The notes below the pieces were generated by a model. It was not told the origin of the DNA. It was given only the letters and a program-made list of their open reading frames with translations, and did not search any database. DNA of 56,913 nt from positions 1 through 56,913 of the forward strand of contig CAMODY010000001.1 in the NCBI GenBank assembly GCA_946611595.1. The letters are read 5' to 3'. Each line of letters begins with the position of its first letter. Positions within the stretch are counted from its first letter, which is position 1. Shown one piece after another: positions 1 through 56,913 of this stretch. The DNA comes from an uncultured Clostridia bacterium (GTDB taxonomy: Bacteria > Bacillota > Clostridia > Lachnospirales > Lachnospiraceae). Made by a program: the position numbers and the translations under genes.

Positions 1-418
1 AAACATCATCAAACTCGTCAGCATCTGGCGGATTTACCAGGTATGCCGGTTTTCCTGTTTCAACTGCAAATGCATTGATGATCTGTGCACCTAAGATAGC
101 CGGGTGCTCCATCAGTCTTCCGGATGAGCAGTCCTCTAAGATCTTTGCATTAACAGGGAAAATACCTGTGGTCGTGGACTCAAGACCGCCAGAGTATGCT
201 GCAAATGCATCCATGTCTTTGATATCAATGTTGTTGTTTTTCAGCTCTTCCATAATTGTTTCTACTCTGTACGGAAGCTGATCAGATACTCTTGCAAAAG
301 TTTTCAGTTTTTCAGTATCGTGCTGAACGTTTGCTTTAAAGAGTCTTTCCTCGCCATCAAAAACAGCGAGCTTTGTGCTGGTAGAACCAGGGCTTAATGT
401 AAAAATCTTATATCCCAT
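1..418 (-). CDS. buk: Butyrate kinase paralogue, N-terminal 139 codons only (gene runs off the left edge)
   Basis: Absent from the ORF track because there is no stop in the window. Reverse translation from the ATG at 418-416 reads MGYKIFTLSPGSTSTKLAVFDGEERLF... This carries the acetate/butyrate-kinase N-terminal PGSTSTK motif and is collinear with the full-length buk at 1232-2311. Confidence 0.85.
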   Translation of the reverse strand, partial: MGYKIFTLSPGSTSTKLAVFDGEERLFKANVQHDTEKLKTFARVSDQLPYRVETIMEELKNNNIDIKDMDAFAAYSGGLESTTTGIFPVNAKILEDCSSGRLMEHPAILGAQIINAFAVETGKPAYLVNPPDADEFDDV

Positions 419-544
419 GTTAACCTCTCAATACTATTACTGATTTATTAGTTACCTGCCTCTAAAGGAGTTTACTTTTGGGCTGCAGCCAGAGTCTAAC
501 ATCCTTTTCGGCTTATGTTTTTTGTTTTGAAAAAGCACGCATAC

Positions 545-1225
545 TTAAATGAAAAATTCCGGATACTTCTTCTTCATCTCGTTGCCGTAACGACCGACGG
601 AGTCGATATGATGGTTGATCACATCTCTTGCGCCTTTGCTATCTTTCTTTTCAATTGCTTCGATAATCATCTCATGCTCTTTCGGGAGATCACCAATGCG
701 CTCTAATGTACCGACTTCCATATTTCTCCATCTTCTGACATGCATAAATGCATCTTCATAAAGATAAGGGAGATTCGGTCTGCCAACAGCAGCTAAAAGC
801 AGATTATGGAATTCATCATCAAGTTTGTAAAAACCATTCGGGTCTGCTTTATAATCTTTGATCGCTTTCTGTTTTTCCAGACAATTCCGTAAAGACTGGA
901 TCAGTTTTTCATTATCATCTTTTTCAATGATCCTGCGAACAGTTTCCTGTTCGATCGCCTCACGAAGATATAAAACGTCATTAATGAATTCCAGATCGAT
1001 CAAAGAAACGAAAGTTCCACGCTGAGGGTATACATCTACAAATCCGCGCTCTTTCAGAACTGCGAGTGCTCCACGCACAGTATGACGGGTCGTGTCATAA
1101 GCTGCGCAAAGATCGCCTTCGCTGATCAGCTCGCCCGGCATATATTTGAGACTTTCAATTTTTTTCAGCAGATCATTTACAATGTTATCGCTGGTAATGA
1201 CCCGCCTTACTCTCTGCATGTTCAT
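545..1225 (-). CDS. GntR-family transcriptional regulator, FadR-like (winged HTH plus helical FCD-type C-domain)
   Basis: The N-terminus (LISEGDLCAAYDTTRHTVRGALAVLKERGFVDVYPQRGTFV) matches the GntR HTH signature. The C-terminal helical region has His-rich FCD-like positions (FHNLL, HEMIIEAI, INHHI). ATG start, 6 nt after the buk stop. Confidence 0.85.
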   Translation of the reverse strand: MNMQRVRRVITSDNIVNDLLKKIESLKYMPGELISEGDLCAAYDTTRHTVRGALAVLKERGFVDVYPQRGTFVSLIDLEFINDVLYLREAIEQETVRRIIEKDDNEKLIQSLRNCLEKQKAIKDYKADPNGFYKLDDEFHNLLLAAVGRPNLPYLYEDAFMHVRRWRNMEVGTLERIGDLPKEHEMIIEAIEKKDSKGARDVINHHIDSVGRYGNEMKKKYPEFFI

Positions 1226-1231
1226 TTTCTC

Positions 1232-2311
1232 TTACAGTTTTCCTTCCACTTTTACGAAGTCTTTTGCTTTCTCCTCGCCTCTTAAGACACGAAGGCATCC
1301 AAATGCCAGAGAATCCATCTCATTCTCGCCCGGATAAATAACAACCGGAGCAATGAATTTAACTCTGTCAGATACCATCTTTGTGAACATCTCAGAATGA
1401 GCGATACCGCCTGTCAGGATGATTGCATCTACCTGACCGCAGCAGGTTGCTGCACAAGCACAAAGGTGTTTTGCAACGCCAAGTGCCATTGCTTCATAAA
1501 CAAGTTTTGCATGCTCATCGCCATTTGCGATCATCTTCTCTACTTCTCTGGAATCGTTAGTTCCAAGGTGAGAGTTAAGACCACCCTGTCCTTTGATTCT
1601 TTTCATCATGGACTTCTGATCATACTCTCCGCTGAATGCCATGTCTACGACCTGGAACAGCGGAAGTCCTCCGGTTCTTTCCGGAGAGAACGGGCCTTCC
1701 TCATCGCTTACGAAGTCGATGATTCTTCCCTGAGAATGAAGCGCAACAGAGATTCCGCCGCCAAGATGGGAAATTAAAAGGTTGGATTTGTCATATGCAT
1801 TTCCTGTTTCCTTTTCCCACTTTTTAGCTGCAGCTCTCATGTTCAGGTTATGGCCTAAAGCTTTTCTTCTCATCTCTTTAAATCCTGTGATCTTAGTCAA
1901 CGGGATCATTTCATCAACTGTGATTCCGTCATAAACGTATGCCGGAATATTCAGCTGAGTAGAGAGCGCATAAGCGATCGGTGCACCAAGGTTTGAAGGA
2001 TGGTTGTTCTGCGGATTGTTCTGCAGCTGCCATACCATATCCTCGTTTACTTTATAAGCGCCGGCTTCGATCGGCGGAAGGAGTCCGCATCTGCTGACGA
2101 TAGCGGTCAGATCTTCCAGTTTTACACCGTGTTTTTCCAGTGCATCTAAGATCATATCTCTACGGAATTCGTACTGATCTTTGATCTCATCAAACTTTGC
2201 CAGTTCTTCCGTAGAATGGGCAATGCTTTCAACAAATACCGGAGTCTCGTCATCATAGACAGCGATCTTTGTGGAAGTGGAACCCGGGTTCATGATTAAT
2301 AATTTTTCCAT
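1232..2311 (-). CDS. buk: Butyrate kinase (short/branched-chain acyl-phosphate kinase)
   Basis: 359 aa. It has MNPGSTSTKIAVYDD at the N-terminus and ISHLGGGISV and ILTGGIAHSE nucleotide loops typical of the ASKHA butyrate kinase family. The SD GGAGG lies upstream of the ATG. Confidence 0.9.
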   Translation of the reverse strand: MEKLLIMNPGSTSTKIAVYDDETPVFVESIAHSTEELAKFDEIKDQYEFRRDMILDALEKHGVKLEDLTAIVSRCGLLPPIEAGAYKVNEDMVWQLQNNPQNNHPSNLGAPIAYALSTQLNIPAYVYDGITVDEMIPLTKITGFKEMRRKALGHNLNMRAAAKKWEKETGNAYDKSNLLISHLGGGISVALHSQGRIIDFVSDEEGPFSPERTGGLPLFQVVDMAFSGEYDQKSMMKRIKGQGGLNSHLGTNDSREVEKMIANGDEHAKLVYEAMALGVAKHLCACAATCCGQVDAIILTGGIAHSEMFTKMVSDRVKFIAPVVIYPGENEMDSLAFGCLRVLRGEEKAKDFVKVEGKL

Positions 2312-2344
2312 AGTGCCTCCTGTAAAATGTGTGATTACGGGATC

Positions 2345-3331
2345 TTATCTGTTCATAATGTTCTGAGGCTCTTTGCCTGCTTCAACTGCTTCAAAGTTTG
2401 CAATTGCGCCGTTAAGCATTGTGATGAAAGCTTCATCTGTCATACCACCGATGTGCGGAGTCAGAGTCAGTCTGTCCATTCCTGCAGGGCTCATGTTCAG
2501 AAGGATGTGATCCTTCGGAGTCGGTTCCGGAGCAACAACGTCAAGTGCTGCGTGTGCGATCTCGCCGTTCTCTAATGCATATGCAAGAGCTTCATCGTTG
2601 ATAACTTCACCACGTGCAGTGTTAATTACGATTGCAGTGTTCTTCATTTCTTTGAACTGTTTCTCACCAAGCATTCCAACTGTCTCAGGGAATACCGGAA
2701 CGTGCATGGAGATAACGTCGCAAGCTTTGCAAAGATCATCAAATTCCATGTACTCGATGTTCAGTTCTTTTTCCTGCTCCGGTGTCGGACGGAAAGTATC
2801 ATAGTAGCTGATCTTTACGTTCCAGCCCTGAAGTTTCTTAACTGCTTCTTTTGCGATAGCACCCATGCCTACGAAGCCGATGTGCTTACCAGCGATCTCA
2901 TGAACGCCCATTGCTAGGGAATCACCCTTAACAACTGTATAATCTTCGTTCTTTAATCTTCTGTCGCTTAATGCGATTCTTCTGAATGCAGCAAGCATTA
3001 ATGCGATCGTGTGCTCAGCAACGCCGTTTGCATTTGCACCTCTGTTATTGCATACAGGAATGCCCATTTCTTTTGCTTTGTTAAAATCAATCTTGTCAAA
3101 TGCAACACCTTCAGACTGGATCAGTTTCAGCTGCGGATTTGCCTCGATTACAGCTGCACTTACCGGATGAACAGCGCCTACGAAAAGGTATTCAACACCC
3201 TTTAATGCTTCGATCAGCTGCTCGTCTGTGTACGGAACATCTACATAAGTGATATCCCAGTCTTCCGGGAAATAGATTCCATACTTTTCAAATCTTGATG
3301 GTGCTACGGTTGACACAAGTTTCTTTGCCAT
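2345..3331 (-). CDS. D-isomer-specific 2-hydroxyacid dehydrogenase (NAD-dependent)
   Basis: 328 aa. It has the Rossmann GFVGMGAIA motif and the catalytic triad context INTARG ... E ... PHIGG of the D-2-hydroxyacid dehydrogenase family. The SD AGGAGG lies upstream. Confidence 0.85.
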   Translation of the reverse strand: MAKKLVSTVAPSRFEKYGIYFPEDWDITYVDVPYTDEQLIEALKGVEYLFVGAVHPVSAAVIEANPQLKLIQSEGVAFDKIDFNKAKEMGIPVCNNRGANANGVAEHTIALMLAAFRRIALSDRRLKNEDYTVVKGDSLAMGVHEIAGKHIGFVGMGAIAKEAVKKLQGWNVKISYYDTFRPTPEQEKELNIEYMEFDDLCKACDVISMHVPVFPETVGMLGEKQFKEMKNTAIVINTARGEVINDEALAYALENGEIAHAALDVVAPEPTPKDHILLNMSPAGMDRLTLTPHIGGMTDEAFITMLNGAIANFEAVEAGKEPQNIMNR

Positions 3332-3418
3332 GTTACATCCTCCTGTTTCTTTTACTACATGAAAATAGTTTTACTTTGTTCTTTTTATCTGCAATAGCGA
3401 AATAGCTAATTATGCACT

Positions 3419-3988
3419 TTACATCTGATAGCCGCTCTCAAAGGCTTTAAGGTTTAAGTCCACCAGTTTTTCCGGAACGTTTTTAGCGATCAGACCTTTC
3501 CAGTCCACATCATCTAACCCAAGCTGCTTTACAAGTGCGCCTAAAAGCACGATATTCTGTGCTTTCACATTTCCGAGTTCTTCAGCAGCTTTATATGCAT
3601 CCACTACAAATACATTCGGAACCACTTTTTTAAGTTCTTCTGTCGCATCCGTAGGATATTCAGCAGCTCCCGTAAGGACCGGCATAGGCAGTATTTCTCT
3701 GGTATCTGTGATCACTGCACCGCCTTCTTTTAAATACGGGATCGCACGTACTGCTTCAATTTTTTCAAAAGATACGATAAGGTCTGCCTCCCCTTCTCCT
3801 ACGATTGGGGAATATACCTTATCTCCATATTTGATCTGTGTAACAACGGTACCGCCTCTCTGGCTCATACCGTGGATCTCGCTCATCTTGACATCAAAGC
3901 CTTTTTCGATCAAGCCTTTCGAAAGAATGGTTGAAGTAGTGATCGTACCTTGTCCGCCAACACCGACTAAAATAATTGCCTTTGTCAT
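3419..3988 (-). CDS. iorB: Indolepyruvate:ferredoxin oxidoreductase, beta subunit
   Basis: The ORF track gives 3419-4120. However, the ATG at 3988 gives MTKAIILVGVGGQGTITTS, the canonical IorB/gamma-domain N-terminus. It sits 1 nt after the iorA stop (3990-3992). The longer version would overlap the iorA ferredoxin domain. Confidence 0.85.
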   Translation of the reverse strand: MTKAIILVGVGGQGTITTSTILSKGLIEKGFDVKMSEIHGMSQRGGTVVTQIKYGDKVYSPIVGEGEADLIVSFEKIEAVRAIPYLKEGGAVITDTREILPMPVLTGAAEYPTDATEELKKVVPNVFVVDAYKAAEELGNVKAQNIVLLGALVKQLGLDDVDWKGLIAKNVPEKLVDLNLKAFESGYQM

Positions 3989-3989
3989 C

Positions 3990-5780
3990 TTACTCACCCA
4001 CTTTCTCGATCGCATCAAACTTGCACTGCTGGATACACAGACCACAGCGGTTACAGTTTGCAACATCTGCGATATAAGCCTTTTTATTTGCTTCATCAAA
4101 TGCGATAGACGGGCAGGCAATCTTCATGCACTGCCTGCAGCCAACACACTTGTCAGGATTCATCTGTACGTGTTTTCCTGCGTTCGCTCTCTGTACTTCT
4201 TTGATCAATGCGCAAGGTCTCTTGGTAATGATCACGAAAGGACCTTCAGCCTTAAGCGCAGCCTCAAGAGCTTCTTTTGCTGCCTCCTGATCAACCGGGT
4301 CAAAGACGCGTAAATGATCATCATCAATACCTAAGGAACGGACAACACTTTCAATATCGATCGCCGGGGATTCGTAACCCATTAAGTTCTTTGTTGTACC
4401 CGGGTTTTGCTGATGGCCCGTCATAGCGGTAATGGAGTTATCCAAAATACATGCAACAACATTGGATTCAGATGCTACGATATCGATCAGTGAAGTAAGC
4501 CCTGAATGGAAGAAGGTAGAATCTCCAAGTTCACCAATTGCTTTGCGGCTATCACCCTGCGCTTTCAAAGCTCTTGAAAGACCAACCAGTGAAGAGAAAC
4601 CACTTCCCATGCAAATGCAGGTATCAAAGCCGCTAAGCGGCGGATTGATCGCAAGTGCATAGCATCCAATGTCTCCAAGGGAAACGAATTTGTCGCGCAT
4701 TTTGCTTAATGCAAAGTAGAATCCGCGGTGCGGACATCCTGCACAAAGGACCGGCGGACGTGCCGGCACATTTACCGCATCTACCTGATAACGGAACTCG
4801 TCCTGAGATCCGATCAGGGAATCTCTTACGACCTTAGTGTTGAATTCTCCCTGGATCGTAAGCTTTTCTTTTCCGATTGCATTCGTAAAGCCAAGGGCCT
4901 TTACTGTATTTTCCAGATAAGGCTCTCCCTCTTCTACGATATATAAGGTTTCATATTTAGAAGCAAAGTCCGCCATCAGCTTTCTCGGAAGCGGATAGGT
5001 AAGACCAAGCTTTAAAACGCTAGCTGTATCGCCAAAGACTTCTTTTACATACTGGTAGGAAATACCGGAAGTGATGATTCCGATCTTTGCTCCCTCAACT
5101 TCCTCTACTCTGTTGAGTGCTGAAGTATTGGAATACTCTTCCATTTTTTCAAGAAGGTCTTCACGAATGATGTGACGTTTTTTCGCATTTACCGGAAGCA
5201 TGGAATACTTCGCTGCATTCCCCTCATATTTTTTAACCGGAACGTCAACTCTTTCTCCGATCTCTACCACACTTTTAGAATGGCATACACGCGTTGTCAT
5301 ACGGAAAAGGACCGGAACGTCGTATTCTTCGGATAGTTTCATCGCCTCGATAATAAAATCCTTGCACTCCTGAGAGTCTGAAGGTTCTACCATTGCAAGT
5401 TTTGCATGCGGTGCATAAAGGCGGTTATCCTGCTCGTTCTGGGAACTATGACATGCCGGATCGTCTGCAGTAACAAAAATAAGTGCACCATTCACACCGC
5501 AATATCCCATCGTAAAGATCGGGTCTGCGGCAACATTCATACCTACATGTTTGAACGTACAGATTGAACGCATGCCTCCGATACTTGCACCGGAAGCTGC
5601 CTCTGCTGCGACCTTTTCATTCGGTGACCATTCGCTGTAAATAACGTCTTTATAAAGGCCTCCGATATTCTCTAATATCTCTGTGCTTGGTGTGCCTGGA
5701 TAGGCAGATGCGAAATGACCGCCGCCCTCATAGAAGCCACGGGCTACCGCTTCATTTCCGCTCATGATCATCTTACTCAT
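3990..5780 (-). CDS. iorA: Indolepyruvate:ferredoxin oxidoreductase, alpha subunit (TPP-binding, with C-terminal 2x[4Fe-4S] domain)
   Basis: 596 aa. It starts MSGNEAVARGFYEGGGHFASAYPGTPSTEI, has the TPP motif GDSTFFHSG, and ends with two CxxCxxCxxxCP-type clusters (CVGCRQCMKIACP, CNRCGLCIQQC). Confidence 0.9.
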   Translation of the reverse strand: MSKMIMSGNEAVARGFYEGGGHFASAYPGTPSTEILENIGGLYKDVIYSEWSPNEKVAAEAASGASIGGMRSICTFKHVGMNVAADPIFTMGYCGVNGALIFVTADDPACHSSQNEQDNRLYAPHAKLAMVEPSDSQECKDFIIEAMKLSEEYDVPVLFRMTTRVCHSKSVVEIGERVDVPVKKYEGNAAKYSMLPVNAKKRHIIREDLLEKMEEYSNTSALNRVEEVEGAKIGIITSGISYQYVKEVFGDTASVLKLGLTYPLPRKLMADFASKYETLYIVEEGEPYLENTVKALGFTNAIGKEKLTIQGEFNTKVVRDSLIGSQDEFRYQVDAVNVPARPPVLCAGCPHRGFYFALSKMRDKFVSLGDIGCYALAINPPLSGFDTCICMGSGFSSLVGLSRALKAQGDSRKAIGELGDSTFFHSGLTSLIDIVASESNVVACILDNSITAMTGHQQNPGTTKNLMGYESPAIDIESVVRSLGIDDDHLRVFDPVDQEAAKEALEAALKAEGPFVIITKRPCALIKEVQRANAGKHVQMNPDKCVGCRQCMKIACPSIAFDEANKKAYIADVANCNRCGLCIQQCKFDAIEKVGE

Positions 5781-5850
5781 AACAAGTCTTCCTTCCTGAA
5801 AAAGTACTGCCAGATAGAAGTTAATTGCTTAAAAAATTCAATTTGTCAAC

Positions 5851-5926
5851 TTGTCGACAAATCTCTATTTTATTGTACTTGAGCTTATACAATTTGGCAA
5901 TCAATATTTCTTGAAAAATTGTACAA
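5851..5926. promoter_or_regulatory. Three GT-Nx-AC palindromes, candidate GntR/FadR-type operators
   Basis: The elements are TTGTCGACAA (5851-5860, perfect 10-bp palindrome), ATTGTA-N10-TACAAT (5872-5893, one arm is the -10) and TTGTACAA (5919-5926, perfect 8-bp palindrome). All lie in the iorA upstream region. Confidence 0.4.
5872..5900 (-). promoter_or_regulatory. Candidate sigma-A promoter of the iorA operon: TTGCCA-N17-TACAAT (minus strand)
   Basis: The reverse complement of 5895-5900 is TTGCCA and of 5872-5877 is TACAAT, with a 17-nt spacer. The site lies about 90 nt upstream of the iorA ATG. Confidence 0.5.
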
Positions 5927-5943
5927 AAAAAGTCCCTGAAAAT

Positions 5944-5971
5944 TGAAAAAGAAGCGGACTGGCCGCTTCTT
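5944..5971 (-). terminator. Rho-independent terminator after the CapA-like gene
   Basis: The stem is gaagcgg (5951-5957) / ccgcttc (5963-5969) with a 5-nt loop. On the minus strand it is followed by a T-run (complement of aaaaa at 5946-5950). Confidence 0.65.
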
Positions 5972-5987
5972 TAATTAGTTCCATATT

Positions 5988-7346
5988 TTAAAAGCCTTCC
6001 GGATCCGGTTCCAAGCGGATGCTTTCGCGGAATCTGTTATATTCTCCGCTGATCCTGCCCATCGTACGGTTGTAGGAGTCGATTGCTGCTCCTTCCGAAC
6101 TTGCGCCCCAGCTTGATGGATCTTTTTCATTATCAAGCGGTACGATCGAATAAACTCTGCCCTGTCCGTCATCTGTAAGATCCACCCAGGTCGGAATAAT
6201 ATCAAGGCCTGTGATCTTGACCTTTCCGTTGTTAAACTTGGAGAAAGTGACATTAAAGATCAGACCGTCTTCGGTATAGCCGCGGTTGCCATCCTCATCC
6301 ATCAGATTTGCTCTCTGATTCGAGATCTCATTACCCATTGAATACAGGCAGAGCATCTCATGGCCATTGCTGCTGGTTAAGGTCTCGTAACGCTCAATAA
6401 CATGCGGATGACCGCCAACGATCACATCGACTCCCATATCGCAAAGTCTTTGGGCGATTGCCTGTTGATCCTCATTTGGATCATCCTGATATTCATCGCC
6501 CCAGTGGATGTAGAAGATATTAGCCTCTACTCCAAGCATATCCATCTGATCAAGATCACTTTGCACAGCATTATAGAGTTCATCTAAATCGCTATAGCAA
6601 AAGCTGTTGACTAGGTCCTCTCCCCCGTCTGTAAGAGGAAGACCGTTTAAGGATTTAGTCCATCCGGTACTCTCACGAGTATCGTAGGTATAGCAGACAA
6701 AGCCAAGTTTGATGCCATTAACCATCTTGGTGATGATGTAGTGCTCATCCGTACTCTGTCTTGTTCCGGTATATTCCATACCGTTTTCCTTGATCACATC
6801 GAGTGTTCTTTTAATGCCGTAGGTTCCGGAATCGTTTGCATGGTTATTTGCTGTAAGGCAGATATCAACGCCTGCATTTGCCAGAGTAGTTACGATATTA
6901 TCCGGACAATTAAAGAGCGGATAACTCTTATATTCATTCTCTTCGCCGGCACAGGTAACTTCCAGGTTTGCGACCATAATGTCAGGCGCTGAATAATATG
7001 GTGCGACCAGAGCAAAGTCTCGGCTGAAATCGTAGTTTCCGCCGCCAGTAGCTGCTGCCTCGTAGATCGGTGAATGAATCAGAATATCTCCGGTAGATCC
7101 AACCGTTACTGAAGATGCAATAGCAGGGGAAGCAAGGCGAGGTCTTACTTCCTCCGGTGCCTCCTCTTTTGGTCTGGTCACCAAAAAGACGGTCACTGCA
7201 GCGATCAATACGATTAAGATCAGCAAAAGAATTCCCGGTTTAAACCCGCCTCTTCTTCTGCGTTTTTTCTGATTTCTTCGCTGCGGTCTTTGCGTCTGAT
7301 ATCTTCTATCACTCTGATATCTTTGATTACTTCTTCTTTGACTCAT
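5988..7346 (-). CDS. CapA/PGA_cap-family metallophosphoesterase-like protein, N-in bitopic
   Basis: 452 aa. It has an Arg-rich N-tail (MSQRRSNQRYQSDRRYQTQRPQRRNQKKRRRRGG), one TM (ILLLILIVLIAAVTVFLV), then a CapA-like domain (VGSTGDILIH, LTANNHANDSG, GGHPHV). Confidence 0.75.
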   Translation of the reverse strand: MSQRRSNQRYQSDRRYQTQRPQRRNQKKRRRRGGFKPGILLLILIVLIAAVTVFLVTRPKEEAPEEVRPRLASPAIASSVTVGSTGDILIHSPIYEAAATGGGNYDFSRDFALVAPYYSAPDIMVANLEVTCAGEENEYKSYPLFNCPDNIVTTLANAGVDICLTANNHANDSGTYGIKRTLDVIKENGMEYTGTRQSTDEHYIITKMVNGIKLGFVCYTYDTRESTGWTKSLNGLPLTDGGEDLVNSFCYSDLDELYNAVQSDLDQMDMLGVEANIFYIHWGDEYQDDPNEDQQAIAQRLCDMGVDVIVGGHPHVIERYETLTSSNGHEMLCLYSMGNEISNQRANLMDEDGNRGYTEDGLIFNVTFSKFNNGKVKITGLDIIPTWVDLTDDGQGRVYSIVPLDNEKDPSSWGASSEGAAIDSYNRTMGRISGEYNRFRESIRLEPDPEGF

Positions 7347-7357
7347 ATGTTCACCAT

Positions 7358-9382
7358 TTAATTATCTGAGGTTTTAGTAATAATATCTGCAAGATAATAA
7401 TCACCGTCTTTTACCATGATCCAGGTCATATTCGTATCCCAGGTTCTTACAGATTCGCCGTCCCTTAAAATATCCTGTACAAAACTGATATCGCAGGAAT
7501 AACAGCTGTCGGAATACTTCTTGATATTTGTGACAGTTTCTTCGCTCAACTGGATGCCGTCATGTTCCTGCATCCAGGACACATCTGCAGAAGAGGCGCT
7601 GACAAACGCCGGAGAATTATCCAGCATGACGCTACTTAATGCCTCTCTTCCGGAATCTCCCGAGAAATATCTTGCGTAAGGATCAAATAAAGATTTAACC
7701 CGCTCTGTCTGTTCTGCTGCAAATGCCTCATCAGCATCAAAGCCCGCCGTATACACATCACCGATCAGGCTGCACGGAGTGCTGTTTCCGTTTTCATCAG
7801 TCATGGAAACATCCGTTCCTGCGAAGATTCCTTTTACCGTGTATGTATCAACTGTCGGCATATCTGCGATAATGCCTTCATCTATCAGTCTGGATAAAAT
7901 CTGAATCCGGCTTCCCGATTCCGTAATAAAGGAACGATCTACAGCCTGCTGATTGATCGTCAAAGTTGCGGTGGTCGGAATCTGTGCTACAAGTTCCGTT
8001 ACCTTAAGTTCTTCAGAAGCAAGCTGTGTTTTCTGTTCGCTCCACTGATTGTTTTCAGAACCGCTGCCTGAATTTTTGTCGAGATAAAGTTTCAGCAGAT
8101 TCTCATCTCCGGAGCGGATCATGTATACGTTTTCATCTCCGCTGCTTTCCGCATTGATTTTTACATAACGCAGTTTATTCTCCGCATTTTTATCCTGCAG
8201 GTACTTCGCAACCGTACCCTCTGCCCCAAAAAGCGAAGGATCAGAAAGTGCAACGTCATCTGCTGTTACCAGATGCAGCGATTCTAAATTGCCTTCCTGA
8301 ATATCTTCTACGATTTCATTCATATAATGTTCCGGAAGACCGTTTTCATAGCGGCTTAAGAACGTCCACAAAAGGACCATTGCTGCAATCAGCACAAGGA
8401 TAAAAGCTCCCCAGGCAATAAAGAACCCTTTTTTAAAAGACTTTGTAAAGACTTTCTTTTCTTTTTTGCCCTTGCCTTTCTTTACAGGCTGTTTTGCAGC
8501 TGCTTTCCTTACCGGACGTCTCTCTTCAAACTCTTCTTCCGGCTCATACGCTGCTTCCGGCTCATACGCTTCCTCAGGTTCGTACTCTTCTTCCGGCTCG
8601 TAGTATTGCTCTTCCTCTCTTAAGGCTTCAGCCTCTAAAGCGCGGCGTCTTTCCTGCCGTCTTCTTCTGGCTTCATCATGAATTCTTTGCTGCCTTAAGC
8701 GGTCTTCAGCTCTTCTTTTTTCAAGCTCTTCAGCTCTTTCTTTGGCAAGTTCTTCGGCTCTTTTTCTTCTTTGTGCCGCTTCCCTTCTTCTTTGAAGTTC
8801 CTGTTCATATTCTTCGTCAATTCCCCGTTCTCTTCGGATCTGACGCATGATATCCTGCAGATCTTCTTCCGACATTCTACGGGGTTTGTTTTCAGAACCT
8901 ATAGATGCAGATCTTCTCCGGAACTGTATCTGCTCGGGGCTTTTTTCCTGTTCTAATGCTTTCGCTTCCAGCACTCTTCGTCTTTGAGCTCTGGCCTCAG
9001 CAGCTTTGATCCGTTCCTCTTCTGCTGCTATCTCTTCTGAAAGTCTTTGCGCTTCTGCTCTGCGTTTTTCAGAAGCTTCTCTTTTTGCCTGCTCGATTTT
9101 CTCATTTTCTTCTGCAAGCCGGCGTTCCTGTTCCTGTCTGATGCGTTCTGCCGAGCGCTTCTTTAGCTCCTCGATCGGATCATCTTCTGCAGATCTTCTG
9201 CGTTTTACAGGATTCGGTCTGGTCGAGTAAAGACCTTCTCCAATCGTCTCCTCAAGCGCTCTGCGTCTGTTGATACTCTCGCTTTGAAGTTGGTCTGTTT
9301 CTAAAGCCTCTGCTCTCCAGGATGCAGCGGAATCTATACTCTCGGTATTTATATTTTGTCCATGCGGTCGTCTCTGTGCCAT
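7358..9382 (-). CDS. Hypothetical bitopic membrane protein: about 310-aa E/R/K-rich cytoplasmic region, one TM, about 330-aa extracytoplasmic domain of unknown family
   Basis: 674 aa with ATG and SD GAGG. The N-terminal half is dominated by E/R/K/A heptad-free runs (RRLAEENEKIEQAKREASEKRRAEAQR...) and YEPEE repeats. The TM is FFIAWGAFILVLIAAMVLLWTF. Confidence 0.7.
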   Translation of the reverse strand: MAQRRPHGQNINTESIDSAASWRAEALETDQLQSESINRRRALEETIGEGLYSTRPNPVKRRRSAEDDPIEELKKRSAERIRQEQERRLAEENEKIEQAKREASEKRRAEAQRLSEEIAAEEERIKAAEARAQRRRVLEAKALEQEKSPEQIQFRRRSASIGSENKPRRMSEEDLQDIMRQIRRERGIDEEYEQELQRRREAAQRRKRAEELAKERAEELEKRRAEDRLRQQRIHDEARRRRQERRRALEAEALREEEQYYEPEEEYEPEEAYEPEAAYEPEEEFEERRPVRKAAAKQPVKKGKGKKEKKVFTKSFKKGFFIAWGAFILVLIAAMVLLWTFLSRYENGLPEHYMNEIVEDIQEGNLESLHLVTADDVALSDPSLFGAEGTVAKYLQDKNAENKLRYVKINAESSGDENVYMIRSGDENLLKLYLDKNSGSGSENNQWSEQKTQLASEELKVTELVAQIPTTATLTINQQAVDRSFITESGSRIQILSRLIDEGIIADMPTVDTYTVKGIFAGTDVSMTDENGNSTPCSLIGDVYTAGFDADEAFAAEQTERVKSLFDPYARYFSGDSGREALSSVMLDNSPAFVSASSADVSWMQEHDGIQLSEETVTNIKKYSDSCYSCDISFVQDILRDGESVRTWDTNMTWIMVKDGDYYLADIITKTSDN
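8536..8607 (-). repeat. Four tandem imperfect 18-bp in-frame repeats encoding (Y/E/A)YEPE(E/A)
   Basis: The units are 8536-8553 and 8554-8571 (17 of 18 positions identical, cttccggctcatacgct[g/t]), then the more diverged 8572-8589 and 8590-8607. They translate to YYEPEEEYEPEEAYEPEAAYEPEEE. Confidence 0.8.
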
Positions 9383-9388
9383 AGTCTT

Positions 9389-10366
9389 CTACCTCACAAG
9401 AAATGCATTCGGCACGATTCTCGGTCCGCTTAAGGCATATGGTGTGTTTAAAAACTCGCCCTGGTAAACCATCTGCGTTGAAGAACCTCCATCTAAGGAA
9501 GCAGCATTCACTGCCCCATAGTCGCTCATGATCTTTATCATATCGGAAAACGTAGCGCCAATTGAATTTGCCTGTCTTCCGTCTACTGTTACAAAAATAA
9601 TGGTTCCATCAGCAGCCTGTCCGATCGCAGTTCTAGGATTTAATCCGCCGCCGGCTCCGGAAACTTCCTGCTCATTTCCATTCAAAATTAATACCGGTGC
9701 ATAGGATGTCTGAACGCAGACACAATCCCGAAAGCCCATATTTAAAGCTTCCTGACCGGTATAGTTTCCAAGAACCATTTTATGATCAGCTGTAAATCCA
9801 ATGGCTGGATATGTCGTATTCATATCCCCATATACGAACTCACCTTCTGAAATTACGAAGCCATCCGGGGTGCCGCCGTTACCTTGTCCATTCGGATCGT
9901 AAAAACCGCCACCGTTGATTCCTGCAACCGCTCCATAGCGCTCTGCGATATGATCGACAGTATCACCGTCGCTGCCATCATAAGGACCCTTGTTTCCAAT
10001 AAAGATTCTGGATGGGTCTTTAATTAACATAACATCTCCGATATAAGTCGAACCGGAAATTTCAAAGATCTCAATATCTGAATTTGCAGACGTTTCGTCA
10101 TTAACGATATTAACCAGCGAAGTATCCGTTTCTTCACTGATCTCTTTAACCGTATTGTTATCTACGATCTCCTGGATCCGTTCTTTGGAGAAATACAGAT
10201 TCGGGATCCAGTAAAGCGCGCTGGTTTCCCGAAGAGACATCGTCATGATTTCGGCAGCTTTAGTAGAAGGGCCTTTCATCACGATTGTAAGGGCCCCAAT
10301 CACTGCTGCAACAAATGTCAGCAGAAAGATACCAATAATAAATAATGCTCTTAAGAAATGTTTCAT
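9389..10366 (-). CDS. Phosphodiester glycosidase (NAGPA / 'uncovering enzyme'-like) family protein, N-terminal TM anchor
   Basis: 325 aa. It has an N-terminal TM, then AGINGGGFYDPNG ... NPRTAIGQAADGTIIFVTVDGRQ ... NAASLDGGSSTQMV. This is the pattern I recognise for the NAGPA domain. Confidence 0.75.
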   Translation of the reverse strand: MKHFLRALFIIGIFLLTFVAAVIGALTIVMKGPSTKAAEIMTMSLRETSALYWIPNLYFSKERIQEIVDNNTVKEISEETDTSLVNIVNDETSANSDIEIFEISGSTYIGDVMLIKDPSRIFIGNKGPYDGSDGDTVDHIAERYGAVAGINGGGFYDPNGQGNGGTPDGFVISEGEFVYGDMNTTYPAIGFTADHKMVLGNYTGQEALNMGFRDCVCVQTSYAPVLILNGNEQEVSGAGGGLNPRTAIGQAADGTIIFVTVDGRQANSIGATFSDMIKIMSDYGAVNAASLDGGSSTQMVYQGEFLNTPYALSGPRIVPNAFLVR

Positions 10367-11509
10367 TTATTTTTTGTCCTTAAAAACCCATTTCCTCTGT
10401 ATGCCATAACTAAAAACAAACAAACACATATCGACAACACATTTGATCAGGACATTTAAAAATCCCGTCACATGCAACAGACCATTTGCGACCAGATCCA
10501 CTAAAAGGAAGGATAAGATCATCTGACAAAAAGCCAAGATAAAATATTTCGTAGCGGTCTTTCTGACATTCGCTACATCTTTAAAGACCACTTTTCTGTT
10601 AATGATAAAATTGACGATGGATGAGATCACTCTTGATGTCAGCGTAGCGATCAAAACGGCCGCAATATTCAGATTCCAGGTATGCTGGATCAGAGCGGAT
10701 GCCAGTGACATCGACTCTCCGATCGAATCCTTTAAATTCCATACAGCTCCGCAGATCGCCATCGTAATCCAATAGACACCGATATCCACAACCCAGGATG
10801 AAATGGAACTTAAGATAAATTTAAAGAAATACTTTAAGACCACTTTATAGATCTTAAAGGAATCCTTTAATGGATTGAAGTGAGAGGATTCATTATCGTC
10901 AATATAGATCGTTTCGATCGGAACTTCCAAGTACGGAGTTTTCCGGTTCACGATCTCAATCAGCATCTGGGTCTCGTACTCATAGCGGTCACCCGGAAGT
11001 TTCGAAAAGTTTTCAAAACAACTTGCGGGGATTACGCGAAGTCCGGTCTGCGTATCTTTTAATTTAATGCCGCAGGCAAAACGATATACGAAACTTGAAA
11101 TCTTATTTCCGAAGCGGCTTCTTGGCGGGATATTTGCGCTGTTAAAATCCCTGCCGCCGATAATGACAGTCCCCGGATTTTTTTCATAAGCATCCAGGCA
11201 GTCCTGCATCGATTCTGTCGTATGCTGACCATCACCATCGCAGGTAATCGCAACGTCGATATCAGGACGCTCTTCTAAAAGATAGCGCATAGCTGTTTTA
11301 AGTCCTGCGCCCTTTCCTTTGTTGACCTCATGCGTAAGCACAGTAACCTCCGGATGTAATGCCGCTTCATCAAAGAAGTGGACATACTCCGGAGCGCTTC
11401 CGTCATTGACAACTATAATATTCTGATATCCGGTCTCTACCAGTTTGTCAGCAAATTTTGCAAACTTTTCATCCGGATTTAATACGGGTAAAATAACCGC
11501 TACATTCAT
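10367..11509 (-). CDS. Fusion of family-2 glycosyltransferase (polyprenyl-phosphate sugar synthase type) with a GtrA-like 4-TM domain
   Basis: 380 aa. The N-terminus (VAVILPVLNPDEKF ... VVNDGS ... CDGDGQH) is GT2, DPM1/GtrB-like. The C-terminal roughly 150 aa has 4 TM helices ending in the RKWVFKDK motif typical of GtrA-family proteins. Confidence 0.8.
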   Translation of the reverse strand: MNVAVILPVLNPDEKFAKFADKLVETGYQNIIVVNDGSAPEYVHFFDEAALHPEVTVLTHEVNKGKGAGLKTAMRYLLEERPDIDVAITCDGDGQHTTESMQDCLDAYEKNPGTVIIGGRDFNSANIPPRSRFGNKISSFVYRFACGIKLKDTQTGLRVIPASCFENFSKLPGDRYEYETQMLIEIVNRKTPYLEVPIETIYIDDNESSHFNPLKDSFKIYKVVLKYFFKFILSSISSWVVDIGVYWITMAICGAVWNLKDSIGESMSLASALIQHTWNLNIAAVLIATLTSRVISSIVNFIINRKVVFKDVANVRKTATKYFILAFCQMILSFLLVDLVANGLLHVTGFLNVLIKCVVDMCLFVFSYGIQRKWVFKDKK

Positions 11510-13101
11510 CTTGAATTTCTGCTCCTGTTCACTCTGTTTCCAGAAGAATTTGTACGCCTTGAGGAGCTATTTCTCTGTGAAGTCCGCGTTGTTCTGCCGG
11601 AAGTAGTATTTTCTCTTTTTGAGTGTGTCTGCACACGCGCTCTCTCAGTTGAGCCTCTGCTATCCGGTCTGTATCCGGATGTTTGTCTTCTTTGTGCCTG
11701 AGCCCTTCTTTGACGGGCACGGCGCTGCATCTCAGCTCTTCTTCTTTTCTGACGTGCTCTCATTAAGAGATAGAACACGATCAGTGCTGCAATGATCACC
11801 GCAATGATGATCAGGATTACGACTAAAGCCTTGCTGCTCTTTTTATCAGTCTCTTTATCTTTGGACGGAACAGGCGTTGTCTCTTCCTCACGAACCGACT
11901 CCTGCTCTGCCTTAGCTTCCTGCTGTGCGTAAGTTATGATGTTATCGAGAACATCATTTCCGCTGGTATCCGCACCTACCGTACTGCGATACAGACCATA
12001 TTTCGCGCAGCTGAATTTATAATCATTCGGATTTCCGTTTTCATCATATCCGTCATCTACATAAAACCACATCCACTGCTGTGATCCATGTTTCAGATAT
12101 GCATCTTTTGCGACTTCTAAGGCGCTCTTTCCGCCAAAGTCTGCAAGCGGAGCTCTTGTATCCATCTCAATCGGATTTTCTGCATAAAGATGGAGATAGG
12201 TTTTGGGAACATCCCATGTGCCATAAGTATTTGCAGATTCGCTATACTGGCTTGCATCATTCGTAATTTCGACCGCTTCTCTTACAAGCTTGGAAACATA
12301 CTGGTGACCACCGTGACCATATTCGCCGTTAACATCATGGGTGACAACGACCTGCGGCTGGAACTTTCTGATCGTATCAACGATATATCCAAGACACTCG
12401 TCATGCTCGAACTGTCCTTCCGCCTCTTCCAAGGACTCAGAATAATTATCGTAGAACTTTCCAAGCTGCGGATAGTGATCCACACCCATTGTCCAGATAC
12501 CGTCAAGCAGCTCGTGATTTCTGTAAGACTCTGTCTGGAAGAAATCAGTGAAGTATGCGACCTGAACTCGTGCTCTATCTTCGTTGGTGTAGATCGGGAT
12601 CATACCTCCAAAGAACAGTACCTCATCGTCCGAATGGGTGGAGATAAAGAGGATGTCCGGTCTTTCCCAGGACGGCTGCCACTGCTCTACGAAATCCGGA
12701 AGTTCACCGGCAGAAAAAGCAAAGATATCTGCTATTGTTGCCCCACCATTCGGGATCGTGATCGTTGCAGAATTGGACGAGCCGGATAGCTTTACATACT
12801 CATGAAGGAAGCCATACTGTCCGCAGGAGATCTCGCTGCCGCCATCTTTCATGGTCCATGTAGTCGGGATAGAGTCCCATTTGATGTACACAGAATCAAT
12901 CGGTTCTGATGCATTGATTGTAAGAGTCGTTCCCGCATCAAAATGTTCAGTGCTCATATAGTCATCGTCTAAAAGCGCCGAACCATTGCTGCCATCAGAT
13001 GATTCGATCGTTACATCCAGCTGGGCAGCCTCTGCCTTAAATGCAAAGAAGCCCAATCCTGAAATGAATATGACTGCTATGACAAGTAAGAATTTTTTCA
13101 T
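11506..13101 (-). CDS. PIG-L/LmbE-family de-N-acetylase with signal peptide, N-terminal beta domain, C-terminal TM and Arg/Ser-rich tail
   Basis: 531 aa. It has a signal peptide (MKKFLLVIAVIFISGLGFFAFKAEA), the PIG-L motifs ISTHSDDEVLFFGG and GHGGHQ, a TM (ALVVILIIIAVIIAALIVFYLLM) and a basic tail (RARQKRRRAEMQRRARQRRAQAQRR...). There are 4-nt overlaps with both neighbours. Confidence 0.75.
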   Translation of the reverse strand: MKKFLLVIAVIFISGLGFFAFKAEAAQLDVTIESSDGSNGSALLDDDYMSTEHFDAGTTLTINASEPIDSVYIKWDSIPTTWTMKDGGSEISCGQYGFLHEYVKLSGSSNSATITIPNGGATIADIFAFSAGELPDFVEQWQPSWERPDILFISTHSDDEVLFFGGMIPIYTNEDRARVQVAYFTDFFQTESYRNHELLDGIWTMGVDHYPQLGKFYDNYSESLEEAEGQFEHDECLGYIVDTIRKFQPQVVVTHDVNGEYGHGGHQYVSKLVREAVEITNDASQYSESANTYGTWDVPKTYLHLYAENPIEMDTRAPLADFGGKSALEVAKDAYLKHGSQQWMWFYVDDGYDENGNPNDYKFSCAKYGLYRSTVGADTSGNDVLDNIITYAQQEAKAEQESVREEETTPVPSKDKETDKKSSKALVVILIIIAVIIAALIVFYLLMRARQKRRRAEMQRRARQRRAQAQRRQTSGYRPDSRGSTERARVQTHSKRENTTSGRTTRTSQRNSSSRRTNSSGNRVNRSRNSR

Positions 13102-13700
13102 TTTACGTAATTCCTATAATCTGATTCCGTGTTGATATTACAAAACGCCGCTCTCAGTTCGGCTTCATCTTTCTCTGCCATCTGTTTTTGAAGTGCAGCG
13201 AAGGAATAAAAGTTCACACCTTCAGAAAGAGATGCATACATTCGGTAGTCTCCTCTTTCCAGCATCCCTTTCAACTTTTCGAGCATTTGTATGCCATATG
13301 CTCCGATCAACGGTTCAGCATGTTCTCCATCCATTAAAACACAGGCTGTATCCATGCAATGATCAAAGAAAAAAGAAAGCACATCAATGTCCGCAAATGG
13401 AACGTCCACCGGGACAACAGCAAATCTTGAAGCACCCGTCTGTTCATAAACGGATACCAAACCTCCCATCGGGCCTTTCTCTACGTATTTGTCAGGCACA
13501 AGCTCAGCATCAGGGAGGAGATTTTGAATCTCCGCTGCATGATCTAAGCTTCCGGCAGATATTATGATTCGATCAAAAGAATCGCTGGCTTTGTGATATA
13601 AGTGCTCCAGAAAAGTCTCATTATCATGAAGATGGAGAAAGATTTTGTCTTTCCCCATTCGGGTGCTCTTTCCACCAGCCAATATCACAAGTGTTTTCAT
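13098..13700 (-). CDS. MobA-like NTP transferase (nucleotidyltransferase; substrate unknown)
   Basis: The start is moved to the ATG at 13700 (MKTLVILAGGKSTRMGKDKIFL = LAGGxSxRMGxDK signature). Later motifs are GPMGG and VPVDVPF. The track ORF begins at 13748 with a hydrophobic non-homologous extension. Confidence 0.7.
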   Translation of the reverse strand: MKTLVILAGGKSTRMGKDKIFLHLHDNETFLEHLYHKASDSFDRIIISAGSLDHAAEIQNLLPDAELVPDKYVEKGPMGGLVSVYEQTGASRFAVVPVDVPFADIDVLSFFFDHCMDTACVLMDGEHAEPLIGAYGIQMLEKLKGMLERGDYRMYASLSEGVNFYSFAALQKQMAEKDEAELRAAFCNINTESDYRNYVK

Positions 13701-13707
13701 GGGCGAA

Positions 13708-13736
13708 ATTATACCATAAGCTACTATAAAAATAAA
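13708..13736 (-). promoter_or_regulatory. Candidate extended -10 promoter (TGgTATAAT) ending 7 nt before the ATG at 13700
   Basis: The reverse complement of 13708-13716 is TGGTATAAT. A weak -35 (TTTATT, complement of 13731-13736) sits at 17-nt spacing. There is no SD between the -10 and the ATG. Confidence 0.45.
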
Positions 13737-13804
13737 GAAGAGGTGCATTTTTAAGAGGTCACAGAAAATTCAGAAAAAGAATCAGCTAACCGCATGGAAT
13801 CCGC

Positions 13805-13833
13805 TTGAGATTTCCTATTTGCCCAAGTATAAT
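13805..13833 (+). promoter_or_regulatory. Candidate promoter of reverse rubrerythrin: TTGAGA-N17-TATAAT
   Basis: TTGAGA lies at 13805-13810 and TATAAT at 13828-13833, with a 17-nt spacer. It is divergent from the 13700 promoter. Confidence 0.55.
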
Positions 13834-13843
13834 GAGTTAAGAA

Positions 13844-13864
13844 TTCATATTGAATGAATATGAA
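13844..13864. promoter_or_regulatory. 7-7-7 inverted repeat TTCATAT-N7-ATATGAA between the -10 and the SD, candidate repressor operator
   Basis: The arms are perfect 7-bp repeats at 13844-13850 and 13858-13864. The first arm starts 11 nt downstream of the -10 hexamer. Confidence 0.4.
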
Positions 13865-13890
13865 ATTTAATCTTAAGGAGGATTTTAATT

Positions 13891-14430
13891 ATGAAGTGGA
13901 TTTGTAAAGTATGTGGCTATGTTCATGAAGGCGATACACCTCCAGAGCAGTGCCCGGTATGTAAGACAGGAAAAGAAAACTTTGAGAAAATGGGCGGTGA
14001 CAAAACATGGGCTGCTGAGCACATTGTAGGCGTTGCAAAAGACGCTCCAGAAGATATCATCGCAGGTCTTCGTGACAACTTTAACGGAGAATGCTCTGAA
14101 GTAGGTATGTATCTTGCTATGGCAAGAGTTGCTCATAGAGAAGGATATCCGGAAATCGGTCTGTATTGGGAGAAAGCAGCTTATGAAGAAGCTGAGCATG
14201 CAGCTAAATTTGCTGAACTCCTTGGTGAAGTTTTAACTGACTCCACAAAGAAGAATCTCGAAATGAGAGTTGACGCTGAAAACGGCGCAACACAGGGCAA
14301 ATTTGATCTTGCTAAGAAAGCAAAAGAGCTTGGCTTAGATGCAATCCATGACACAGTTCATGAGATGGCAAGAGACGAGGCTAGACACGGAAAAGCATTC
14401 GAAGGACTGCTTCAGAGATATTTCCACTAA
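13891..14430 (+). CDS. Reverse rubrerythrin (N-terminal rubredoxin-like CxxC...CxxC domain, C-terminal ferritin-like di-iron domain)
   Basis: 179 aa. It has [25 protein letters not shown] followed by ExxH di-iron motifs ([18 protein letters not shown]). The domain order is inverted relative to classical rubrerythrin. SD AGGAGG. Confidence 0.85.
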
Positions 14431-14457
14431 GCCGAAAAACCTAATAACAATAATTAT

Positions 14458-14497
14458 AAAGAGGATGAGCCCCATTGAGCTCATCCTCTTTTTTTTG
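14458..14497 (+). terminator. Rho-independent terminator of reverse rubrerythrin
   Basis: The stem is gaggatgagc (14461-14470) / gctcatcctc (14479-14488), extendable by A:T pairs. It is followed by an 8-nt T-run. Confidence 0.75.
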
Positions 14498-14620
14498 TCT
14501 TTTTCTGATAATACTGTTATATTTTATCAAATGTTTCAAAATAATACTTTGAAGTAAAAGAGTTGTTCGATTTCAGATAAAGAAATCATTAATGCTCTAT
14601 CTCAAACGCAGGTTAGAACC

Positions 14621-14650
14621 TTGACATATAATAGGGTGTGCCCATAAAAT
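14621..14650 (+). promoter_or_regulatory. Candidate rubredoxin promoter TTGACA-N18-TAAAAT
   Basis: TTGACA lies at 14621-14626 and TAAAAT at 14645-14650. An 11-bp palindrome ATGTGaCACAT (14668-14678) lies in the predicted 5' UTR. Confidence 0.45.
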
Positions 14651-14708
14651 ATTGGTACAAATCCGAAATGTGACACATGAATCATAATTAAAAGAAAGGA
14701 CGAATACT

Positions 14709-14867
14709 ATGAAATACGAATGTAATACTTGCGGCTATACTTATGATCCTGAATTAGGTGATCCTGATAACGGAATCGCTCCGGGAACAGCTTGGGAAGA
14801 CGTCCCGGCAGATTGGGTATGCCCGGTATGCGGAGTTGGAAAAGAAGACTTTTCACCTGCAGAATAA
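14709..14867 (+). CDS. Rubredoxin (52 aa)
   Basis: Below the ORF-track size cut-off. The ATG at 14709 to the TAA at 14865-14867 translates to [52 protein letters not shown]. This has both CxxCG knuckles and the conserved aromatic core. Confidence 0.9.
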
Positions 14868-14889
14868 AGAATAAGATGAATATCTAAAG

Positions 14890-14924
14890 AAATGGGGGCA
14901 AGAGAAATCTTTCTCCCATTTTTG
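14890..14924 (+). terminator. Terminator-like hairpin after rubredoxin
   Basis: aaatggggg (14890-14898) pairs with ctcccattt (14913-14921), including one G:U pair. A T-run extends to 14923. Confidence 0.5.
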
Positions 14925-14963
14925 TTACTTACAAAATAATCATACCCCGACGAATGCTTACCA

Positions 14964-14972
14964 TGCTATAAT
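14964..14972 (+). promoter_or_regulatory. Extended -10 element TGcTATAAT ending 8 nt before the LCP start codon
   Basis: TG lies at 14964-14965 and TATAAT at 14967-14972. The ATG is at 14981. There is no SD-like purine run between them. Confidence 0.45.
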
Positions 14973-14980
14973 GGTCATCT

Positions 14981-16438
14981 ATGAAAGAAACTATCTTTAC
15001 ACGTATAAAAAATACATTCCTCTCCTGGCCAATGTGGAAAAGGGTTGGAATGATCATAGTAGGCGTTCAGTGGATCGTAACGATCATCGCGATTATCACG
15101 CTTTCACTTTTAGGTCTGCTCTCCGGCAAATGGCTTGCAGTTGCCATTATTATCCTTGTTATCTTTTCGCTTCTTGCATTTATCGCCCAGCACAGTAAAA
15201 CTACACACCTGGCCGGAAAGATAATCTCTGTTTTCCTTTGTCTTGCGATTTTGATCGCTGATATTGCTATGATCCGTGTTCATGGCTTCTTAGACAAAGT
15301 CGACAGTAATGTGAAACACACGGAAAGCAAGGACGTCGATGTTTCAAACGATCCGTTTATTGTTTATATCAGCGGTAACGATGAATACGGTGCTTTAGAA
15401 TTTGACGGCATGACCGATGTCAATATCCTGGTTTGTGTAAATCCTCAGAGTAGACAGATCTTAATGATCAGCACGCCACGTGATTTCTATGTGGAATTCC
15501 CCGGTTATACCGAAGGCGAGCGGGATAAGCTGAGTCACTCCGGCTACTATGGAATGGAAGCACAAATTGCAACGCTCGAGGCCTTGTATGACTGCGATAT
15601 CAACTACTACGTTTGGCTTAACTTCACTTCCTTTATTGAAATCGTAGATGCCGTCGGCGGTATCACAATTGAAAATGAACATGAGTTTACTTCTAATGAC
15701 GGTTTTTATTATCCGGCAGGAACTTTAGATTTAGACGGGCTCTATGCTCTGCACTATGTCCGCGAGCGTAACTCCTTTAGCGGCGGCGACTTTTCACGTG
15801 GACTTCATCAAGAGCAGTTTATTGGTCTGATGATTGATAAGATCCTTAGCTCAAATTCACTTTCAATGTATAATGACCTGCTCTCTGCAATTGAAAAGAA
15901 CTGCTCAACTAATATGCCGAAAAACCGCATTACCGATCTCATCAAAAAGCAGATTTCAGATAACCCGAAATGGGAGATCGCCATGGCACAGGCAGAAGGT
16001 GCGATCATGGCACAGGCATGTTATACATTTAAACCTCAAGTGCTTTCTGTTGTTATGCCATATGCCAAGTCGATTGAGTATGTGAAACAGATGATGTCTG
16101 ATTGGCGCTCCGGCAAGAAAGTAACGGCTCTTCAGATGCAGCCTGATGATGACTATAGCTACTTAAGTGTCCCTGATCCTGTGGACTGGAATTACTATTA
16201 TGATATTGAAGGTTTAGGTGCAGATGCGATCAATGCGATTTATGGCGCAGAGGTTATCACCAAAGAGACCACAGCCGCTGAAACTACAACCGCTTCAGAA
16301 GGAGGCAATACTCCGGGAGAAGAAGGAGGCAATGAAGAATCGGTTGATCCGCCGCCGGAAAATCCGGAACCCAGCAGCGAAGAACCGGTTGATCCGCCAC
16401 CTGATACCCCTGATTCAGGCGGTGAGGTCACTCCTTAA
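14981..16438 (+). CDS. LytR-CpsA-Psr (LCP) family glycopolymer-peptidoglycan ligase
   Basis: 485 aa. It has a basic N-terminus, 3 TM helices, then the LCP core (ILVCVNPQSRQILMISTPRDFYV ... LSHSGYYG ... YVRERNSFSGGDFSRGLHQEQF). The C-terminal tail is Pro/Glu-rich with duplicated VDPPP(E/D)(N/T)P(E/D)(P/S). Confidence 0.85.
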   Translation: MKETIFTRIKNTFLSWPMWKRVGMIIVGVQWIVTIIAIITLSLLGLLSGKWLAVAIIILVIFSLLAFIAQHSKTTHLAGKIISVFLCLAILIADIAMIRVHGFLDKVDSNVKHTESKDVDVSNDPFIVYISGNDEYGALEFDGMTDVNILVCVNPQSRQILMISTPRDFYVEFPGYTEGERDKLSHSGYYGMEAQIATLEALYDCDINYYVWLNFTSFIEIVDAVGGITIENEHEFTSNDGFYYPAGTLDLDGLYALHYVRERNSFSGGDFSRGLHQEQFIGLMIDKILSSNSLSMYNDLLSAIEKNCSTNMPKNRITDLIKKQISDNPKWEIAMAQAEGAIMAQACYTFKPQVLSVVMPYAKSIEYVKQMMSDWRSGKKVTALQMQPDDDYSYLSVPDPVDWNYYYDIEGLGADAINAIYGAEVITKETTAAETTTASEGGNTPGEEGGNEESVDPPPENPEPSSEEPVDPPPDTPDSGGEVTP

Positions 16439-16460
16439 AACTCATAAATAGTAATGATAC

Positions 16461-16493
16461 AAAAAAAGCGAGGAGCTAATCTCCTCGCTTTTA
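16461..16493. terminator. Bidirectional terminator between the convergent LCP and Wzz-like genes
   Basis: The stem is agcgaggag (16467-16475) / ctcctcgct (16481-16489). It is flanked by an A-run (16461-16467) and T residues (16490-16492). Confidence 0.7.
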
Positions 16494-16514
16494 TGTATTA
16501 TCCAGATTCAATTA

Positions 16515-17597
16515 TTATTCTACAACAACTGCTCCGAGAACATTCAGACCATATCCTTCACAAAGGGTGCGCTCAGACTGAATATCATTAAAGCGACTGT
16601 TTTCTGTCTGAAGAACCAAGATGACTCCATCGGCGCCGGCCATATCATGCAATGCATCAGAACGGCCAAGGATGTTATTTAACACCAGTATTTCAGGAGT
16701 TCCGCCGATCTTAGCAACAATAGCATCCAGAAAATCTTTGTTCTGAACTTTTTCTAATTCAACATTAGAATCGACAGCGATGCAGACTTTCTTAAGATCC
16801 TGCTTATTAGCTGCAATCTGGACTTTTGCAGAAACCATCTCTACGCTTTCATCATAGGAAAGTTTCCGTTTATTTTTCTGTTTTACTCTTCTAAGCCAAC
16901 GGTCAAGAGCTGTCTTTCTTTTGTCATAGAACTTATTAGATCCATCAAAGCGTCCTAAGATCTGAAGGTTCAGATTTTCTTCCGCTTCGTCTGCAGTCTT
17001 TACTGTTGCAGTTGCAATGTATTTGATAATGATCACAATAGCTGCAAGGATCAGTCCCAGTAAAGCACCTACAACAATATATTTCTTGCTGATATGGCGT
17101 CCGCTCGAAGCTTCCTCTTCTGACTCTACATTTGCTTTATGATCATAAGTATCTTCATTTCCCGGGATAATATCAGTATCTCCCATTAAATATGCAAGAT
17201 ATGCTTTCTGATCATCCGTAAAACGGGATTTAGTAGCAGAAATGTTGTTCTGGGCTGTGGTGATATTCTTGAAACTCTCAAGCTTCTCATTTGCATCAGA
17301 AATACTATTTAATTCATCTAAGAGTCTGGTATATTCCTGAGTTGCTTCATACAGCTGATCTACTTCTCCCATTGCATCCGGTCCAAGTACGTCTTCCCAG
17401 ACCGCTTCCTTCTTAGAAGTATCAACAGGTTCTGTACTTGCTGGAGCAGATCCGCCACTTTTATACCAACCATATGCGCCTAATACAACTGCTCCAATAA
17501 TCAGGCAGATAAGAAGCGATCTCCATCTCTGGCATAAACTGATGAATAAATCAAAAACCCTGATTTCCCGTTCTTCTCTTTCTTCTCTTAATTCCAT
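16515..17597 (-). CDS. Wzz/CpsC-like chain-length regulator fused to a degenerate (P-loop-less) CpsD/BY-kinase-like domain
   Basis: 360 aa. It has two TMs (aa ~28-45 and ~173-195) flanking a coiled extracytoplasmic loop. The C-terminal roughly 110 aa resemble the CpsD C-half (ADGVILVLQTENSRFNDIQSERTLCEGYGLNVLGAVV) but lack GxxGxGK[ST]. Confidence 0.55.
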   Translation of the reverse strand: MELREEREEREIRVFDLFISLCQRWRSLLICLIIGAVVLGAYGWYKSGGSAPASTEPVDTSKKEAVWEDVLGPDAMGEVDQLYEATQEYTRLLDELNSISDANEKLESFKNITTAQNNISATKSRFTDDQKAYLAYLMGDTDIIPGNEDTYDHKANVESEEEASSGRHISKKYIVVGALLGLILAAIVIIIKYIATATVKTADEAEENLNLQILGRFDGSNKFYDKRKTALDRWLRRVKQKNKRKLSYDESVEMVSAKVQIAANKQDLKKVCIAVDSNVELEKVQNKDFLDAIVAKIGGTPEILVLNNILGRSDALHDMAGADGVILVLQTENSRFNDIQSERTLCEGYGLNVLGAVVVE

Positions 17598-17644
17598 AAC
17601 CTATTCCTTACTATATCTGAATTTAATGATAAGTTCCGCGTATT

Positions 17645-18574
17645 TTACCATATATCCTTATGAGAGTCAAAATACTCCCTCATAGCTGCATTCTGCGGAC
17701 CAAAAGAGAAATGACCAACTACAAGATTCTCACTGACCATGATTGGAAGTGAAGAATTAATACAAAACGCGCATAGATCTTCCTCATCTAAACCAAGCTC
17801 GACGCGGCTCCTTAATCTTACTGAGAAATAATGCATCCTCTCCCAGAGGCTCCGTTCAAAAAGAATTGCTCCTATGCTAAAGCGTACCGGACACGGACGT
17901 TCCTCTAAAGGTTCTTCAGCAAGTTTACGGTCGATTTCATCTATAGGAGGGAAATATCCGCCTTCACCCCAGAAGAATCTGGCAACATCGGCACTTGTTT
18001 CAATGATATTTTCAGGTCCCCCTGCATACATCGGTTTTCCGAACAGTTTTGTATATGTATCCGTCAGCCCAAGTTTTTCTAAGAGCCGGACATATCCATA
18101 GCCGTTAATATTGATCAGCGGCGCCATAACGCCCGGGTAATACTGCCCTTCTTTTGCATGTTCGTATGCTTTCATCAAACGGCTGAAAAAGTCGCTGCAA
18201 AGGAAGATATCCTCGTCCATTTTATAAATATACTGTGCATTTGGATGCAGCAGAATCGCTACATTCTGCACGAGGGATACGTGGTTTTCTTTTGTTGAAA
18301 GATAAGACCAGCCTTCTTTCTCACACATCGCATCTATTTCCGGCACGAATTTTCCGGATGTGATAATGCAGACATCGATATCCGGAGTCAGATTCTGTTT
18401 AAACCTGCGAAAGACAGGCTCATACAGATACTCTTTATATCCGGCAAGCACCATAGCCATCTTGTTCTGGCCCTTGGAACGATTTTTAAATGTATAGTGG
18501 CACTTCGTCCGCCGTCTTTCCAGGAACTTCCATATAATGCTTTTAATTCTGCTATACTCAGGATCTTTTTTCAT
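17645..18574 (-). CDS. Hypothetical protein, possible GT-A-fold glycosyltransferase (DED motif)
   Basis: The start is set at the ATG at 18574 (SD AAAGG, 2 nt after the wzx stop). The track start at 18610 is GTG and overlaps wzx by 34 nt. YKMDEDIF is a DxD-like motif after a Rossmann-like alternating beta/alpha N-half. I recognise no named family. Confidence 0.4.
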   Translation of the reverse strand: MKKDPEYSRIKSIIWKFLERRRTKCHYTFKNRSKGQNKMAMVLAGYKEYLYEPVFRRFKQNLTPDIDVCIITSGKFVPEIDAMCEKEGWSYLSTKENHVSLVQNVAILLHPNAQYIYKMDEDIFLCSDFFSRLMKAYEHAKEGQYYPGVMAPLININGYGYVRLLEKLGLTDTYTKLFGKPMYAGGPENIIETSADVARFFWGEGGYFPPIDEIDRKLAEEPLEERPCPVRFSIGAILFERSLWERMHYFSVRLRSRVELGLDEEDLCAFCINSSLPIMVSENLVVGHFSFGPQNAAMREYFDSHKDIW

Positions 18575-18576
18575 TT

Positions 18577-20040
18577 TTATACCTTTTTCAATACTTTTGT
18601 TTTTATCCACTCTGTAATCTGCTCTGTAATAGAGATTGTAAGATCTTCTTTAAATAGCAGCAGGAAAAGATAATAGACTCCAAAGAACAGAACTGCTGCT
18701 ATCAGAAGAGAAACAAAATTACCAAAGTTCATAAACAGAACCCATATACACGCAGCACTTCCTGCTGCCATTGCAATTATGATCTTATAGTATTTAATAG
18801 ACTTATATGTTTGCGCGAGTTCTTTTCGGAGCACAACCAACTGGAAGCAAAGAACAACGAACTCCGCAACCAGCGTGCCGATCGCTGCACCTGCAGCGCC
18901 CATCTGCGAAATTAAAATCCAGTTCAGGATCAGATCCACAACAGCGCCTGCTATTTCAGAATACAGAACATACTTTTCTTTTCCCAACGGAACAAGTACC
19001 TGAATTCCCATGATACCGGTCAGCCCAATCAAAAGGACAGTCGGCATAATGATCTGCATCGGCACAATTGATGCAGTATATGCAGGACCGGACAGCAGAT
19101 ATACACCATTCGCCGCAAACAAAATGAAAAAGAGTGAAAGCGGAGCTGCTGTAAGAAAAACAAAGTTGATCGCCTTCGAGCACACTCTTTTAAACTCATC
19201 ATATTTTCCCTGCTGGATATAATAAGATACACGCGGAAGCAGAACATTACCTAGCGAGGTAACGATTGCTACAAGAAAGGTTTTCACCTTTACCGCAACG
19301 TTATAATATCCTACATCTACATCCCCTTTCATAAATCCCAGCATGACATTATCAAGATTCGTATAGATCGTTATCGCGCATGCCATCGCAAAGAAGACGA
19401 GTACCGGCTTAAAGTGCTTTTTCAGATTATAACCGCCAAGCGGATGCATGATGATATACTTTCTTGCCCGGATCAGATTCATGATATTAGAGGCAGATGC
19501 CGCAAGAACGCTGATCGCTCCATAAATAATGTAGTCGCTTTTCTGGTGAACAAGAAGAAACATCGCTATGACAGCAATCACCTTAAAGATCATCGAGCAA
19601 ACCGTGATATAGGTGTATTGCTCTAATGCCTTAAACAGCCATTCCATTCCGATCGCTGTAAGCAGGATTGTTGCGCTGGCTACGATATAGAGCAGCCTGT
19701 CTTCATACAAGCGTGGAATAAAAGCTAGTGCCGCAGCAAGCAGTCCATAGGAGATAATACACATGAAAAGGTTGATAAAGAGAAGTTCATGCGCTGTTCT
19801 TGAAAGTTTCTCCTTATCATCCCGCACCTGTGCGCAGGCTCTGATTCCATAGGTTGGAATGCCCAGCATCGCAAGCATCACAAAATAATTGATCAGTGAA
19901 ATCGCGAAATTAACCCTTCCGGTTCCTTCCGGAAGAAGTATTCTTGTGATATAGGGAAACGTAATAAGTGGAAAAATAAAACCGGAGACAGTAAGGATAG
20001 TATTCATTATGAAGTTCATCTTAATAGACTTCTGCTTCAT
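18577..20040 (-). CDS. wzx: Wzx-type oligosaccharide flippase (MOP/polysaccharide biosynthesis protein family)
   Basis: 487 aa with about 14 TM helices. The N-terminus (ILTVSGFIFPLITFPYITRILLPEGTGRVNFA) is typical of the Polysacc_synt family. Confidence 0.8.
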   Translation of the reverse strand: MKQKSIKMNFIMNTILTVSGFIFPLITFPYITRILLPEGTGRVNFAISLINYFVMLAMLGIPTYGIRACAQVRDDKEKLSRTAHELLFINLFMCIISYGLLAAALAFIPRLYEDRLLYIVASATILLTAIGMEWLFKALEQYTYITVCSMIFKVIAVIAMFLLVHQKSDYIIYGAISVLAASASNIMNLIRARKYIIMHPLGGYNLKKHFKPVLVFFAMACAITIYTNLDNVMLGFMKGDVDVGYYNVAVKVKTFLVAIVTSLGNVLLPRVSYYIQQGKYDEFKRVCSKAINFVFLTAAPLSLFFILFAANGVYLLSGPAYTASIVPMQIIMPTVLLIGLTGIMGIQVLVPLGKEKYVLYSEIAGAVVDLILNWILISQMGAAGAAIGTLVAEFVVLCFQLVVLRKELAQTYKSIKYYKIIIAMAAGSAACIWVLFMNFGNFVSLLIAAVLFFGVYYLFLLLFKEDLTISITEQITEWIKTKVLKKV

Positions 20041-20047
20041 ATTTGAA

Positions 20048-21484
20048 TTATTTAGCCCCTTTTCTCTGAAGCACCACCTTCACTGTTTTCAGTAAGATTT
20101 TTAAATCCAGACCAAGCGTCCACTCACGGATATAGGAATTATCAAGTTCGACGATTTTTTCAAAATCCGTTATTTCGCTTCGTCCGCTTACCTGCCAAAG
20201 TCCTGTAAGACCCGGCTTAAAAGATAACCTCATCTTATGATGCGGCTCATAATGTTCAAACTCTTCAAGCGTAGGCGGTCTTGTACCAACCAGTGACATA
20301 TCGCCTTTAAGAATGTTCCAGAACTGCGGGAACTCGTCTAAAGACCAGTCACGGATCTTATGTCCGATTCCCGGAAGGATACGCGGATCATTCTCCATCT
20401 TGAACATTAAGCCGTCCATTTCGTTTTGAGCCATGAGCTCTTTCTTACGCTCTTCCGCATCCATGTACATAGAACGGAATTTATAGATATAGAACTGGCG
20501 TCCGTTTTTACCGATACGGATCTGCTTAAAGAAGACCGGTCCCTTATCCTTTGCTTTGATCATCGGAGCTAAGATCAGGTATAAAATACCTGTGACCAGG
20601 GTACCGAAGAAACCGCCGATAATATCAAAGATACGCTTGATAGCCAGCTTTGCAGAGGATGCGGTATTGTTACTGGTTGTTACAACAATGCTGCTTCCCA
20701 TATGTTCAATAATGGTATTCGGATATCCCTTTGTCTGTCCCGGTACACCGATATGAACTGTGATACCTGTTTCAAGAAAATAGTTGACCAGGATCTGCTC
20801 TTTGATTTCGTCTGAAAGAATGATCAATACTTCATCTACGACGTCTGAAAGTACATACTGACGGATATTGGAGTCGTCACAAAGGACAGGATATGTCCTC
20901 TCTGAATCATCTTTTGATGGGATCTCTTCTCCGATCCGGTTGTCATCCAAGATCGCAACTCCCTTGATATTAAAAGAGTTATAGGACTTTGCAGAAGCCG
21001 CTGTGATACAGTCCTCTAAATGGGCTGCATCTGTGACGATCAAAAGCCAAGGAAGCATATTTCCTTTTCTCATCCGCATACGGATAAAGTGCTTCCATAG
21101 GACGCGCTCTGCATAGATCAGCAGGAATGAGATCAATGCTGTAAAACCAAACACAATACGGCTGAACAGCTCTGACTGCTGTGTTGCAAACATATAGAAC
21201 GCAACTAAAAGGAAGGTAATGGCGATCTGAAGGAGCGTTCGCCATAGTTCCTCCCACTTACTTCTTTGAAGAATACTTTTATATGCTTGATTAATAACCG
21301 CTACCAGAAGGTAGAGGACTAACATGATGATACCAAGCCTCGTAAAGAGGGTGATCTGATCATGATTCAGTCTAAATTGAAAACGGATCAGTACCACTGC
21401 AATATAAACAACAGCAAGAATGATAAGATCCCAAATTGCAAAATCTAAATGTTTCAGCCATGATTGGCTCGTTTTCTTGTACAT
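20048..21484 (-). CDS. Large polyprenyl-phosphate hexose-1-phosphate transferase (WbaP/CpsE-type priming PGT)
   Basis: 478 aa. It has 4-5 N-terminal TMs, a central domain and a C-terminal bacterial sugar transferase domain (KRIFDIIGG ... FKFRSM ... DEFPQFWNILKGDMSLVGTRPP ... KPGLTGLWQVSGRS). Confidence 0.85.
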   Translation of the reverse strand: MYKKTSQSWLKHLDFAIWDLIILAVVYIAVVLIRFQFRLNHDQITLFTRLGIIMLVLYLLVAVINQAYKSILQRSKWEELWRTLLQIAITFLLVAFYMFATQQSELFSRIVFGFTALISFLLIYAERVLWKHFIRMRMRKGNMLPWLLIVTDAAHLEDCITAASAKSYNSFNIKGVAILDDNRIGEEIPSKDDSERTYPVLCDDSNIRQYVLSDVVDEVLIILSDEIKEQILVNYFLETGITVHIGVPGQTKGYPNTIIEHMGSSIVVTTSNNTASSAKLAIKRIFDIIGGFFGTLVTGILYLILAPMIKAKDKGPVFFKQIRIGKNGRQFYIYKFRSMYMDAEERKKELMAQNEMDGLMFKMENDPRILPGIGHKIRDWSLDEFPQFWNILKGDMSLVGTRPPTLEEFEHYEPHHKMRLSFKPGLTGLWQVSGRSEITDFEKIVELDNSYIREWTLGLDLKILLKTVKVVLQRKGAK

Positions 21485-21510
21485 AGGCGAATTTTACTAT
21501 AAAAAGTGTT

Positions 21511-22731
21511 TTATTGCAATGAAGACGAAGGTTTGAATATATCTGCAAGCCATCGTTTTCTGTACGTCAGTGCTTCTCTTTCACAGTATGCAACAGCTGT
21601 GATAATAAGCGGCGTAGCCGCAAAATCAACTAAATAAGGTTCTGTAACTCCATAAAGCGCTGCGCAGATCATCAAAAGACACAGCCAATGATCTCCAATT
21701 TTCACAGCTTTTATATTGGCGATCACATAAATCGCCAAAACAACTGCTAAAAACAGCGCTCCATAAGATAAGAGCAGGCGCATATAAGAACAATCTACAA
21801 AATTATATGCGGCATCTGTAGGAACAACTCCACTTCCATTCCAGGCAATATCATGCCCGTAAAGATTGATCCCATAGGTTTGAACTGCAGCATCTCCCAA
21901 GGCAAGCCGCTCTGTTAAAAGAATATTGAGCTTTTGCCAGAAAGGTTTACTTCCATCATAGAAGATATATCCTGCAACTGAAATAAGCCCGATCAATGCC
22001 GGTGCAACAACTAAAAGCCCTTTTAATTTAGCAGTAAATCTCCAATGGTTTTTAAAGAGGCTTTCTATCAGGAAGAATACTAAAACGACCGTTCCAAGAT
22101 AGAATGGCATCCTTGCATCTGTTTTCCAATAGAGAAAGAGATTAATTGCTTCTAATATTAAAGGCTCAAAGAATCTTAGTTTTTCTTTCCTCAAATAAAT
22201 GTATTGAAGGATAATCCCGAAGAACACGGTAGGCCCGGTACTGGTATAGTGAAATCCAAGTCCATAGCGGATAAGAGTCAGGCCAGCTCTATAGCGGTGC
22301 CATTCCGGATTAGGAGCAATGCCGATCAAACTGAAGGCAACCAAAAGTACAGACATTATAGCTGTAATAAAAAACGAGATTGTAATAAGCCGCCTGCTGT
22401 TTTGGCCATATGCTGCACCAAAGACCAGCCACAAAACAACCATATATTTATTGTCTGCGAAATAAGCAGGAAGAAAGACCGCGATCGCCATGATCGCATA
22501 ACAGATGACTACCTTCCAAGGATATTTTCTGCAAATAAAATTCAGAATAATAATGACAATGCACAAGCCGCAAAGGCCATACTCTATCGTTAATAAGGTA
22601 GTCTCAAATTTTAAACTTGTATCATACAAAATCCATGCAGACAGTCGTAACATGGAAACAATGATAAGTATGATCCACGTTACATCAAAGAGCCTGTCCT
22701 GTATTCTGTTTTTATTCAGCCAGTTAACCAT
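21511..22731 (-). CDS. Polytopic membrane protein, probable Wzy-type repeat-unit polymerase
   Basis: 406 aa with at least 10 TM helices and a larger loop in the C-terminal third. It sits between the GT genes and the priming transferase. I saw no specific motif. Confidence 0.5.
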   Translation of the reverse strand: MVNWLNKNRIQDRLFDVTWIILIIVSMLRLSAWILYDTSLKFETTLLTIEYGLCGLCIVIIILNFICRKYPWKVVICYAIMAIAVFLPAYFADNKYMVVLWLVFGAAYGQNSRRLITISFFITAIMSVLLVAFSLIGIAPNPEWHRYRAGLTLIRYGLGFHYTSTGPTVFFGIILQYIYLRKEKLRFFEPLILEAINLFLYWKTDARMPFYLGTVVLVFFLIESLFKNHWRFTAKLKGLLVVAPALIGLISVAGYIFYDGSKPFWQKLNILLTERLALGDAAVQTYGINLYGHDIAWNGSGVVPTDAAYNFVDCSYMRLLLSYGALFLAVVLAIYVIANIKAVKIGDHWLCLLMICAALYGVTEPYLVDFAATPLIITAVAYCEREALTYRKRWLADIFKPSSSLQ

Positions 22732-23754
22732 TTATTTTGTCCAACGGTTCTTGAATTTTGCATATGCCTTTGAGTTGAAGAGTTTCCCGTATAAGACCGG
22801 GGCGTTCTTGTAACGATTCAGGCGTAAAAACAATTTATATCTCTTGTCTGTCATTTTCACAAGAATCGGATCTTTACGAAGAAGATATTCGCGGAAAATG
22901 GCAGCCTTTTTTCGGCCATCTTTCTTGTTCGGATTCTTGACCAGCAATGTCGCATAATTACTGTTTACCGCTACCGAGATCCTGCGTCTTAAGAATTCAT
23001 CTCTTGCTTTTCCCATCGGTTTACAGGAAATATAATAATCCACAATGCGTTCAACAACAGCCTGATGGTTGCTGACCCGTTTTGCCTGGTTCTCAAAGTT
23101 CGTACTCTGATTGACATCCCCGATGCGGTACTCATATAACATATCCGGTATCACCATAATACGGTCCGCATGCACAAACGGAAGAATAGCAAACTCCTGA
23201 TCTTCAAAGTATGTATGCTCACTCATACGGATACCGGTTTCCCTTAAGAACTCCGTATTAAAGCACATCGAGTGAAAGTCAAGACAATTGCTGACATCGT
23301 CATATTTATCTGAAAGTTTGATCATGTCGATCTGACGATCATTTACACTGCTGACCGGGGAATATTCCAAAACAACGCCATTTGAAATATTTACGGTTTT
23401 AAAGCCCATGATCACAGCTTCTACATCAGAAGCTTCCAGCTTATCCAATACCCCTTTTAAATTTTCAGTTGTGATCCAGTCATCGGCATCGACTACTTTA
23501 TAATATCTGCCGCTGGCTGCATCAAGGCCCGCATTAATGCCTGAACCATGACCGCCGTTTTCTTTATCGATCACCCTTACATCCAATGGATATTTTTCCT
23601 CATAAGCGTGCGCAATCTCGCTGGTCCTGTCTTTTGAACCATCGTTTACTATGATCACTTCAAGGCGTTCATCAACTCCACACATGGAATCAAGGCACTT
23701 CTCGAGAAATGCTTCAACATTATATGACGGAATTGCAATTGTCAGTTGTTTCAT
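22732..23754 (-). CDS. Family-2 glycosyltransferase
   Basis: 340 aa with the motifs LTIAIPSYNVEAFLEKCLDS ... IIVNDGSKD ... VDADDW. Confidence 0.85.
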   Translation of the reverse strand: MKQLTIAIPSYNVEAFLEKCLDSMCGVDERLEVIIVNDGSKDRTSEIAHAYEEKYPLDVRVIDKENGGHGSGINAGLDAASGRYYKVVDADDWITTENLKGVLDKLEASDVEAVIMGFKTVNISNGVVLEYSPVSSVNDRQIDMIKLSDKYDDVSNCLDFHSMCFNTEFLRETGIRMSEHTYFEDQEFAILPFVHADRIMVIPDMLYEYRIGDVNQSTNFENQAKRVSNHQAVVERIVDYYISCKPMGKARDEFLRRRISVAVNSNYATLLVKNPNKKDGRKKAAIFREYLLRKDPILVKMTDKRYKLFLRLNRYKNAPVLYGKLFNSKAYAKFKNRWTK

Positions 23755-23770
23755 CTTCTCTCCAACTTTT

Positions 23771-24751
23771 TTATATTTTACTGAAAAGACCGATTATCGT
23801 TCCTGCCCCATAACACACATGCATCGCTGCAAAGATTCCGGGGAGGGCAAGATTGGTTAACTGGAAACCTTCTCTTGCAGAACCGATAATTAAAAATACA
23901 ATACTGAGGAAAATGTATAGTCCCCACATGGCAATGCACAGCCACGGAAAACCCAATCCTGCTATGATCGCTGTAATGACGATCGCTGCTACAAACAGCG
24001 CAGGCACAAAGTGAAAAAGCGAAAAGCAATGCGGATTCACCTTTAAGGTTTTTCCGATCCACAGACCATTTCTGAATTTCTGTTTCAGCATTTTTCTGAA
24101 ATTAGGTCGGATCAGTTCATATGACTTTACGTTCGGGCTATAGCACATTTTATAACCCGCCTGACGGATCCGATAGCTCATATCATTGTCTTCCGTATAT
24201 TTCAGGATTTCGTTATATGGTCCAACCTTTTCATAAACTTCTCTTTTATACATGCCGTGAAACAACGAATCGACATACATCTGCCTCTCGTCTGCTCTAT
24301 AATCTGCTGCCCCGCTTCCAAACTTGGATTGCTCTGCAATTAACAAAGTCTTTTTCCACGGAGTTTCCTCATCAATGATATTCGGTCGGGGGCCGCCACT
24401 TACATATTCACCACTTTCAAGAACCGCTACATTTTGCCGAATAAAATCGGCTGGTATCGATGCATGAGCATCAATACGGCAGATAGCATCTCCCGAATAA
24501 TTTGCAAGCATGACATTGCAGCCCTGAGGAAGAAACTGACCCGGATTATCTAAAACCTGGATCTTGTAATAGTCATCCTTATTATCTTCCTGAAACGCCT
24601 GCATCAGTGCTTTTGTTCCATCTGCTGAGCGGCTGTCGATCAAAAGCACTTCCGTCTTCTCTTTCGGATAGTCCTGCGCCAGGATATCTTCTAGGAGTTT
24701 GGGAAGGTACGCCTCTTCATTATATGCGACTACTGCAATGGATACGATCAC
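23771..24751 (-). CDS. Family-2 glycosyltransferase with C-terminal TM helices
   Basis: 326 aa with a GTG start forming a GTGA overlap with the upstream stop. It has VSIAVVAYNEEAYLPKLLEDI ... LIDSRSADGT ... RIDAH and 3-4 TMs at the C-terminus. Confidence 0.8.
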   Translation of the reverse strand: MIVSIAVVAYNEEAYLPKLLEDILAQDYPKEKTEVLLIDSRSADGTKALMQAFQEDNKDDYYKIQVLDNPGQFLPQGCNVMLANYSGDAICRIDAHASIPADFIRQNVAVLESGEYVSGGPRPNIIDEETPWKKTLLIAEQSKFGSGAADYRADERQMYVDSLFHGMYKREVYEKVGPYNEILKYTEDNDMSYRIRQAGYKMCYSPNVKSYELIRPNFRKMLKQKFRNGLWIGKTLKVNPHCFSLFHFVPALFVAAIVITAIIAGLGFPWLCIAMWGLYIFLSIVFLIIGSAREGFQLTNLALPGIFAAMHVCYGAGTIIGLFSKI

Positions 24752-25479
24752 TTCTGCTTAACCTCAAAATCTTTTTCCGAATACTCTTTTCCTAGTACGG
24801 CCCAGACAGATTTCCACATGATATTGCACTCATAGCCGAAAGTAAATTTCTTAAGGCTCGCCAGATTATATTTCATTTTTTCCGGCAGGATCTTTTCTAC
24901 ATAGACCTTATCGACTTCATCTGATGAAAGTCCTTTTAATATTTTTTCTTCGTCTTTGTAATAAATACTGCACTCACTGGTAGCTCCCGGAGGAAGCAAT
25001 AAAGTCGCCATCATTTCAGGCGTATACTTCTCAACATATTTCGGAACTTCAGGACGTGTTCCTACAAAGGTCATCTTTCCTCTTAAGATATCCAGAACCT
25101 GACAGAACTCATCTGCTCTGATCTTTCTTACGAACTTACCGACTCTGGTAATTCTGGAGTCGTGATCCTGCGTCACACTTGATCCTTTTTTGTCAGCGTC
25201 TGCCACCATACTGCGGAATTTAAAAATACGAAAATGCTCTCCGTAACGGGTCACGCGAACCTGGCGATAAAAAACCGGCCCTTTGGAATCGATAACGATT
25301 GCCAGAGCAAGTCCTGCCATAAACCACCAGATCACAAGAATGATAACGGTGGCAACAAAAATATCCCAGACGCGCTTTAAGAAAAGCTGTCCTCTTCTTT
25401 TATATAAAATATCGTAGTATTCTTTTACTTCCGGAGTTCTCATATTCTCCGGAAGGTCTTCCCATTTTCGTAAAATCAT
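24748..25479 (-). CDS. Small monotopic phosphoglycosyl transferase (PglC/EpsL-like priming enzyme)
   Basis: 243 aa. It has one re-entrant hydrophobic helix, then PVFYRQVRVTRYGEHFRIFKFRSM ... DEFCQVLDILRGKMTFVGTRPEVP. There is an ATGA overlap with the aminotransferase stop. Confidence 0.85.
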   Translation of the reverse strand: MILRKWEDLPENMRTPEVKEYYDILYKRRGQLFLKRVWDIFVATVIILVIWWFMAGLALAIVIDSKGPVFYRQVRVTRYGEHFRIFKFRSMVADADKKGSSVTQDHDSRITRVGKFVRKIRADEFCQVLDILRGKMTFVGTRPEVPKYVEKYTPEMMATLLLPPGATSECSIYYKDEEKILKGLSSDEVDKVYVEKILPEKMKYNLASLKKFTFGYECNIMWKSVWAVLGKEYSEKDFEVKQK

Positions 25480-26720
25480 GAAATGTAATCCCGGGTAATC
25501 TTTATAAATTGTTCGATAATATAATCGGTCTCTTCTTCTGTCAGTCTTGTATGCAGAGGAAGTGTGATTTCGTTTGCGTAGTGTTCATACGCATTCGGAT
25601 AGTCTTTAATATCAAATCCCAGCTTCTGATAAGCACTTAAGAGCGGAAGCGGTTTATAGTGTACGTTACACGCAATTCCGGCCTCAGCCATCTTTGTGAT
25701 GATCTCATTTCTTCTTGCATCTCCGGAGCGTTCTTTCTGAAGATGCTCAAAGGGTATCCGCGTCAGATACAAATGGCCGGAAGATATATGCTCCTCCGTA
25801 TAATGAGGCAGCACTTCTATGCCAAGTGGTTTAAATGCGGCATCATACTTTTGGATCATAGCCTTACGTTTTTCTAATAACTGAGGATAACGCTCAAGCT
25901 GCGCAAGACCAATCGCAGCCATGATGTCTGTCATATTGCACTTATACCATAAGCCTTCTACATCATATTCCCATGCACCAGGTTTATTCTTTGTAAAGGC
26001 ATCCTTACTCTGTCCATGCAAGGAATAAAGTTGGATCTGATGATAGATTTCTTCGTCATCCACATCCTCAAAAGATTTCCAGCTAAGACAGCCGCCCTCT
26101 CCTGTCGTCAGATTCTTTACAGCATGAAAACTAAAAGCCGTAAAATCAGCTATGGTTCCAACATTCTTACCTTTATAGGAGGCGCCGAGCGCATGCGCAC
26201 CATCAGCAAGTACAGCTACTCTTCCCAAAGACTTCTGAAGTCTTCCCGCAAGGCCTTCCTCTTTACATGGAGTAAAGAGATCTTTTTTATCATTCACGAT
26301 CTGAAGGATCCTGTCATAGTTACAAGGAATTCCTGCAAGGTCAACAGGAATGATCGCTTTCGTCTTTTCCGTGATCGCATTCTTAAGCGCATCATAATCC
26401 ATTTCCAGACTGTCCTTTTGACAATCCACCAATTTGATCGTTGCGCCTACATGGTCAATCACAGAAGCGCTCGCGGTATATGTATAGGCACAGGTGATAA
26501 CCTCATCACCTGGTCCAATCCCGAGCAGTCTTAAAGCCATTTCCGCACAGGCAGTTTGGCTGTTTAAACAGACAGCTCTTTTTGTTCCAATAAACGCTGC
26601 AAGATTTTCTTCAAGCTGCTTCACTCTCGGCCCGGTAGTGATCCAGCCGGAGTGAAGCGCTTCTGATACATATTCAATTTCCTTTTCCGAAATATCCGGA
26701 GGAGAAAAAGGGATTTTCAT
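25476..26720 (-). CDS. DegT/DnrJ/EryC1-family PLP-dependent sugar aminotransferase (PglE/EpsN-like)
   Basis: I prefer the ATG at 26720 (MKIPFSPPDISEKEIEYV...); the track start at 26726 is TTG. The PLP-lysine context is FSFHAVKNLTTGEGG. Confidence 0.9.
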   Translation of the reverse strand: MKIPFSPPDISEKEIEYVSEALHSGWITTGPRVKQLEENLAAFIGTKRAVCLNSQTACAEMALRLLGIGPGDEVITCAYTYTASASVIDHVGATIKLVDCQKDSLEMDYDALKNAITEKTKAIIPVDLAGIPCNYDRILQIVNDKKDLFTPCKEEGLAGRLQKSLGRVAVLADGAHALGASYKGKNVGTIADFTAFSFHAVKNLTTGEGGCLSWKSFEDVDDEEIYHQIQLYSLHGQSKDAFTKNKPGAWEYDVEGLWYKCNMTDIMAAIGLAQLERYPQLLEKRKAMIQKYDAAFKPLGIEVLPHYTEEHISSGHLYLTRIPFEHLQKERSGDARRNEIITKMAEAGIACNVHYKPLPLLSAYQKLGFDIKDYPNAYEHYANEITLPLHTRLTEEETDYIIEQFIKITRDYIS

Positions 26721-26722
26721 GA

Positions 26723-27268
26723 TCAATAGTTCTCTGCACTGATCTCAAAATAGCTCTGCGGATGTGCACAAGTCGGACATACATCCGGTGCTTTTTCTCC
26801 TACTACGATATGACCGCAGTTTCTGCACTCCCAGATCTTAACTTCGCTCTTTGCAAATACCTCAGCCATCTCAATATTCTGAAGCAGTTTTCTATAGCGC
26901 TCTTCATGATGTTTTTCAATGGCAGCTACCAGACGGAATTTTTCTGCAAGCTCCGGAAATCCTTCTTTCTCTGCTGTCTCAGCAAAGCCGGCATACATAT
27001 CTGTCCACTCAAAGTTTTCTCCGTCTGCTGCATCATTCAGGTTTTCAACAGTTCCAGGAACAGCACCGCCGTGCAGTTCTTTAAACCACATCTTTGCATG
27101 TTCTTTTTCATTATTTGCTGTTGCTTCAAAGATTGCAGCAATCTGCTCAAATCCATCTTTCTTTGCTTTAGAAGCATAGTAGCTGTATTTATTTCTCGCC
27201 TGACTTTCACCTGAGAAAGCTGCTTCTAAATTCTTTTCTGTCTGAGTTCCTTTGTATTTGTTCTCCAT
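26723..27268 (-). CDS. rbr: Rubrerythrin (classical order: di-iron domain then C-terminal rubredoxin-like CxxC...CxxC)
   Basis: The start is set at the ATG at 27268 ([28 protein letters not shown]) with SD AAGGAGG. It has ExxH motifs and C-terminal CRNCGHIV...CPTCAH. Confidence 0.9.
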
Positions 27269-27288
27269 AATAAAAACCTCCTTAAGTT

Positions 27289-27510
27289 TTACTGAATTCT
27301 GTTTTGCAAATAATGCGGAAGAAATGTGCCGCACGCCGGGCATCTGACTTCTCCTACAAAATCCCTGAAGCCATGACTTCTGACTCGGTTATTCAGCCAG
27401 TGATTACGATGCACCTCGCTGTCCCGATACGTAAAGTCGGCCTTGCAATGAAAACAAACTGTTCTGTATACATTTCCGCCCGGGTTATTTGGTATGTTGA
27501 TAATTTCCAT
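27289..27510 (-). CDS. Small Zn-ribbon-like hypothetical protein (73 aa)
   Basis: The SD GGAGGG is well spaced before the ATG at 27510. It has CFHC (aa 19-22) and CPAC (aa 57-60) pairs. I recognise no family. Confidence 0.55.
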
Positions 27511-27541
27511 AATTGCCCTCCATCAAAAGTACAGCTATTTG

Positions 27542-28408
27542 CTATTTTCGGGTCAGGATCACATCAAGATCTACAACCCCTCCGATGCCATTTACATGTC
27601 CTTCTGAAGAATACTGCCATGCTTCGATCTCGTATGGATAATTCAATTCCTTCTCATACTTGGCAAGCCAGATACCGTATCCTTCCAGATCATAGAGGTT
27701 CATCTTGTTGCAAAGCCACATCTGATTTCCGTAGATGCCAGGTGTATAGCCGGCCTTTTTAACATACTCACAAAATGCAATTGCATTTGCAGCATGCTCT
27801 TCGCCTGTCAGCACATCAGTTCTTGCGGTATCGTAATTGATTTCTTCTGTATCATAGTAGATTGGAAGATCCAGTTCATATGGCTTTACCATATCAATTG
27901 CAAACTGAGCCTCTTCCTCCGCTTCTTCAACATTTACTGCTTGAGAGAAGACATAAACGCCAATTTTGATGCCGGCTTTCGATGCCTCCTTCAAATTATA
28001 ATAGGCATACTCATCATTCATGATGATTCCGGATCCATAGGTTCTGTATCCGACTCTGATGATCGCATACTCTACCCCGGCAGCCTTTACTGTCGGCCAG
28101 TCAATAATACCCTGGTTTGAAGATACATCAATTGCGATCCCGGATTCATACCCTTTTCCCGTGTAAGTTATAAACCCGTTTTCAGTCTTAAACAGAGTAT
28201 CATCCAGATCATTCATCTTCGCATCCGGATACCATTCCAACTGGATAAAGTTTCCGTTACCGTCATATGCACCGGCATCTAAAGGGTTTTCAATATTATC
28301 CGTTTTTGTGCTGCGTTTTACTTTTTCCGCACCACATGCGAAAAGAGAAAATACAGCCGCAAGAACAAGTAATGATGCCAATAAAATTCCAAACAGTTTA
28401 CGCTTCAA
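27542..28408 (-). CDS. GH25 muramidase (lysozyme) lipoprotein
   Basis: 288 aa. It has a TTG start preceded by AAGGAG (formed by the last pgm codons), the lipobox LFAC, and GH25 signatures GIDVSSNQGIIDWPTVKAAGVEYAIIRVGYR and DLDV. Confidence 0.85.
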   Translation of the reverse strand: MKRKLFGILLASLLVLAAVFSLFACGAEKVKRSTKTDNIENPLDAGAYDGNGNFIQLEWYPDAKMNDLDDTLFKTENGFITYTGKGYESGIAIDVSSNQGIIDWPTVKAAGVEYAIIRVGYRTYGSGIIMNDEYAYYNLKEASKAGIKIGVYVFSQAVNVEEAEEEAQFAIDMVKPYELDLPIYYDTEEINYDTARTDVLTGEEHAANAIAFCEYVKKAGYTPGIYGNQMWLCNKMNLYDLEGYGIWLAKYEKELNYPYEIEAWQYSSEGHVNGIGGVVDLDVILTRK

Positions 28409-28411
28409 GCT

Positions 28412-30097
28412 TTACTCCTTTTGCATAATGCCCTGTTCAAGAGTTGCTACCATTTCTTTTGCTTTTTCTTCATTTTCAGCTTTTACTCCAACATAGTATT
28501 TGATCTTTGGCTCCGTACCGGAAGGACGAACGCAGACCCAGGCATCCGGGAGATCAAAGTATAAAACATTGGACTTCGGAAGTCCGGTCGTCTCCGGCTT
28601 CTGATAATCAAGTGCACTTAAGATCTCAAAACCACCAAGTTCCTTCGGCGGGTCGTTTCGCATATCTTCCATCGTTTTAGCGATGGCAGCCATACCATCA
28701 ATTCCTTTTTTCGTAATAGAGATCGTTTTCTCTAAATGGAATCCATATTTTTGATGCATTGCTTCTACTGCATCCCAGAGGGTCTTGCCCTCAGATTTAT
28801 AAAACGTGCACATCTCGCAAAGCTTAAGAGCAGCAACGCAGGCATCCTTATCTCTTGCATAAGTACCAACTAAATAACCATAGCTTTCTTCATATCCAAA
28901 GAGGTATGTTCCTTTTCCGCTCTCTTCACTCTTTAAGATCTCAGCGCCGATATTCTTAAATCCTGTAAGAACTTTCTTTACTTCAACTCCATAGCTTTCA
29001 GCGATGGTATCGAACAAGCGGCTTGAAACAATAGAGCGAACTACGAAGCCATCATCAGGGAGCGTTCCGTTTGCTTTTCTTCTGCTTAATTCATATTCAC
29101 AGATCAGGCAGCCGATCACATTTCCGTTCAGTTCATGATAGATGCCATCTTTATCCCGTACATGCATTCCGATACGGTCTGCATCCGGATCTGTTGCGAT
29201 AATGATATCCGCATTTTTCTCCTGTCCCAGTTTGTCAGCCAATGCAAATGCTGCAGGCATTTCAGGATTCGGGAACTCTACCGTCGGGAAGTTACCATCC
29301 GGCTTTTCCTGCTCCGGAACAACCGTAAAATCTGTAAAGCCGAATCTTTCAAGAAGTTTCGGAACGATCATGATACCTGCTCCATGAAGCGGGGTATAAA
29401 CGACCGTAACATCTTTTGCCATTTCTTTGATAACGGCCGGTTCTTTCACCTGCTTAGAGACTTCTGCCATATAGGCCTCATCCACATCTTCTCCAATACT
29501 GATGTAAAGGCCTTTTTGAATTGCCTCTTCTTTATCCATCATCTTCGGGGAGGAGAAGTTTGTAACTTTATTAACGCATTCCATGATGCCTGTATCATGC
29601 GGCGGTGTTACCTGTGCGCCATCTGCCCAATATGCTTTGTATCCATTATACTCTGCAGGGTTATGGCTTGCGGTGATATTAACTCCGGCAATACAATTCA
29701 AGTGGCGAACTGCAAATGAAAGTTCCGGTGTCGGACGGAGTGATTCAAAAACGTATGCTTTGATCCCGTTTGCATTCAAAACAGATGCTGTAATTTCTAC
29801 AAACTCCGGAGACATCCTGCGGGAATCACATGCGATCGCAACTGCCGGATCGCTGCATCCTGACTGATTGATATAATCAGACAGACCCTGTGTTGCTTTA
29901 GCAACCGTGTATTTATTCATACGGTTAGTTCCGGCACCAATTACACCACGAAGACCAGCAGTTCCAAACTCCAGTTCCTGGAAGAAACGGTCTTTAATCT
30001 CCGCATCATTATCAGCGATCGCTCTGAGTTCTTCCTTTGTCTCCTCATCAATTGCCGGATCATTCAGCCAACTTTCATATACTTCCTTATACTCCAT
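28412..30097 (-). CDS. Phosphoglucomutase / phosphomannomutase (alpha-D-phosphohexomutase family)
   Basis: 561 aa. It has the active-site loop TASHNPAEYNGYK, the metal loop ATDPDADR and the sugar-binding GYEESYG. Confidence 0.9.
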   Translation of the reverse strand: MEYKEVYESWLNDPAIDEETKEELRAIADNDAEIKDRFFQELEFGTAGLRGVIGAGTNRMNKYTVAKATQGLSDYINQSGCSDPAVAIACDSRRMSPEFVEITASVLNANGIKAYVFESLRPTPELSFAVRHLNCIAGVNITASHNPAEYNGYKAYWADGAQVTPPHDTGIMECVNKVTNFSSPKMMDKEEAIQKGLYISIGEDVDEAYMAEVSKQVKEPAVIKEMAKDVTVVYTPLHGAGIMIVPKLLERFGFTDFTVVPEQEKPDGNFPTVEFPNPEMPAAFALADKLGQEKNADIIIATDPDADRIGMHVRDKDGIYHELNGNVIGCLICEYELSRRKANGTLPDDGFVVRSIVSSRLFDTIAESYGVEVKKVLTGFKNIGAEILKSEESGKGTYLFGYEESYGYLVGTYARDKDACVAALKLCEMCTFYKSEGKTLWDAVEAMHQKYGFHLEKTISITKKGIDGMAAIAKTMEDMRNDPPKELGGFEILSALDYQKPETTGLPKSNVLYFDLPDAWVCVRPSGTEPKIKYYVGVKAENEEKAKEMVATLEQGIMQKE

Positions 30098-30099
30098 AG

Positions 30100-31338
30100 T
30101 TACCCCCTTTGCTTAGCAATAAGCCCAAGTAATACTTCTCTATGATTTAGATCAGGATTATCTATCACCTGATTTAAAAGCATATTTAATGTTTCGCCCA
30201 CCAGTTCTCCTTTTGGAATTCCGGCTTCGATCAGATCAGTTCCACTGACTGCGAGATGCGAAATTTCATATGGTTCTTCCGCATCCATGATCTGCTTCAA
30301 AATCGTCCTGATCTCATCTGCCGGGATATTAAGGATCAATTCCCGATAGCGAAGAACAAGGGCAAACAGTTCTTCTCCCTGCTTATGAAGCGCCTTTTTT
30401 ACTGCGCTCTTTTCAGCTTCTACATTTTTATCTTTAAACTGTATGATTCCTGATACCAACTTAATCGTACGGTTATCATATTTCATCAGCTTGAGTGCAC
30501 GCTTCGTCTCCTCTGCTGTCAGATTATGGAAAAATGCGGCTAAACGCAATACTTTTTTCTCTTCATCTGTGCCGGAGATTTTGTGATAACAATCTGCGAT
30601 CTCATCATCAAAGCATTTTTTTACCAGCGCTTCATCAGGTACGATAAACCTTCCCATTCCAAGCGAAGCATACTGGCCGGCTTTTTCCGGATGATCGCTG
30701 AGCAGTGTTTTTTCAAACTCAACCCTAATACGCTCCATGCTGACATTCGAAAGATTTTGTACATGCCGGCCAATCGCAGCCAATGTCACAGTTTCGATTT
30801 TAAACGAAAGCTGAGCGGAAAAACGGACTGCTCTCATGATCCTTAGCGCATCTTCTGAAAATCTGGCGTTCGGATCTCCTACACAGCGAATCAGCCTGTT
30901 ATCTAAATCTTCCAATCCGTCAAACATATCCACAACACCTTTTTCCGGAGAATATGCAAAGGCGTTGATTGTAAAATCCCTGCGCTTTAAATCTTCTGCA
31001 AGCGACCTGGTAAAAGTAACATTCTCCGGATGGCGTCCATCTTTATAATCTCCGTCGATCCTGTAAGTTGTCACTTCATAACCGATGCCATATTTGATCA
31101 CCATTACCGTACCATGCTGAATGCCTGTATCCACGGTATTAGAAAACAGGCTCTTCACTTGTTCAGGAAGAGCCGATGTCGTTATATCCCAGTCTTTCGG
31201 TTCCAGCCCTAAAATGGCATCCCGTACACAGCCGCCTACGATATATGCCTCGTACCCGGCATCGTGAAGCGTCTTCAGGATTTCCCTGACAGCGCCCGGA
31301 ACCATAATTGTAAGTTTATCAATATCAAACATATGCAT
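30100..31338 (-). CDS. cca: CCA-adding tRNA nucleotidyltransferase
   Basis: 412 aa with the GGCVRDAILG ... DWDI head-domain motif and RRDFTINA. The start could also be the second ATG at 31332. Confidence 0.85.
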   Translation of the reverse strand: MHMFDIDKLTIMVPGAVREILKTLHDAGYEAYIVGGCVRDAILGLEPKDWDITTSALPEQVKSLFSNTVDTGIQHGTVMVIKYGIGYEVTTYRIDGDYKDGRHPENVTFTRSLAEDLKRRDFTINAFAYSPEKGVVDMFDGLEDLDNRLIRCVGDPNARFSEDALRIMRAVRFSAQLSFKIETVTLAAIGRHVQNLSNVSMERIRVEFEKTLLSDHPEKAGQYASLGMGRFIVPDEALVKKCFDDEIADCYHKISGTDEEKKVLRLAAFFHNLTAEETKRALKLMKYDNRTIKLVSGIIQFKDKNVEAEKSAVKKALHKQGEELFALVLRYRELILNIPADEIRTILKQIMDAEEPYEISHLAVSGTDLIEAGIPKGELVGETLNMLLNQVIDNPDLNHREVLLGLIAKQRG

Positions 31339-31347
31339 ATATTTAAT

Positions 31348-31450
31348 GGCTCAGTGTTTCACCACTGAGCCGAGCGGAATTTGCTACGCGAAGCGTTTCC
31401 ACTGCAAATTCCTGCTCAGTATCTCATGCTAAATTTACTTTGCAAATTTA
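31348..31450 (-). other. Three consecutive stem-loops in the proS-cca intercistronic region
   Basis: The pairs are ggctcagtg/cactgagcc (31348-31356 / 31363-31371), ggaatttgc/gcaaattcc (31376-31384 / 31404-31412, with an inner acgc-gaa-gcgt) and taaattt/aaattta (31430-31436 / 31444-31450, overlapping the proS stop). None has a clear U-tract on the minus strand. Confidence 0.4.
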
Positions 31451-32887
31451 GTATGCTTTACCCCAGTAAACCATAGTTTTAGCAGGCTTTCCGCAGCATA
31501 CGCAAACGTCCGATAAAGTCTCCTGCTCAAACGGCATGCAGCGGGAAGTAGCTGTGGTATCTTCTTTGATCTTAAGCTCGCAAGCCTGATCGCCGCACCA
31601 CATTGCTTTTACAAAGCCCGGTTTATTTTCAATGATATCTTTAAACTCATCATAAGTTTTGGCTACGAAGGTATGAGAATCGCGGTGTTCTCTTGCGCGC
31701 TCAAGCATATCATGCTGCATGATCTCTAAGATCTGTCCGATGCGGTCCGGAATATTTTCAATAGAAACGAAATACTTTTCACGTGTATCTCTTCTTACAA
31801 TGACAGCCTGTCCGGCTTCAATATCCTTCGGTCCGATCTCAACACGAAGAGGGATTCCTCTGATCTCCTGCTCACTGAATTTCCATCCAGGGCTCTTGTC
31901 AGTCTCATCAATTCCGACTCTGATGCCTGCTGCCTTGATCGCCCTATAAATCTCATCCGCTTTTTCAAGAACGCCTTCTTTATGCTGCGCTACAGGGATC
32001 ACCATAACCTGAGTCGGTGCAATACGCGGAGGAAGTACCAGTCCGGAATCATCACCATGAACCATGATCAGCGCACCAATCGTACGGGTGGACAGTCCCC
32101 AGGAAGTCTGATGTACAAACTGCAGCTGGTTGTTCTTATCGGTATATGTCATATCAAAAGCTCTTGCAAAGCCGTCACCGAAGTTGTGGCTGGTGCCGCT
32201 CTGCAGTGCTTTTCCATCATGCATTAATGCTTCGATCGTATATGTAGCTTCTGCGCCTGCGAATTTTTCTTTATCTGTTTTCTGGCCCTTGATCATCGGG
32301 ATTGCCAGATAATGCTCACAAAAATCTGCATAAACATTCAGCATCTGGATCGTACGTTCCTGCGCTTCCTCAGCAGTTGCATGAACCGTATGGCCTTCCT
32401 GCCATAAGAATTCGGAAGAGCGAAGGAACGGACGTGTCGTCTTTTCCCATCTGACAACAGAGCACCACTGATTGTACAGTTTCGGAAGGTCTCTGTAAGA
32501 CTGTACGATATTCGAATACAGTTCGCAGAATAAGGTCTCAGAGGTCGGTCTTACAACAAGTCTTTCTTCCAGTGTATCTGCACCACCCTGAGTAACCCAT
32601 GCGCATTCCGGTGCGAAACCTTCTACATGATCTTTTTCTTTATTTAACAGACTTTCAGGGATAAAGAGCGGCATGTAAACATTCTCAACGCCGGTCTTTT
32701 TAAACATCGCATCCAGGTTTTTCTGAATGTTTTCCCAGATCGCATATCCGTTAGGCAGGATCATCATGCATCCTTTTACCGTGGAGTAGCGCATCAGTTC
32801 TGCCTGTTTTACTACGTCTGTATACCATTGAGCAAAATCCTCGCTCATTGGGGTAATATCTTCTACAAGCTTTTTATCTTTTGCCAT
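31448..32887 (-). CDS. proS: Proline--tRNA ligase (archaeal/eukaryote-like type lacking the INS editing domain)
   Basis: 479 aa. It starts [26 protein letters not shown]..., has class II motifs and a C-terminal zinc-binding CxxC...CxxC region ending YWGKAY. Confidence 0.95.
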
Positions 32888-32911
32888 TTATTTATCCCTT
32901 CTTTTCTGTTC

Positions 32912-34099
32912 TTATTGTTCCAGATATTTTTTCAGTATCTCTGCCTTATCTGTTTTCTCCCAGCTAAGATCAAGATCGTCTCTTCCAAAATGACCGTATG
33001 CTGCTGTCTGCTTATAGATCGGTCTTCTGAGATCTAACATCTTAATGATGCCTGTCGGACGAAGATCAAAGTTTTCACGAATGATCTCAGTCAGTTTTGT
33101 ATTCGGAAGTTTTCCGGTGTCAAAAGTATCGACCATAATAGAGATCGGCTGTGCGACTCCGATCGCATAAGACAGCTGGATCTCGCAGCGGTCTGCAAGA
33201 CCTGCAGCAACCAGGTTCTTTGCAATATAGCGGGCTGCGTAAGCGGCACTTCTGTCAACCTTTGTGCAGTCTTTTCCGCTGAATGATCCGCCGCCGTGAC
33301 GGCCGTATCCGCCATAAGTATCTACGATGATCTTTCTTCCTGTAAGACCGGAATCACCATTTGGTCCGCCAACAATAAACTGTCCGGTCGGATTGATATA
33401 ATACTTCGTATTTTCATCCACCATATCCCTAGGAAGAACACAATCAAAGAGCTTTTCTCTGATATCTTTTCTAAGCTGTTCCTGGGATACTTCTGCTGTA
33501 TGCTGGGTTGAGCATACAACTGCATCGATACGGAGCGGTTTGCCATCTTCCCCGTACTCAACAGAAACCTGTGCCTTTCCATCAGGTCTTAAATACGGAA
33601 GCTCACCACTCTTACGAAGTTCGGCAAGTTTACGTGTCAGTTTATGTGCCATGCTGATCGCATAAGGCATGAGTTCCTCGGTCTCGTTTGCCGCAAAACC
33701 AAACATCATACCCTGATCGCCGGCGCCGTTATCCTCATCATCTGAACTATCTCCTTCTTTTGCTTCTAAAGAGCGGTCTACGCCCATCGCAATATCAGGA
33801 GACTGCTTATCCAGTCTGATAATCACATCGCAGGTATCTGCGTCAAATCCGATCGTTTCATCGGTATAGCCGATTTCACGGATCACGTCACGCACGATCT
33901 TTTCATAATCAACTTCGGCCTTTGTTGTTACTTCTCCCATAACGAGAACAAAGTTTGTCGTTACACAAGTCTCACAAGCCACGCGGGAATACGCATCCTG
34001 TGCCATAAGAGCATCAAGGATCGCATCTGAAACCTGATCGCAAATCTTATCCGGATGACCTTCTGTCACCGATTCGGATGTAAATAATCTTTTTTCCAT
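32912..34099 (-). CDS. metK: S-adenosylmethionine synthase
   Basis: I prefer the ATG at 34099 ([22 protein letters not shown]). The track start at 34111 is a TTG that is itself part of the SD (ttGGAGGcaaaaATG). It has the GAGDQG and GGGSFSGKD motifs. Confidence 0.95.
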
Positions 34100-34120
34100 T
34101 TTTGCCTCCAAACTTGTTAT

Positions 34121-34148
34121 TAAAAAGATCCGCCATAGCAGCGGATCT
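34121..34148 (-). terminator. Intrinsic-terminator-like hairpin between murA and metK
   Basis: The stem is agatccgc (34126-34133) / gcggatct (34141-34148) with a 7-nt loop. On the minus strand it is followed by TTTTA (complement of 34121-34125), only about 12 nt before the metK SD. Confidence 0.55.
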
Positions 34149-34153
34149 AAGCT

Positions 34154-35440
34154 TTAACCTATTTTTTCCGTGCGCATCTCTTCATCATAATCTTCTTTTA
34201 CGATGTCTGCCCCAAGGCCCCTGAGTTTTTCATCAAATGCTTCATATCCTCTTTGGATATATTTGATGTCATCGATGATCGTGGTTCCTTCTGCTCTCAT
34301 GCCCGCAAGCACTAAAGCAGCTCCGGCTCTTAAGTCGGGGGCGCTGACTCTTGCACCGGTCAGTGTTTTAACACCGGATATGATTGCGGTGTTTCCTTCA
34401 ACTTTAATTTTAGCTCCCATACGTGCAAGTTCTGCAACATACTTGAAGCGGTTTTCAAAAATACTTTCCGTTACCGTAGAACTACCTTTTGCAAGCGCAA
34501 GTGCTGTCGTAATCTGCGGCTGCATATCTGTCGGGAAGCCCGGATACGGAAGCGTTTTAACCTGCGTTGCCTTAAGCGTTCCTAAAGCACGTACAGTAAC
34601 AGCCTCATCATATTCGATCACATCACAGCCGATCTCAACCAGCTTAGATGTAATAGACTCTAAATGTTTCGGGATGACGTTTGCAACAGTGATCTCTCCG
34701 CCTGTAACTGCTGCGGCAAACATAAAGGTACCTGCCTCGATCTGATCAGGAATTACCGTATATTCCGTTTTATGCAGTCTTGGAACACCTTTGATTCTGA
34801 TAACATCAGTTCCCGCTCCACGGATATTTGCGCCCATGGAGTTCAGCATATTTGCAAGATCAACAACATGCGGTTCTTTCGCCGGGTTTTCAATTACTGT
34901 ATTGCCTTCTGCCATAGCTGCTGCAAGCATGATGTTGATCGTTGCTCCAACCGTTACTACGTCAAAGTAAATATGGTTTCCGCGAAGTTTCTCTGCCTTA
35001 GCTTTGATCTGGCCATTCGTAAGAGAGACCTTTGCGCCCAGCGCTTCAAAGCCCTTAATGTGCTGGTCGATCGGACGGGCTCCAATCACGCAGCCGCCCG
35101 GCATAGCAACTTCCGCTTCATGAAAACGCCCAAGAAGAGCGCCAAGCAAATAATAGGACGCTCTGATCTTGCTGATATAATCATAATTCACCTGATGGGA
35201 ATTAACAGTTGCGCCGACAATGCGCACCTGATGCCGACTGAGCCGTTCAACACCAGCGCCAATTTGAGAAATGGCTTCTAAAAGAACGTTGATATCACTC
35301 ACGTCGGGCAGATTATTTATGATGACCGGCTCTTCTGTCAGGATCGCTGCTGCGATCAATGCAAGGGCCGCATTTTTTGCTCCGTATATCGGGACAACAC
35401 CTTTTAAGGCTTTGCCCCCTTTAATTACATATCTTTCCAT
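34154..35440 (-). CDS. murA: UDP-N-acetylglucosamine 1-carboxyvinyltransferase
   Basis: The start is set at the ATG at 35440 (MERYVIKGGKALKGVVPIYGAKNAAL) with SD GAGG. It has the catalytic Cys loop (PGGCVIGARPID). The track start at 35473 sits 2 nt downstream of a TATAAT box. Confidence 0.95.
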   Translation of the reverse strand: MERYVIKGGKALKGVVPIYGAKNAALALIAAAILTEEPVIINNLPDVSDINVLLEAISQIGAGVERLSRHQVRIVGATVNSHQVNYDYISKIRASYYLLGALLGRFHEAEVAMPGGCVIGARPIDQHIKGFEALGAKVSLTNGQIKAKAEKLRGNHIYFDVVTVGATINIMLAAAMAEGNTVIENPAKEPHVVDLANMLNSMGANIRGAGTDVIRIKGVPRLHKTEYTVIPDQIEAGTFMFAAAVTGGEITVANVIPKHLESITSKLVEIGCDVIEYDEAVTVRALGTLKATQVKTLPYPGFPTDMQPQITTALALAKGSSTVTESIFENRFKYVAELARMGAKIKVEGNTAIISGVKTLTGARVSAPDLRAGAALVLAGMRAEGTTIIDDIKYIQRGYEAFDEKLRGLGADIVKEDYDEEMRTEKIG

Positions 35441-35475
35441 GGAAGACCTCAATATATAGATTGTCTCAACCATGG

Positions 35476-35504
35476 ATTATACCTATATTTAGTAGTTTTG
35501 TAAA
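35476..35504 (-). promoter_or_regulatory. Candidate murA promoter TTTACA-N17-TATAAT
   Basis: The reverse complement of 35499-35504 is TTTACA and of 35476-35481 is TATAAT. The site is in the 35474-35525 gap after the M23 gene. Confidence 0.55.
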
Positions 35505-35525
35505 GCAACAATCGTCAGTTTCCGA

Positions 35526-36905
35526 TCACTCACCAGGATAATAATCCAGACCCTCTCCCGGGAGGTAAACAAACGGGTCAATTGCAACATTATCCTCAAT
35601 AATCTCAAAGTGACAATGGTTTCCGGTAGAGTTTCCGGTACTTCCCGCATAGCCGATCACCTGGTAGCGTTCTACATGATCACCTACTGAGCATGCAAGC
35701 TCACTCATGTGGGCATATCTCGTCTCGAGATGATCATCATGACGAATCAGAACCTGGATTCCATAACCGTCTCCACTGTCTTCTGCCTTCTCGATCGTTC
35801 CCGGACAACTTGCATAGATTGGCTCGCCATAGGAGCATGCATAGTCGTTTCCTCTGTGAAGCGAACCCCAACGGTATCCAAATCCGGAAGATAAGAAGCA
35901 ATTATCCAGCGGTACAACAAAGGTCGGAGGCGGCATCGTTCCGGAACGGACGATCTGAGCAACCGGCTCCTCATAAACCGTCTGGGAAAGAATTTCTCTT
36001 TCGCTTTCTTCACCATTTATGTTTATGATCCTTGCCGTAACATTTCTGCTTCCGGCGACCGCTTCTCTTTCCGTAGAGTTTTGGCCCTCATACATTGAAT
36101 CGTCATAGATGTACTCAACCGGAGCGTAGTATTCCTCGTCATAGGTTGCCACTGTTGCAGTTACAACACCTAAAGCACTGCCGTTTTCAAGCGCTTCATT
36201 CACTGCAGCATCTCCCTTCAGCACGGCTGAAGAATCTGTATAGACAGAACGTATTTCCAATGTGTCTACAAAACCAACGGAATCTAAAAGGTGCAGTTCA
36301 TTTGACGCAGCTGTTTTGGTAATTCCTTCCTGGCTCATCTTTTCTTCAATCCTCTGCTCCATCAGCAAAGAGTCGTAGAACTCGTAGGTCATTCCCGTAA
36401 AGCTTCCGTCTTTTTGGGTATTCAAACGTACATCATATTCATCTTCCGTATCATACTGATTTAAAAGAGTCTGAAGCACCCTGTTTGCAGTTGACTGAGA
36501 ATCCACAGTCAGAGAATATGTACCGGAACTCAACATGATTGCCTGTACATAATTCAGGTTTGTATACTCTTTTAACTTTGTATAAATCGTATCTGTAAGC
36601 TCTTCTGCCGGATCTGTTTTGGCAAAAGCTCTTTTTTCTTTGTCGATCGTAAATTTAGAATCCACGTAAACAATGGATTCGGCCTCTTTGCTAAGCCTGA
36701 TACGGGCATCAGCAAGAGCCTGTTCTGCAGCCTCTTTGTTATTAGATGTTCCGACAGCTTCCCCGTCGATCTTTACGATATAGTAATCCAAACCGGATGC
36801 AAAGCTGCTGGTATTAAAGAGGAACAACAAAAGAAAACAGCATAAAAATGCCGCTGCTGCATAGGTTAATTTGATTCTTTTATGATATCTGGTCAGTTTT
36901 TTCAT
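35526..36905 (-). CDS. M23-family peptidoglycan metalloendopeptidase, membrane-anchored
   Basis: 459 aa with an N-terminal TM. The C-terminal LytM domain has HRGNDYA ... GYGIQVLIRHDD ... YAHMSE ... GSTGNSTGNHCHFEI. Confidence 0.85.
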   Translation of the reverse strand: MKKLTRYHKRIKLTYAAAAFLCCFLLLFLFNTSSFASGLDYYIVKIDGEAVGTSNNKEAAEQALADARIRLSKEAESIVYVDSKFTIDKEKRAFAKTDPAEELTDTIYTKLKEYTNLNYVQAIMLSSGTYSLTVDSQSTANRVLQTLLNQYDTEDEYDVRLNTQKDGSFTGMTYEFYDSLLMEQRIEEKMSQEGITKTAASNELHLLDSVGFVDTLEIRSVYTDSSAVLKGDAAVNEALENGSALGVVTATVATYDEEYYAPVEYIYDDSMYEGQNSTEREAVAGSRNVTARIININGEESEREILSQTVYEEPVAQIVRSGTMPPPTFVVPLDNCFLSSGFGYRWGSLHRGNDYACSYGEPIYASCPGTIEKAEDSGDGYGIQVLIRHDDHLETRYAHMSELACSVGDHVERYQVIGYAGSTGNSTGNHCHFEIIEDNVAIDPFVYLPGEGLDYYPGE

Positions 36906-37028
36906 TTATGTTTTGTAAACTTTCTGTAACAATTATGTAACATTTTAACAGGATATCGTTTTCCTGTAAAGGGCGATTTTAGACATAAGCGGTGAATATT
37001 TTGTGACCTCGTTCACTCGGAAAGATGA

Positions 37029-37057
37029 TTGAAGCAAAAGCAACATTATTATATAAT
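37029..37057 (+). promoter_or_regulatory. Candidate promoter TTGAAG-N17-TATAAT for the 656-aa membrane protein
   Basis: TTGAAG lies at 37029-37034 and TATAAT at 37052-37057, 14 nt before the GTG at 37072. Confidence 0.5.
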
Positions 37058-37071
37058 AAGTCCAAATTTGG

Positions 37072-39042
37072 GTGGCCGCTTTGTTAGAATTTATATGGGA
37101 TGATCTGGTCTGGGTTCTTCCTGCATTTCTCTTTGTTCTGTGCTATCTGACGGGAGATCTGGTCCAGATGCTGTTTCAAGTCCATAAAGGTATTTGTATC
37201 AAAGTCCTCACAGGCTTTGTTATTTTATTGTGCCTTTTCCATGTGACAAGTCTCCCCTTCATGTATAATGACTGGCCATTTACAACTCTTTACAATCTGT
37301 TCCTTTGCGATCTGATCGCGATCATCATCGCCTACTGCATTCTCTCATTCATAAAACGCAGAGTTCCTCTTCAGGATGATCTGGACGGATTACGGATCGC
37401 CTTTAAGGATATCCTTCAAAAACGCTGGTGGCACCTGATCCTTTGGGTGATCGCAATTTGTTTAATCATATGGCATATCTCCATGGTGATCCTTCACGTT
37501 GGGCCTAATGTTGATGATAACTTCTATGTTTCTGAAAGCGTTACCATCCTTTCACGCAACCGATTAATGAATGTCCTTCCTGCCTGCGGAATCGAAGGCA
37601 GCATTTTCCCTGCGACATATATACTGGTCAGCTGGGAAACGTTTATTGCAGCGATATCAAAGCTCTTTATTGTAAGCCCTGCTGTGCTTTGCCACAGCAT
37701 CCTTCCGGCATTTCTTTTGCCGCTTCACTATATGGCCTACTATGCAGCTGCCCGGGAAATTTCGAAAAGAAAGACTGCTCTATTCCTTCTTTTTGTTCTG
37801 CTATTAAATTTTACATGCGGACCTTCCACCTACGACCAGGGAGCATTTTTAACGCTCCGTATCTGGCAAGGAAAAGCAGTCCTTGTGAACATCCTTCTGC
37901 CGCTGCTCCTTTATGAATTTCTTCGAATCACAAAGGCAAAGAAACTTTCCATCAGGAATATTTTCTTCCTGTTTGCCCTGCTGCTGGCAAGTCAGGCTGC
38001 AACCACTGTCGGTACCTATCTAGCGCCGGTCCTTTATGCAGTGTATGCGATCACTTTCCTGATCATAAACCGAAAATGGAAAGAGTTTTTCAAGCTCCTG
38101 ATTCCTGCTGCAGGCATCACACCATTTGTATTATGGAAGCTCTGGATTCTTTTATCAGCCGGAACGCTTGGAGACTTAAGCGAAGGAACCGGCGTTTTTG
38201 AGCGTTCCTTCGGGGAACTTCTCATGCGGTACTTCGGCTTCAGCCTTGTGCCTCTCCTCTTTATCATTGCGATCATCCTTCTGGCTGTCAGGATCCGTAA
38301 AGGACCGCAAAAGCCTTTGCGTTTCTTCTTCCTGATTGCCTCTTTACTAATGATCGTTTTACTTATCAATCCACTCGTTATGCCATTTGCAGAGCGCTTT
38401 ATTACAGGCTCCGGCGTTTACTGGCGGGTATTCTGGCTTTTGCAGATCACCTTTGTAACGGCAATTGGCTTTTGTTATCTCACAGATATTCCGAAGAAAA
38501 AGCTGCTAAGGCTGTCTGTTCTTCTTTTCCTTTCCGTTGCGATTCTAATCTCGGGCCGCAGTATTTTTAAAGATGAAGACGTAGCAGAAAGCTTTAAGAA
38601 TCACTCCAAAATATCAGAGACCACGCGCAAGATCGTTTATACGGTTCGCTCCGAAGTAGAACGCGACAACCCGGAGCTTTCGGATGATATGCTTGCAAAA
38701 AAAGAACAGGAAACTGTCTTGCTGCTTCCAAGGAGCCTTTCGATCGAGCTTCGTCAATATGCCGATATCTCACTGATTTACTATCCGTATTACTCAAACA
38801 ACTACTATGCATATCAGACAGATGAAGAGTTCGAACTGCTTAAAGCAACCTATGACCTTCTCTATCGTAAAAAGACCTGGGATAAAAATGAGCTTTATAA
38901 TTCCGTGACGACCCTGGGCATTGATTATGTTGCGATCGGAACCAATACTGCAGCAGAGAACGAAAAAAATATTCCGTTCTGGTTTGAAGCGGTATTCCGA
39001 GGAAAACGATATACTCTTTATAAAACAAACGGTGGACATTAA
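37072..39042 (+). CDS. Large polytopic membrane protein (about 13 TM plus C-terminal soluble domain), possible GT-C-fold glycosyltransferase
   Basis: 656 aa. The start is uncertain: either the GTG at 37072 with no SD, or the ATG at 37168 with GGAG 11 nt upstream. An acidic loop motif (GPNVDDNFYVSES) follows an early TM. The last roughly 150 aa are hydrophilic. Confidence 0.6.
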   Translation: MAALLEFIWDDLVWVLPAFLFVLCYLTGDLVQMLFQVHKGICIKVLTGFVILLCLFHVTSLPFMYNDWPFTTLYNLFLCDLIAIIIAYCILSFIKRRVPLQDDLDGLRIAFKDILQKRWWHLILWVIAICLIIWHISMVILHVGPNVDDNFYVSESVTILSRNRLMNVLPACGIEGSIFPATYILVSWETFIAAISKLFIVSPAVLCHSILPAFLLPLHYMAYYAAAREISKRKTALFLLFVLLLNFTCGPSTYDQGAFLTLRIWQGKAVLVNILLPLLLYEFLRITKAKKLSIRNIFFLFALLLASQAATTVGTYLAPVLYAVYAITFLIINRKWKEFFKLLIPAAGITPFVLWKLWILLSAGTLGDLSEGTGVFERSFGELLMRYFGFSLVPLLFIIAIILLAVRIRKGPQKPLRFFFLIASLLMIVLLINPLVMPFAERFITGSGVYWRVFWLLQITFVTAIGFCYLTDIPKKKLLRLSVLLFLSVAILISGRSIFKDEDVAESFKNHSKISETTRKIVYTVRSEVERDNPELSDDMLAKKEQETVLLLPRSLSIELRQYADISLIYYPYYSNNYYAYQTDEEFELLKATYDLLYRKKTWDKNELYNSVTTLGIDYVAIGTNTAAENEKNIPFWFEAVFRGKRYTLYKTNGGH

Positions 39043-39060
39043 GTCCACCGTTAATCTTTT
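39028..39060 (+). terminator. Rho-independent terminator overlapping the stop codon of the 656-aa gene
   Basis: The stem is aacggtggac (39028-39037) / gtccaccgtt (39043-39052) with loop attaa, followed by aatctttt. Confidence 0.6.
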
Positions 39061-39120
39061 ATAGCATTAATTCTTTTGTGCTTTTTTCAGAGAATCAATT
39101 GCACGATACCAGCTGTTTTA

Positions 39121-39882
39121 TCAGCCTACAACATCGCTCATGCTGTAAAGCGCTGCTTCTTTTCCGTGAAGGAAAAGCGCTGCATTCAATGCTCCGTTTG
39201 CAAAGACAGCTCTTGAAAGTGCGGTATGTTTGATCTCGATGATCTCATCTGTTCCTGCAAAGATCACTTCATGCTCTCCTACGATTGTGCCGCCACGAAC
39301 TGCGCTGATTCCGATCTCATCGTGCGGACGCTCCATACGGCGCTCTGTACGGTTATAAACATATTCCATGTCTTTACCAATACCTTCTGCTACAGCATCT
39401 GCAAGCATGTTTGCGGTTCCGCTCGGAGCATCCAGTTTATGTTTGTGATGCTTTTCAACGATATCCGTATCGAATCCTGCATCATATAAAGTCTTGCTGA
39501 TATCTTTTAATACTTTGATCAATGTATTGATACCCAAAGACATATTTCCGGAACGAAGGACCGGAACTTCTTTTGAAAGCTCTTTAATTGCCTGGATCTG
39601 CTCATCGCTTAATCCTGTTGTGCAGATGACTGCCGCAATCTTCTTTTCTTTTGCATAAGCGATCAGTCCGTCTACAGCAGAGGCAGTTGAAATATCAATG
39701 ATCACATCTGCTTCTTCCTTGACCTCAGCAAGGCTCTCATAGATCGGATAAGATTTTCCGCCTGCTTCTGTATCAGCTCTGTCAACACCGGCTACCACCT
39801 GAATATCGTCATAATCTGCAGCCAGGGAAGATACCATATTTCCCATTCTTCCATTACATCCATGGATCAATACTCTTGTCAT
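39121..39882 (-). CDS. dapB: 4-hydroxy-tetrahydrodipicolinate reductase
   Basis: 253 aa with MTRVLIHGCNGRMGNMV (GxxGxxG) and the EKHHKHKLDAPSGTA substrate loop. Confidence 0.9.
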   Translation of the reverse strand: MTRVLIHGCNGRMGNMVSSLAADYDDIQVVAGVDRADTEAGGKSYPIYESLAEVKEEADVIIDISTASAVDGLIAYAKEKKIAAVICTTGLSDEQIQAIKELSKEVPVLRSGNMSLGINTLIKVLKDISKTLYDAGFDTDIVEKHHKHKLDAPSGTANMLADAVAEGIGKDMEYVYNRTERRMERPHDEIGISAVRGGTIVGEHEVIFAGTDEIIEIKHTALSRAVFANGALNAALFLHGKEAALYSMSDVVG

Positions 39883-39910
39883 TTTTTCACCTCATTATTG
39901 CTTGTAATAA

Positions 39911-39938
39911 TTCACGCTGACATGAAAGCCAGCGTGAA
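39911..39938. other. Hairpin between dapA and dapB
   Basis: The stem is ttcacgctg (39911-39919) / cagcgtgaa (39930-39938). The T-run is on the plus-strand side, with only TTATTA on the minus-strand side, so terminator function for dapA is doubtful. Confidence 0.35.
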
Positions 39939-39954
39939 AAGTTTTTAGTCTAAC

Positions 39955-40854
39955 TTATTTTACTAATTTGATTCCGAAATCTGTCAGAGCCTTGCGCAGT
40001 CTTTCAAGATTTGCCGGCTCCATTTCGCAAAGCGGGCTTCTCAGCGGGCCTGCTTCCATGCCCATCAGGTTCATAGCGGTCTTAACCGGGATCGGGTTAA
40101 CCTCGCAGAACAGTGCGTTGATCAGATCGATCGCATCAAGCTGCATCTTTGTACAGGTTGCCGGATCTCCGTTTAAATATGCCATGACCATATCATGGGT
40201 GTATTTCGGAGCAATGTTTCCAAGAACGGAGATAACACCAAGTCCGCCAAGAGACATGATCGGTGCAACCTGATCATCATTTCCGGAATAAATATCAAGG
40301 CATCCGGAATCCTGAGCAAGTGCAGCAAGCTTTGCAACCTGGCTTAAGTTACCACTTGCTTCTTTTACTGCAACAATGTTTTCGCAGTCTTTTGCAAGCT
40401 TTACAGCTGTCTCCGGAAGAAGGTTCACACCGGTTCTGCTCGGAACGTTGTAAAGGATGATCGGAAGGTCTACACCTTTTGCAAGTCTTGTGTAATGCTC
40501 GATCAGACCTTTCTGAGTTGCTTTATTGTAGTACGGAGTAACCATTAACAGACCATCTGCGCCGTTTTTCTGGCAAGTCTTGCTTGTATACTCAGAAGTT
40601 CTTGTATTGTTTGATCCGCATCCCGCAATGATCGGGATTCGTTTCTTTGCAGCCTGAACTGCACAAGCGACAGCTTGCATATGCTCATCCACATCCTGTG
40701 TGGAAGGCTCTCCTGTCGTACCACAAATGATCAGAGCATCGGTGCCGTTGTTGATGTGAAATTCTACATACTCTTCGATCTTTTCAAAGTTGATATCTTC
40801 GTTTTCTTTCATCGGTGTTACCATAGCAACACCTGCTCCTTTAAAAATGGCCAT
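39955..40854 (-). CDS. dapA: 4-hydroxy-tetrahydrodipicolinate synthase
   Basis: 299 aa with GVAMVTPM, GTTGE, YNVPSRTG and the Schiff-base lysine context AVKEASG. SD AGGAGG. Confidence 0.95.
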   Translation of the reverse strand: MAIFKGAGVAMVTPMKENEDINFEKIEEYVEFHINNGTDALIICGTTGEPSTQDVDEHMQAVACAVQAAKKRIPIIAGCGSNNTRTSEYTSKTCQKNGADGLLMVTPYYNKATQKGLIEHYTRLAKGVDLPIILYNVPSRTGVNLLPETAVKLAKDCENIVAVKEASGNLSQVAKLAALAQDSGCLDIYSGNDDQVAPIMSLGGLGVISVLGNIAPKYTHDMVMAYLNGDPATCTKMQLDAIDLINALFCEVNPIPVKTAMNLMGMEAGPLRSPLCEMEPANLERLRKALTDFGIKLVK

Positions 40855-40911
40855 TGTTTCCTCCTAAAATGTAATCACAAATTGATTCATATTATAAACC
40901 CTTAACTGGTT

Positions 40912-43593
40912 TTATTCCGTTGACGTCTCATCAGTGTCTTCGCTTCCGGTATCCTCAGTTGGATCCGTTGACGTCTTGGCATCCTCTTCAGCTTTTCGCT
41001 TCGACTCTTCTTCTGCCCGGCTCTTCGACTCCCATTCCGCCGTATGGATCGTACACTTATCTTTTGGAGCTGCGTACTCACTATCGGCAGTCGTGCCTTT
41101 CGCCTCGCCTCCGGTTACATCCATCGGCCTTGTTCTGCATACAAGTGTGGTCGTCTTCGGGCAATACTCTGTCGGAAGTTTCTTAGACTCTTCACAGACT
41201 GTGCAGCTGGTATGTACATCACAGGAACCGCCCGGAACCGTTCCCTCTGCAAAGTATTCACTGATAACAGTAGAGCCGCCCGGATCTTTGTCGCAAAGAT
41301 CACCAACCGGAAGTTTACCGGACTTCTTGCAGATTGCAGCCTGTACGATACCGCCGGTCATCTCAAACTCGCCTCCGGTCTTGCCCATTGCCTCGCAGAC
41401 CTGATTCATGATCCTTGCCCACATATATTCGTGGTAGCTTCCGCCCATCTCGATACTTCTGTTCTCGTCGTATCCTGTCCAGATGGAAGCTGCAAGGCCG
41501 TTCGGTACATAACCACAGAACCAAAGATCCTTGTCGTCTGTTGTCGTACCGGTCTTACCTGCTGCCGGAGTTCCGGTATCCCAAAGCTGGCAGGCTGTAC
41601 CTGTACCGCTGTTAACAACATCCTGCATTGCGCTGGTAAGAAGGCTGGCTGTGCTCTCTTTAATAACTGTATGTGTTTCAGGCGTATTATCTAAAACAAC
41701 GGTTCCGTCCATTGCTACGATCTTCGTATAAAGGACCGGTTCTAAATAATTACCTTTGTTAGCAATTGTTCCGAATGCGGCTGTGATCTCAAGGTTTGTA
41801 ATACCATTTGTGATACCACCAAGAGCCGTTGCCACATGCTCATCGTTCTGCGGATCGATCGTTGAGAAACCAAAACTCTGCAGATACTGAATTCCTAAGT
41901 AAGGCCCAATATCATAAAGTGTCTTAACCGCAAGAACGTTCATAGAATCACGGATACCATCGCGGACTGTACTAAGGCCTCTGTAGGAATCGCCCCACCA
42001 GTTATGAACGTCACGGTTAATATTACCGCCATAATGGAACGGAGAGTCATCGATTGCCGTACCTAAAGTATAGCCTGCAGCATCTATAGCCGGAGCATAT
42101 GCAGAAAGTACCTTGAAGCAGGATCCCGGCTGTCTTGTTGTATCCTTCGCTCTGTTAAGAGTTAAGTTCTGGGTTTTTTCTCCACGGCCGCCGCAAAGAG
42201 CAAGGACCTGTCCGGTCGTGTAATCCATGACAGTAAAGGAGACCTGAGGCTGGATCGTATAAACCGTATTTTCATAGCTGATCACATCGCCTTCTTTAAT
42301 ATAGTAATCCTTAAACTGCTGGATTGCTGCATCGGCATCTTCCGTGCTGTAGTAATCGTGTTTGTATTCGTTTCTATCTGTCTGGTTGTTATAGAAGTTG
42401 AATTCTCCTAAAACATCCTCTTTATAGCGGGTAATATCTCTTTGATTCAGATATTCGGTCGTTCCATCCGGATGCTCAACCGTAAGATCCCAACTGATCG
42501 CATAAGTGCTGTCTCCCGGATAGTTATCCCAGTTGTTAACCTCTCTGTCTACAATCTCCTGAACGGTTGGATTCTGTGTTGCATAAACAGTAAGACCACC
42601 TGTGTAGAGCATGTTGTATGCCTGTGCATAACTATAGCCGCCCTTTTCCTGAAGATCATCGATCAGGTCATCAACAAGGGAATCGACAAAGTAGGAGTAC
42701 AGGGAGTTGCCCTGGCTCTGTGCGTTATCACTGACACCTGCATAGACATCTTCCGCCCATGCCGCATCATATTCTTCCTGAGTGATGTGGCCGTTCTTCA
42801 GCATCCTGTCTAAGCATGCCTCCATTCTCTGGCGGTTCTTTTCAGGGAAGCGGGCCGGGTTATTTGCACTCGGGTTCTGTGTGATCGCAGCTATGACGGC
42901 ACACTGTGCAATATCAAGCTGGGAAACATCTTTATTGAAATAATACTTGGAAGCGATCTTAACACCATAGTTACCACCGCCTAAGTTGATAGTATTCAGG
43001 TAGTTGATCAGGATTTCTTCCTTACTCATCTCCTTTTCAAGACCTAAAGCTAAGATCTGCTCCTGAATTTTTCTTCGAAGAAGGGATCCTTTAGAACGCT
43101 CAAAACCACCGGTCTCAAAGACGTTGTTTTTGATCAGCTGCTGCGTAATGGTAGAAGCACCCTGACTGTCATGATCTTTAATGATGCTCCACACCGCTCT
43201 GGCAATACCCTTTAAATCGACACCGTTATGCTCATAGAAACGTTCGTCCTCAAGATCGATGAAAGCATATTTCAGCGCCTCAGGAATCTCATCTAAGGAA
43301 GCTTCGATTCTCTTTGCGCTGGCAGCGGAAAGCTGAACGATCTGATTGCCATTCGCATCCAGGATCGTCGTCGGATACATCGTAGGCACAACTGTAACTT
43401 CACTCAGAGAAGGAGTGGATTTTGCAATACCAACAACAACACCTAAACCTGTGCAAAGAACGATACAGATAATTGCAAGTATTGTAAGTAAAACGTAGCG
43501 GATAATCCTGACTACGATGCTCGTTTTTTTCTTTTTCTTCCCCGAATTGAGGTTTTTCTGTTTTGCCTGTACTTCTTCGGAATTAAATTTCAT
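40912..43593 (-). CDS. Class A penicillin-binding protein (GT51 transglycosylase plus transpeptidase) with acidic C-terminal tail
   Basis: 893 aa with an N-terminal TM, the GT51 motifs EDERFYEHNGVD and GASTITQQL, and the transpeptidase motifs SCFK and KTGTT. The C-terminal extension is Cys-rich then Glu/Asp/Thr-rich. Confidence 0.9.
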   Translation of the reverse strand: MKFNSEEVQAKQKNLNSGKKKKKTSIVVRIIRYVLLTILAIICIVLCTGLGVVVGIAKSTPSLSEVTVVPTMYPTTILDANGNQIVQLSAASAKRIEASLDEIPEALKYAFIDLEDERFYEHNGVDLKGIARAVWSIIKDHDSQGASTITQQLIKNNVFETGGFERSKGSLLRRKIQEQILALGLEKEMSKEEILINYLNTINLGGGNYGVKIASKYYFNKDVSQLDIAQCAVIAAITQNPSANNPARFPEKNRQRMEACLDRMLKNGHITQEEYDAAWAEDVYAGVSDNAQSQGNSLYSYFVDSLVDDLIDDLQEKGGYSYAQAYNMLYTGGLTVYATQNPTVQEIVDREVNNWDNYPGDSTYAISWDLTVEHPDGTTEYLNQRDITRYKEDVLGEFNFYNNQTDRNEYKHDYYSTEDADAAIQQFKDYYIKEGDVISYENTVYTIQPQVSFTVMDYTTGQVLALCGGRGEKTQNLTLNRAKDTTRQPGSCFKVLSAYAPAIDAAGYTLGTAIDDSPFHYGGNINRDVHNWWGDSYRGLSTVRDGIRDSMNVLAVKTLYDIGPYLGIQYLQSFGFSTIDPQNDEHVATALGGITNGITNLEITAAFGTIANKGNYLEPVLYTKIVAMDGTVVLDNTPETHTVIKESTASLLTSAMQDVVNSGTGTACQLWDTGTPAAGKTGTTTDDKDLWFCGYVPNGLAASIWTGYDENRSIEMGGSYHEYMWARIMNQVCEAMGKTGGEFEMTGGIVQAAICKKSGKLPVGDLCDKDPGGSTVISEYFAEGTVPGGSCDVHTSCTVCEESKKLPTEYCPKTTTLVCRTRPMDVTGGEAKGTTADSEYAAPKDKCTIHTAEWESKSRAEEESKRKAEEDAKTSTDPTEDTGSEDTDETSTE

Positions 43594-43641
43594 ATATTAA
43601 CCTCATAATAAGTGCTCATTTTCAGTGTATATAGATGGTAA

Positions 43642-43670
43642 ATTATACATCATATGCCCATTCTTGTCAA
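43642..43670 (-). promoter_or_regulatory. Consensus sigma-A promoter TTGACA-N17-TATAAT for the PBP gene
   Basis: The reverse complement of 43665-43670 is TTGACA and of 43642-43647 is TATAAT, with an exact 17-nt spacer. It lies about 50 nt upstream of the ATG at 43593. Confidence 0.65.
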
Positions 43671-43798
43671 AAAACGCTATGACGAAAAACGCCCTTAAAA
43701 CAGGCATTTTATTGTGAAAAACAGAAAAAAATGTTAAAATTTTTTGAACATTATGTTATCTGCTGATCAAGGCTAAAAAAGGAGATAAAATCCCCAAA

Positions 43799-44449
43799 AT
43801 GTGTGCTTATGTTGTTTCCGGTCAGTCGGAATCTAAAATCGAGGTCAAAAAATCGATTTTTATTGCGACAGTAAGAGAAGTTCATACCGAAGAAGAGGCG
43901 CTATCCTTCTTAGAAGAGATGAGGAAGGCTTATTGGGATGCAAAGCACAATTGCTATGCCTATATTATCGGGGAGCGCAGTGAGATCCGCCGTTTTTCCG
44001 ACGACAAAGAACCTCAGGGAACTGCCGGGAAGCCGATCTTAGAGGCAATCTCTGCCGGTGGTTTTCAAAATACTGCCGTCGTTGTGACCCGCTACTTTGG
44101 CGGCGTGCTCCTGGGAACAGGCGGACTCGTAAGAGCTTACAGCCAGGCCGCATCTTTAGGCCTTTCAGAATCGGCCCATTTTCCTGTAGAAAGAGGAAAA
44201 CTTATATCCGTAGGCTGCAGTTATTCGGATTCCGGAAAGATTCAGTACCTGATCAACACCGCAAATATTCCTTTGATGGATTCTGTCTATGCTGAAGATG
44301 TGCATTTTACTTTAGCAGTCGCTGAATCCCTGGTCGACGGAACAGTGAAAAAAATAACAGAAGCCGCAAATGGTGCAGCTTCTGTTCAAATCTTAGAAGA
44401 TATTCATTTTATTCAGGACGGCTCATCGGCCAGACTCTATCAGTTCTGA
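43799..44449 (+). CDS. yigZ: YigZ / IMPACT-family protein (UPF0029)
   Basis: 216 aa with EVKKSIFIATV ... KHNCYAYIIG ... FSDDKEPQGTAGKPIL ... VVVTRYFGGVLLGTGGLVRAY. Confidence 0.85.
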   Translation: MCAYVVSGQSESKIEVKKSIFIATVREVHTEEEALSFLEEMRKAYWDAKHNCYAYIIGERSEIRRFSDDKEPQGTAGKPILEAISAGGFQNTAVVVTRYFGGVLLGTGGLVRAYSQAASLGLSESAHFPVERGKLISVGCSYSDSGKIQYLINTANIPLMDSVYAEDVHFTLAVAESLVDGTVKKITEAANGAASVQILEDIHFIQDGSSARLYQF

Positions 44450-44452
44450 TCT

Positions 44453-47110
44453 TCAGCCTTTCATTTTTTCGATCTGCGTGAGCACTTTTTCAAGCTGTGC
44501 AGCATATTTTTCACGCTTTTCTTTCTCCTGATTAATCTTTGCTTCCGGTGCCTTGCTTACAAAGTTCGGATTATTCAGCATTCCGTCGGAACGTTTCAGT
44601 TCCCCTTCAAGACGCTTCTTCTCTGTTTCCAGTCTTGCGATTTCTTTTTCTTTATCAACAAGCTCTTCAAGCGGGATATAAACAGCCACATCTGCAAGCT
44701 GTACGCTGACAGCATCATCTCCGATACCGTTCATATCACCCTGAACATATACTTCCGCTGCCTTACCAAGGGAAGCAAAGAAAATCTTACCGTTTTCAAA
44801 GATATCCCGTACATGCTCTTTTTCGCTTACCACATAAACCGGAACTTTTCTTCCAAGCGGCACATTCATGTCGGATCTTACCGTACGGATTCCGCGAACC
44901 GCTTCCTTGATCATCTCAGTTGCTTCTTCACAGTCTGCAAAGTCCATTGCCTCTGTATATTCCGGCCATGCAGAGATCATGATCGACTCTTCCGGTGCTT
45001 CAAAAAGAACATAAGGTCTTAATGTTGTGTAGATCTCTTCTGTTACAAACGGCATATATGGATGCAGAAGCTTAAGGGAGATCATCAGGACCTTCTGCAG
45101 AGTATAAAGCGCTGCCTCTTTAGAGTCATTCTCCCCGTAAAGACGCGGCTTAACCATCTCAATATACCAGTCGCAGAACTCCTCCCAAATGAACTCATAC
45201 AGTTTATCTGCTGCAATACCAATCTCATATTTATCAAGATTCTCTGTAACTTCTTTTGCAAGACGGTTTGCCTTTGAAAGGATCCATTTGTCTGCATCCT
45301 GAAGTTTGTCAGTCGGGCATGCTTCTTTAAGGCCATCTTCCGGCATATTCATCATGATGAAACGGGAAGCGTTCCAGATCTTATTAGCAAAGTTACGGCT
45401 CGCCTGTACTCTCTCATAATAGAAACGCATATCATTTCCAGGAGAGTTTCCGGTTGCCAAAGTAAATCGGAGTGCATCTGCGCCGTACTGGTCGATAACT
45501 TCGAGAGGGTCAATACCATTTCCTAAGGACTTACTCATTTTCCTTCCCTGATCGTCCCTTACAAGACCAGTGAAAAGCACGGAGTCAAACGGACGATCGC
45601 CCATTTGCTCATAACCGGAGAAGATCATTCGGATGACCCAGAAGAAGATGATATCATAACCGGTGATCAAAAGATTTGTCGGATAGAAATACTCAAGCTC
45701 CTTGGTCTTTTCCGGCCAGCCAAGTGTTGAAAATGGCCAGAGTGCAGAAGAAAACCAGGTGTCTAAGCAGTCTTCATCCTGCTTAAAACTTGTGCAGCCG
45801 CAATCCGGACACTTATCCGGCATTGCCTTCGCAACAACCATCTTTCCGCATTCATTGCAGTAATAAGCCGGAATACGGTGTCCCCACCAAAGCTGTCTGG
45901 AAATACACCAGTCACGAATATTATCCGTCCAGTTATGATACAGCTTGCTCATACGCGGAGGGATCAGTTTTACTTCGCCCTCGTCAACTGCTTTAATAGC
46001 CGGTTTGATCATCTCATCCATTTTTACGAACCACTGCTCTTTTACCATAGGCTCAATAACAGTAGAACAACGGTCATGATAACCGACTGCATGCTCATGA
46101 TCTAAAACTTTAACAAGGAGACCAAGCTCTTCCAGATCTTTTACAACAGCCTCTCTTGCCTCATAAGTTCCCATGCCGGCATATTTACCGCCGTTTTCAT
46201 TGATAGATCCGTCATCATTAAATACGCAGATCTCTTCAAGCCCATGCTTTCTTCCGAGCTCGAAGTCGTTCGGGTCGTGTGCCGGAGTTACTTTCATCGC
46301 ACCGGTTCCAACCTCCAGATCGATATACTCATCTGCAATGATCGGAATTTCTCTATCCATCAGAGGAAGGATGCAGGTCTTTCCGATATACTTCTGATAT
46401 CTCGGATCATCCGGATGAACAACGACCGCTGTATCGCCAAGCATGGTCTCCGGACGCGTTGTTGCAATTTCAATAAAATCATCCTCACCCTTGATCGGAT
46501 AATTGATATGCCAGAAATGTCCGGCAGTATCTTTATGCTCTACTTCCGCATCACTGACAGAAGTCTGGCATTTCGGACACCAGTTGATGATCTTGGTGCC
46601 TTTATAGATCCAGCCTTTTTCATAAAGCTTTACAAAAACTTCAAGGACAGCATCCGATACGCCTTCATCCATCGTAAAGCGCTCTCTGTCCCAGTCAGCG
46701 GAGCTGCCAAGCTTTTTAAGCTGATTTACGATACGTCCGCCGTATTCTTCTTTCCATTCCCAGGCGCGCTTTAAGAAGCCTTCTCTTCCAAGGTCTTCTT
46801 TATGAAGGCCTTGTTTTTTCAGTTCCTCAATGATCTTTACTTCCGTTGCAATTGATGCGTGGTCGCAGCCAGGCTGCCAAAGGGCATTATAGCCCTGCAT
46901 TCTTTTCTGACGGATCACAACGTCCTGAAGTGTGTTATTCAGCGCATGCCCCATATGAAGCTGTCCGGTGATGTTCGGAGGCGGCATGATGATCGTGAAT
47001 GGCTTTTTGCTTTCATCCACTTCAGCATGAAAATACTTCTTTTCGATCCAATTGTCATAGATTCTCTGCTCAATTGCTTTCGGGTCGTAGGTTTTAGCTA
47101 GTTCTTTCAT
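44453..47110 (-). CDS. valS: Valine--tRNA ligase
   Basis: 885 aa with PPPNITGQLHMGHAL (HIGH), KMSKSLGN (KMSKS) and a C-terminal coiled-coil. Its stop lies 3 nt from the convergent yigZ stop. Confidence 0.95.
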   Translation of the reverse strand: MKELAKTYDPKAIEQRIYDNWIEKKYFHAEVDESKKPFTIIMPPPNITGQLHMGHALNNTLQDVVIRQKRMQGYNALWQPGCDHASIATEVKIIEELKKQGLHKEDLGREGFLKRAWEWKEEYGGRIVNQLKKLGSSADWDRERFTMDEGVSDAVLEVFVKLYEKGWIYKGTKIINWCPKCQTSVSDAEVEHKDTAGHFWHINYPIKGEDDFIEIATTRPETMLGDTAVVVHPDDPRYQKYIGKTCILPLMDREIPIIADEYIDLEVGTGAMKVTPAHDPNDFELGRKHGLEEICVFNDDGSINENGGKYAGMGTYEAREAVVKDLEELGLLVKVLDHEHAVGYHDRCSTVIEPMVKEQWFVKMDEMIKPAIKAVDEGEVKLIPPRMSKLYHNWTDNIRDWCISRQLWWGHRIPAYYCNECGKMVVAKAMPDKCPDCGCTSFKQDEDCLDTWFSSALWPFSTLGWPEKTKELEYFYPTNLLITGYDIIFFWVIRMIFSGYEQMGDRPFDSVLFTGLVRDDQGRKMSKSLGNGIDPLEVIDQYGADALRFTLATGNSPGNDMRFYYERVQASRNFANKIWNASRFIMMNMPEDGLKEACPTDKLQDADKWILSKANRLAKEVTENLDKYEIGIAADKLYEFIWEEFCDWYIEMVKPRLYGENDSKEAALYTLQKVLMISLKLLHPYMPFVTEEIYTTLRPYVLFEAPEESIMISAWPEYTEAMDFADCEEATEMIKEAVRGIRTVRSDMNVPLGRKVPVYVVSEKEHVRDIFENGKIFFASLGKAAEVYVQGDMNGIGDDAVSVQLADVAVYIPLEELVDKEKEIARLETEKKRLEGELKRSDGMLNNPNFVSKAPEAKINQEKEKREKYAAQLEKVLTQIEKMKG

Positions 47111-47897
47111 AATACTCTTCTTTCCAGTTATCTATTATAGTCTGGCGGTTAATGCCATTTTCAAAATCATATATAAAGTTGACCGTTTCGTCACTAGTCT
47201 CGATCTCTCTTTTAAGCGCACCAACGCGGGCTCTGATCGTCTCTAAGGTCTCATCTGAAATATTATACTTGATGATCGTATTTAAAAGTTCTTCTTCATC
47301 GTTATTTACAAGTGCCATATAAACACAAGCTCTTGCATAGAGCGGATCCGGATACAGATCATAGGCATAGCCGAAAAAGCTGTTGGCGTTACGGCTCATA
47401 AAAAGCCGTGCATAGATCACACCGATCGAATAAGCTACCTTTGCATAGAAGGCTTCGCTTAAGGCTTCTTTTTCCATTCCGGAAAGAATTTCAAAATAAA
47501 CTCTTAAAGCCGATTCCAGTTTTCCCATTTTATAGTAGCCATCCGCTTCGATCCGAAGTCGTTCTGCTTCCGACATAATGTCAATGTTCATGACATAAGC
47601 TGCAACAACACTCAGCTCACTGCCGGAATAATAATGACTTTCTTTCAGAAGGTAGCGGATAAAATCTTTAAGATCCGCATTCTGCATCGACAGCCTTCTA
47701 AGTTCCTCTGCAATATCTTCCCTTCCAAGTTCCTTTTCAATATAGTCAAAAAGTTCATCGCAGAAAAACTCCCGATAAACCAGGTTAATATGATTGAAGA
47801 TAAAGAAATTGATCTCTTCCAGAGAATAGACATTTGTCTTTATCGCCTCAATATAATATGGAGTTTGTGACTGTCTTCCACAGACCTGAATTGCCAT
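47094..47897 (-). CDS. Hypothetical all-helical, TPR-like protein (267 aa)
   Basis: ATG with SD AAGGA. Helical-hairpin-like segments (YYKMGKLESALRVYFEIL, AKVAYSIGVIYARLFMSRNANSFFGYAYDLYPD, LYARACVYMALV) suggest TPR-type repeats. There is no TM or signal peptide. The 3' end overlaps the valS start by 17 nt. Confidence 0.6.
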   Translation of the reverse strand: MAIQVCGRQSQTPYYIEAIKTNVYSLEEINFFIFNHINLVYREFFCDELFDYIEKELGREDIAEELRRLSMQNADLKDFIRYLLKESHYYSGSELSVVAAYVMNIDIMSEAERLRIEADGYYKMGKLESALRVYFEILSGMEKEALSEAFYAKVAYSIGVIYARLFMSRNANSFFGYAYDLYPDPLYARACVYMALVNNDEEELLNTIIKYNISDETLETIRARVGALKREIETSDETVNFIYDFENGINRQTIIDNWKEEYYERTS

Positions 47898-47900
47898 TGT

Positions 47901-49181
47901 TTATCCTTCTAACTCGCTTGTTAAATCCACCTGCTTTGAAACTTCAAATCCACTTGACGGGAACAGATCTCCAAAGCCTTTATCCCGAACGCATACTTCA
48001 AAGCAGTATTCATTCATATATTGAAGTTCGATCTCAATCCGAGTCGCCTTATGCGGTCTTCTCGGAATCTGGGAAATATCGATATCAAAACTGGTTCTTT
48101 TGTTCTCGATCAGAGAAGTTACATAAAAACGGATCACATCCGGCTCACTTACGATAAAATCCATCCGCATTCCTGCATCGAACCAGTCCTTAGGCGCCCT
48201 GCTTAGATTAAGAAGGAGCGTTTCATCTTTATGTTTTGCCTCCACCGAGATCGTATGTTTTGTCCTTCCGGCACACACGATATTATAATCCTCTCCCGGA
48301 TGCTGGATCCTTAAAAGCCCGGAAAGGCACGCACCTTTTGCATATAAGTTGTTTCCTTTAAACGCTCTGTTCGTTTCAGAAACCTTGCGGAGTGTTTTTC
48401 CAAACCAAAGATTTGAAAATCCTTCTCCCGTGAAAAAGACGCTGGAGATCCGGCTCTCTGCAGTGATCTCTTCATAAAGCGCAGTAAGCTTTTGATCCAT
48501 CTGCTCCATCAGCACGCCGTTTCCCATATCTGCCATGGAAAAATCAGCCGTATGCATCCGTTCACTGATGTAGACCAGATAATCCTGTCCGCTTCTTGTG
48601 ACTGTCAGAACTTTCTCATAAAAGCCATCCGGCGTAAAGTCAAACAAAACCGAGCCCTTATTCCAGATGGACGGATCCTCGTTCAACAAATAATATGCAA
48701 AACTTTCCGCACAGGTCTGAAGTTTCACTTTTTCAAGCGGAAGCTTTAAGATCCTGAACACGTCATTGATCGTCTGCTTGATCTCAAGCGTTACTCTTCT
48801 TAAGTTAATTGTAATATTTTCCACGCCCATAACAGATGTGGCCATCTGCGTAAGCTCAATAATCTTACCAAAGAAAACAGCTAAAAGCTGTGTGTAGGAA
48901 TAATCCTGTCCGTTGATCGTACACACTCCGCCCAGAAAAACATTTTCAAGAAAATCTTTATACAAACGCTCTCCTGTTTTTTCTGCATACTCAACTGCTG
49001 GCTGTCCGATGATCCAGTCCTTGGTCTCATGATTATAGCAAAGAGCCGTCGGGATCAGATATCGCATCGTCTCACCGCCATAGGAAATCGACTCCGGACG
49101 CTCATGGCGGTTGGAGTAATAGCTTGCCTGACAATATTTACCTGCATAATCGATCCCTATGATCAGTCCGCGTTTATCCAT
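47901..49181 (-). CDS. Hypothetical Hsp70/actin-fold-like protein with degenerate nucleotide-binding loops and a beta-rich C-domain (426 aa)
   Basis: LIIGIDYAGKYCQ, VLFDFTPDGFY, VFFTGEGFSNLW and NLYAKGACLSG are collinear with the Hsp70 phosphate-1, phosphate-2, adenosine and hinge motifs. The C-terminal RIEIELQYMNEYCFEVCVRDKGFG resembles the DnaK SBD strand pattern. Confidence 0.55.
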   Translation of the reverse strand: MDKRGLIIGIDYAGKYCQASYYSNRHERPESISYGGETMRYLIPTALCYNHETKDWIIGQPAVEYAEKTGERLYKDFLENVFLGGVCTINGQDYSYTQLLAVFFGKIIELTQMATSVMGVENITINLRRVTLEIKQTINDVFRILKLPLEKVKLQTCAESFAYYLLNEDPSIWNKGSVLFDFTPDGFYEKVLTVTRSGQDYLVYISERMHTADFSMADMGNGVLMEQMDQKLTALYEEITAESRISSVFFTGEGFSNLWFGKTLRKVSETNRAFKGNNLYAKGACLSGLLRIQHPGEDYNIVCAGRTKHTISVEAKHKDETLLLNLSRAPKDWFDAGMRMDFIVSEPDVIRFYVTSLIENKRTSFDIDISQIPRRPHKATRIEIELQYMNEYCFEVCVRDKGFGDLFPSSGFEVSKQVDLTSELEG

Positions 49182-49183
49182 GA

Positions 49184-52100
49184 TTAAAATAATCTTTCCA
49201 TCAATTTATCTTTTACGAAATACTCTTTGGCCGCAAGGTTTAAAGCGAGCATATTTCCGGTCTCTTTCATCTGAATAATATTGTTCAATTCTGAATATCT
49301 GGAATCATCCTCTTTGATGTCCAGATCAGCATAAGAGACGCTCACCGGTTCTTCGCCATTTACTGAGTATTCCACACGTTCCCCGTAGAACAAGGTGATA
49401 TATTTTGCATAACAGCCTTCAAAGATCTCTGCCATCTGTTCTTCTTTATGGATCGTCTTTTCCCCTGAGATGATGTCATAAACGATCCTTCCGGCATTAC
49501 CAAAACAAGAAGCAATCACCGCATTGGAAAGAGCTGCAGGCAGGCTGAAATATTTGCCATAGCCTTTAAACTCTTCGAGCATGATGCTGCGGCCGACAAG
49601 GCCTTTCAACTGTACTTCAATCATCCTCGTTCTGCGTTTTCCGGAGATATCTTTATCTGACATATATTTAAGATATGCTACGAGAACAGCTGTCGGGAAG
49701 TTTTCCCTTTGCATGAGGTCGTTCTCAATGTAACGGAAAAAGTCGGTATCCTTTTCTTCTCCCTGATACAAATACCTTTCCGCTTTATATGTCATATATG
49801 TTTTTTTCAGGTCGGCATCAGTGCCTTCTGTATAATACTTTGCAAAGATCTGCGGGATCAGATCGGAGTTTTCTCCGCTTTCAATCGCCCTTCTTAAGAT
49901 CCTCTCCGGAAGGTTTCCGAAGTCTTCGCCGTATGCTCTTCCGGCACGATACAGTTCTTCTAAGACTTCCGGCTTATCGTTATAGTTCTGCACCATGTAT
50001 TTATAAATACGCGGGTCAAAGGTCGTCTTTAAAAAGCTCTGCTCACACATGCTTAAAAGAAGCGCATCGTCACGATAATTAACCAGCTCGACCAGAGCGG
50101 AAGAAAGTCTTGCAACACTTTGCTCTGAAACATGTGCAAATCCTTCCTCGCGGATCTTTTCATACGCATCCCTGAAAAGTGTCCGCTCGATCATAACTTC
50201 TATCAGTTTGCCTTTTGTTTCCGGCTCCAGATCATATTTGAAGAATGCCAGAAGTTCATCATATACATTGCGGTCTCTTAAATTCCGTGAGAAATAAAGG
50301 ACCGTATCATTGATCAGCTTTTTTACATAACCGTTTCTGAAAGAAGCTGTGCTCATCCGGTTTGTCATGTAATTTAAGATCTCCGCCGGATCTTTATAGC
50401 CTCTAAGGAGCGGCATAGTATCGCTCATCAGCATATAATCGCTGATCGGAACGCCTTTTACACAGATATCAATATATTCGCCGCTGCTTAAGAATTCCTT
50501 CTTTTCATAATCGATGTTGGCATAGATATTGCCTGTGATATCTTTAAATAAGATTTCCGCATTATGCGAATAAACTTTAACTCTGGCCTTTCCTTTATTC
50601 AAAGGAATATCCTGATAAACATTCAGTTCATCATGGAAGACCATGACATTTCGCATCCTGTCGTTATGACAGCAGATCTCTTTCGTCGCAATGATCTCAA
50701 AGAGACGCACACGCATATTGTGAGTCAGTTTATCGGACGCAATGATATCTTTATAAATAACTGCAAGATCCTGATCCACGATTCCCTGTGACATCTGCTG
50801 ATCTGCATACTCAATTATTTTTTGTTCATAAGCCCTGTAATACTCGGGGCGTTTTTCTTTATTCGTAACAATGTTCGCATAGAAATACCGGCGGTAATCT
50901 AAGAGGCTTTCCGCACCTGAAGAAAAATACTCCATGATCCTTGCAGGAAGCGGTTCGTAGACGGATTCAGGTCTTGTAAAAATATAGTAACTGAAGATAC
51001 CCGGAATATCGTCTAAATATTCACGGACCGCAATGTCATAATAAGAGCCGGCCTCTTCGCTTCTGTCATCTTTTACGATCAAAAGTCTTGCGATCACCCG
51101 AAGAAGATCTCTGGTCGGATAGCGTTCATATAAATACTTCAATACCTTTTCTGCAAGCGCGAGGTTTTTCTCTGAAAGCTCTGCCTCTGTCAGCATCATA
51201 AAGACCTGTGTCACTCTTGCGCTGAGTGCAGAAGAAGAATAATCAAGTTTTCTGGCAAAGTTTAAAATCTGAAGTTCAAAATCACTTGCATCGGAGAAGT
51301 ATCCCGGATACTGCATGAAAATTTCAAGAGCCTCAAAATAAAGGATCGGACTTGTTGAACCTCCGCCAAACTCTGCAAAAATATCGTCTAATTTTAAGCC
51401 CGGATTCTCTTCGTAATTAGAATCCATCTGGAAAAGGATCCACAGAAGCTGCCAGCTTGGCTGTCTTTCATAAATCGTACGGATCCTTCCTTTGATCTCT
51501 TCAGAAGATTTCCGGTCTCTTTCATAAATTGCGCGGACATACAGAAAATAGCAATTAAGAGCGAGGTCTGATCGCTGCAGTTTCTGTATCACTTCCGCCA
51601 TATATTCAAGGAGACTTGCAGCCTCCACATAACTCTCGATCTCAATATAAAGCTGAGCTTTATAAAGCATTAAGAACATGGACATACGGTCAATGCCGTC
51701 AATCTCTCCGATCAGGGCAAGAGATTGTTTTGCCCAGTCAGACGAATCCATCAGTCCTTTGCGAAAATCAAAATAAACTTTCGCAAGGTCCATATAAAGC
51801 TGCTTTGGATTATAGTCATCCAGCATGACACGTACCGGAACATCAATGGTTACCGGAACTTTAATCTGCTGGGATGCGGTTTCAAAAGTGATGCAGGAAT
51901 AATTTCTTCCTCCATGAAGTTTGCTTTCGGTGATCGTGATCGGAAGATCAAAGGAGCCTCCCGGGAAAACATCACTCGTGATCACGCGCCTTGAAAGCGT
52001 TATAAAATCATCCGGGCAAAAGGCCTCAATCTCCATGTAGCCATTTTGCGTAATGACCAGATGAAGCACGGTCTCTGTATCGCCCGGAAGGCCGGAAAAC

Positions 52101-52225
52101 TCAATAGAAGAAGGCGTCACAGCAAAAGCTGCCGCCTCTTTCTTCCCTTTGGCAACCATGTATTCTTCACGCGCGATATTCTTATTTCGGCCCAGTTTCA
52201 AGGCACTTTGAAGCAAATCAGTCAT
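49184..52225 (-). CDS. Hypothetical 1013-aa cytoplasmic protein: N-terminal Ig-like beta-sandwich plus long alpha-helical repeat regions
   Basis: The ATG at 52225 overlaps the rarA stop (ATGACTGA). Residues ~33-130 (FAVTPSSIEFSGLPGDTETVLHLVITQNGYMEIEAF...ITFETASQQIKVPVTIDV) have an alternating beta pattern. The rest is largely helical with two beta-rich inserts. I saw no TM, signal peptide, P-loop or catalytic motif. Confidence 0.6.
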   Translation of the reverse strand: MTDLLQSALKLGRNKNIAREEYMVAKGKKEAAAFAVTPSSIEFSGLPGDTETVLHLVITQNGYMEIEAFCPDDFITLSRRVITSDVFPGGSFDLPITITESKLHGGRNYSCITFETASQQIKVPVTIDVPVRVMLDDYNPKQLYMDLAKVYFDFRKGLMDSSDWAKQSLALIGEIDGIDRMSMFLMLYKAQLYIEIESYVEAASLLEYMAEVIQKLQRSDLALNCYFLYVRAIYERDRKSSEEIKGRIRTIYERQPSWQLLWILFQMDSNYEENPGLKLDDIFAEFGGGSTSPILYFEALEIFMQYPGYFSDASDFELQILNFARKLDYSSSALSARVTQVFMMLTEAELSEKNLALAEKVLKYLYERYPTRDLLRVIARLLIVKDDRSEEAGSYYDIAVREYLDDIPGIFSYYIFTRPESVYEPLPARIMEYFSSGAESLLDYRRYFYANIVTNKEKRPEYYRAYEQKIIEYADQQMSQGIVDQDLAVIYKDIIASDKLTHNMRVRLFEIIATKEICCHNDRMRNVMVFHDELNVYQDIPLNKGKARVKVYSHNAEILFKDITGNIYANIDYEKKEFLSSGEYIDICVKGVPISDYMLMSDTMPLLRGYKDPAEILNYMTNRMSTASFRNGYVKKLINDTVLYFSRNLRDRNVYDELLAFFKYDLEPETKGKLIEVMIERTLFRDAYEKIREEGFAHVSEQSVARLSSALVELVNYRDDALLLSMCEQSFLKTTFDPRIYKYMVQNYNDKPEVLEELYRAGRAYGEDFGNLPERILRRAIESGENSDLIPQIFAKYYTEGTDADLKKTYMTYKAERYLYQGEEKDTDFFRYIENDLMQRENFPTAVLVAYLKYMSDKDISGKRRTRMIEVQLKGLVGRSIMLEEFKGYGKYFSLPAALSNAVIASCFGNAGRIVYDIISGEKTIHKEEQMAEIFEGCYAKYITLFYGERVEYSVNGEEPVSVSYADLDIKEDDSRYSELNNIIQMKETGNMLALNLAAKEYFVKDKLMERLF

Positions 52226-53597
52226 CTCTGTTTTTCAGCCTGTTAAGCCTTTCTTTCATGGTTTTTTCATAGCCGAGGTTCCCCGGTTCATAAAAGACGG
52301 TATCCGTCAGTTCATCAGGCAGATACTGCTGTTTCACATAATGCTCCGGATAATCATGCGCATACTGATATCCGATTCCTCTGCCGATCTTTGCAGCTCC
52401 TCCATAATGCGCATCCTGTAAATGCGGAGGAACTGTTTTGATATCTGTCGTCCTTACCGTTTCAAGTGCCGCATCGATCGCCATGATCGCCGAATTGCTT
52501 TTCGGAGCACCACACACGTAAAGAACTGCTTCCGCTAAAATGATCCTGGCTTCCGGCATTCCGATCACATGAACCGCCTGCTGTGCTGCCACAGCGAGTT
52601 GCAGCGCTCTCGGGTCTGCACAGCCGACATCTTCTGCGGCGCAGATCATAATTCTTCTTGCTATAAAATTCACATCTTCTCCGGCATAAAGCATCTTTGC
52701 CAGATAGTAGATGGCCGCATCCGGGTCGCTTCCCCGCATGCTTTTTATAAACGCGGAGATCGTATCGTAATGATTATCTCCGTCTTTATCATATCTTATA
52801 TTTTTGCGCTGAACGCATTGCTCAATGACCTCACTCGTAAGGTGAATTGCCGTATCTCTGCCTTCGGCGTTCTTTGCAGATGCATTTTGAATGCTGCTTC
52901 CATCCGGAATTTTAGAAGGCTCTGTCGTCAGCACCGCAAGTTCAATCGCATTGAGCGCAGTCCTTGCATCGCCGCCCGCAAAATCACTTAAAAAATCCAG
53001 GGCGTCATCATCGATCACAGCATGATACATGCCAAGCCCTTTTTCTTTATCGGAAAGCGCTCTTAAGATAATCGCCCTGATGTCCTCCGGCTCTAACGGT
53101 TTTAGTTCATAAATCGTTGAGCGGCTGATCAGCGCGCTATTAACCTCAAAATACGGATTTTCAGTCGTTGCTCCGATCAGGATCACCGTGCCGTCTTCTA
53201 CAAACGGAAGGAGATAATCCTGCTGGGCCTTATTGAAACGGTGGATCTCATCAACAAAAAGGATCGTTTTCTTTCCGTATGCTCCGCGCTTTACCTTTGC
53301 CTCTTCTACGATCTCTACCATGTCCTTTTTCCCAGCTACAGTAGCATTAATCTGTTTAAAATCAGCAGAGGTCGTATTCGCGATCACTCTTGCAAGCGTT
53401 GTCTTTCCGGTGCCGCTCGGCCCGTAAAAAATAACGGAAGAAAGTTTATCTGCCTGAATCAGGCGGTAAAGATGACTTCCTTTTGAAAGAATATGCTTCT
53501 GGCCCATAAACTCATTCAGAGTTTGTGGACGGATACGGGAGGCAAGCGGTGCTTCTTCCTTTATCTTATTCTGATGCGCATATTCAAACAGGTCCAT
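52218..53597 (-). CDS. rarA: Replication-associated recombination protein A (AAA+ ATPase)
   Basis: 459 aa with Walker A GPSGTGKTT, Walker B LFVDEIHRFNK and the C-terminal MgsA motifs (HLQDAHYGGA, GYQYAHDY). Confidence 0.9.
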   Translation of the reverse strand: MDLFEYAHQNKIKEEAPLASRIRPQTLNEFMGQKHILSKGSHLYRLIQADKLSSVIFYGPSGTGKTTLARVIANTTSADFKQINATVAGKKDMVEIVEEAKVKRGAYGKKTILFVDEIHRFNKAQQDYLLPFVEDGTVILIGATTENPYFEVNSALISRSTIYELKPLEPEDIRAIILRALSDKEKGLGMYHAVIDDDALDFLSDFAGGDARTALNAIELAVLTTEPSKIPDGSSIQNASAKNAEGRDTAIHLTSEVIEQCVQRKNIRYDKDGDNHYDTISAFIKSMRGSDPDAAIYYLAKMLYAGEDVNFIARRIMICAAEDVGCADPRALQLAVAAQQAVHVIGMPEARIILAEAVLYVCGAPKSNSAIMAIDAALETVRTTDIKTVPPHLQDAHYGGAAKIGRGIGYQYAHDYPEHYVKQQYLPDELTDTVFYEPGNLGYEKTMKERLNRLKNRDD

Positions 53598-53603
53598 CGT
53601 TTT

Positions 53604-54980
53604 TTATCTGCTTTTCATCGGTATATATTGTGCGTGTTTTACAACATTTTTATAAGCAGGACGGATGATCTTTCCGCCGGAAGAAAGTTCTTCTAAACGG
53701 TGCGCAGACCAACCGGCCATTCTTGCGATTGCAAAAAGCGGAGTGAAGAGTTCTTCCGGAAGTCCTAAAAGCTGATATACAAGTCCGGAATAAAAGTCCA
53801 CATTGATCGAGATATTCGAACGGTACATTTTACGGTTTCCGGTGATAACACCCGGCGCGATCCGCTCTACTCTCTGATAAAATTCAAACTCTTTCCTTGC
53901 ATCCTTTTTATCAGCCAGACGTTCAACAAAGCTCTTTAAAAGAACAGCTCTCGGATCGGAGATCGTATAAACTGCATGTCCTACACCATAGATCAGGCCT
54001 TTTCTGTCGTAGGCTTTTCCGCGCAGAATCTTCTCAAGATATTTGCGGATCTCGTCTTCATCCTCCCAGTCTTTGACATGCTTTTTCATATTGTCCATCA
54101 TGCCGACAACTTTGATATTTGCTCCGCCGTGACGAGGTCCTTTAAGAGAAGCTAAGGACGCAGCCATTGCAGAGTACGTATCTGTTAAGGTTGAAGTAAC
54201 AACGCGGTTGGTAAAGGTCGAGTTATTTCCGCCGCCGTGGTCAGCATGAAGGACCAGGCAAAGATCTAATACTCTGGCTTCAAATTTTGTAAATTTACTG
54301 TCATCACGAAGAAGATGAAGGATGGTCTCAGCAGTTCCCATTTTCGGATCCGGCTGATGAATGACAAGACTTCCGCCTTCTTTATAATGTTTAAATGCCT
54401 GATATCCATAAACAGCCAAAAGCGGTGTTACAGCAGTCAGCTGCAGACACTGACGCAAAGCATTATCTACAGAAACATCATCCGCATTATCATCATACGG
54501 ATACAGAGTCAGAATACTTCTGGAAAGCGTGTTCATCATTTCCTTACTCGGTGCCTTCATAATAACGTCGCGCACAAAGTTTGTCGGAAGGGTTCTGTAG
54601 GACGCCAAAAGATCGGAGAATTCCTTGAGCTCTTTTGTGTTTGGAAGGCTTCCGAAGATCAACAGATATGCAGTCTCTTCAAAACCGAAACGATGTTCCT
54701 TCACAAAGCCGTGAACGAGATCTTCCACATTATAGCCGCGGTAGTAAAGTTTACCAGGGCATGGGACCATCTCATCATCATCGATCGTATAAGACTTAAC
54801 TTCTGCAATTTCCGTAAGGCCTGTCAGAACACCTTTTCCGTTCAGGTCACGCAAACCTCTCTTTACATTGTATCTGTAATAAAGAGAGTCATCAATTTTG
54901 TTATTATCCCGGCACAGGGTTGCCAGTTTTTCAATTTCCGGAGTATTTTCTGAATGTGAATCAACAATAACTTTTTTCAT
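53604..54980 (-). CDS. Citrate synthase
   Basis: 458 aa with the citrate synthase signature region LVLHADHGGGNNSTF, GPRHGGAN and catalytic His/Asp contexts (GVGHAVY, VDFYSG). Confidence 0.9.
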   Translation of the reverse strand: MKKVIVDSHSENTPEIEKLATLCRDNNKIDDSLYYRYNVKRGLRDLNGKGVLTGLTEIAEVKSYTIDDDEMVPCPGKLYYRGYNVEDLVHGFVKEHRFGFEETAYLLIFGSLPNTKELKEFSDLLASYRTLPTNFVRDVIMKAPSKEMMNTLSRSILTLYPYDDNADDVSVDNALRQCLQLTAVTPLLAVYGYQAFKHYKEGGSLVIHQPDPKMGTAETILHLLRDDSKFTKFEARVLDLCLVLHADHGGGNNSTFTNRVVTSTLTDTYSAMAASLASLKGPRHGGANIKVVGMMDNMKKHVKDWEDEDEIRKYLEKILRGKAYDRKGLIYGVGHAVYTISDPRAVLLKSFVERLADKKDARKEFEFYQRVERIAPGVITGNRKMYRSNISINVDFYSGLVYQLLGLPEELFTPLFAIARMAGWSAHRLEELSSGGKIIRPAYKNVVKHAQYIPMKSR

Positions 54981-55050
54981 ATTCCGCTCCTATTTGTACC
55001 TAATTATATAGTATCCTTCAATTTCGGGTTTAAAATAAAATGATAAATGA

Positions 55051-55080
55051 TTGAAATTATTATGTCAAACGTCATATAAT
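55051..55080 (+). promoter_or_regulatory. Candidate promoter TTGAAA-N18-TATAAT ending 7 nt before the ATG at 55088
   Basis: TTGAAA lies at 55051-55056 and TATAAT at 55075-55080. There is no SD before 55088. Confidence 0.45.
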
Positions 55081-55087
55081 ATCTGCC

Positions 55088-55510
55088 ATGAAACAGAAAT
55101 CTGATGCACTTTTCAGAATATGGAGCCTGGTGATGATCCTTTCCGGGATCGTCCTGATTGCGCTGGATGGATATTTGATGGTTCTTCGCTTCAAAACTCC
55201 AGAGATATCCAGATTCTTAACGCTTATCGCCACTTTAATCCTTTTGGCCTGCGCGATAATAGAGATCGTCTGCGGGATAAAGAGCATGTCCTTCATCAGC
55301 ATGACTTCGAGAGGAAGGCGTTTCCGCGCAGTTCACTCTAAAATCCTGGCATTCAAGCGACTTTCCCTTACCGCGATCATTCTTGCTCTGCTCGAGGTCA
55401 TTCTATCCTGCATCTTCGGAATCATTTTCTGGCAGCTCGCATTGATATGCATTTTCGGCATCCTCATGCCGCTCATCGAATTATTAAGCACGAAAACGCT
55501 TCAATCCTGA
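55088..55510 (+). CDS. Small 4-TM membrane protein, hypothetical
   Basis: 140 aa from the ATG at 55088 (possibly leaderless). An alternative ATG at 55133 has GGAG 7 nt upstream. There are four hydrophobic helices and no recognisable family. Confidence 0.55.
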   Translation: MKQKSDALFRIWSLVMILSGIVLIALDGYLMVLRFKTPEISRFLTLIATLILLACAIIEIVCGIKSMSFISMTSRGRRFRAVHSKILAFKRLSLTAIILALLEVILSCIFGIIFWQLALICIFGILMPLIELLSTKTLQS

Positions 55511-56508
55511 GAAGCTGTGACCTGATTAGAGGTCGTTTCATCAAATACGATCTCCACCGTGAATTCCGGCGAAACCGCCGTTACTAAAGGCTGAAACATC
55601 TGCCAGGTACTAACGCTTGCATATTCATCAGCCATCTGGAACACCTCTGCTTCTGTCAGCTTTTCTTCCATCGATTTATAAACAGATTGCAAAAGACGGT
55701 TCTGATCTTCCGTTTTCAGTTTAATGTCCCCAAATGCTAAAAGACCTTTTTCCGTATCTTCAAATTGTGTTTTATCCAGATCAGGATTAATGTACTGAAG
55801 ACAGCTGTGCGGGATGACCACCGTAACCTGTTTCTTATCCATATCCACTTTAATGTGATCTGCATCGATACCCGCCATATCTACCGTATAAACGCCGGTT
55901 CCATAATAGGTGATCGTTTTCATCTTCGAGAAGATCTGCAGATTTCCGAGCCCGGCTTTGGTGATCGTTGTTGCAATTTCAAGCGGCTGCTCCATAACGA
56001 TCAACTCCTGATGCTGGCTGGCCTCTCCTAAAATAGCATCTTGAAAATCCACTGCCGTATAAGTGAAAGGGCCATTTTCCAGGACTTCATCCGCCGTTGT
56101 CTGCGAGGTATGGTTTGTTCCGAAGATCATTCCGTTTGAGAGCTTTCCAATCAGGAAAACTGCCAAGGCACCAACAATAAGGCCAATTACGATCCCAAGC
56201 CAGAACCGCCCATTCCCCTTTGTCTTTTTAGACGATTTGATGCCGTCTGCTGCAACATCTACTAAGGCTCCAACAAGGGAAGCGCCGCCACCTGCTAAAG
56301 CAGAGGCGGAACTTTCTTTACTGCTACCTTCTTTTTCGGAAGCCTGCTCTTTGATTTCCTGCTTCAGCGCATTCTTGATCCGCTCTTTTTCTGCTTCTTT
56401 CTGAGCAGCTTCTTTCGCAGCCTGAGCCTGTTTCAAAGCTTCCTTTTGTTTTTTTGTCTTTTCGTTTTCTACAGTATTTGCCGAGGTGTCAATTTTGATC
56501 TCCGACAT
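55501..56508 (-). CDS. Bitopic membrane protein: K/E/A-rich N-terminal region, TM, C-terminal domain resembling DUF4230
   Basis: 335 aa with SD AAGGAG. It has a charged N-terminus (KQKEALKQAQAAKEAAQKEAEKERIK), a TM (FWLGIVIGLIVGALAVFLIG), then a beta-rich domain (TYYGTGVYTVDMAGIDADHIKVDMDKKQVTVVIP). My family recognition is tentative. Confidence 0.6.
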   Translation of the reverse strand: MSEIKIDTSANTVENEKTKKQKEALKQAQAAKEAAQKEAEKERIKNALKQEIKEQASEKEGSSKESSASALAGGGASLVGALVDVAADGIKSSKKTKGNGRFWLGIVIGLIVGALAVFLIGKLSNGMIFGTNHTSQTTADEVLENGPFTYTAVDFQDAILGEASQHQELIVMEQPLEIATTITKAGLGNLQIFSKMKTITYYGTGVYTVDMAGIDADHIKVDMDKKQVTVVIPHSCLQYINPDLDKTQFEDTEKGLLAFGDIKLKTEDQNRLLQSVYKSMEEKLTEAEVFQMADEYASVSTWQMFQPLVTAVSPEFTVEIVFDETTSNQVTASQD

Positions 56509-56520
56509 AAAGAGCTCCTT

Positions 56521-56913
56521 TTAAGCTTTTTCGAACACTGTCTTCATGCACTTATAAGTCATATAACAATCGAATTTCGCAACTGTTTCATATGGCGCAT
56601 GCATGCTAAGTACCGGAACGCCGGCATCGATCGTATCAATATTGCGGTTTGCAAGATCTAAAGCAACCGTTCCGCCGCCGCCGTTATCATTCTTGCCCAT
56701 CTGGGTCATCTGCCATACAACACCTGCATCATTCATCAGTTTTCTGAGTTTTCCGACGACTTCTGCAGAAGCATCGCTTGCTCCGCTCTTTCCGCCATGG
56801 CCTGTATATTTGCAGAAGGAAACGCCATGATTGATCTTGGAGTCATTACGGACTTCAAATACTTCTGCATAGTTCGGATCATAAGCAGCCGTTACGTCAG
56901 CACTAACGCAGAA
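56521..56913 (-). CDS. M18-family (aspartyl/PepA-like) aminopeptidase, C-terminal 130 codons (5' end beyond the window)
   Basis: The frame is open to the window edge. The translation ...DVTAAYDPNYAEVFEVRNDSKINHGVSFCKYTGHGGKSGASDA...VALDLANRNIDTIDAGVPVLSMHAPYETVAKFD... matches the M18 C-terminal metal-binding region (SMHAP). Confidence 0.75.
   Translation of the reverse strand, partial: FCVSADVTAAYDPNYAEVFEVRNDSKINHGVSFCKYTGHGGKSGASDASAEVVGKLRKLMNDAGVVWQMTQMGKNDNGGGGTVALDLANRNIDTIDAGVPVLSMHAPYETVAKFDCYMTYKCMKTVFEKA

Follow-up and report, generated by a model that had tools for sequence, protein, structure and literature searches.

A six-gene cell-envelope operon in a gut or rumen Lachnospiraceae bacterium is a lineage-specific composite around a widely conserved core, consisting of (i) a GT2 polyprenyl-phosphate sugar synthase fused to a GtrA membrane domain; (ii) a homologue of NAGPA, the 'uncovering enzyme'; and (iii) a bitopic partner protein with NTF2-like ectodomain units. 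Our tentative reading, to which we give slightly less than an even chance, is that the operon would encode a membrane-surface pathway around a lipid-carried sugar, in which the NAGPA homologue would split polyprenyl-phosphate-sugar outside the cell and probably hand the sugar on to an envelope acceptor.

Organization and boundaries of the operon

The window analyzed here, a stretch of 56,913 nucleotides, contains six same-direction minus-strand ORFs between 5988 and 13700 (Table 1). Their junctions (-4, -4, 0, +6 and +11 nt) match those given in a first-pass annotation exactly, and its promoter-to-terminator span was borne out, confirming a real six-gene cell-envelope operon. Pfam matches likewise supported all five families it had named (MobA-like, PIG-L, GT2-GtrA, NAGPA and CapA-type), and topology predictions, based on hydrophobicity and the positive-inside rule, agreed with its placing of the main domains of PIG-L, NAGPA, the 674-aa protein and CapA outside the membrane.

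An extended -10 element ends 7 nt upstream of the ATG at 13700, and the sequence TG(G/T)TATAAT also precedes the orthologous ATG by 7–8 nt in the related loci L001, L002 and L083. The recurrence of this element at the same distance in relatives points to a conserved leaderless-type promoter and sets the start at 13700, implying an operon mRNA that would be leaderless or near-leaderless. An automatic consensus promoter scan missed this element, reporting nothing on the minus strand near 13700, because the -35 region is weak. At the other end, a strong intrinsic terminator is placed 13 nt past the last stop codon.

The first-pass annotation had also drawn in an LCP ligase gene as the divergent neighbor of the operon. 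This association was not supported: a rubrerythrin gene, a terminator and a rubredoxin gene intervene, in that order, separating the LCP gene from the operon, and there is no synteny, an LCP gene being found within 10 kb in only 2 of 39 loci and missing at L001 and L002, the closest relatives of the window. In the window, the LCP gene faces a separate polysaccharide cluster of the Wzx type in convergent orientation.

Table 1. Features of the operon and its flank in the window
Feature	Coordinates	Strand	Remarks
Intrinsic terminator	5938-5972	-	10-bp stem (5972-5948) with 5 G-C pairs, then T-run TTTTTCAATTTTC
PGA_cap/CapA-type protein	5988-7346	-	PF09587, E 1.8e-60; calcineurin-like fold; predicted extracytoplasmic
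Bitopic partner, 674 aa	7358-9382	-	Directly downstream of NAGPA; AF2 and Foldseek
NAGPA phosphodiester glycosidase homologue	9389-10366	-	PF09992, E 3.9e-42; membrane-anchored, predicted outward-facing
GT2 polyprenyl-phosphate sugar synthase fused to GtrA domain	10367-11509	-	PF00535 + PF04138
PIG-L/LmbE-family de-N-acetylase	11506-13101	-	PF02585, E 4e-14; predicted extracytoplasmic
MobA-like nucleotidyltransferase, 200 aa	13098-13700	-	NTP_transf_3, PF12804, E 1e-26; cytoplasmic
First-gene ORF (MobA-like) as called	13098-13748	-	Likely true start 13700
Extended -10 promoter element	13708-13716	-	TGGTATAAT
Rubrerythrin gene	13891-14430	+	Between operon and LCP gene
Rubredoxin gene	14709-14867	+	Between operon and LCP gene
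LCP gene	14981-16438	+	

Conserved core and lineage-specific genes

Our comparison set of 164 related loci comprised NAGPA-seeded genome loci, counted over the 71 that have an anchor ORF, and GT2-GtrA-seeded metagenome loci, for which counts were limited to the 71 with enough downstream DNA. GT2-GtrA was present in 36 of the 71 NAGPA-seeded loci, nearly always directly upstream of NAGPA, while about half of the NAGPA and partner pairs in these loci had no adjoining GT2-GtrA. Among the GT2-GtrA-seeded loci, NAGPA lay directly downstream in 57 of 71, NAGPA and its partner lay directly upstream in five, and the two were fused in another two; NAGPA adjoins GT2-GtrA in about 90% of orthologous loci. 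In the 684-aa fusion of L142 and L143, the GT2-GtrA profile covers aa 3–348 and the NAGPA profile aa 347–683, and the same single-polypeptide architecture (PF00535, PF04138 and PF09992) occurs in more than 100 distinct protein clusters (35–62% identity). The fusion protein has a fifth TM in addition to the four of GtrA, which would put the NAGPA domain outside the membrane.

The tandem-NTF2 ectodomain is the near-constant partner of NAGPA, its gene immediately following that of NAGPA in 67 of the 71 NAGPA-seeded loci and, in a second count, in 58 of 62, and its family comprises at least 1348 clusters at 50% identity. Linkage of the core trio spans Lachnospiraceae, Oscillospiraceae and other Clostridia. 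The neighborhood conservation that the first-pass annotation had named as a check was found only in part: GT2-GtrA and NAGPA co-occur widely, but PIG-L joins the module in 20 of the 71 NAGPA-seeded loci and CapA in few. The operon is not conserved as a whole; wide conservation is limited to the module of GT2-GtrA, NAGPA and the C-terminal ectodomain of the 674-aa protein.

Where PIG-L is found in NAGPA-seeded loci, it adjoins the module in nearly every case, and it is an occasional accessory of the core. Only the window, L001, L002, L081 and L083 have the MobA-like gene immediately upstream of PIG-L, and CapA-like genes in the module are limited to the window, L001–L003, L081, L082, L057 and L080; both genes are mostly confined to the window's own lineage. 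The MobA-like gene is a lineage-specific first gene with an uncertain pathway role, and the CapA-like gene is a last gene that is mostly lineage-specific. L081 and L082 have the order MobA, PIG-L, GT2-GtrA, CapA and lack both NAGPA and partner. A PAP2-like match was obtained in 29 of the 164 loci, in most of which the gene, for a PAP2 lipid-phosphate phosphatase, abuts the module. No recurrent GT-C gene was detected among the module neighbors across the 164 loci. The window contains no Stealth/GNPTAB-type GlcNAc-1-phosphate transferase.

Predicted properties of the encoded proteins

The GT2 domain (Glycos_transf_2, E 1.6e-13) is predicted to be cytoplasmic and joined to a GtrA-type TM domain (GtrA_DPMS_TM, E 2e-9). 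It carries the DxDxQH signature of polyprenyl-phosphate sugar synthases, and D91-G-D93-G-Q95-H96, as well as GtrA residues, are invariant among 35 orthologues; the protein weakly resembles AglJ and PpgS.

The NAGPA homologue has a predicted N-terminal anchor (residues 8–26), and the top structural matches of its AF2 model (pLDDT 87) are the vertebrate NAGPA structures (E 5e-18, TM-score 0.57–0.72). NGG, PRTAIGQ, DG-R264 and D292-G-G-x-S296 are invariant among its orthologues, and the homologues share a juxtamembrane GPS...E..SA motif. The loop published as a 'strictly invariant' DGGGS has the form DGG(S/T/M)S in this clade.

Neither Pfam nor NCBIfam searches gave a family match for the 674-aa protein, which consists of a 315-aa E/R/K-rich cytoplasmic region, a single TM (aa 320–338) and a 330-aa ectodomain. 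In its AF2 model (pLDDT 87.7), the ectodomain comprises a beta domain between two NTF2-like domains, and its best Foldseek match is the double-NTF2 protein TcpC (3UB1, E 7.6e-6). The description of this protein as bitopic with an ER/K-rich region was correct, but it is not merely an ER/K-rich spacer, as its ectodomain is tandem NTF2-like. Only four columns of the family reach a conservation of at least 90%, consistent with a non-enzymatic role.

The PIG-L protein is predicted to begin with a signal peptide, followed by an extra domain on the N-terminal side and then the deacetylase domain, and to end in a C-terminal TM (aa 425–443) and a cytoplasmic Arg/Ser-rich tail. MshB is its closest PDB relative, and its metal-binding and catalytic residues (H156-x-D158-D159, D256 and H263-x-x-H266) are kept across 20 orthologues. 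MobA equivalogs are the top NCBIfam matches of the MobA-like protein, below cut-off (95.9 versus 164 bits), and MobA proteins are its sole PDB relatives, aligning over the full length. The CapA-like protein, in which an Arg-rich N-terminus precedes a single predicted TM (residues 38–56), is distantly similar to the epimerase MslH, and the metallophosphoesterase-like motifs GDxxxH, NNH and GGHPH are readable in its translation.

Relation to known systems

Three-component extracytoplasmic glycosylation systems, such as GtrA/GtrB/GtrC, CsbB-GtcA-YfhO and GacI-GacJ-GacL, combine a GT2 polyprenyl-phosphate sugar synthase, a GtrA-type flippase or helper, and a GT-C transferase. The module resembles them in having a DxDxQH GT2 joined to a GtrA domain, in placing its next step outside the membrane, and in being compact and self-contained; it differs in having, instead of the GT-C enzyme, an enzyme of NAGPA fold that is often fused to GT2-GtrA, and a tandem-NTF2 bitopic protein.

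The profile alignment with vertebrate NAGPA (PDB 6PKU, 6PKG, 6U11) extends over the whole catalytic domain and retains NGG, RTA(I/V)G and the Asp-Gly-Gly-x-Ser loop, including the catalytic Asp. However, identity in structural alignments is about 22%, the fourth loop residue is S, T or M rather than G, and the window homologue carries a conserved juxtamembrane motif beside its N-terminal membrane anchor and lacks an EGF stalk. Its genomic partner is a polyprenyl-phosphate sugar synthase instead of a Stealth/GNPTAB GlcNAc-1-phosphate transferase. The vertebrate N-acetyl-binding Glu-Thr pair is not evidently conserved; in our reading of the alignment it lies opposite a Gly-rich loop, so that the sugar cannot be inferred.

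De-N-acylation of a GT2-made polyprenyl-phosphate-(N-acyl)aminosugar ahead of extracytoplasmic transfer is known from lipid A modification, by ArnC/ArnD and by Francisella FlmF2/NaxD, and the PIG-L archetype acts on a lipid-linked GlcNAc (GlcNAc-PI). ArnD and NaxD, however, have other folds, act at the cytoplasmic face and serve a GT-C transferase (ArnT/FlmK), whereas the window deacetylase is predicted to lie outside the membrane. Streptococcal PplD, a membrane-anchored, extracellular, metal-dependent enzyme, de-N-acetylates an envelope GlcNAc-1-phosphate-linked sugar and thereby adds positive charge (PMC8807736). As PplD has a CE4 (beta/alpha)7 fold and the window protein, a PF02585 member, has a signal peptide and is anchored at its C-terminus, the two would be functional analogues only.

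TcpC of Clostridium perfringens pCW3 is, like the 674-aa protein, a bitopic Gram-positive envelope protein with two NTF2-like ectodomain units, and PBP2a and PBP5, also bitopic Gram-positive envelope proteins, have NTF2-like N-terminal domains. Sequence identity is 8–9%, with no detectable similarity, and the domain arrangement keeps the TM-score low, at about 0.3. The 674-aa protein has an extra beta domain between the NTF2 units, and its gene context is unrelated to conjugation.

Proposed pathway and alternatives

In the pathway that we tentatively favor, (i) the cytoplasmic GT2 would load polyprenyl phosphate with a sugar of the hexosamine type, probably GlcNAc, that comes from a nucleotide sugar; (ii) the fused GtrA domain would aid passage of the product to the outer leaflet; (iii) the anchored NAGPA homologue would cut the sugar-phosphate glycosidic bond, regenerating polyprenyl phosphate; (iv) the sugar would most likely be transferred to an envelope acceptor, replacing the usual GT-C enzyme; and (v) the tandem-NTF2 protein would be a non-catalytic partner, binding the acceptor or acting as a scaffold. 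As lineage-specific additions, the outward PIG-L may de-N-acetylate lipid-linked or transferred GlcNAc to positively charged GlcN, and the CapA-type metallo-enzyme and the MobA-like nucleotidyltransferase are further additions of this group. Polyprenyl-phosphate-sugar is chemically a sugar-1-phosphodiester and a candidate NAGPA substrate. This reading is favored by the linkage and frequent fusion of the core genes, the PAP2 neighbors, published domain surveys in which NAGPA is joined to a TelC domain or to surface calcineurin-like phosphoesterases, the DxDxQH signature of the GT2, the vertebrate fold and invariant Asp-Gly-Gly-x-Ser loop of NAGPA, the lack of a recurrent GT-C neighbor, the few conserved columns of the NTF2 partner, and the conserved PIG-L residues. 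A 2026 structural study favors a retaining, glycosyltransferase-like mechanism for NAGPA (PMC13474241). Sequence cannot separate transfer from simple hydrolysis. Against the pathway count the stereochemistry, as an inverting GT2 would give a beta-linked product while vertebrate NAGPA cleaves alpha-GlcNAc-1-phosphate, the Gly-rich loop opposite the vertebrate Glu-Thr pair, the altered DGGGS loop, the absence of NAGPA from L081 and L082, and the PAP2 partner, which fits a pyrophosphate-linked substrate better than a monophosphate. Furthermore, the pairs lacking GT2-GtrA suggest that NAGPA may have other substrates.

The first-pass annotation had in general terms proposed that an envelope pathway targets sugars of the GlcNAc type and bonds of the sugar-phosphodiester kind, and this our results support; its specific version, trimming of a finished GlcNAc-phosphate wall decoration, was not supported, as the fusion, the PAP2 neighbor and the membrane anchoring together argue for a lipid-linked substrate. 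We consider it unlikely that NAGPA cleaves GlcNAc-1-phosphate bonds in finished wall glycopolymers, be it the LCP-made GlcNAc-1-P-6-MurNAc linkage unit or GlcNAc-1-phosphate side groups 'uncovered' to phosphate, with PIG-L de-N-acetylating the linkages to tune cleavage or charge and the CapA-like protein removing or processing exposed phosphate. PAP2 enzymes act on lipid phosphates, not wall polymers, and such editing would leave the frequent fusion or translational adjacency of NAGPA to a polyprenyl-phosphate sugar synthase/flippase unexplained; the LCP genes are non-syntenic and the window has no Stealth/GNPTAB-type transferase. Yet it would use the canonical NAGPA reaction, removal of GlcNAc from a GlcNAc-1-phosphate diester, it would suit the pairs without an adjoining GT2-GtrA, and the pair is often followed by a gene of phosphoesterase type, CapA-like in the window and PAP2 in other loci. 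Published domain surveys include NAGPA fusions to surface calcineurin-like phosphoesterases, and PplD provides a precedent for extracellular de-N-acetylation of linkage GlcNAc-1-phosphate (PMC8807736).

Still less probable, in our view, is that NAGPA merely hydrolyzes polyprenyl-phosphate- or polyprenyl-pyrophosphate-sugar at the outer leaflet, freeing carrier lipid from dead-end intermediates or releasing the sugar as a nutrient or signal while PAP2 recycles the lipid phosphate. Vertebrate NAGPA is indeed a hydrolase, PAP2 is a frequent neighbor, and NAGPA fusions to a TelC domain are reported in Bacillota by the same surveys, but a synthase joined to an enzyme that hydrolyzes what it makes would burn nucleotide sugar in a futile cycle, and neither the near-constant NTF2 partner nor the occasional PIG-L would have an obvious role. 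That unrelated envelope and cofactor genes came together by chance, or for shared regulation alone, without acting in a common pathway, is very improbable, and for the core it is already contradicted by linkage across Clostridia and fusion (GT2-GtrA-NAGPA) in the clusters described above. The end genes leave it some room, as the MobA-like protein resembles a true molybdenum-cofactor enzyme, both end genes are largely restricted to one lineage, and two loci lack NAGPA and partner; against it stand the adjacency of PIG-L to the module, the overlapping or few-nucleotide junctions, and the single promoter and terminator.

In a limited literature search, we found no published description of such a pathway, in agreement with the earlier statement that no characterized pathway has this composition. 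The conserved core appears to be a hitherto undescribed means of putting lipid-carried sugars to extracellular use.

Organization of the operon and its surroundings

All six open reading frames (ORFs) of the operon (5988–13700) are co-directional on the minus strand; the junctions reported in the first-pass annotation (−4, −4, 0, +6 and +11 nt) were reproduced exactly, and Pfam comparisons returned every one of the family names it had assigned. The strong terminator that it placed at the end of the operon is likewise present, as a 10-bp G+C-rich hairpin followed by a T-run (5972–5938, minus strand). A consensus promoter scan listed no site near 13700, while the promoter described as abutting this position can be recognized as an extended −10 element, TGGTATAAT (13708–13716), that ends 7 nt ahead of the ATG at 13700. 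Among the 164 related loci compared (designated by L numbers), the diverged relatives L001, L002 and L083 have TG(G/T)TATAAT 7–8 nt upstream of the orthologous MobA-like start codon and, like the window, lack a Shine-Dalgarno sequence between this element and the start, a conserved arrangement implying that the first gene would be expressed from a leaderless mRNA. Since the spacing between the −10 element and the ATG is conserved, the true start of the MobA-like gene is most likely 13700. Rfam searches of 5700–16600 detected no riboswitch or leader RNA, the sole match being a chance-level CsrC.

Features of the operon and its surroundings, with Pfam E-values for the operon proteins
Feature	Coordinates	Strand	Pfam E-value	Remarks
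PGA_cap (CapA-like)	5988–7346	−	1.8e-60	
674-aa protein	7358–9382	−	none	
NAGPA	9389–10366	−	3.9e-42	
Glycos_transf_2 + GtrA_DPMS_TM (GT2-GtrA)	10367–11509	−	1.6e-13 / 2e-9	
PIG-L	11506–13101	−	4e-14	
MobA-like NTP_transf_3	13098–13748 (ORF)	−	1e-26	Likely start 13700
Rubrerythrin	13891–14430	+		Divergent neighbor of operon; terminator after
Rubredoxin	14709–14867	+		Between rubrerythrin and LCP
LCP	14981–16438	+		Beyond rubrerythrin and rubredoxin
Wzx-type polysaccharide cluster	16515–26726	−		Wzx-type flippase, two Bac_transf, two GT2, DegT aminotransferase
Membrane/unknown proteins of this cluster, no Pfam match	16515–17597, 17645–18610, 21511–22731	−		
Second rubrerythrin	26723–27343	−		Upstream end of polysaccharide cluster; 4-nt overlap with aminotransferase gene
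GH25 muramidase	27542–28408			Near polysaccharide cluster
M23/G5 peptidase	35526–36905			Wall gene near DUF6077
DUF6077 protein, 656 aa	37072–39042	+		23 kb from operon
Class A PBP	40912–43593			Wall gene near DUF6077

Hydrophobicity and the positive-inside rule agree with the extracytoplasmic topologies that had been predicted for four of the proteins: PIG-L starts with a signal peptide and is anchored at its C-terminus, NAGPA is anchored at its N-terminus, the CapA-like protein has one transmembrane segment (TM) behind an Arg-rich N-terminus, and in the 674-aa protein a single TM follows 315 cytoplasmic residues (22% Glu, 18% Arg, 7% Lys). In three of the four bitopic proteins, the cytoplasmic tail is of low complexity and strongly basic or charged. 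That of PIG-L (window 11506–11733) contains 28% Arg, the CapA-like N-terminus (window 7236–7346) reads MSQRRSNQRYQSDRRYQTQRPQRRNQKKRRRR, and the ER/K-rich N-terminal region of the 674-aa protein (window 8438–9382) includes YEPEE-type repeats. It is possible that these tails constitute a common localization or interaction signal.

The LCP gene, which had been considered the divergent neighbor of the operon and part of the same pathway, is separated from it by the rubrerythrin and rubredoxin genes. An LCP gene was found within 10 kb at just 2 of the 39 genome loci and 1 of the 43 metagenome loci considered, and the closest relatives, L001 and L002, have none. In the window, it is convergent to a separate polysaccharide cluster, the two Bac_transf proteins of which are initiating transferases; the remainder of the window contains housekeeping genes. 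Rubrerythrin is the divergent neighbor of the operon in L001 and L002 as well.

Conservation of the gene neighborhood

A synteny count based on single-protein tblastn searches undercounted the divergent family of the 674-aa protein (hereafter, the partner) and was replaced by ORF clustering and profile HMMs. The NAGPA-seeded set comprised 80 genome loci from Lachnospiraceae, Oscillospiraceae, Ruminococcaceae and other Clostridia, with NAGPA homologs of 40–75% identity, for which all ORFs were clustered; counts are based on the 71 loci having a complete NAGPA ORF. The reciprocal set comprised 80 metagenome loci seeded on GT2-GtrA and analyzed with family HMMs, and the 71 of these with enough downstream DNA were counted.

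Using this approach, we determined that the six genes, which had been presented as one unit, are not conserved as such, but that a core consisting of GT2-GtrA, NAGPA and the partner is. The gene following NAGPA belongs to the family of the C-terminal half of the 674-aa protein in 67 of the 71 NAGPA-seeded loci. GT2-GtrA was found in 36 of these loci, nearly always directly upstream of NAGPA; in L059 and L074, it lies on the other side and strand. Conversely, NAGPA is directly downstream of GT2-GtrA in 57 of the 71 GT2-GtrA-seeded loci, while NAGPA and the partner are directly upstream in five, and altogether GT2-GtrA is adjacent to or fused with NAGPA in approximately 90% of this set.

The remaining operon genes are distributed more narrowly. 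Within the NAGPA-seeded set, PIG-L was identified in 20 of 71 loci, adjoining the module in nearly every one, CapA-like genes in six of 71, and the MobA-like gene in only the closest relatives, L001 and L002. The window operon, which belongs to a Lachnospiraceae bacterium and has its closest homologs in rumen and gut MAGs, is a composite of the widespread core and a lineage-specific MobA-like, PIG-L and CapA-like set. Three loci encode parts of this set together with GT2-GtrA and without NAGPA and the partner: MobA-PIGL-GT2GtrA-CapA in L081:551-5577, where CapA starts 3 nt past GT2-GtrA, PIGL-GT2GtrA-CapA in L082:107-3908, and MobA-PIGL-GT2GtrA in L083.

A PAP2-like gene, encoding a small lipid-phosphate phosphatase (e.g., L161:10224-10787 and L163:10205-10750), is present in 29 of the 164 loci and adjoins the module in most of these, often directly after the partner, the slot occupied by the CapA-like gene in the window. 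A MurJ/Wzx-type flippase is encoded downstream in seven NAGPA-seeded loci of Lachnospiraceae (L004, L008, L009, L010, L015, L036 and L052), where this MurJ/Polysacc_synt protein of about 520 aa is the product of the gene after the partner; in L106 (7114–8691), such a gene directly follows GT2-GtrA and NAGPA is absent. Seven loci (L030, L037, L038, L049, L065, L074 and L076) have two NAGPA genes, and in the three of these with resolvable ORFs (L030, L074 and L076), the whole pair of NAGPA and NTF2-like partner is duplicated, which suggests a paralogous expansion, possibly with differing specificities.

GT2-GtrA and its natural fusions to NAGPA

The GT2 domain contains an invariant D91-G-D93-G-Q95-H96, corresponding to the D-x-D-x-Q-H motif typical of polyprenyl-P sugar synthases; GT2-GtrA combines PF00535, PF04138 and DxDxQH, as expected of a synthase of the DPM1, GtrB, CsbB and GacI-GacJ type. 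It is weakly similar, below threshold, to AglJ and PpgS.

In two of the 71 GT2-GtrA-seeded loci (L142:2901-4955 and L143:6001-8055), GT2-GtrA and NAGPA form a single 684-aa protein. A search with this fusion protein as query revealed more than 100 distinct protein clusters (among P0309–P0414) of 680–750 aa and 35–62% identity, each with PF00535, PF04138 and PF09992 and originating from Clostridia and Oscillospiraceae. The fusion protein has the four TMs of GtrA and a fifth TM, which would place the NAGPA domain outside the membrane, and the next genes in the fusion loci encode the partner (family HMM E-value 2.7e-63) and a PAP2 lipid-phosphate phosphatase.

The NAGPA homolog

With a PF09992 (formerly DUF2233) score of 144.7 bits (cut-off 25), the window NAGPA is a true member of this family, having a variant recognition loop. 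The family profile covers the whole vertebrate catalytic domain in the alignment, and the AF2 model (pLDDT 87) best matches vertebrate NAGPA (E-value 5e-18, TM-score 0.57–0.72), solved bacterial DUF2233 proteins being weaker matches. Invariant residues include NGG, PRTAIGQ, DG-R264 and D292-G-G-x-S296, as well as a juxtamembrane motif, GPS...E47-x-S49-A50. A 2026 structural study reported that the DGGGS loop, which includes the catalytic Asp and recognizes GlcNAc-1-P, is strictly invariant, and argued for a retaining, glycosyltransferase-like mechanism (PMC13474241). Among 75 clostridial relatives of the window protein, D292, G293, G294 and S296 are invariant, while the fourth loop position is occupied by S (43), T (23) or M (7); residues 292–296 of the window protein are DGGSS, and DGGGS is retained in some of the fused GT2-GtrA-NAGPA relatives. 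In our view of the profile alignment, the vertebrate N-acetyl-binding Glu-Thr lies opposite a Gly-rich loop in the window family and shows no evident conservation.

The 674-aa partner protein

Searches of Pfam and NCBIfam, including weak matches, assigned no family to the 674-aa protein or to five distant homologs, and one member of the partner family yielded a single weak TcaA_2nd match (E-value 0.019). The family comprises at least 1348 clusters at 50% identity (E ≤ 1e-3); all ten clusters for which source names were retrieved are named 'hypothetical protein'. In the AF2 model of the ectodomain (pLDDT 87.7), two NTF2-like domains lie on either side of a beta domain; the best Foldseek match is the double-NTF2 protein TcpC (E-value 7.6e-6), followed by the NTF2 domains of PBP5, PBP2a and Csd6. 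Conservation reaches 90% in only four columns, which speaks for binding or scaffolding and against catalysis, and the ER/K-rich cytoplasmic region differs in length among lineages.

PIG-L, CapA-like and MobA-like proteins

The PIG-L protein scores 53.6 bits against PF02585 (cut-off 28.2), and 20 orthologs share its metal-binding and catalytic residues, namely those of the H-x-D-D (H156, D158 and D159) and H-x-x-H (H263 and H266) motifs and D256. Its predicted extracytoplasmic location and C-terminal anchor are unusual for the family. The nearest solved structure in a PDB sequence search is MshB. The streptococcal de-N-acetylase PplD (PMC8807736) was dropped as a family relative because it has a CE4 fold, and is a functional analog only.

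The CapA-like protein (PGA_cap, 205 bits) keeps the calcineurin-like motifs and shares a distant similarity with the epimerase MslH. A role in poly-gamma-glutamate synthesis (PgsB-PgsC-PgsA/CapA) was rejected, as a scan of window ORFs of at least 150 aa, and of shorter ORFs within 4500–16500, detected neither a PgsB- nor a PgsC-like gene. The position of CapA directly behind GT2-GtrA in L081, which lacks NAGPA, suggests that it may act on the same lipid-linked intermediate.

The best NCBIfam equivalog score of the MobA-like protein, 95.9 bits, falls below the cut-off for MobA (164), its only relatives in the PDB are MobA proteins, to which it aligns over its full length, and no other molybdenum cofactor gene was detected among the scanned window ORFs. 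In five loci, it is retained upstream of PIG-L despite an identity of only about 41%. It may be a sugar-nucleotide enzyme or a divergent true MobA; all of its detectable similarity is to MobA.

A proposed pathway and its alternatives

That the shared intermediate is a sugar linked to a lipid phosphate is indicated by gene linkage and fusion, the anchoring of NAGPA, the PAP2 neighbor and published fusions that join NAGPA to surface phosphoesterases or to a TelC domain; polyprenyl-P-GlcNAc is a GlcNAc-1-phosphodiester in its own right. From sequence and gene arrangement, we tentatively propose that GT2-GtrA, NAGPA and the partner form an envelope pathway in which a sugar is passed from such an intermediate to an acceptor, a reading that may well be correct, though we stop short of calling it probable. 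GT2 would form the polyprenyl-P-sugar and GtrA would assist in its flipping; NAGPA would then split the sugar-phosphate bond, regenerating polyprenyl phosphate, and the sugar would probably be handed to an envelope acceptor bound by the NTF2-like partner. PIG-L may de-N-acetylate the lipid-linked or the transferred sugar, a step resembling in its outcome that of PplD, as well as those of the lipid-linked deacylases of lipid A modification. The following caveats apply to this model: the expected product of GT2 is the beta anomer, whereas NAGPA cleaves the alpha anomer; and roughly half of the pairs of NAGPA and partner lack an adjacent GT2-GtrA, while L081 and L082 lack NAGPA.

The first-pass annotation had envisaged an envelope pathway in which a finished decoration is trimmed outside the cell; the envelope pathway is supported by our results, but the trimming is not, as linkage, fusion, anchoring and PAP2 point to a lipid-linked sugar. 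We therefore consider it unlikely that NAGPA cleaves, or 'uncovers', GlcNAc-1-P linkages in finished wall polymers, even if such a role would accommodate the pairs found apart from GT2-GtrA. Hydrolysis for the salvage of carrier lipid, which would also release polyprenyl phosphate, seems less likely still; it would be futile to fuse a synthase to an enzyme that only hydrolyzes, which is why delivery of the sugar to an acceptor appears probable. That the six genes are unrelated and merely juxtaposed is highly improbable considering the recurrence and fusion of the core, even though the set as a whole is lineage-specific.

Relation to known systems

The proposed transfer pathway follows the same working logic as the three-component GT2/GtrA/GT-C systems but differs in lacking the GT-C enzyme that defines them: no GT-C gene is present in the operon, nor is there one among the recurrent neighbor clusters across the 164 loci. 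In known polyprenyl-P-sugar systems, the last step, sugar transfer, is performed by GT-C enzymes, and to our knowledge every characterized pathway for polyprenyl-monophosphate-sugar decoration of wall polymers, lipoteichoic acids, O-antigens or lipid A ends in one. The DUF6077 protein is the only candidate in the window for a large, functionally uncharacterized membrane protein with possible glycosyltransferase activity. The mannose-6-phosphate 'cover and uncover' system (Stealth/GNPTAB and NAGPA) was also rejected as a model, since the conserved partner is GT2-GtrA and no Stealth domain was detected in the scanned window proteins. These proteins do not include a PAP2 phosphatase either. We know of no function assigned to the bacterial counterpart of the lysosomal uncovering enzyme, and a limited literature search revealed neither such a function nor a description of a bacterial GT2-GtrA-NAGPA system, so that its novelty is provisional.

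In abundant gut and rumen Clostridia, a synthase/flippase is tied to an outward-facing enzyme that is not a GT-C, both by close linkage of the genes and by over 100 independent fusion clusters. In a bolder version, which we regard as rather unlikely, the NAGPA-fold proteins of Clostridia would represent a new class of polyprenyl-P-sugar-dependent extracytoplasmic glycosyltransferases, which, with GT2-GtrA (often in one polypeptide) and the tandem-NTF2 partner, would form a self-contained envelope glycosylation machine replacing the supposedly universal GT-C; the family would be an ancient one with lipid-phosphate sugars as substrates, and the human uncovering enzyme its hydrolytic offshoot. 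The proposed transfer pathway makes a clear, testable biochemical prediction. If it holds, the bacterial NAGPA/DUF2233 family would gain a substrate and a role, a new partner family would be defined, and a surface-modification route, including charge-altering de-N-acetylation, would be revealed in dominant gut commensals, with consequences for their interactions with phages, antimicrobial peptides and the host.

Follow-up and report, generated by a model that had tools for sequence, protein, structure and literature searches.

A conserved gene module between rarA and valS of a Lachnospiraceae genome includes a predicted lidless, highly divergent Hsp70 derivative

What do three closely packed ORFs lying between the housekeeping genes rarA and valS encode, and do their products belong together? 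They are found in an uncultured Clostridia bacterium (Lachnospiraceae), assembly GCA_946611595.1, contig CAMODY010000001.1, positions 1-56,913 of the forward strand; this whole stretch of 56,913 nt is referred to as the window. The three ORFs (genes A, B and C) lie on its minus strand, and their layout, overlaps and gaps, described in an initial annotation, agree to the base with the ORF coordinates:

49184..52225, minus strand: gene A, 1013-aa ORF; DUF5717 scaffold, short form with one N-terminal Ig-like domain
47901..49181, minus strand: gene B, 426-aa ORF; DUF5716, predicted lidless and highly divergent Hsp70 homolog
47094..47897, minus strand: gene C, 267-aa ORF; TPR-containing partner of B
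52218..52225, minus strand: 8-nt overlap of rarA stop and A start, ATGACTGA (ORF coordinates and sequence)
49182..49183, minus strand: 2-nt gap between A and B (ORF coordinates and sequence)
47898..47900, minus strand: 3-nt gap between B and C; GAAGGA ribosome-binding site inside the 3' end of B
47094..47110, minus strand: 17-nt overlap of C stop region and valS start (ORF coordinates and sequence)
52218..53597, minus strand: rarA (mgsA), 459 aa, context rather than module; Pfam MgsA_C (RarA/MgsA), E = 3e-72
44453..47110, minus strand: valS, 885 aa, context rather than module; Pfam tRNA-synt_1, Anticodon_1 and Val_tRNA-synt_C
55040..55068, minus strand: best sigma-70-like promoter match (TTGACA-17-TATCAT), upstream of a citrate-synthase-like gene; consensus scan only, putative operon start
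44356..44386, minus strand: strong intrinsic-terminator-like hairpin (13-bp stem and T run), directly past valS; consensus scan only, putative operon end

The three ORFs had been described as packed like one unit. The spacing is indeed exact, but it is equally tight for rarA, for valS and for the citrate-synthase-like gene, which is only 6 nt from rarA: tight spacing in the window is not peculiar to the trio. In the consensus scan the six genes are bracketed by one promoter-like and one strong terminator-like site, and rarA (upstream) and valS (downstream) are putatively in the same operon as A-B-C. We treat A-B-C as a unit because of cross-genome synteny and gene fusion, not because of their spacing in the window.

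The order and strand of A-B-C are constant at all of the roughly 75 divergent loci whose contigs are long enough to show them, so that the trio co-occurs, as the initial annotation had proposed to check. Among the compared loci the identity of B goes down to 23%, C orthologs are still recognisable at 24–27%, and the median gaps within the module are 15 and 11 nt. The module is present in at least 569 species genomes, nearly all of them from Lachnospiraceae, and the best reading is vertical inheritance in this family. Flanking genes vary between lineages while A-B-C remain together: rarA is directly upstream of A in 15 loci, distant ones included, within two genes in one more and three genes upstream in locus L086; valS is downstream of the module in 12 loci, plus L086. 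With the orthologs of locus L005 as reference, dN/dS values of 0.039 (A), 0.044 (B) and 0.015 (C) show that the three ORFs are real genes under very strong purifying selection.

The initial annotation suspected DUF families of gut Firmicutes, and the Pfam search found them: DUF5717_N and DUF5717 in A, DUF5716_C in B (E = 3e-71). It had also proposed, correctly, that B has an Hsp70/actin fold in which the nucleotide loops are degenerate. The Pfam HSP70 profile gives no match to B, even at E <= 1. The AlphaFold model of B (pLDDT 92, pTM 0.89) has only Hsp70 family members as its top 50 Foldseek matches, full-length DnaK 7kru (E = 4e-20, TMq 0.61) among them, and the alignments extend over both the nucleotide-binding domain (NBD) and the beta-sandwich of the substrate-binding domain (SBD-beta). 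A sequence profile of B searched against PDB sequences likewise gives DnaK as its top five matches. The best TMq values (0.58–0.61) are those of docked, ATP-type DnaK states, against 0.44–0.46 for the undocked 2kho and 2v7y; the docked conformation of B is a feature of the AlphaFold model. Two domains are predicted:

48297..49181, minus strand: B residues 1-295, reduced Hsp70-type NBD (hhalign mapping to E. coli DnaK)
47922..48284, minus strand: B residues 300-420, Hsp70 SBD-beta-like sandwich, where the protein ends without a lid (Foldseek, residual motif)

The reduction of the NBD concerns DnaK 81-101 (part of lobe IB) and 62 residues within 236-332 (lobe IIB), which have no counterpart in B (hhalign). 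As anticipated, an alignment of 78 B homologs shows degenerate phosphate-1 and phosphate-2 loops: at the positions of T11/T12 the residues vary or are acidic, at that of K70 stands D/E/T, and GGG-T199 of DnaK becomes S/T-x-E/D-G. In the actin/Hsp70 fold two acidic residues, here the D11 and D181 equivalents, coordinate Mg-nucleotide. The former is kept in 73/78 homologs and the latter in 59/78 (E in 9 more), and G252/G254 of the adenosine loop vary hardly or not at all; since these residues are largely kept, nucleotide binding by B may still be possible.

In the second domain, the B motif LsGlP.RP..tR....v.v.D.GFG is aligned by the profile search with L.GI.PAPRG.PQIEV...V.AKD..TG of the DnaK SBD-beta, and R375, R381, D400, G402, F403 and G404 are invariant. 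Positions of B that correspond to the DnaK peptide-arch residues show no conservation, and canonical peptide binding by B is therefore uncertain. The chain terminates at the last beta-strand, with neither a helical lid nor an EEVD-like tail, and no J-domain or GrpE/NEF was found in the module or among the identified recurrent flanking gene families. On profile and model grounds, B is a lidless, highly divergent Hsp70 derivative.

Gene C has no Pfam family of its own. Its homologs (982 clusters at 50% identity, E <= 1e-10) follow B at every locus examined. The proposed TPR-like helical nature is borne out for residues ~110-200:

47583..47897, minus strand: C residues 1-105, family-specific N-terminal domain with a PYYI...N.YS.EE motif and invariant E27 and E28 (alignment A3)
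47298..47570, minus strand: C residues 110-200, two TPR motifs (profile A3, Pfam TPR_2)

Profile A3 finds consensus TPR proteins with E-values of 1e-13 or lower, Pfam TPR_2 matches 13/28 C members, and the Blautia ortholog is above the TPR_1 and TPR_8 cut-offs; the N-terminal domain has no PDB or Pfam match. Single-chain B-C proteins, all with DUF5716_C followed by the C domain, occur in at least six divergent clusters (L082, P0086, P0277, P0314, P0340 and P0346), the last four only 22–25% identical to P0086. In them the N-terminal domain of C comes directly after the last strand of B. In sequence C does not resemble the Hsp70 lid, and its likeness to a lid is purely positional.

Gene A had been described as a giant cytoplasmic protein with Ig-like and alpha-solenoid parts, a description that its AlphaFold model (pLDDT 88.5), Foldseek and the lack of any predicted TM segment uphold:

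51839..52129, minus strand: A residues 33-129, Ig-like beta-sandwich of PapD/ASH type (model strands, Foldseek)
50687..51808, minus strand: A residues 140-513, first TPR-like alpha-solenoid (helix array in model)
50495..50686, minus strand: A residues 514-577, small all-beta domain between both solenoids (model secondary structure)
49526..50485, minus strand: A residues 581-900, second alpha-solenoid (model; C-terminal part under Pfam DUF5717)
49190..49522, minus strand: A residues 902-1012, C-terminal beta-sandwich (902-964), then helical hairpin (976-1012) (model)

The DUF5717_N match (E = 8e-148) covers profile positions 167-871 only, the A of the window being without the first ~166 positions; DUF5717 (E = 3e-46) covers protein residues 720-1013. 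Local Foldseek matches of the Ig-like region are Caf1M, the OCRL1 ASH domain and hydin-like central-pair proteins. The first solenoid gives only generic TPR/HEAT scaffold matches (TMq <= 0.17), and Foldseek of the model found no specific structural relative of A. Conserved positions are occupied largely by Gly, Pro and aromatic or aliphatic residues and reveal no catalytic motif. As modelled, A is a non-enzymatic Ig-like and TPR-like solenoid scaffold.

The description as a three-gene module is right for the clade of the window; most lineages have four genes. The fourth, D, encodes a coiled-coil protein with two TM helices and comes directly after C in 49 loci. It is absent at the locus in the clade of the window and in Blautia, and membrane tethering is therefore not obligatory.

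The trio was read in the initial annotation as a chaperone, assembly or surveillance machine. The reading that we tentatively prefer, giving it a little less than an even chance, is that A, B and C together form a single cytoplasmic complex whose core, B, descends from Hsp70 and no longer cycles. B would no longer have the elements on which the ATP-driven chaperone cycle of Hsp70 depends; the altered phosphate loops, K70 and T199, the cut lobes IIB and IB, the missing lid and the lack of J-domain and GrpE argue for this. It would instead serve as a static or weakly nucleotide-modulated adaptor for a peptide or partner, by analogy with Ssz1 or CnuD. C may occupy the position of the Hsp70 lid and add a TPR surface, a B-C contact being suggested by the single-chain proteins; for an A-B contact, which is conceivable, the evidence is synteny, and no A-B fusion protein was seen. 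A would be the platform, its Ig-like and solenoid surfaces recruiting a client or further partners, and D would tether the assembly to the membrane in most lineages. In the clade of the window, A would have been shortened and D lost from the locus.

B could also be an active chaperone, ATP-driven with an odd active site, with C as co-chaperone or detachable lid and A picking the client, the whole folding, assembling or extracting one substrate, mostly at the membrane via D. The retained D11, D181, G252 and G254, the preserved NBD-SBD-beta architecture and interdomain arrangement and a TPR partner reminiscent of Hsp70 co-chaperones speak for it, as does htpG, a neighbour of the module in 10 loci. 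But in locus L003 a terminator separates htpG from A, and no CIRCE or CtsR heat-shock operator lies ahead of the module. Together with acidic or variable residues in place of Gly/Thr in both phosphate loops, the lost K70, the truncated lobe IIB, the failure of Pfam HSP70 and the absence of J-domain, NEF and EEVD-like tail, this makes an active chaperone rather unlikely.

A membrane-associated structural scaffold, for example in envelope growth, division or the positioning of a machine, would use the Hsp70-like fold as an interaction brick with no chaperone-type client. The linkage of D, the repeat architecture of A (1000–1200 aa), the unconserved arch residues, the constitutive housekeeping context and a class A PBP gene 3 kb off, in the window and its close relatives, are all consistent with it. 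We consider it unlikely because D is missing at the locus in the two groups named above, no divisome or envelope gene consistently adjoins the module across loci, and B resembles Hsp70, not filament-forming actin-like families.

An anti-phage or conflict role seems very improbable. It is suggested by CnuD of type III CoCoNuT, in which an Hsp70-like NBD/SBD is joined to HEAT-like repeats and which accompanies McrBC-type components (PMC11090510), a description that the degenerate Hsp70-like domains and helical repeats of the module match exactly, and by the frequency of TPR and Ig-like domains in sensor proteins. But PADLOC defence models match neither A, B nor C, neither the module nor its flanks yielded McrB, McrC, a nuclease, a protease or any other effector, the plasmid search found no copies, and those "phage" copies that were examined are bacterial contigs (contamination). 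The GC content of the module is that of its surroundings, the rarA/valS synteny recurs in distant genera, and purifying selection is very strong. These searches and the Pfam assignments of the flanks agree with the earlier placement of the trio among housekeeping genes rather than in an island, and we found no supporting evidence for a surveillance or defence role. Given the GC match, the PADLOC and plasmid negatives, the recurrent rarA/valS flanks, the low dN/dS and the lack of CIRCE/CtsR operators, the function looks like constitutive housekeeping rather than stress or defence; no T-box was found anywhere in the window. That A, B and C are unrelated neighbours merely sharing an operon with rarA and valS, as the equally tight packing of the other genes might suggest, is effectively refuted by their synteny in ~75 loci under changing flanks and by the B-C fusions.

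How does the proposed complex, built around a non-cycling B, compare with known systems? A and B are clear members of Pfam DUF5717 and DUF5716, entries without a function. Since these families are already in Pfam, the earlier claim of an undescribed system is limited to function and to the Hsp70 relationship; the searched literature held no paper on the DUF5716-Hsp70 relationship, the C and D families or the operon. DnaK (Hsp70, PF00012) shares with B a two-lobed actin-like NBD followed by a beta-sandwich substrate domain, and B keeps remnants of IGID, of NPDEAVA.GAA (as GNNLY.KGA) and of PRG...IEV...D..G in SBD-beta. B is, however, shorter (426 aa against 638), without lid, C-terminal tail, lobe IIB and part of IB; its phosphate loops, K70 and T199 are not conserved, its similarity is below Pfam detection, and the module has neither a DnaJ/GrpE partner nor CIRCE control.

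The pairing of B and C recalls the eukaryotic Hsp70-TPR pairs, in which a TPR protein (Hop/Sti1, CHIP, SGTA, Tah1) is dedicated to an Hsp70-type protein, and the C profile weakly matches such TPR domains, among many others. In those proteins an EEVD tail is bound by a carboxylate clamp of three TPR repeats, whereas B has no such tail and C only two recognisable repeats; B and C are coupled instead by adjacency or, where they are fused, through the end of the beta-domain. Ssz1 of the yeast ribosome-associated complex is an atypical Hsp70 without normal ATPase cycle or lid function and a stable subunit of a hetero-oligomer. It may parallel the role proposed for B, a non-cycling Hsp70 paralog as a stable complex subunit, and its structures 6sr6_C and 7x3k_B are among the Foldseek matches of B. 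The two are related only as Hsp70 family members, and the partner of Ssz1 is a J-protein (Zuotin), whereas A and C have no J-domain. CnuD, compared by description only (PMC11090510), also combines a degenerate Hsp70-like NBD/SBD with helical repeats; it is accompanied by McrB-like GTPase and McrC-like components in defence islands, whereas the PADLOC-negative module has no such genes and is a vertically inherited housekeeping neighbour.

Three consecutive ORFs on the minus strand, between rarA and valS, code for the proteins hereafter called A, B and C:

52218-52225, minus strand: 8-nt overlap between the stop of the upstream gene and the start of A, ATGACTGA; the start codon of A is ATG
49184-52225, minus strand: ORF of A, 1013 aa, the DUF5717 scaffold
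47901-49181, minus strand: ORF of B, 426 aa, the Hsp70-like DUF5716 protein
47094-47897, minus strand: ORF of C, 267 aa, the TPR protein

The initial annotation had described the same three ORFs with the same lengths, and its four junctions were recovered at identical coordinates: the 8-nt overlap, gaps of 2 nt (A/B) and 3 nt (B/C), and a 17-nt overlap between the end of C and the next start, that of valS. Pfam agrees with it on both flanking genes, RarA/MgsA and ValRS. Farther away are a citrate-synthase-like gene, a YigZ-like gene and a class A penicillin-binding protein (893-aa ORF, 40912-43593, minus strand, Transgly and Transpeptidase domains); the 895-aa ortholog of the latter in a related locus (L002) is listed in the contig table without precomputed Pfam annotation. 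GC content is flat throughout the region. The dN/dS values against the orthologs of another related locus (L005) are 0.039, 0.044 and 0.015 for A, B and C respectively. Purifying selection on each of the three is thus strong.

The citrate-synthase-like gene, rarA and valS are packed as tightly as A, B and C, and one site of each of the following kinds was found, by consensus scan only:

55068-55040: near-perfect promoter-like site upstream of the citrate-synthase-like gene
44386-44356: strong terminator-like site after valS

The spacing in the window, read with these two putative sites, indicates a six-gene operon and does not single out the trio. As valS (44453-47110) starts inside the end of gene C, its expression appears to be coupled to the upstream genes. 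A T-box leader is usual for valS. Rfam gave no match to any RNA family anywhere in the 57-kb window, so this valS has no T-box leader, and control of valS or of the operon by a T-box or another riboswitch was ruled out. ARAGORN detected no tRNA in the window and the region holds no meaningful repeats. Divergently from the putative operon promoter lies an ORF for a multi-pass membrane protein of 140 aa without family (55088-55510, plus strand); a similar membrane ORF of 167 aa is found upstream in 8 related loci. It adjoins a gene for a DUF4230 protein whose long N-terminus is rich in Lys and Glu (55501-56508, minus strand).

Relatives of B were found in at least 569 genomes, one genome per species being scanned. 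Among the best 80 of these, almost all are titled Lachnospiraceae or genera thereof (Blautia, Butyrivibrio, Eisenbergiella, Anaerocolumna, Catonella, Parasporobacterium). Profile searches of the ORFs of 84 loci gave A, B and C together, on one strand and in the same order, in every locus with enough sequence, which answers the question of co-occurrence and synteny raised by the initial annotation. The median gaps between the genes are 15 and 11 nt. This order persists in loci where the identity of B falls to 23%, and even in distant loci the third gene codes for a true homolog of C (E = 7e-22 and 2e-16). Moreover B and C are fused in the related locus L082, in the homologous protein P0086 and in four further proteins of 702-715 aa (DUF5716_C followed by C) that are only 22-25% identical to P0086. 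The A-B-C trio is thus a unit across genomes, and the occurrence of fusions in members so far apart argues strongly that C would act in contact with the end of the B beta domain. Contigs of two bins that bear the names of non-Lachnospiraceae genera, Ruthenibacterium lactatiformans (L016, CAVHKC010000123.1) and Anaerotignum sp. (L017), contain Parasporobacterium-like B and C, with B identities of 44% and 39% respectively; above all the 4.9-kb contig of L016 looks like a binning error rather than spread beyond Lachnospiraceae.

The AlphaFold model of B, built with 55 homologs (pLDDT 92, pTM 0.89), was compared with the PDB by Foldseek. The top 50 matches are all Hsp70-family chains (DnaK, BiP, Hsc70, mortalin, Hsp110, Ssz1), the best being DnaK 7kru (E = 4e-20, TMq 0.61), and the alignments span both the nucleotide-binding domain (NBD) and the beta-sandwich substrate-binding domain (SBD). 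By sequence the likeness is fainter: the profile of the 55 homologs ranks DnaK first among PDB sequences with E = 0.019-0.5, Pfam HSP70 (PF00012) does not match B even at E <= 1, and the family model that does is DUF5716_C (PF18980; E = 3e-71, 240 bits against a gathering threshold of 34.7). The invariant C-terminal residues R375, R381, D400, G402, F403 and G404 align by profile with the PRG...IEV...AKD..TG motif of DnaK.

We mapped B onto authentic E. coli DnaK and counted residues over 78 homologs. Among the ATP motifs (DLGTTNS, K70, E171, DLGGGTFD, GG.TR.P) only the equivalents of D8 (D11 of B, D in 73/78), D194 (D181, D in 59/78 and E in 9/78) and the first adenosine-loop Gly (G252, invariant) are conserved. 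The T11/T12 equivalents are variable or acidic, that of K70 is D, E or T, that of E171 is Q in 52 of the 78, and S/T-x-E/D-G stands in place of GGG-T199. B has no counterpart of DnaK residues 81-101 or of 62 residues within 236-332 (lobe IIB). It also lacks the helical lid (SBD-alpha): the 78 homologs stop 0-10 residues past the last strand, and inspection of their C-termini revealed no conserved acidic tail. No J-domain or GrpE was found in A, C, D or the recurrent flanking gene families identified. Two of six Hsp70 features are therefore present in B, the actin-like two-lobed NBD (AlphaFold and Foldseek) and the beta-sandwich SBD behind it (Foldseek, with the SBD-beta motif by profile search), while the lid, the ATPase motifs, the match to the Pfam model and, within the module and the flanking families identified, the J/NEF partners are lacking. 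B is thus a genuine but extremely reduced Hsp70 derivative without the functional hallmarks of the family. It descends from Hsp70 and may work in a similar way; it does not belong among the DnaK-type chaperones.

A passes the gathering thresholds of two Pfam models, DUF5717_N (PF18984; E = 8e-148, 494 bits against a cut-off of 25) and DUF5717 (PF18983; E = 3e-46, 159 bits against 25). The first match covers profile positions 167-871 only; since it begins at position 167, the first Ig-like domain is absent from this A. The AlphaFold model (pLDDT 88.5) is divided as follows:

N-terminal end: short helices
residues 33-129: Ig-like beta-sandwich
residues 140-513: TPR-like solenoid
residues 514-577: small beta domain
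residues 581-900: second solenoid
residues 902-964: beta-sandwich
residues 976-1012: helical hairpin

Foldseek returned generic TPR/HEAT scaffolds only (Ski3, Naa15, Ctr9, IFT-A, importins; TMq <= 0.17), plus PapD/ASH-type matches for the first sandwich. No catalytic motif was seen, the conserved residues being mostly structural, and neither A, B nor C has a membrane segment. A is a non-enzymatic scaffold. Its long form in other loci (about 1180-1200 aa) has an additional N-terminal Ig-like sandwich. A J-domain in this extension was ruled out: it is a second Ig-like beta-sandwich, still within DUF5717_N.

C belongs to no Pfam family. It combines a family-specific N-terminal domain (residues 1-105, E27 and E28 invariant), two genuine TPR motifs at about 110-200, the only recognisable ones, and a C-terminal helical part closing with a WK.EY motif. 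With the family profile the match to consensus TPR reaches E <= 1e-13; the C of the window alone stays below threshold (E = 0.089), Pfam TPR_2 is matched by 13 of 28 family members, and C orthologs pass the TPR_1 and TPR_8 cut-offs. An exhaustive profile search (E <= 1e-10) gave 982 clusters at 50% identity, nearly all standalone proteins of 240-295 aa. C has no detectable sequence relationship to the Hsp70 lid (hhalign probability 0.2%). The initial annotation had suspected DUF families and read the trio as an Ig-like plus alpha-solenoid protein, an Hsp70-like protein and a TPR-like protein; the families were found for A and B, and the anatomy stands on all three counts. Its functional label, a chaperone, assembly or surveillance machine, is still a proposal.

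A fourth gene, D, coding for about 390-410 aa, directly follows C in 49 loci (median gap 12 nt), all outside the window:

L003:12156-13319: D
L047:9134-10318: D
L057:9135-10361: D
46 other loci: D

D is a predicted membrane protein in which an N-terminal coiled coil is followed by two TM helices and a helical C-terminal region; nothing related to it was found in Pfam, NCBIfam or the PDB. Its presence in the window was ruled out, a six-frame hmmsearch being empty at E <= 10. Blautia and the short-A clade likewise lack it at this locus. Counting only loci where A is complete and the sequence runs far enough downstream to show D, long A occurs with D in 46 and without it in 13, and short or intermediate A without D in 11; D was never found with short A. 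None of the four proteins has an NCBIfam model, and PDB sequence searches gave nothing specific apart from weak matches of B to DnaK and generic ones of C to TPR proteins.

The flanks of the module differ by lineage: Claveliimonas has an aminotransferase and an ABC transporter there, other lineages have htpG and purB. Nevertheless rarA is directly upstream of A in 15 loci and lies no more than two genes off in another; valS is downstream in 12, distant members included in both cases. From this recurrence the order rarA...ABC(D)...valS is probably ancestral and the module vertically inherited. A tblastn search with B found no plasmid copies and five "Bacteriophage sp." records. We examined two of the five, MT835486.1 (L086) and MT835719.1 (L087), both UNVERIFIED human faecal virome scaffolds carrying A-B-C-D. 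L086 has rarA three genes upstream of A and valS after D; L087 has FeoB and an MCP gene. Because of these bacterial genes both are bacterial chromosomal DNA, and phage carriage was ruled out for these two. In L086 valS is broken into two ORFs, for which a frameshift or an assembly error is the probable cause.

Heat-shock regulation of the module was also ruled out, no CIRCE or CtsR operator being present in the 400 nt that precede A in 73 loci. Perfect CIRCE (TTAGCACTC-N9-GAGTGCTAA) occurs only before htpG, in three loci (L003:4199-4227, L064 at about 1158 and L066 at about 889), and is the positive control of the operator scan. In L003 it lies about 115 nt upstream of htpG, a clear terminator separates htpG from A, and A has its own -10 element. 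This arrangement suggests that in these Lachnospiraceae htpG is likely HrcA-regulated and the module is not.

The conserved order A-B-C(-D), the B-C fusions, a lidless B with a degraded nucleotide site, a scaffold A and a membrane D form the basis of the reading that we tentatively favour. The products of the module would form one complex around B, a binding module that would not cycle or would be modulated by nucleotide weakly at most; C would take the lid position and contribute its TPR surface, A would recruit the client or partners, and D, where present, would anchor the assembly to the membrane. That B is still an active, specialised chaperone seems unlikely, even if the retained D11, D181 and G252 may permit nucleotide binding. 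We also doubt that the module is a purely structural, membrane-associated scaffold, a role to which A and D would lend themselves. A defence system of the CoCoNuT/CnuD type, suggested by the likeness of B to CnuD, is very improbable: the genomic context contradicts it, plasmid copies are absent, and the PADLOC-DB v2 defence HMMs returned no family for A, B or C at E <= 1. Mere coincidence of neighbouring genes is refuted by synteny and fusions and can practically be dismissed.

What was already known is limited to A and B as the Pfam entries DUF5717 and DUF5716; C and D are unnamed. Full-text literature searches by DUF names and descriptive terms found neither the module nor its relationship to Hsp70 described in any paper. 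The module is an Hsp70-superfamily derivative with dedicated partners. It is possible, if rather doubtful, that DUF5717-DUF5716-TPR(-2TM) is an unrecognised Lachnospiraceae-wide machine built on a pseudo-Hsp70 with a separate TPR protein as lid, serving a lineage-specific core process without counterpart among characterised bacterial chaperone systems, for example the membrane-proximal assembly or quality control of a particular client. Three to four genes kept family-wide under strong purifying selection likely serve a core process that model organisms do not reveal. For the study of chaperones B is a natural experiment, an Hsp70 cut down to NBD and beta-domain with a degraded nucleotide site, whose "lid position" would be held by a separate, sometimes fused, TPR protein. 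Finding what it binds would add to the few non-cycling Hsp70 derivatives on record (Ssz1, CnuD) and assign a role to two Pfam DUFs and to two families still unnamed, each of which counts hundreds to thousands of members.

Among known systems, the TPR clamp of Hop/CHIP type uses three repeats to bind the acidic EEVD-like tail of a chaperone. This analogy fails because B has no such tail; it stops at its last strand without a conserved acidic extension, which rules out the binding of an EEVD-type tail by the TPRs of C. In type III CoCoNuT systems, CnuD is accompanied by a McrB-like GTPase (CnuB) and a DUF2357 McrC-like protein (CnuC). The module differs by its lack of McrBC components, neither domain being detected by Pfam in the module or its flanks and PADLOC being negative, and it differs from the yeast ribosome-associated complex of Ssz1 by the lack of a J-protein. 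Ssz1 and CnuD would be the closest functional analogues of B; CnuD is described as an Hsp70-like NBD/SBD protein with degenerate motifs and HEAT-like repeats (PMC11090510).
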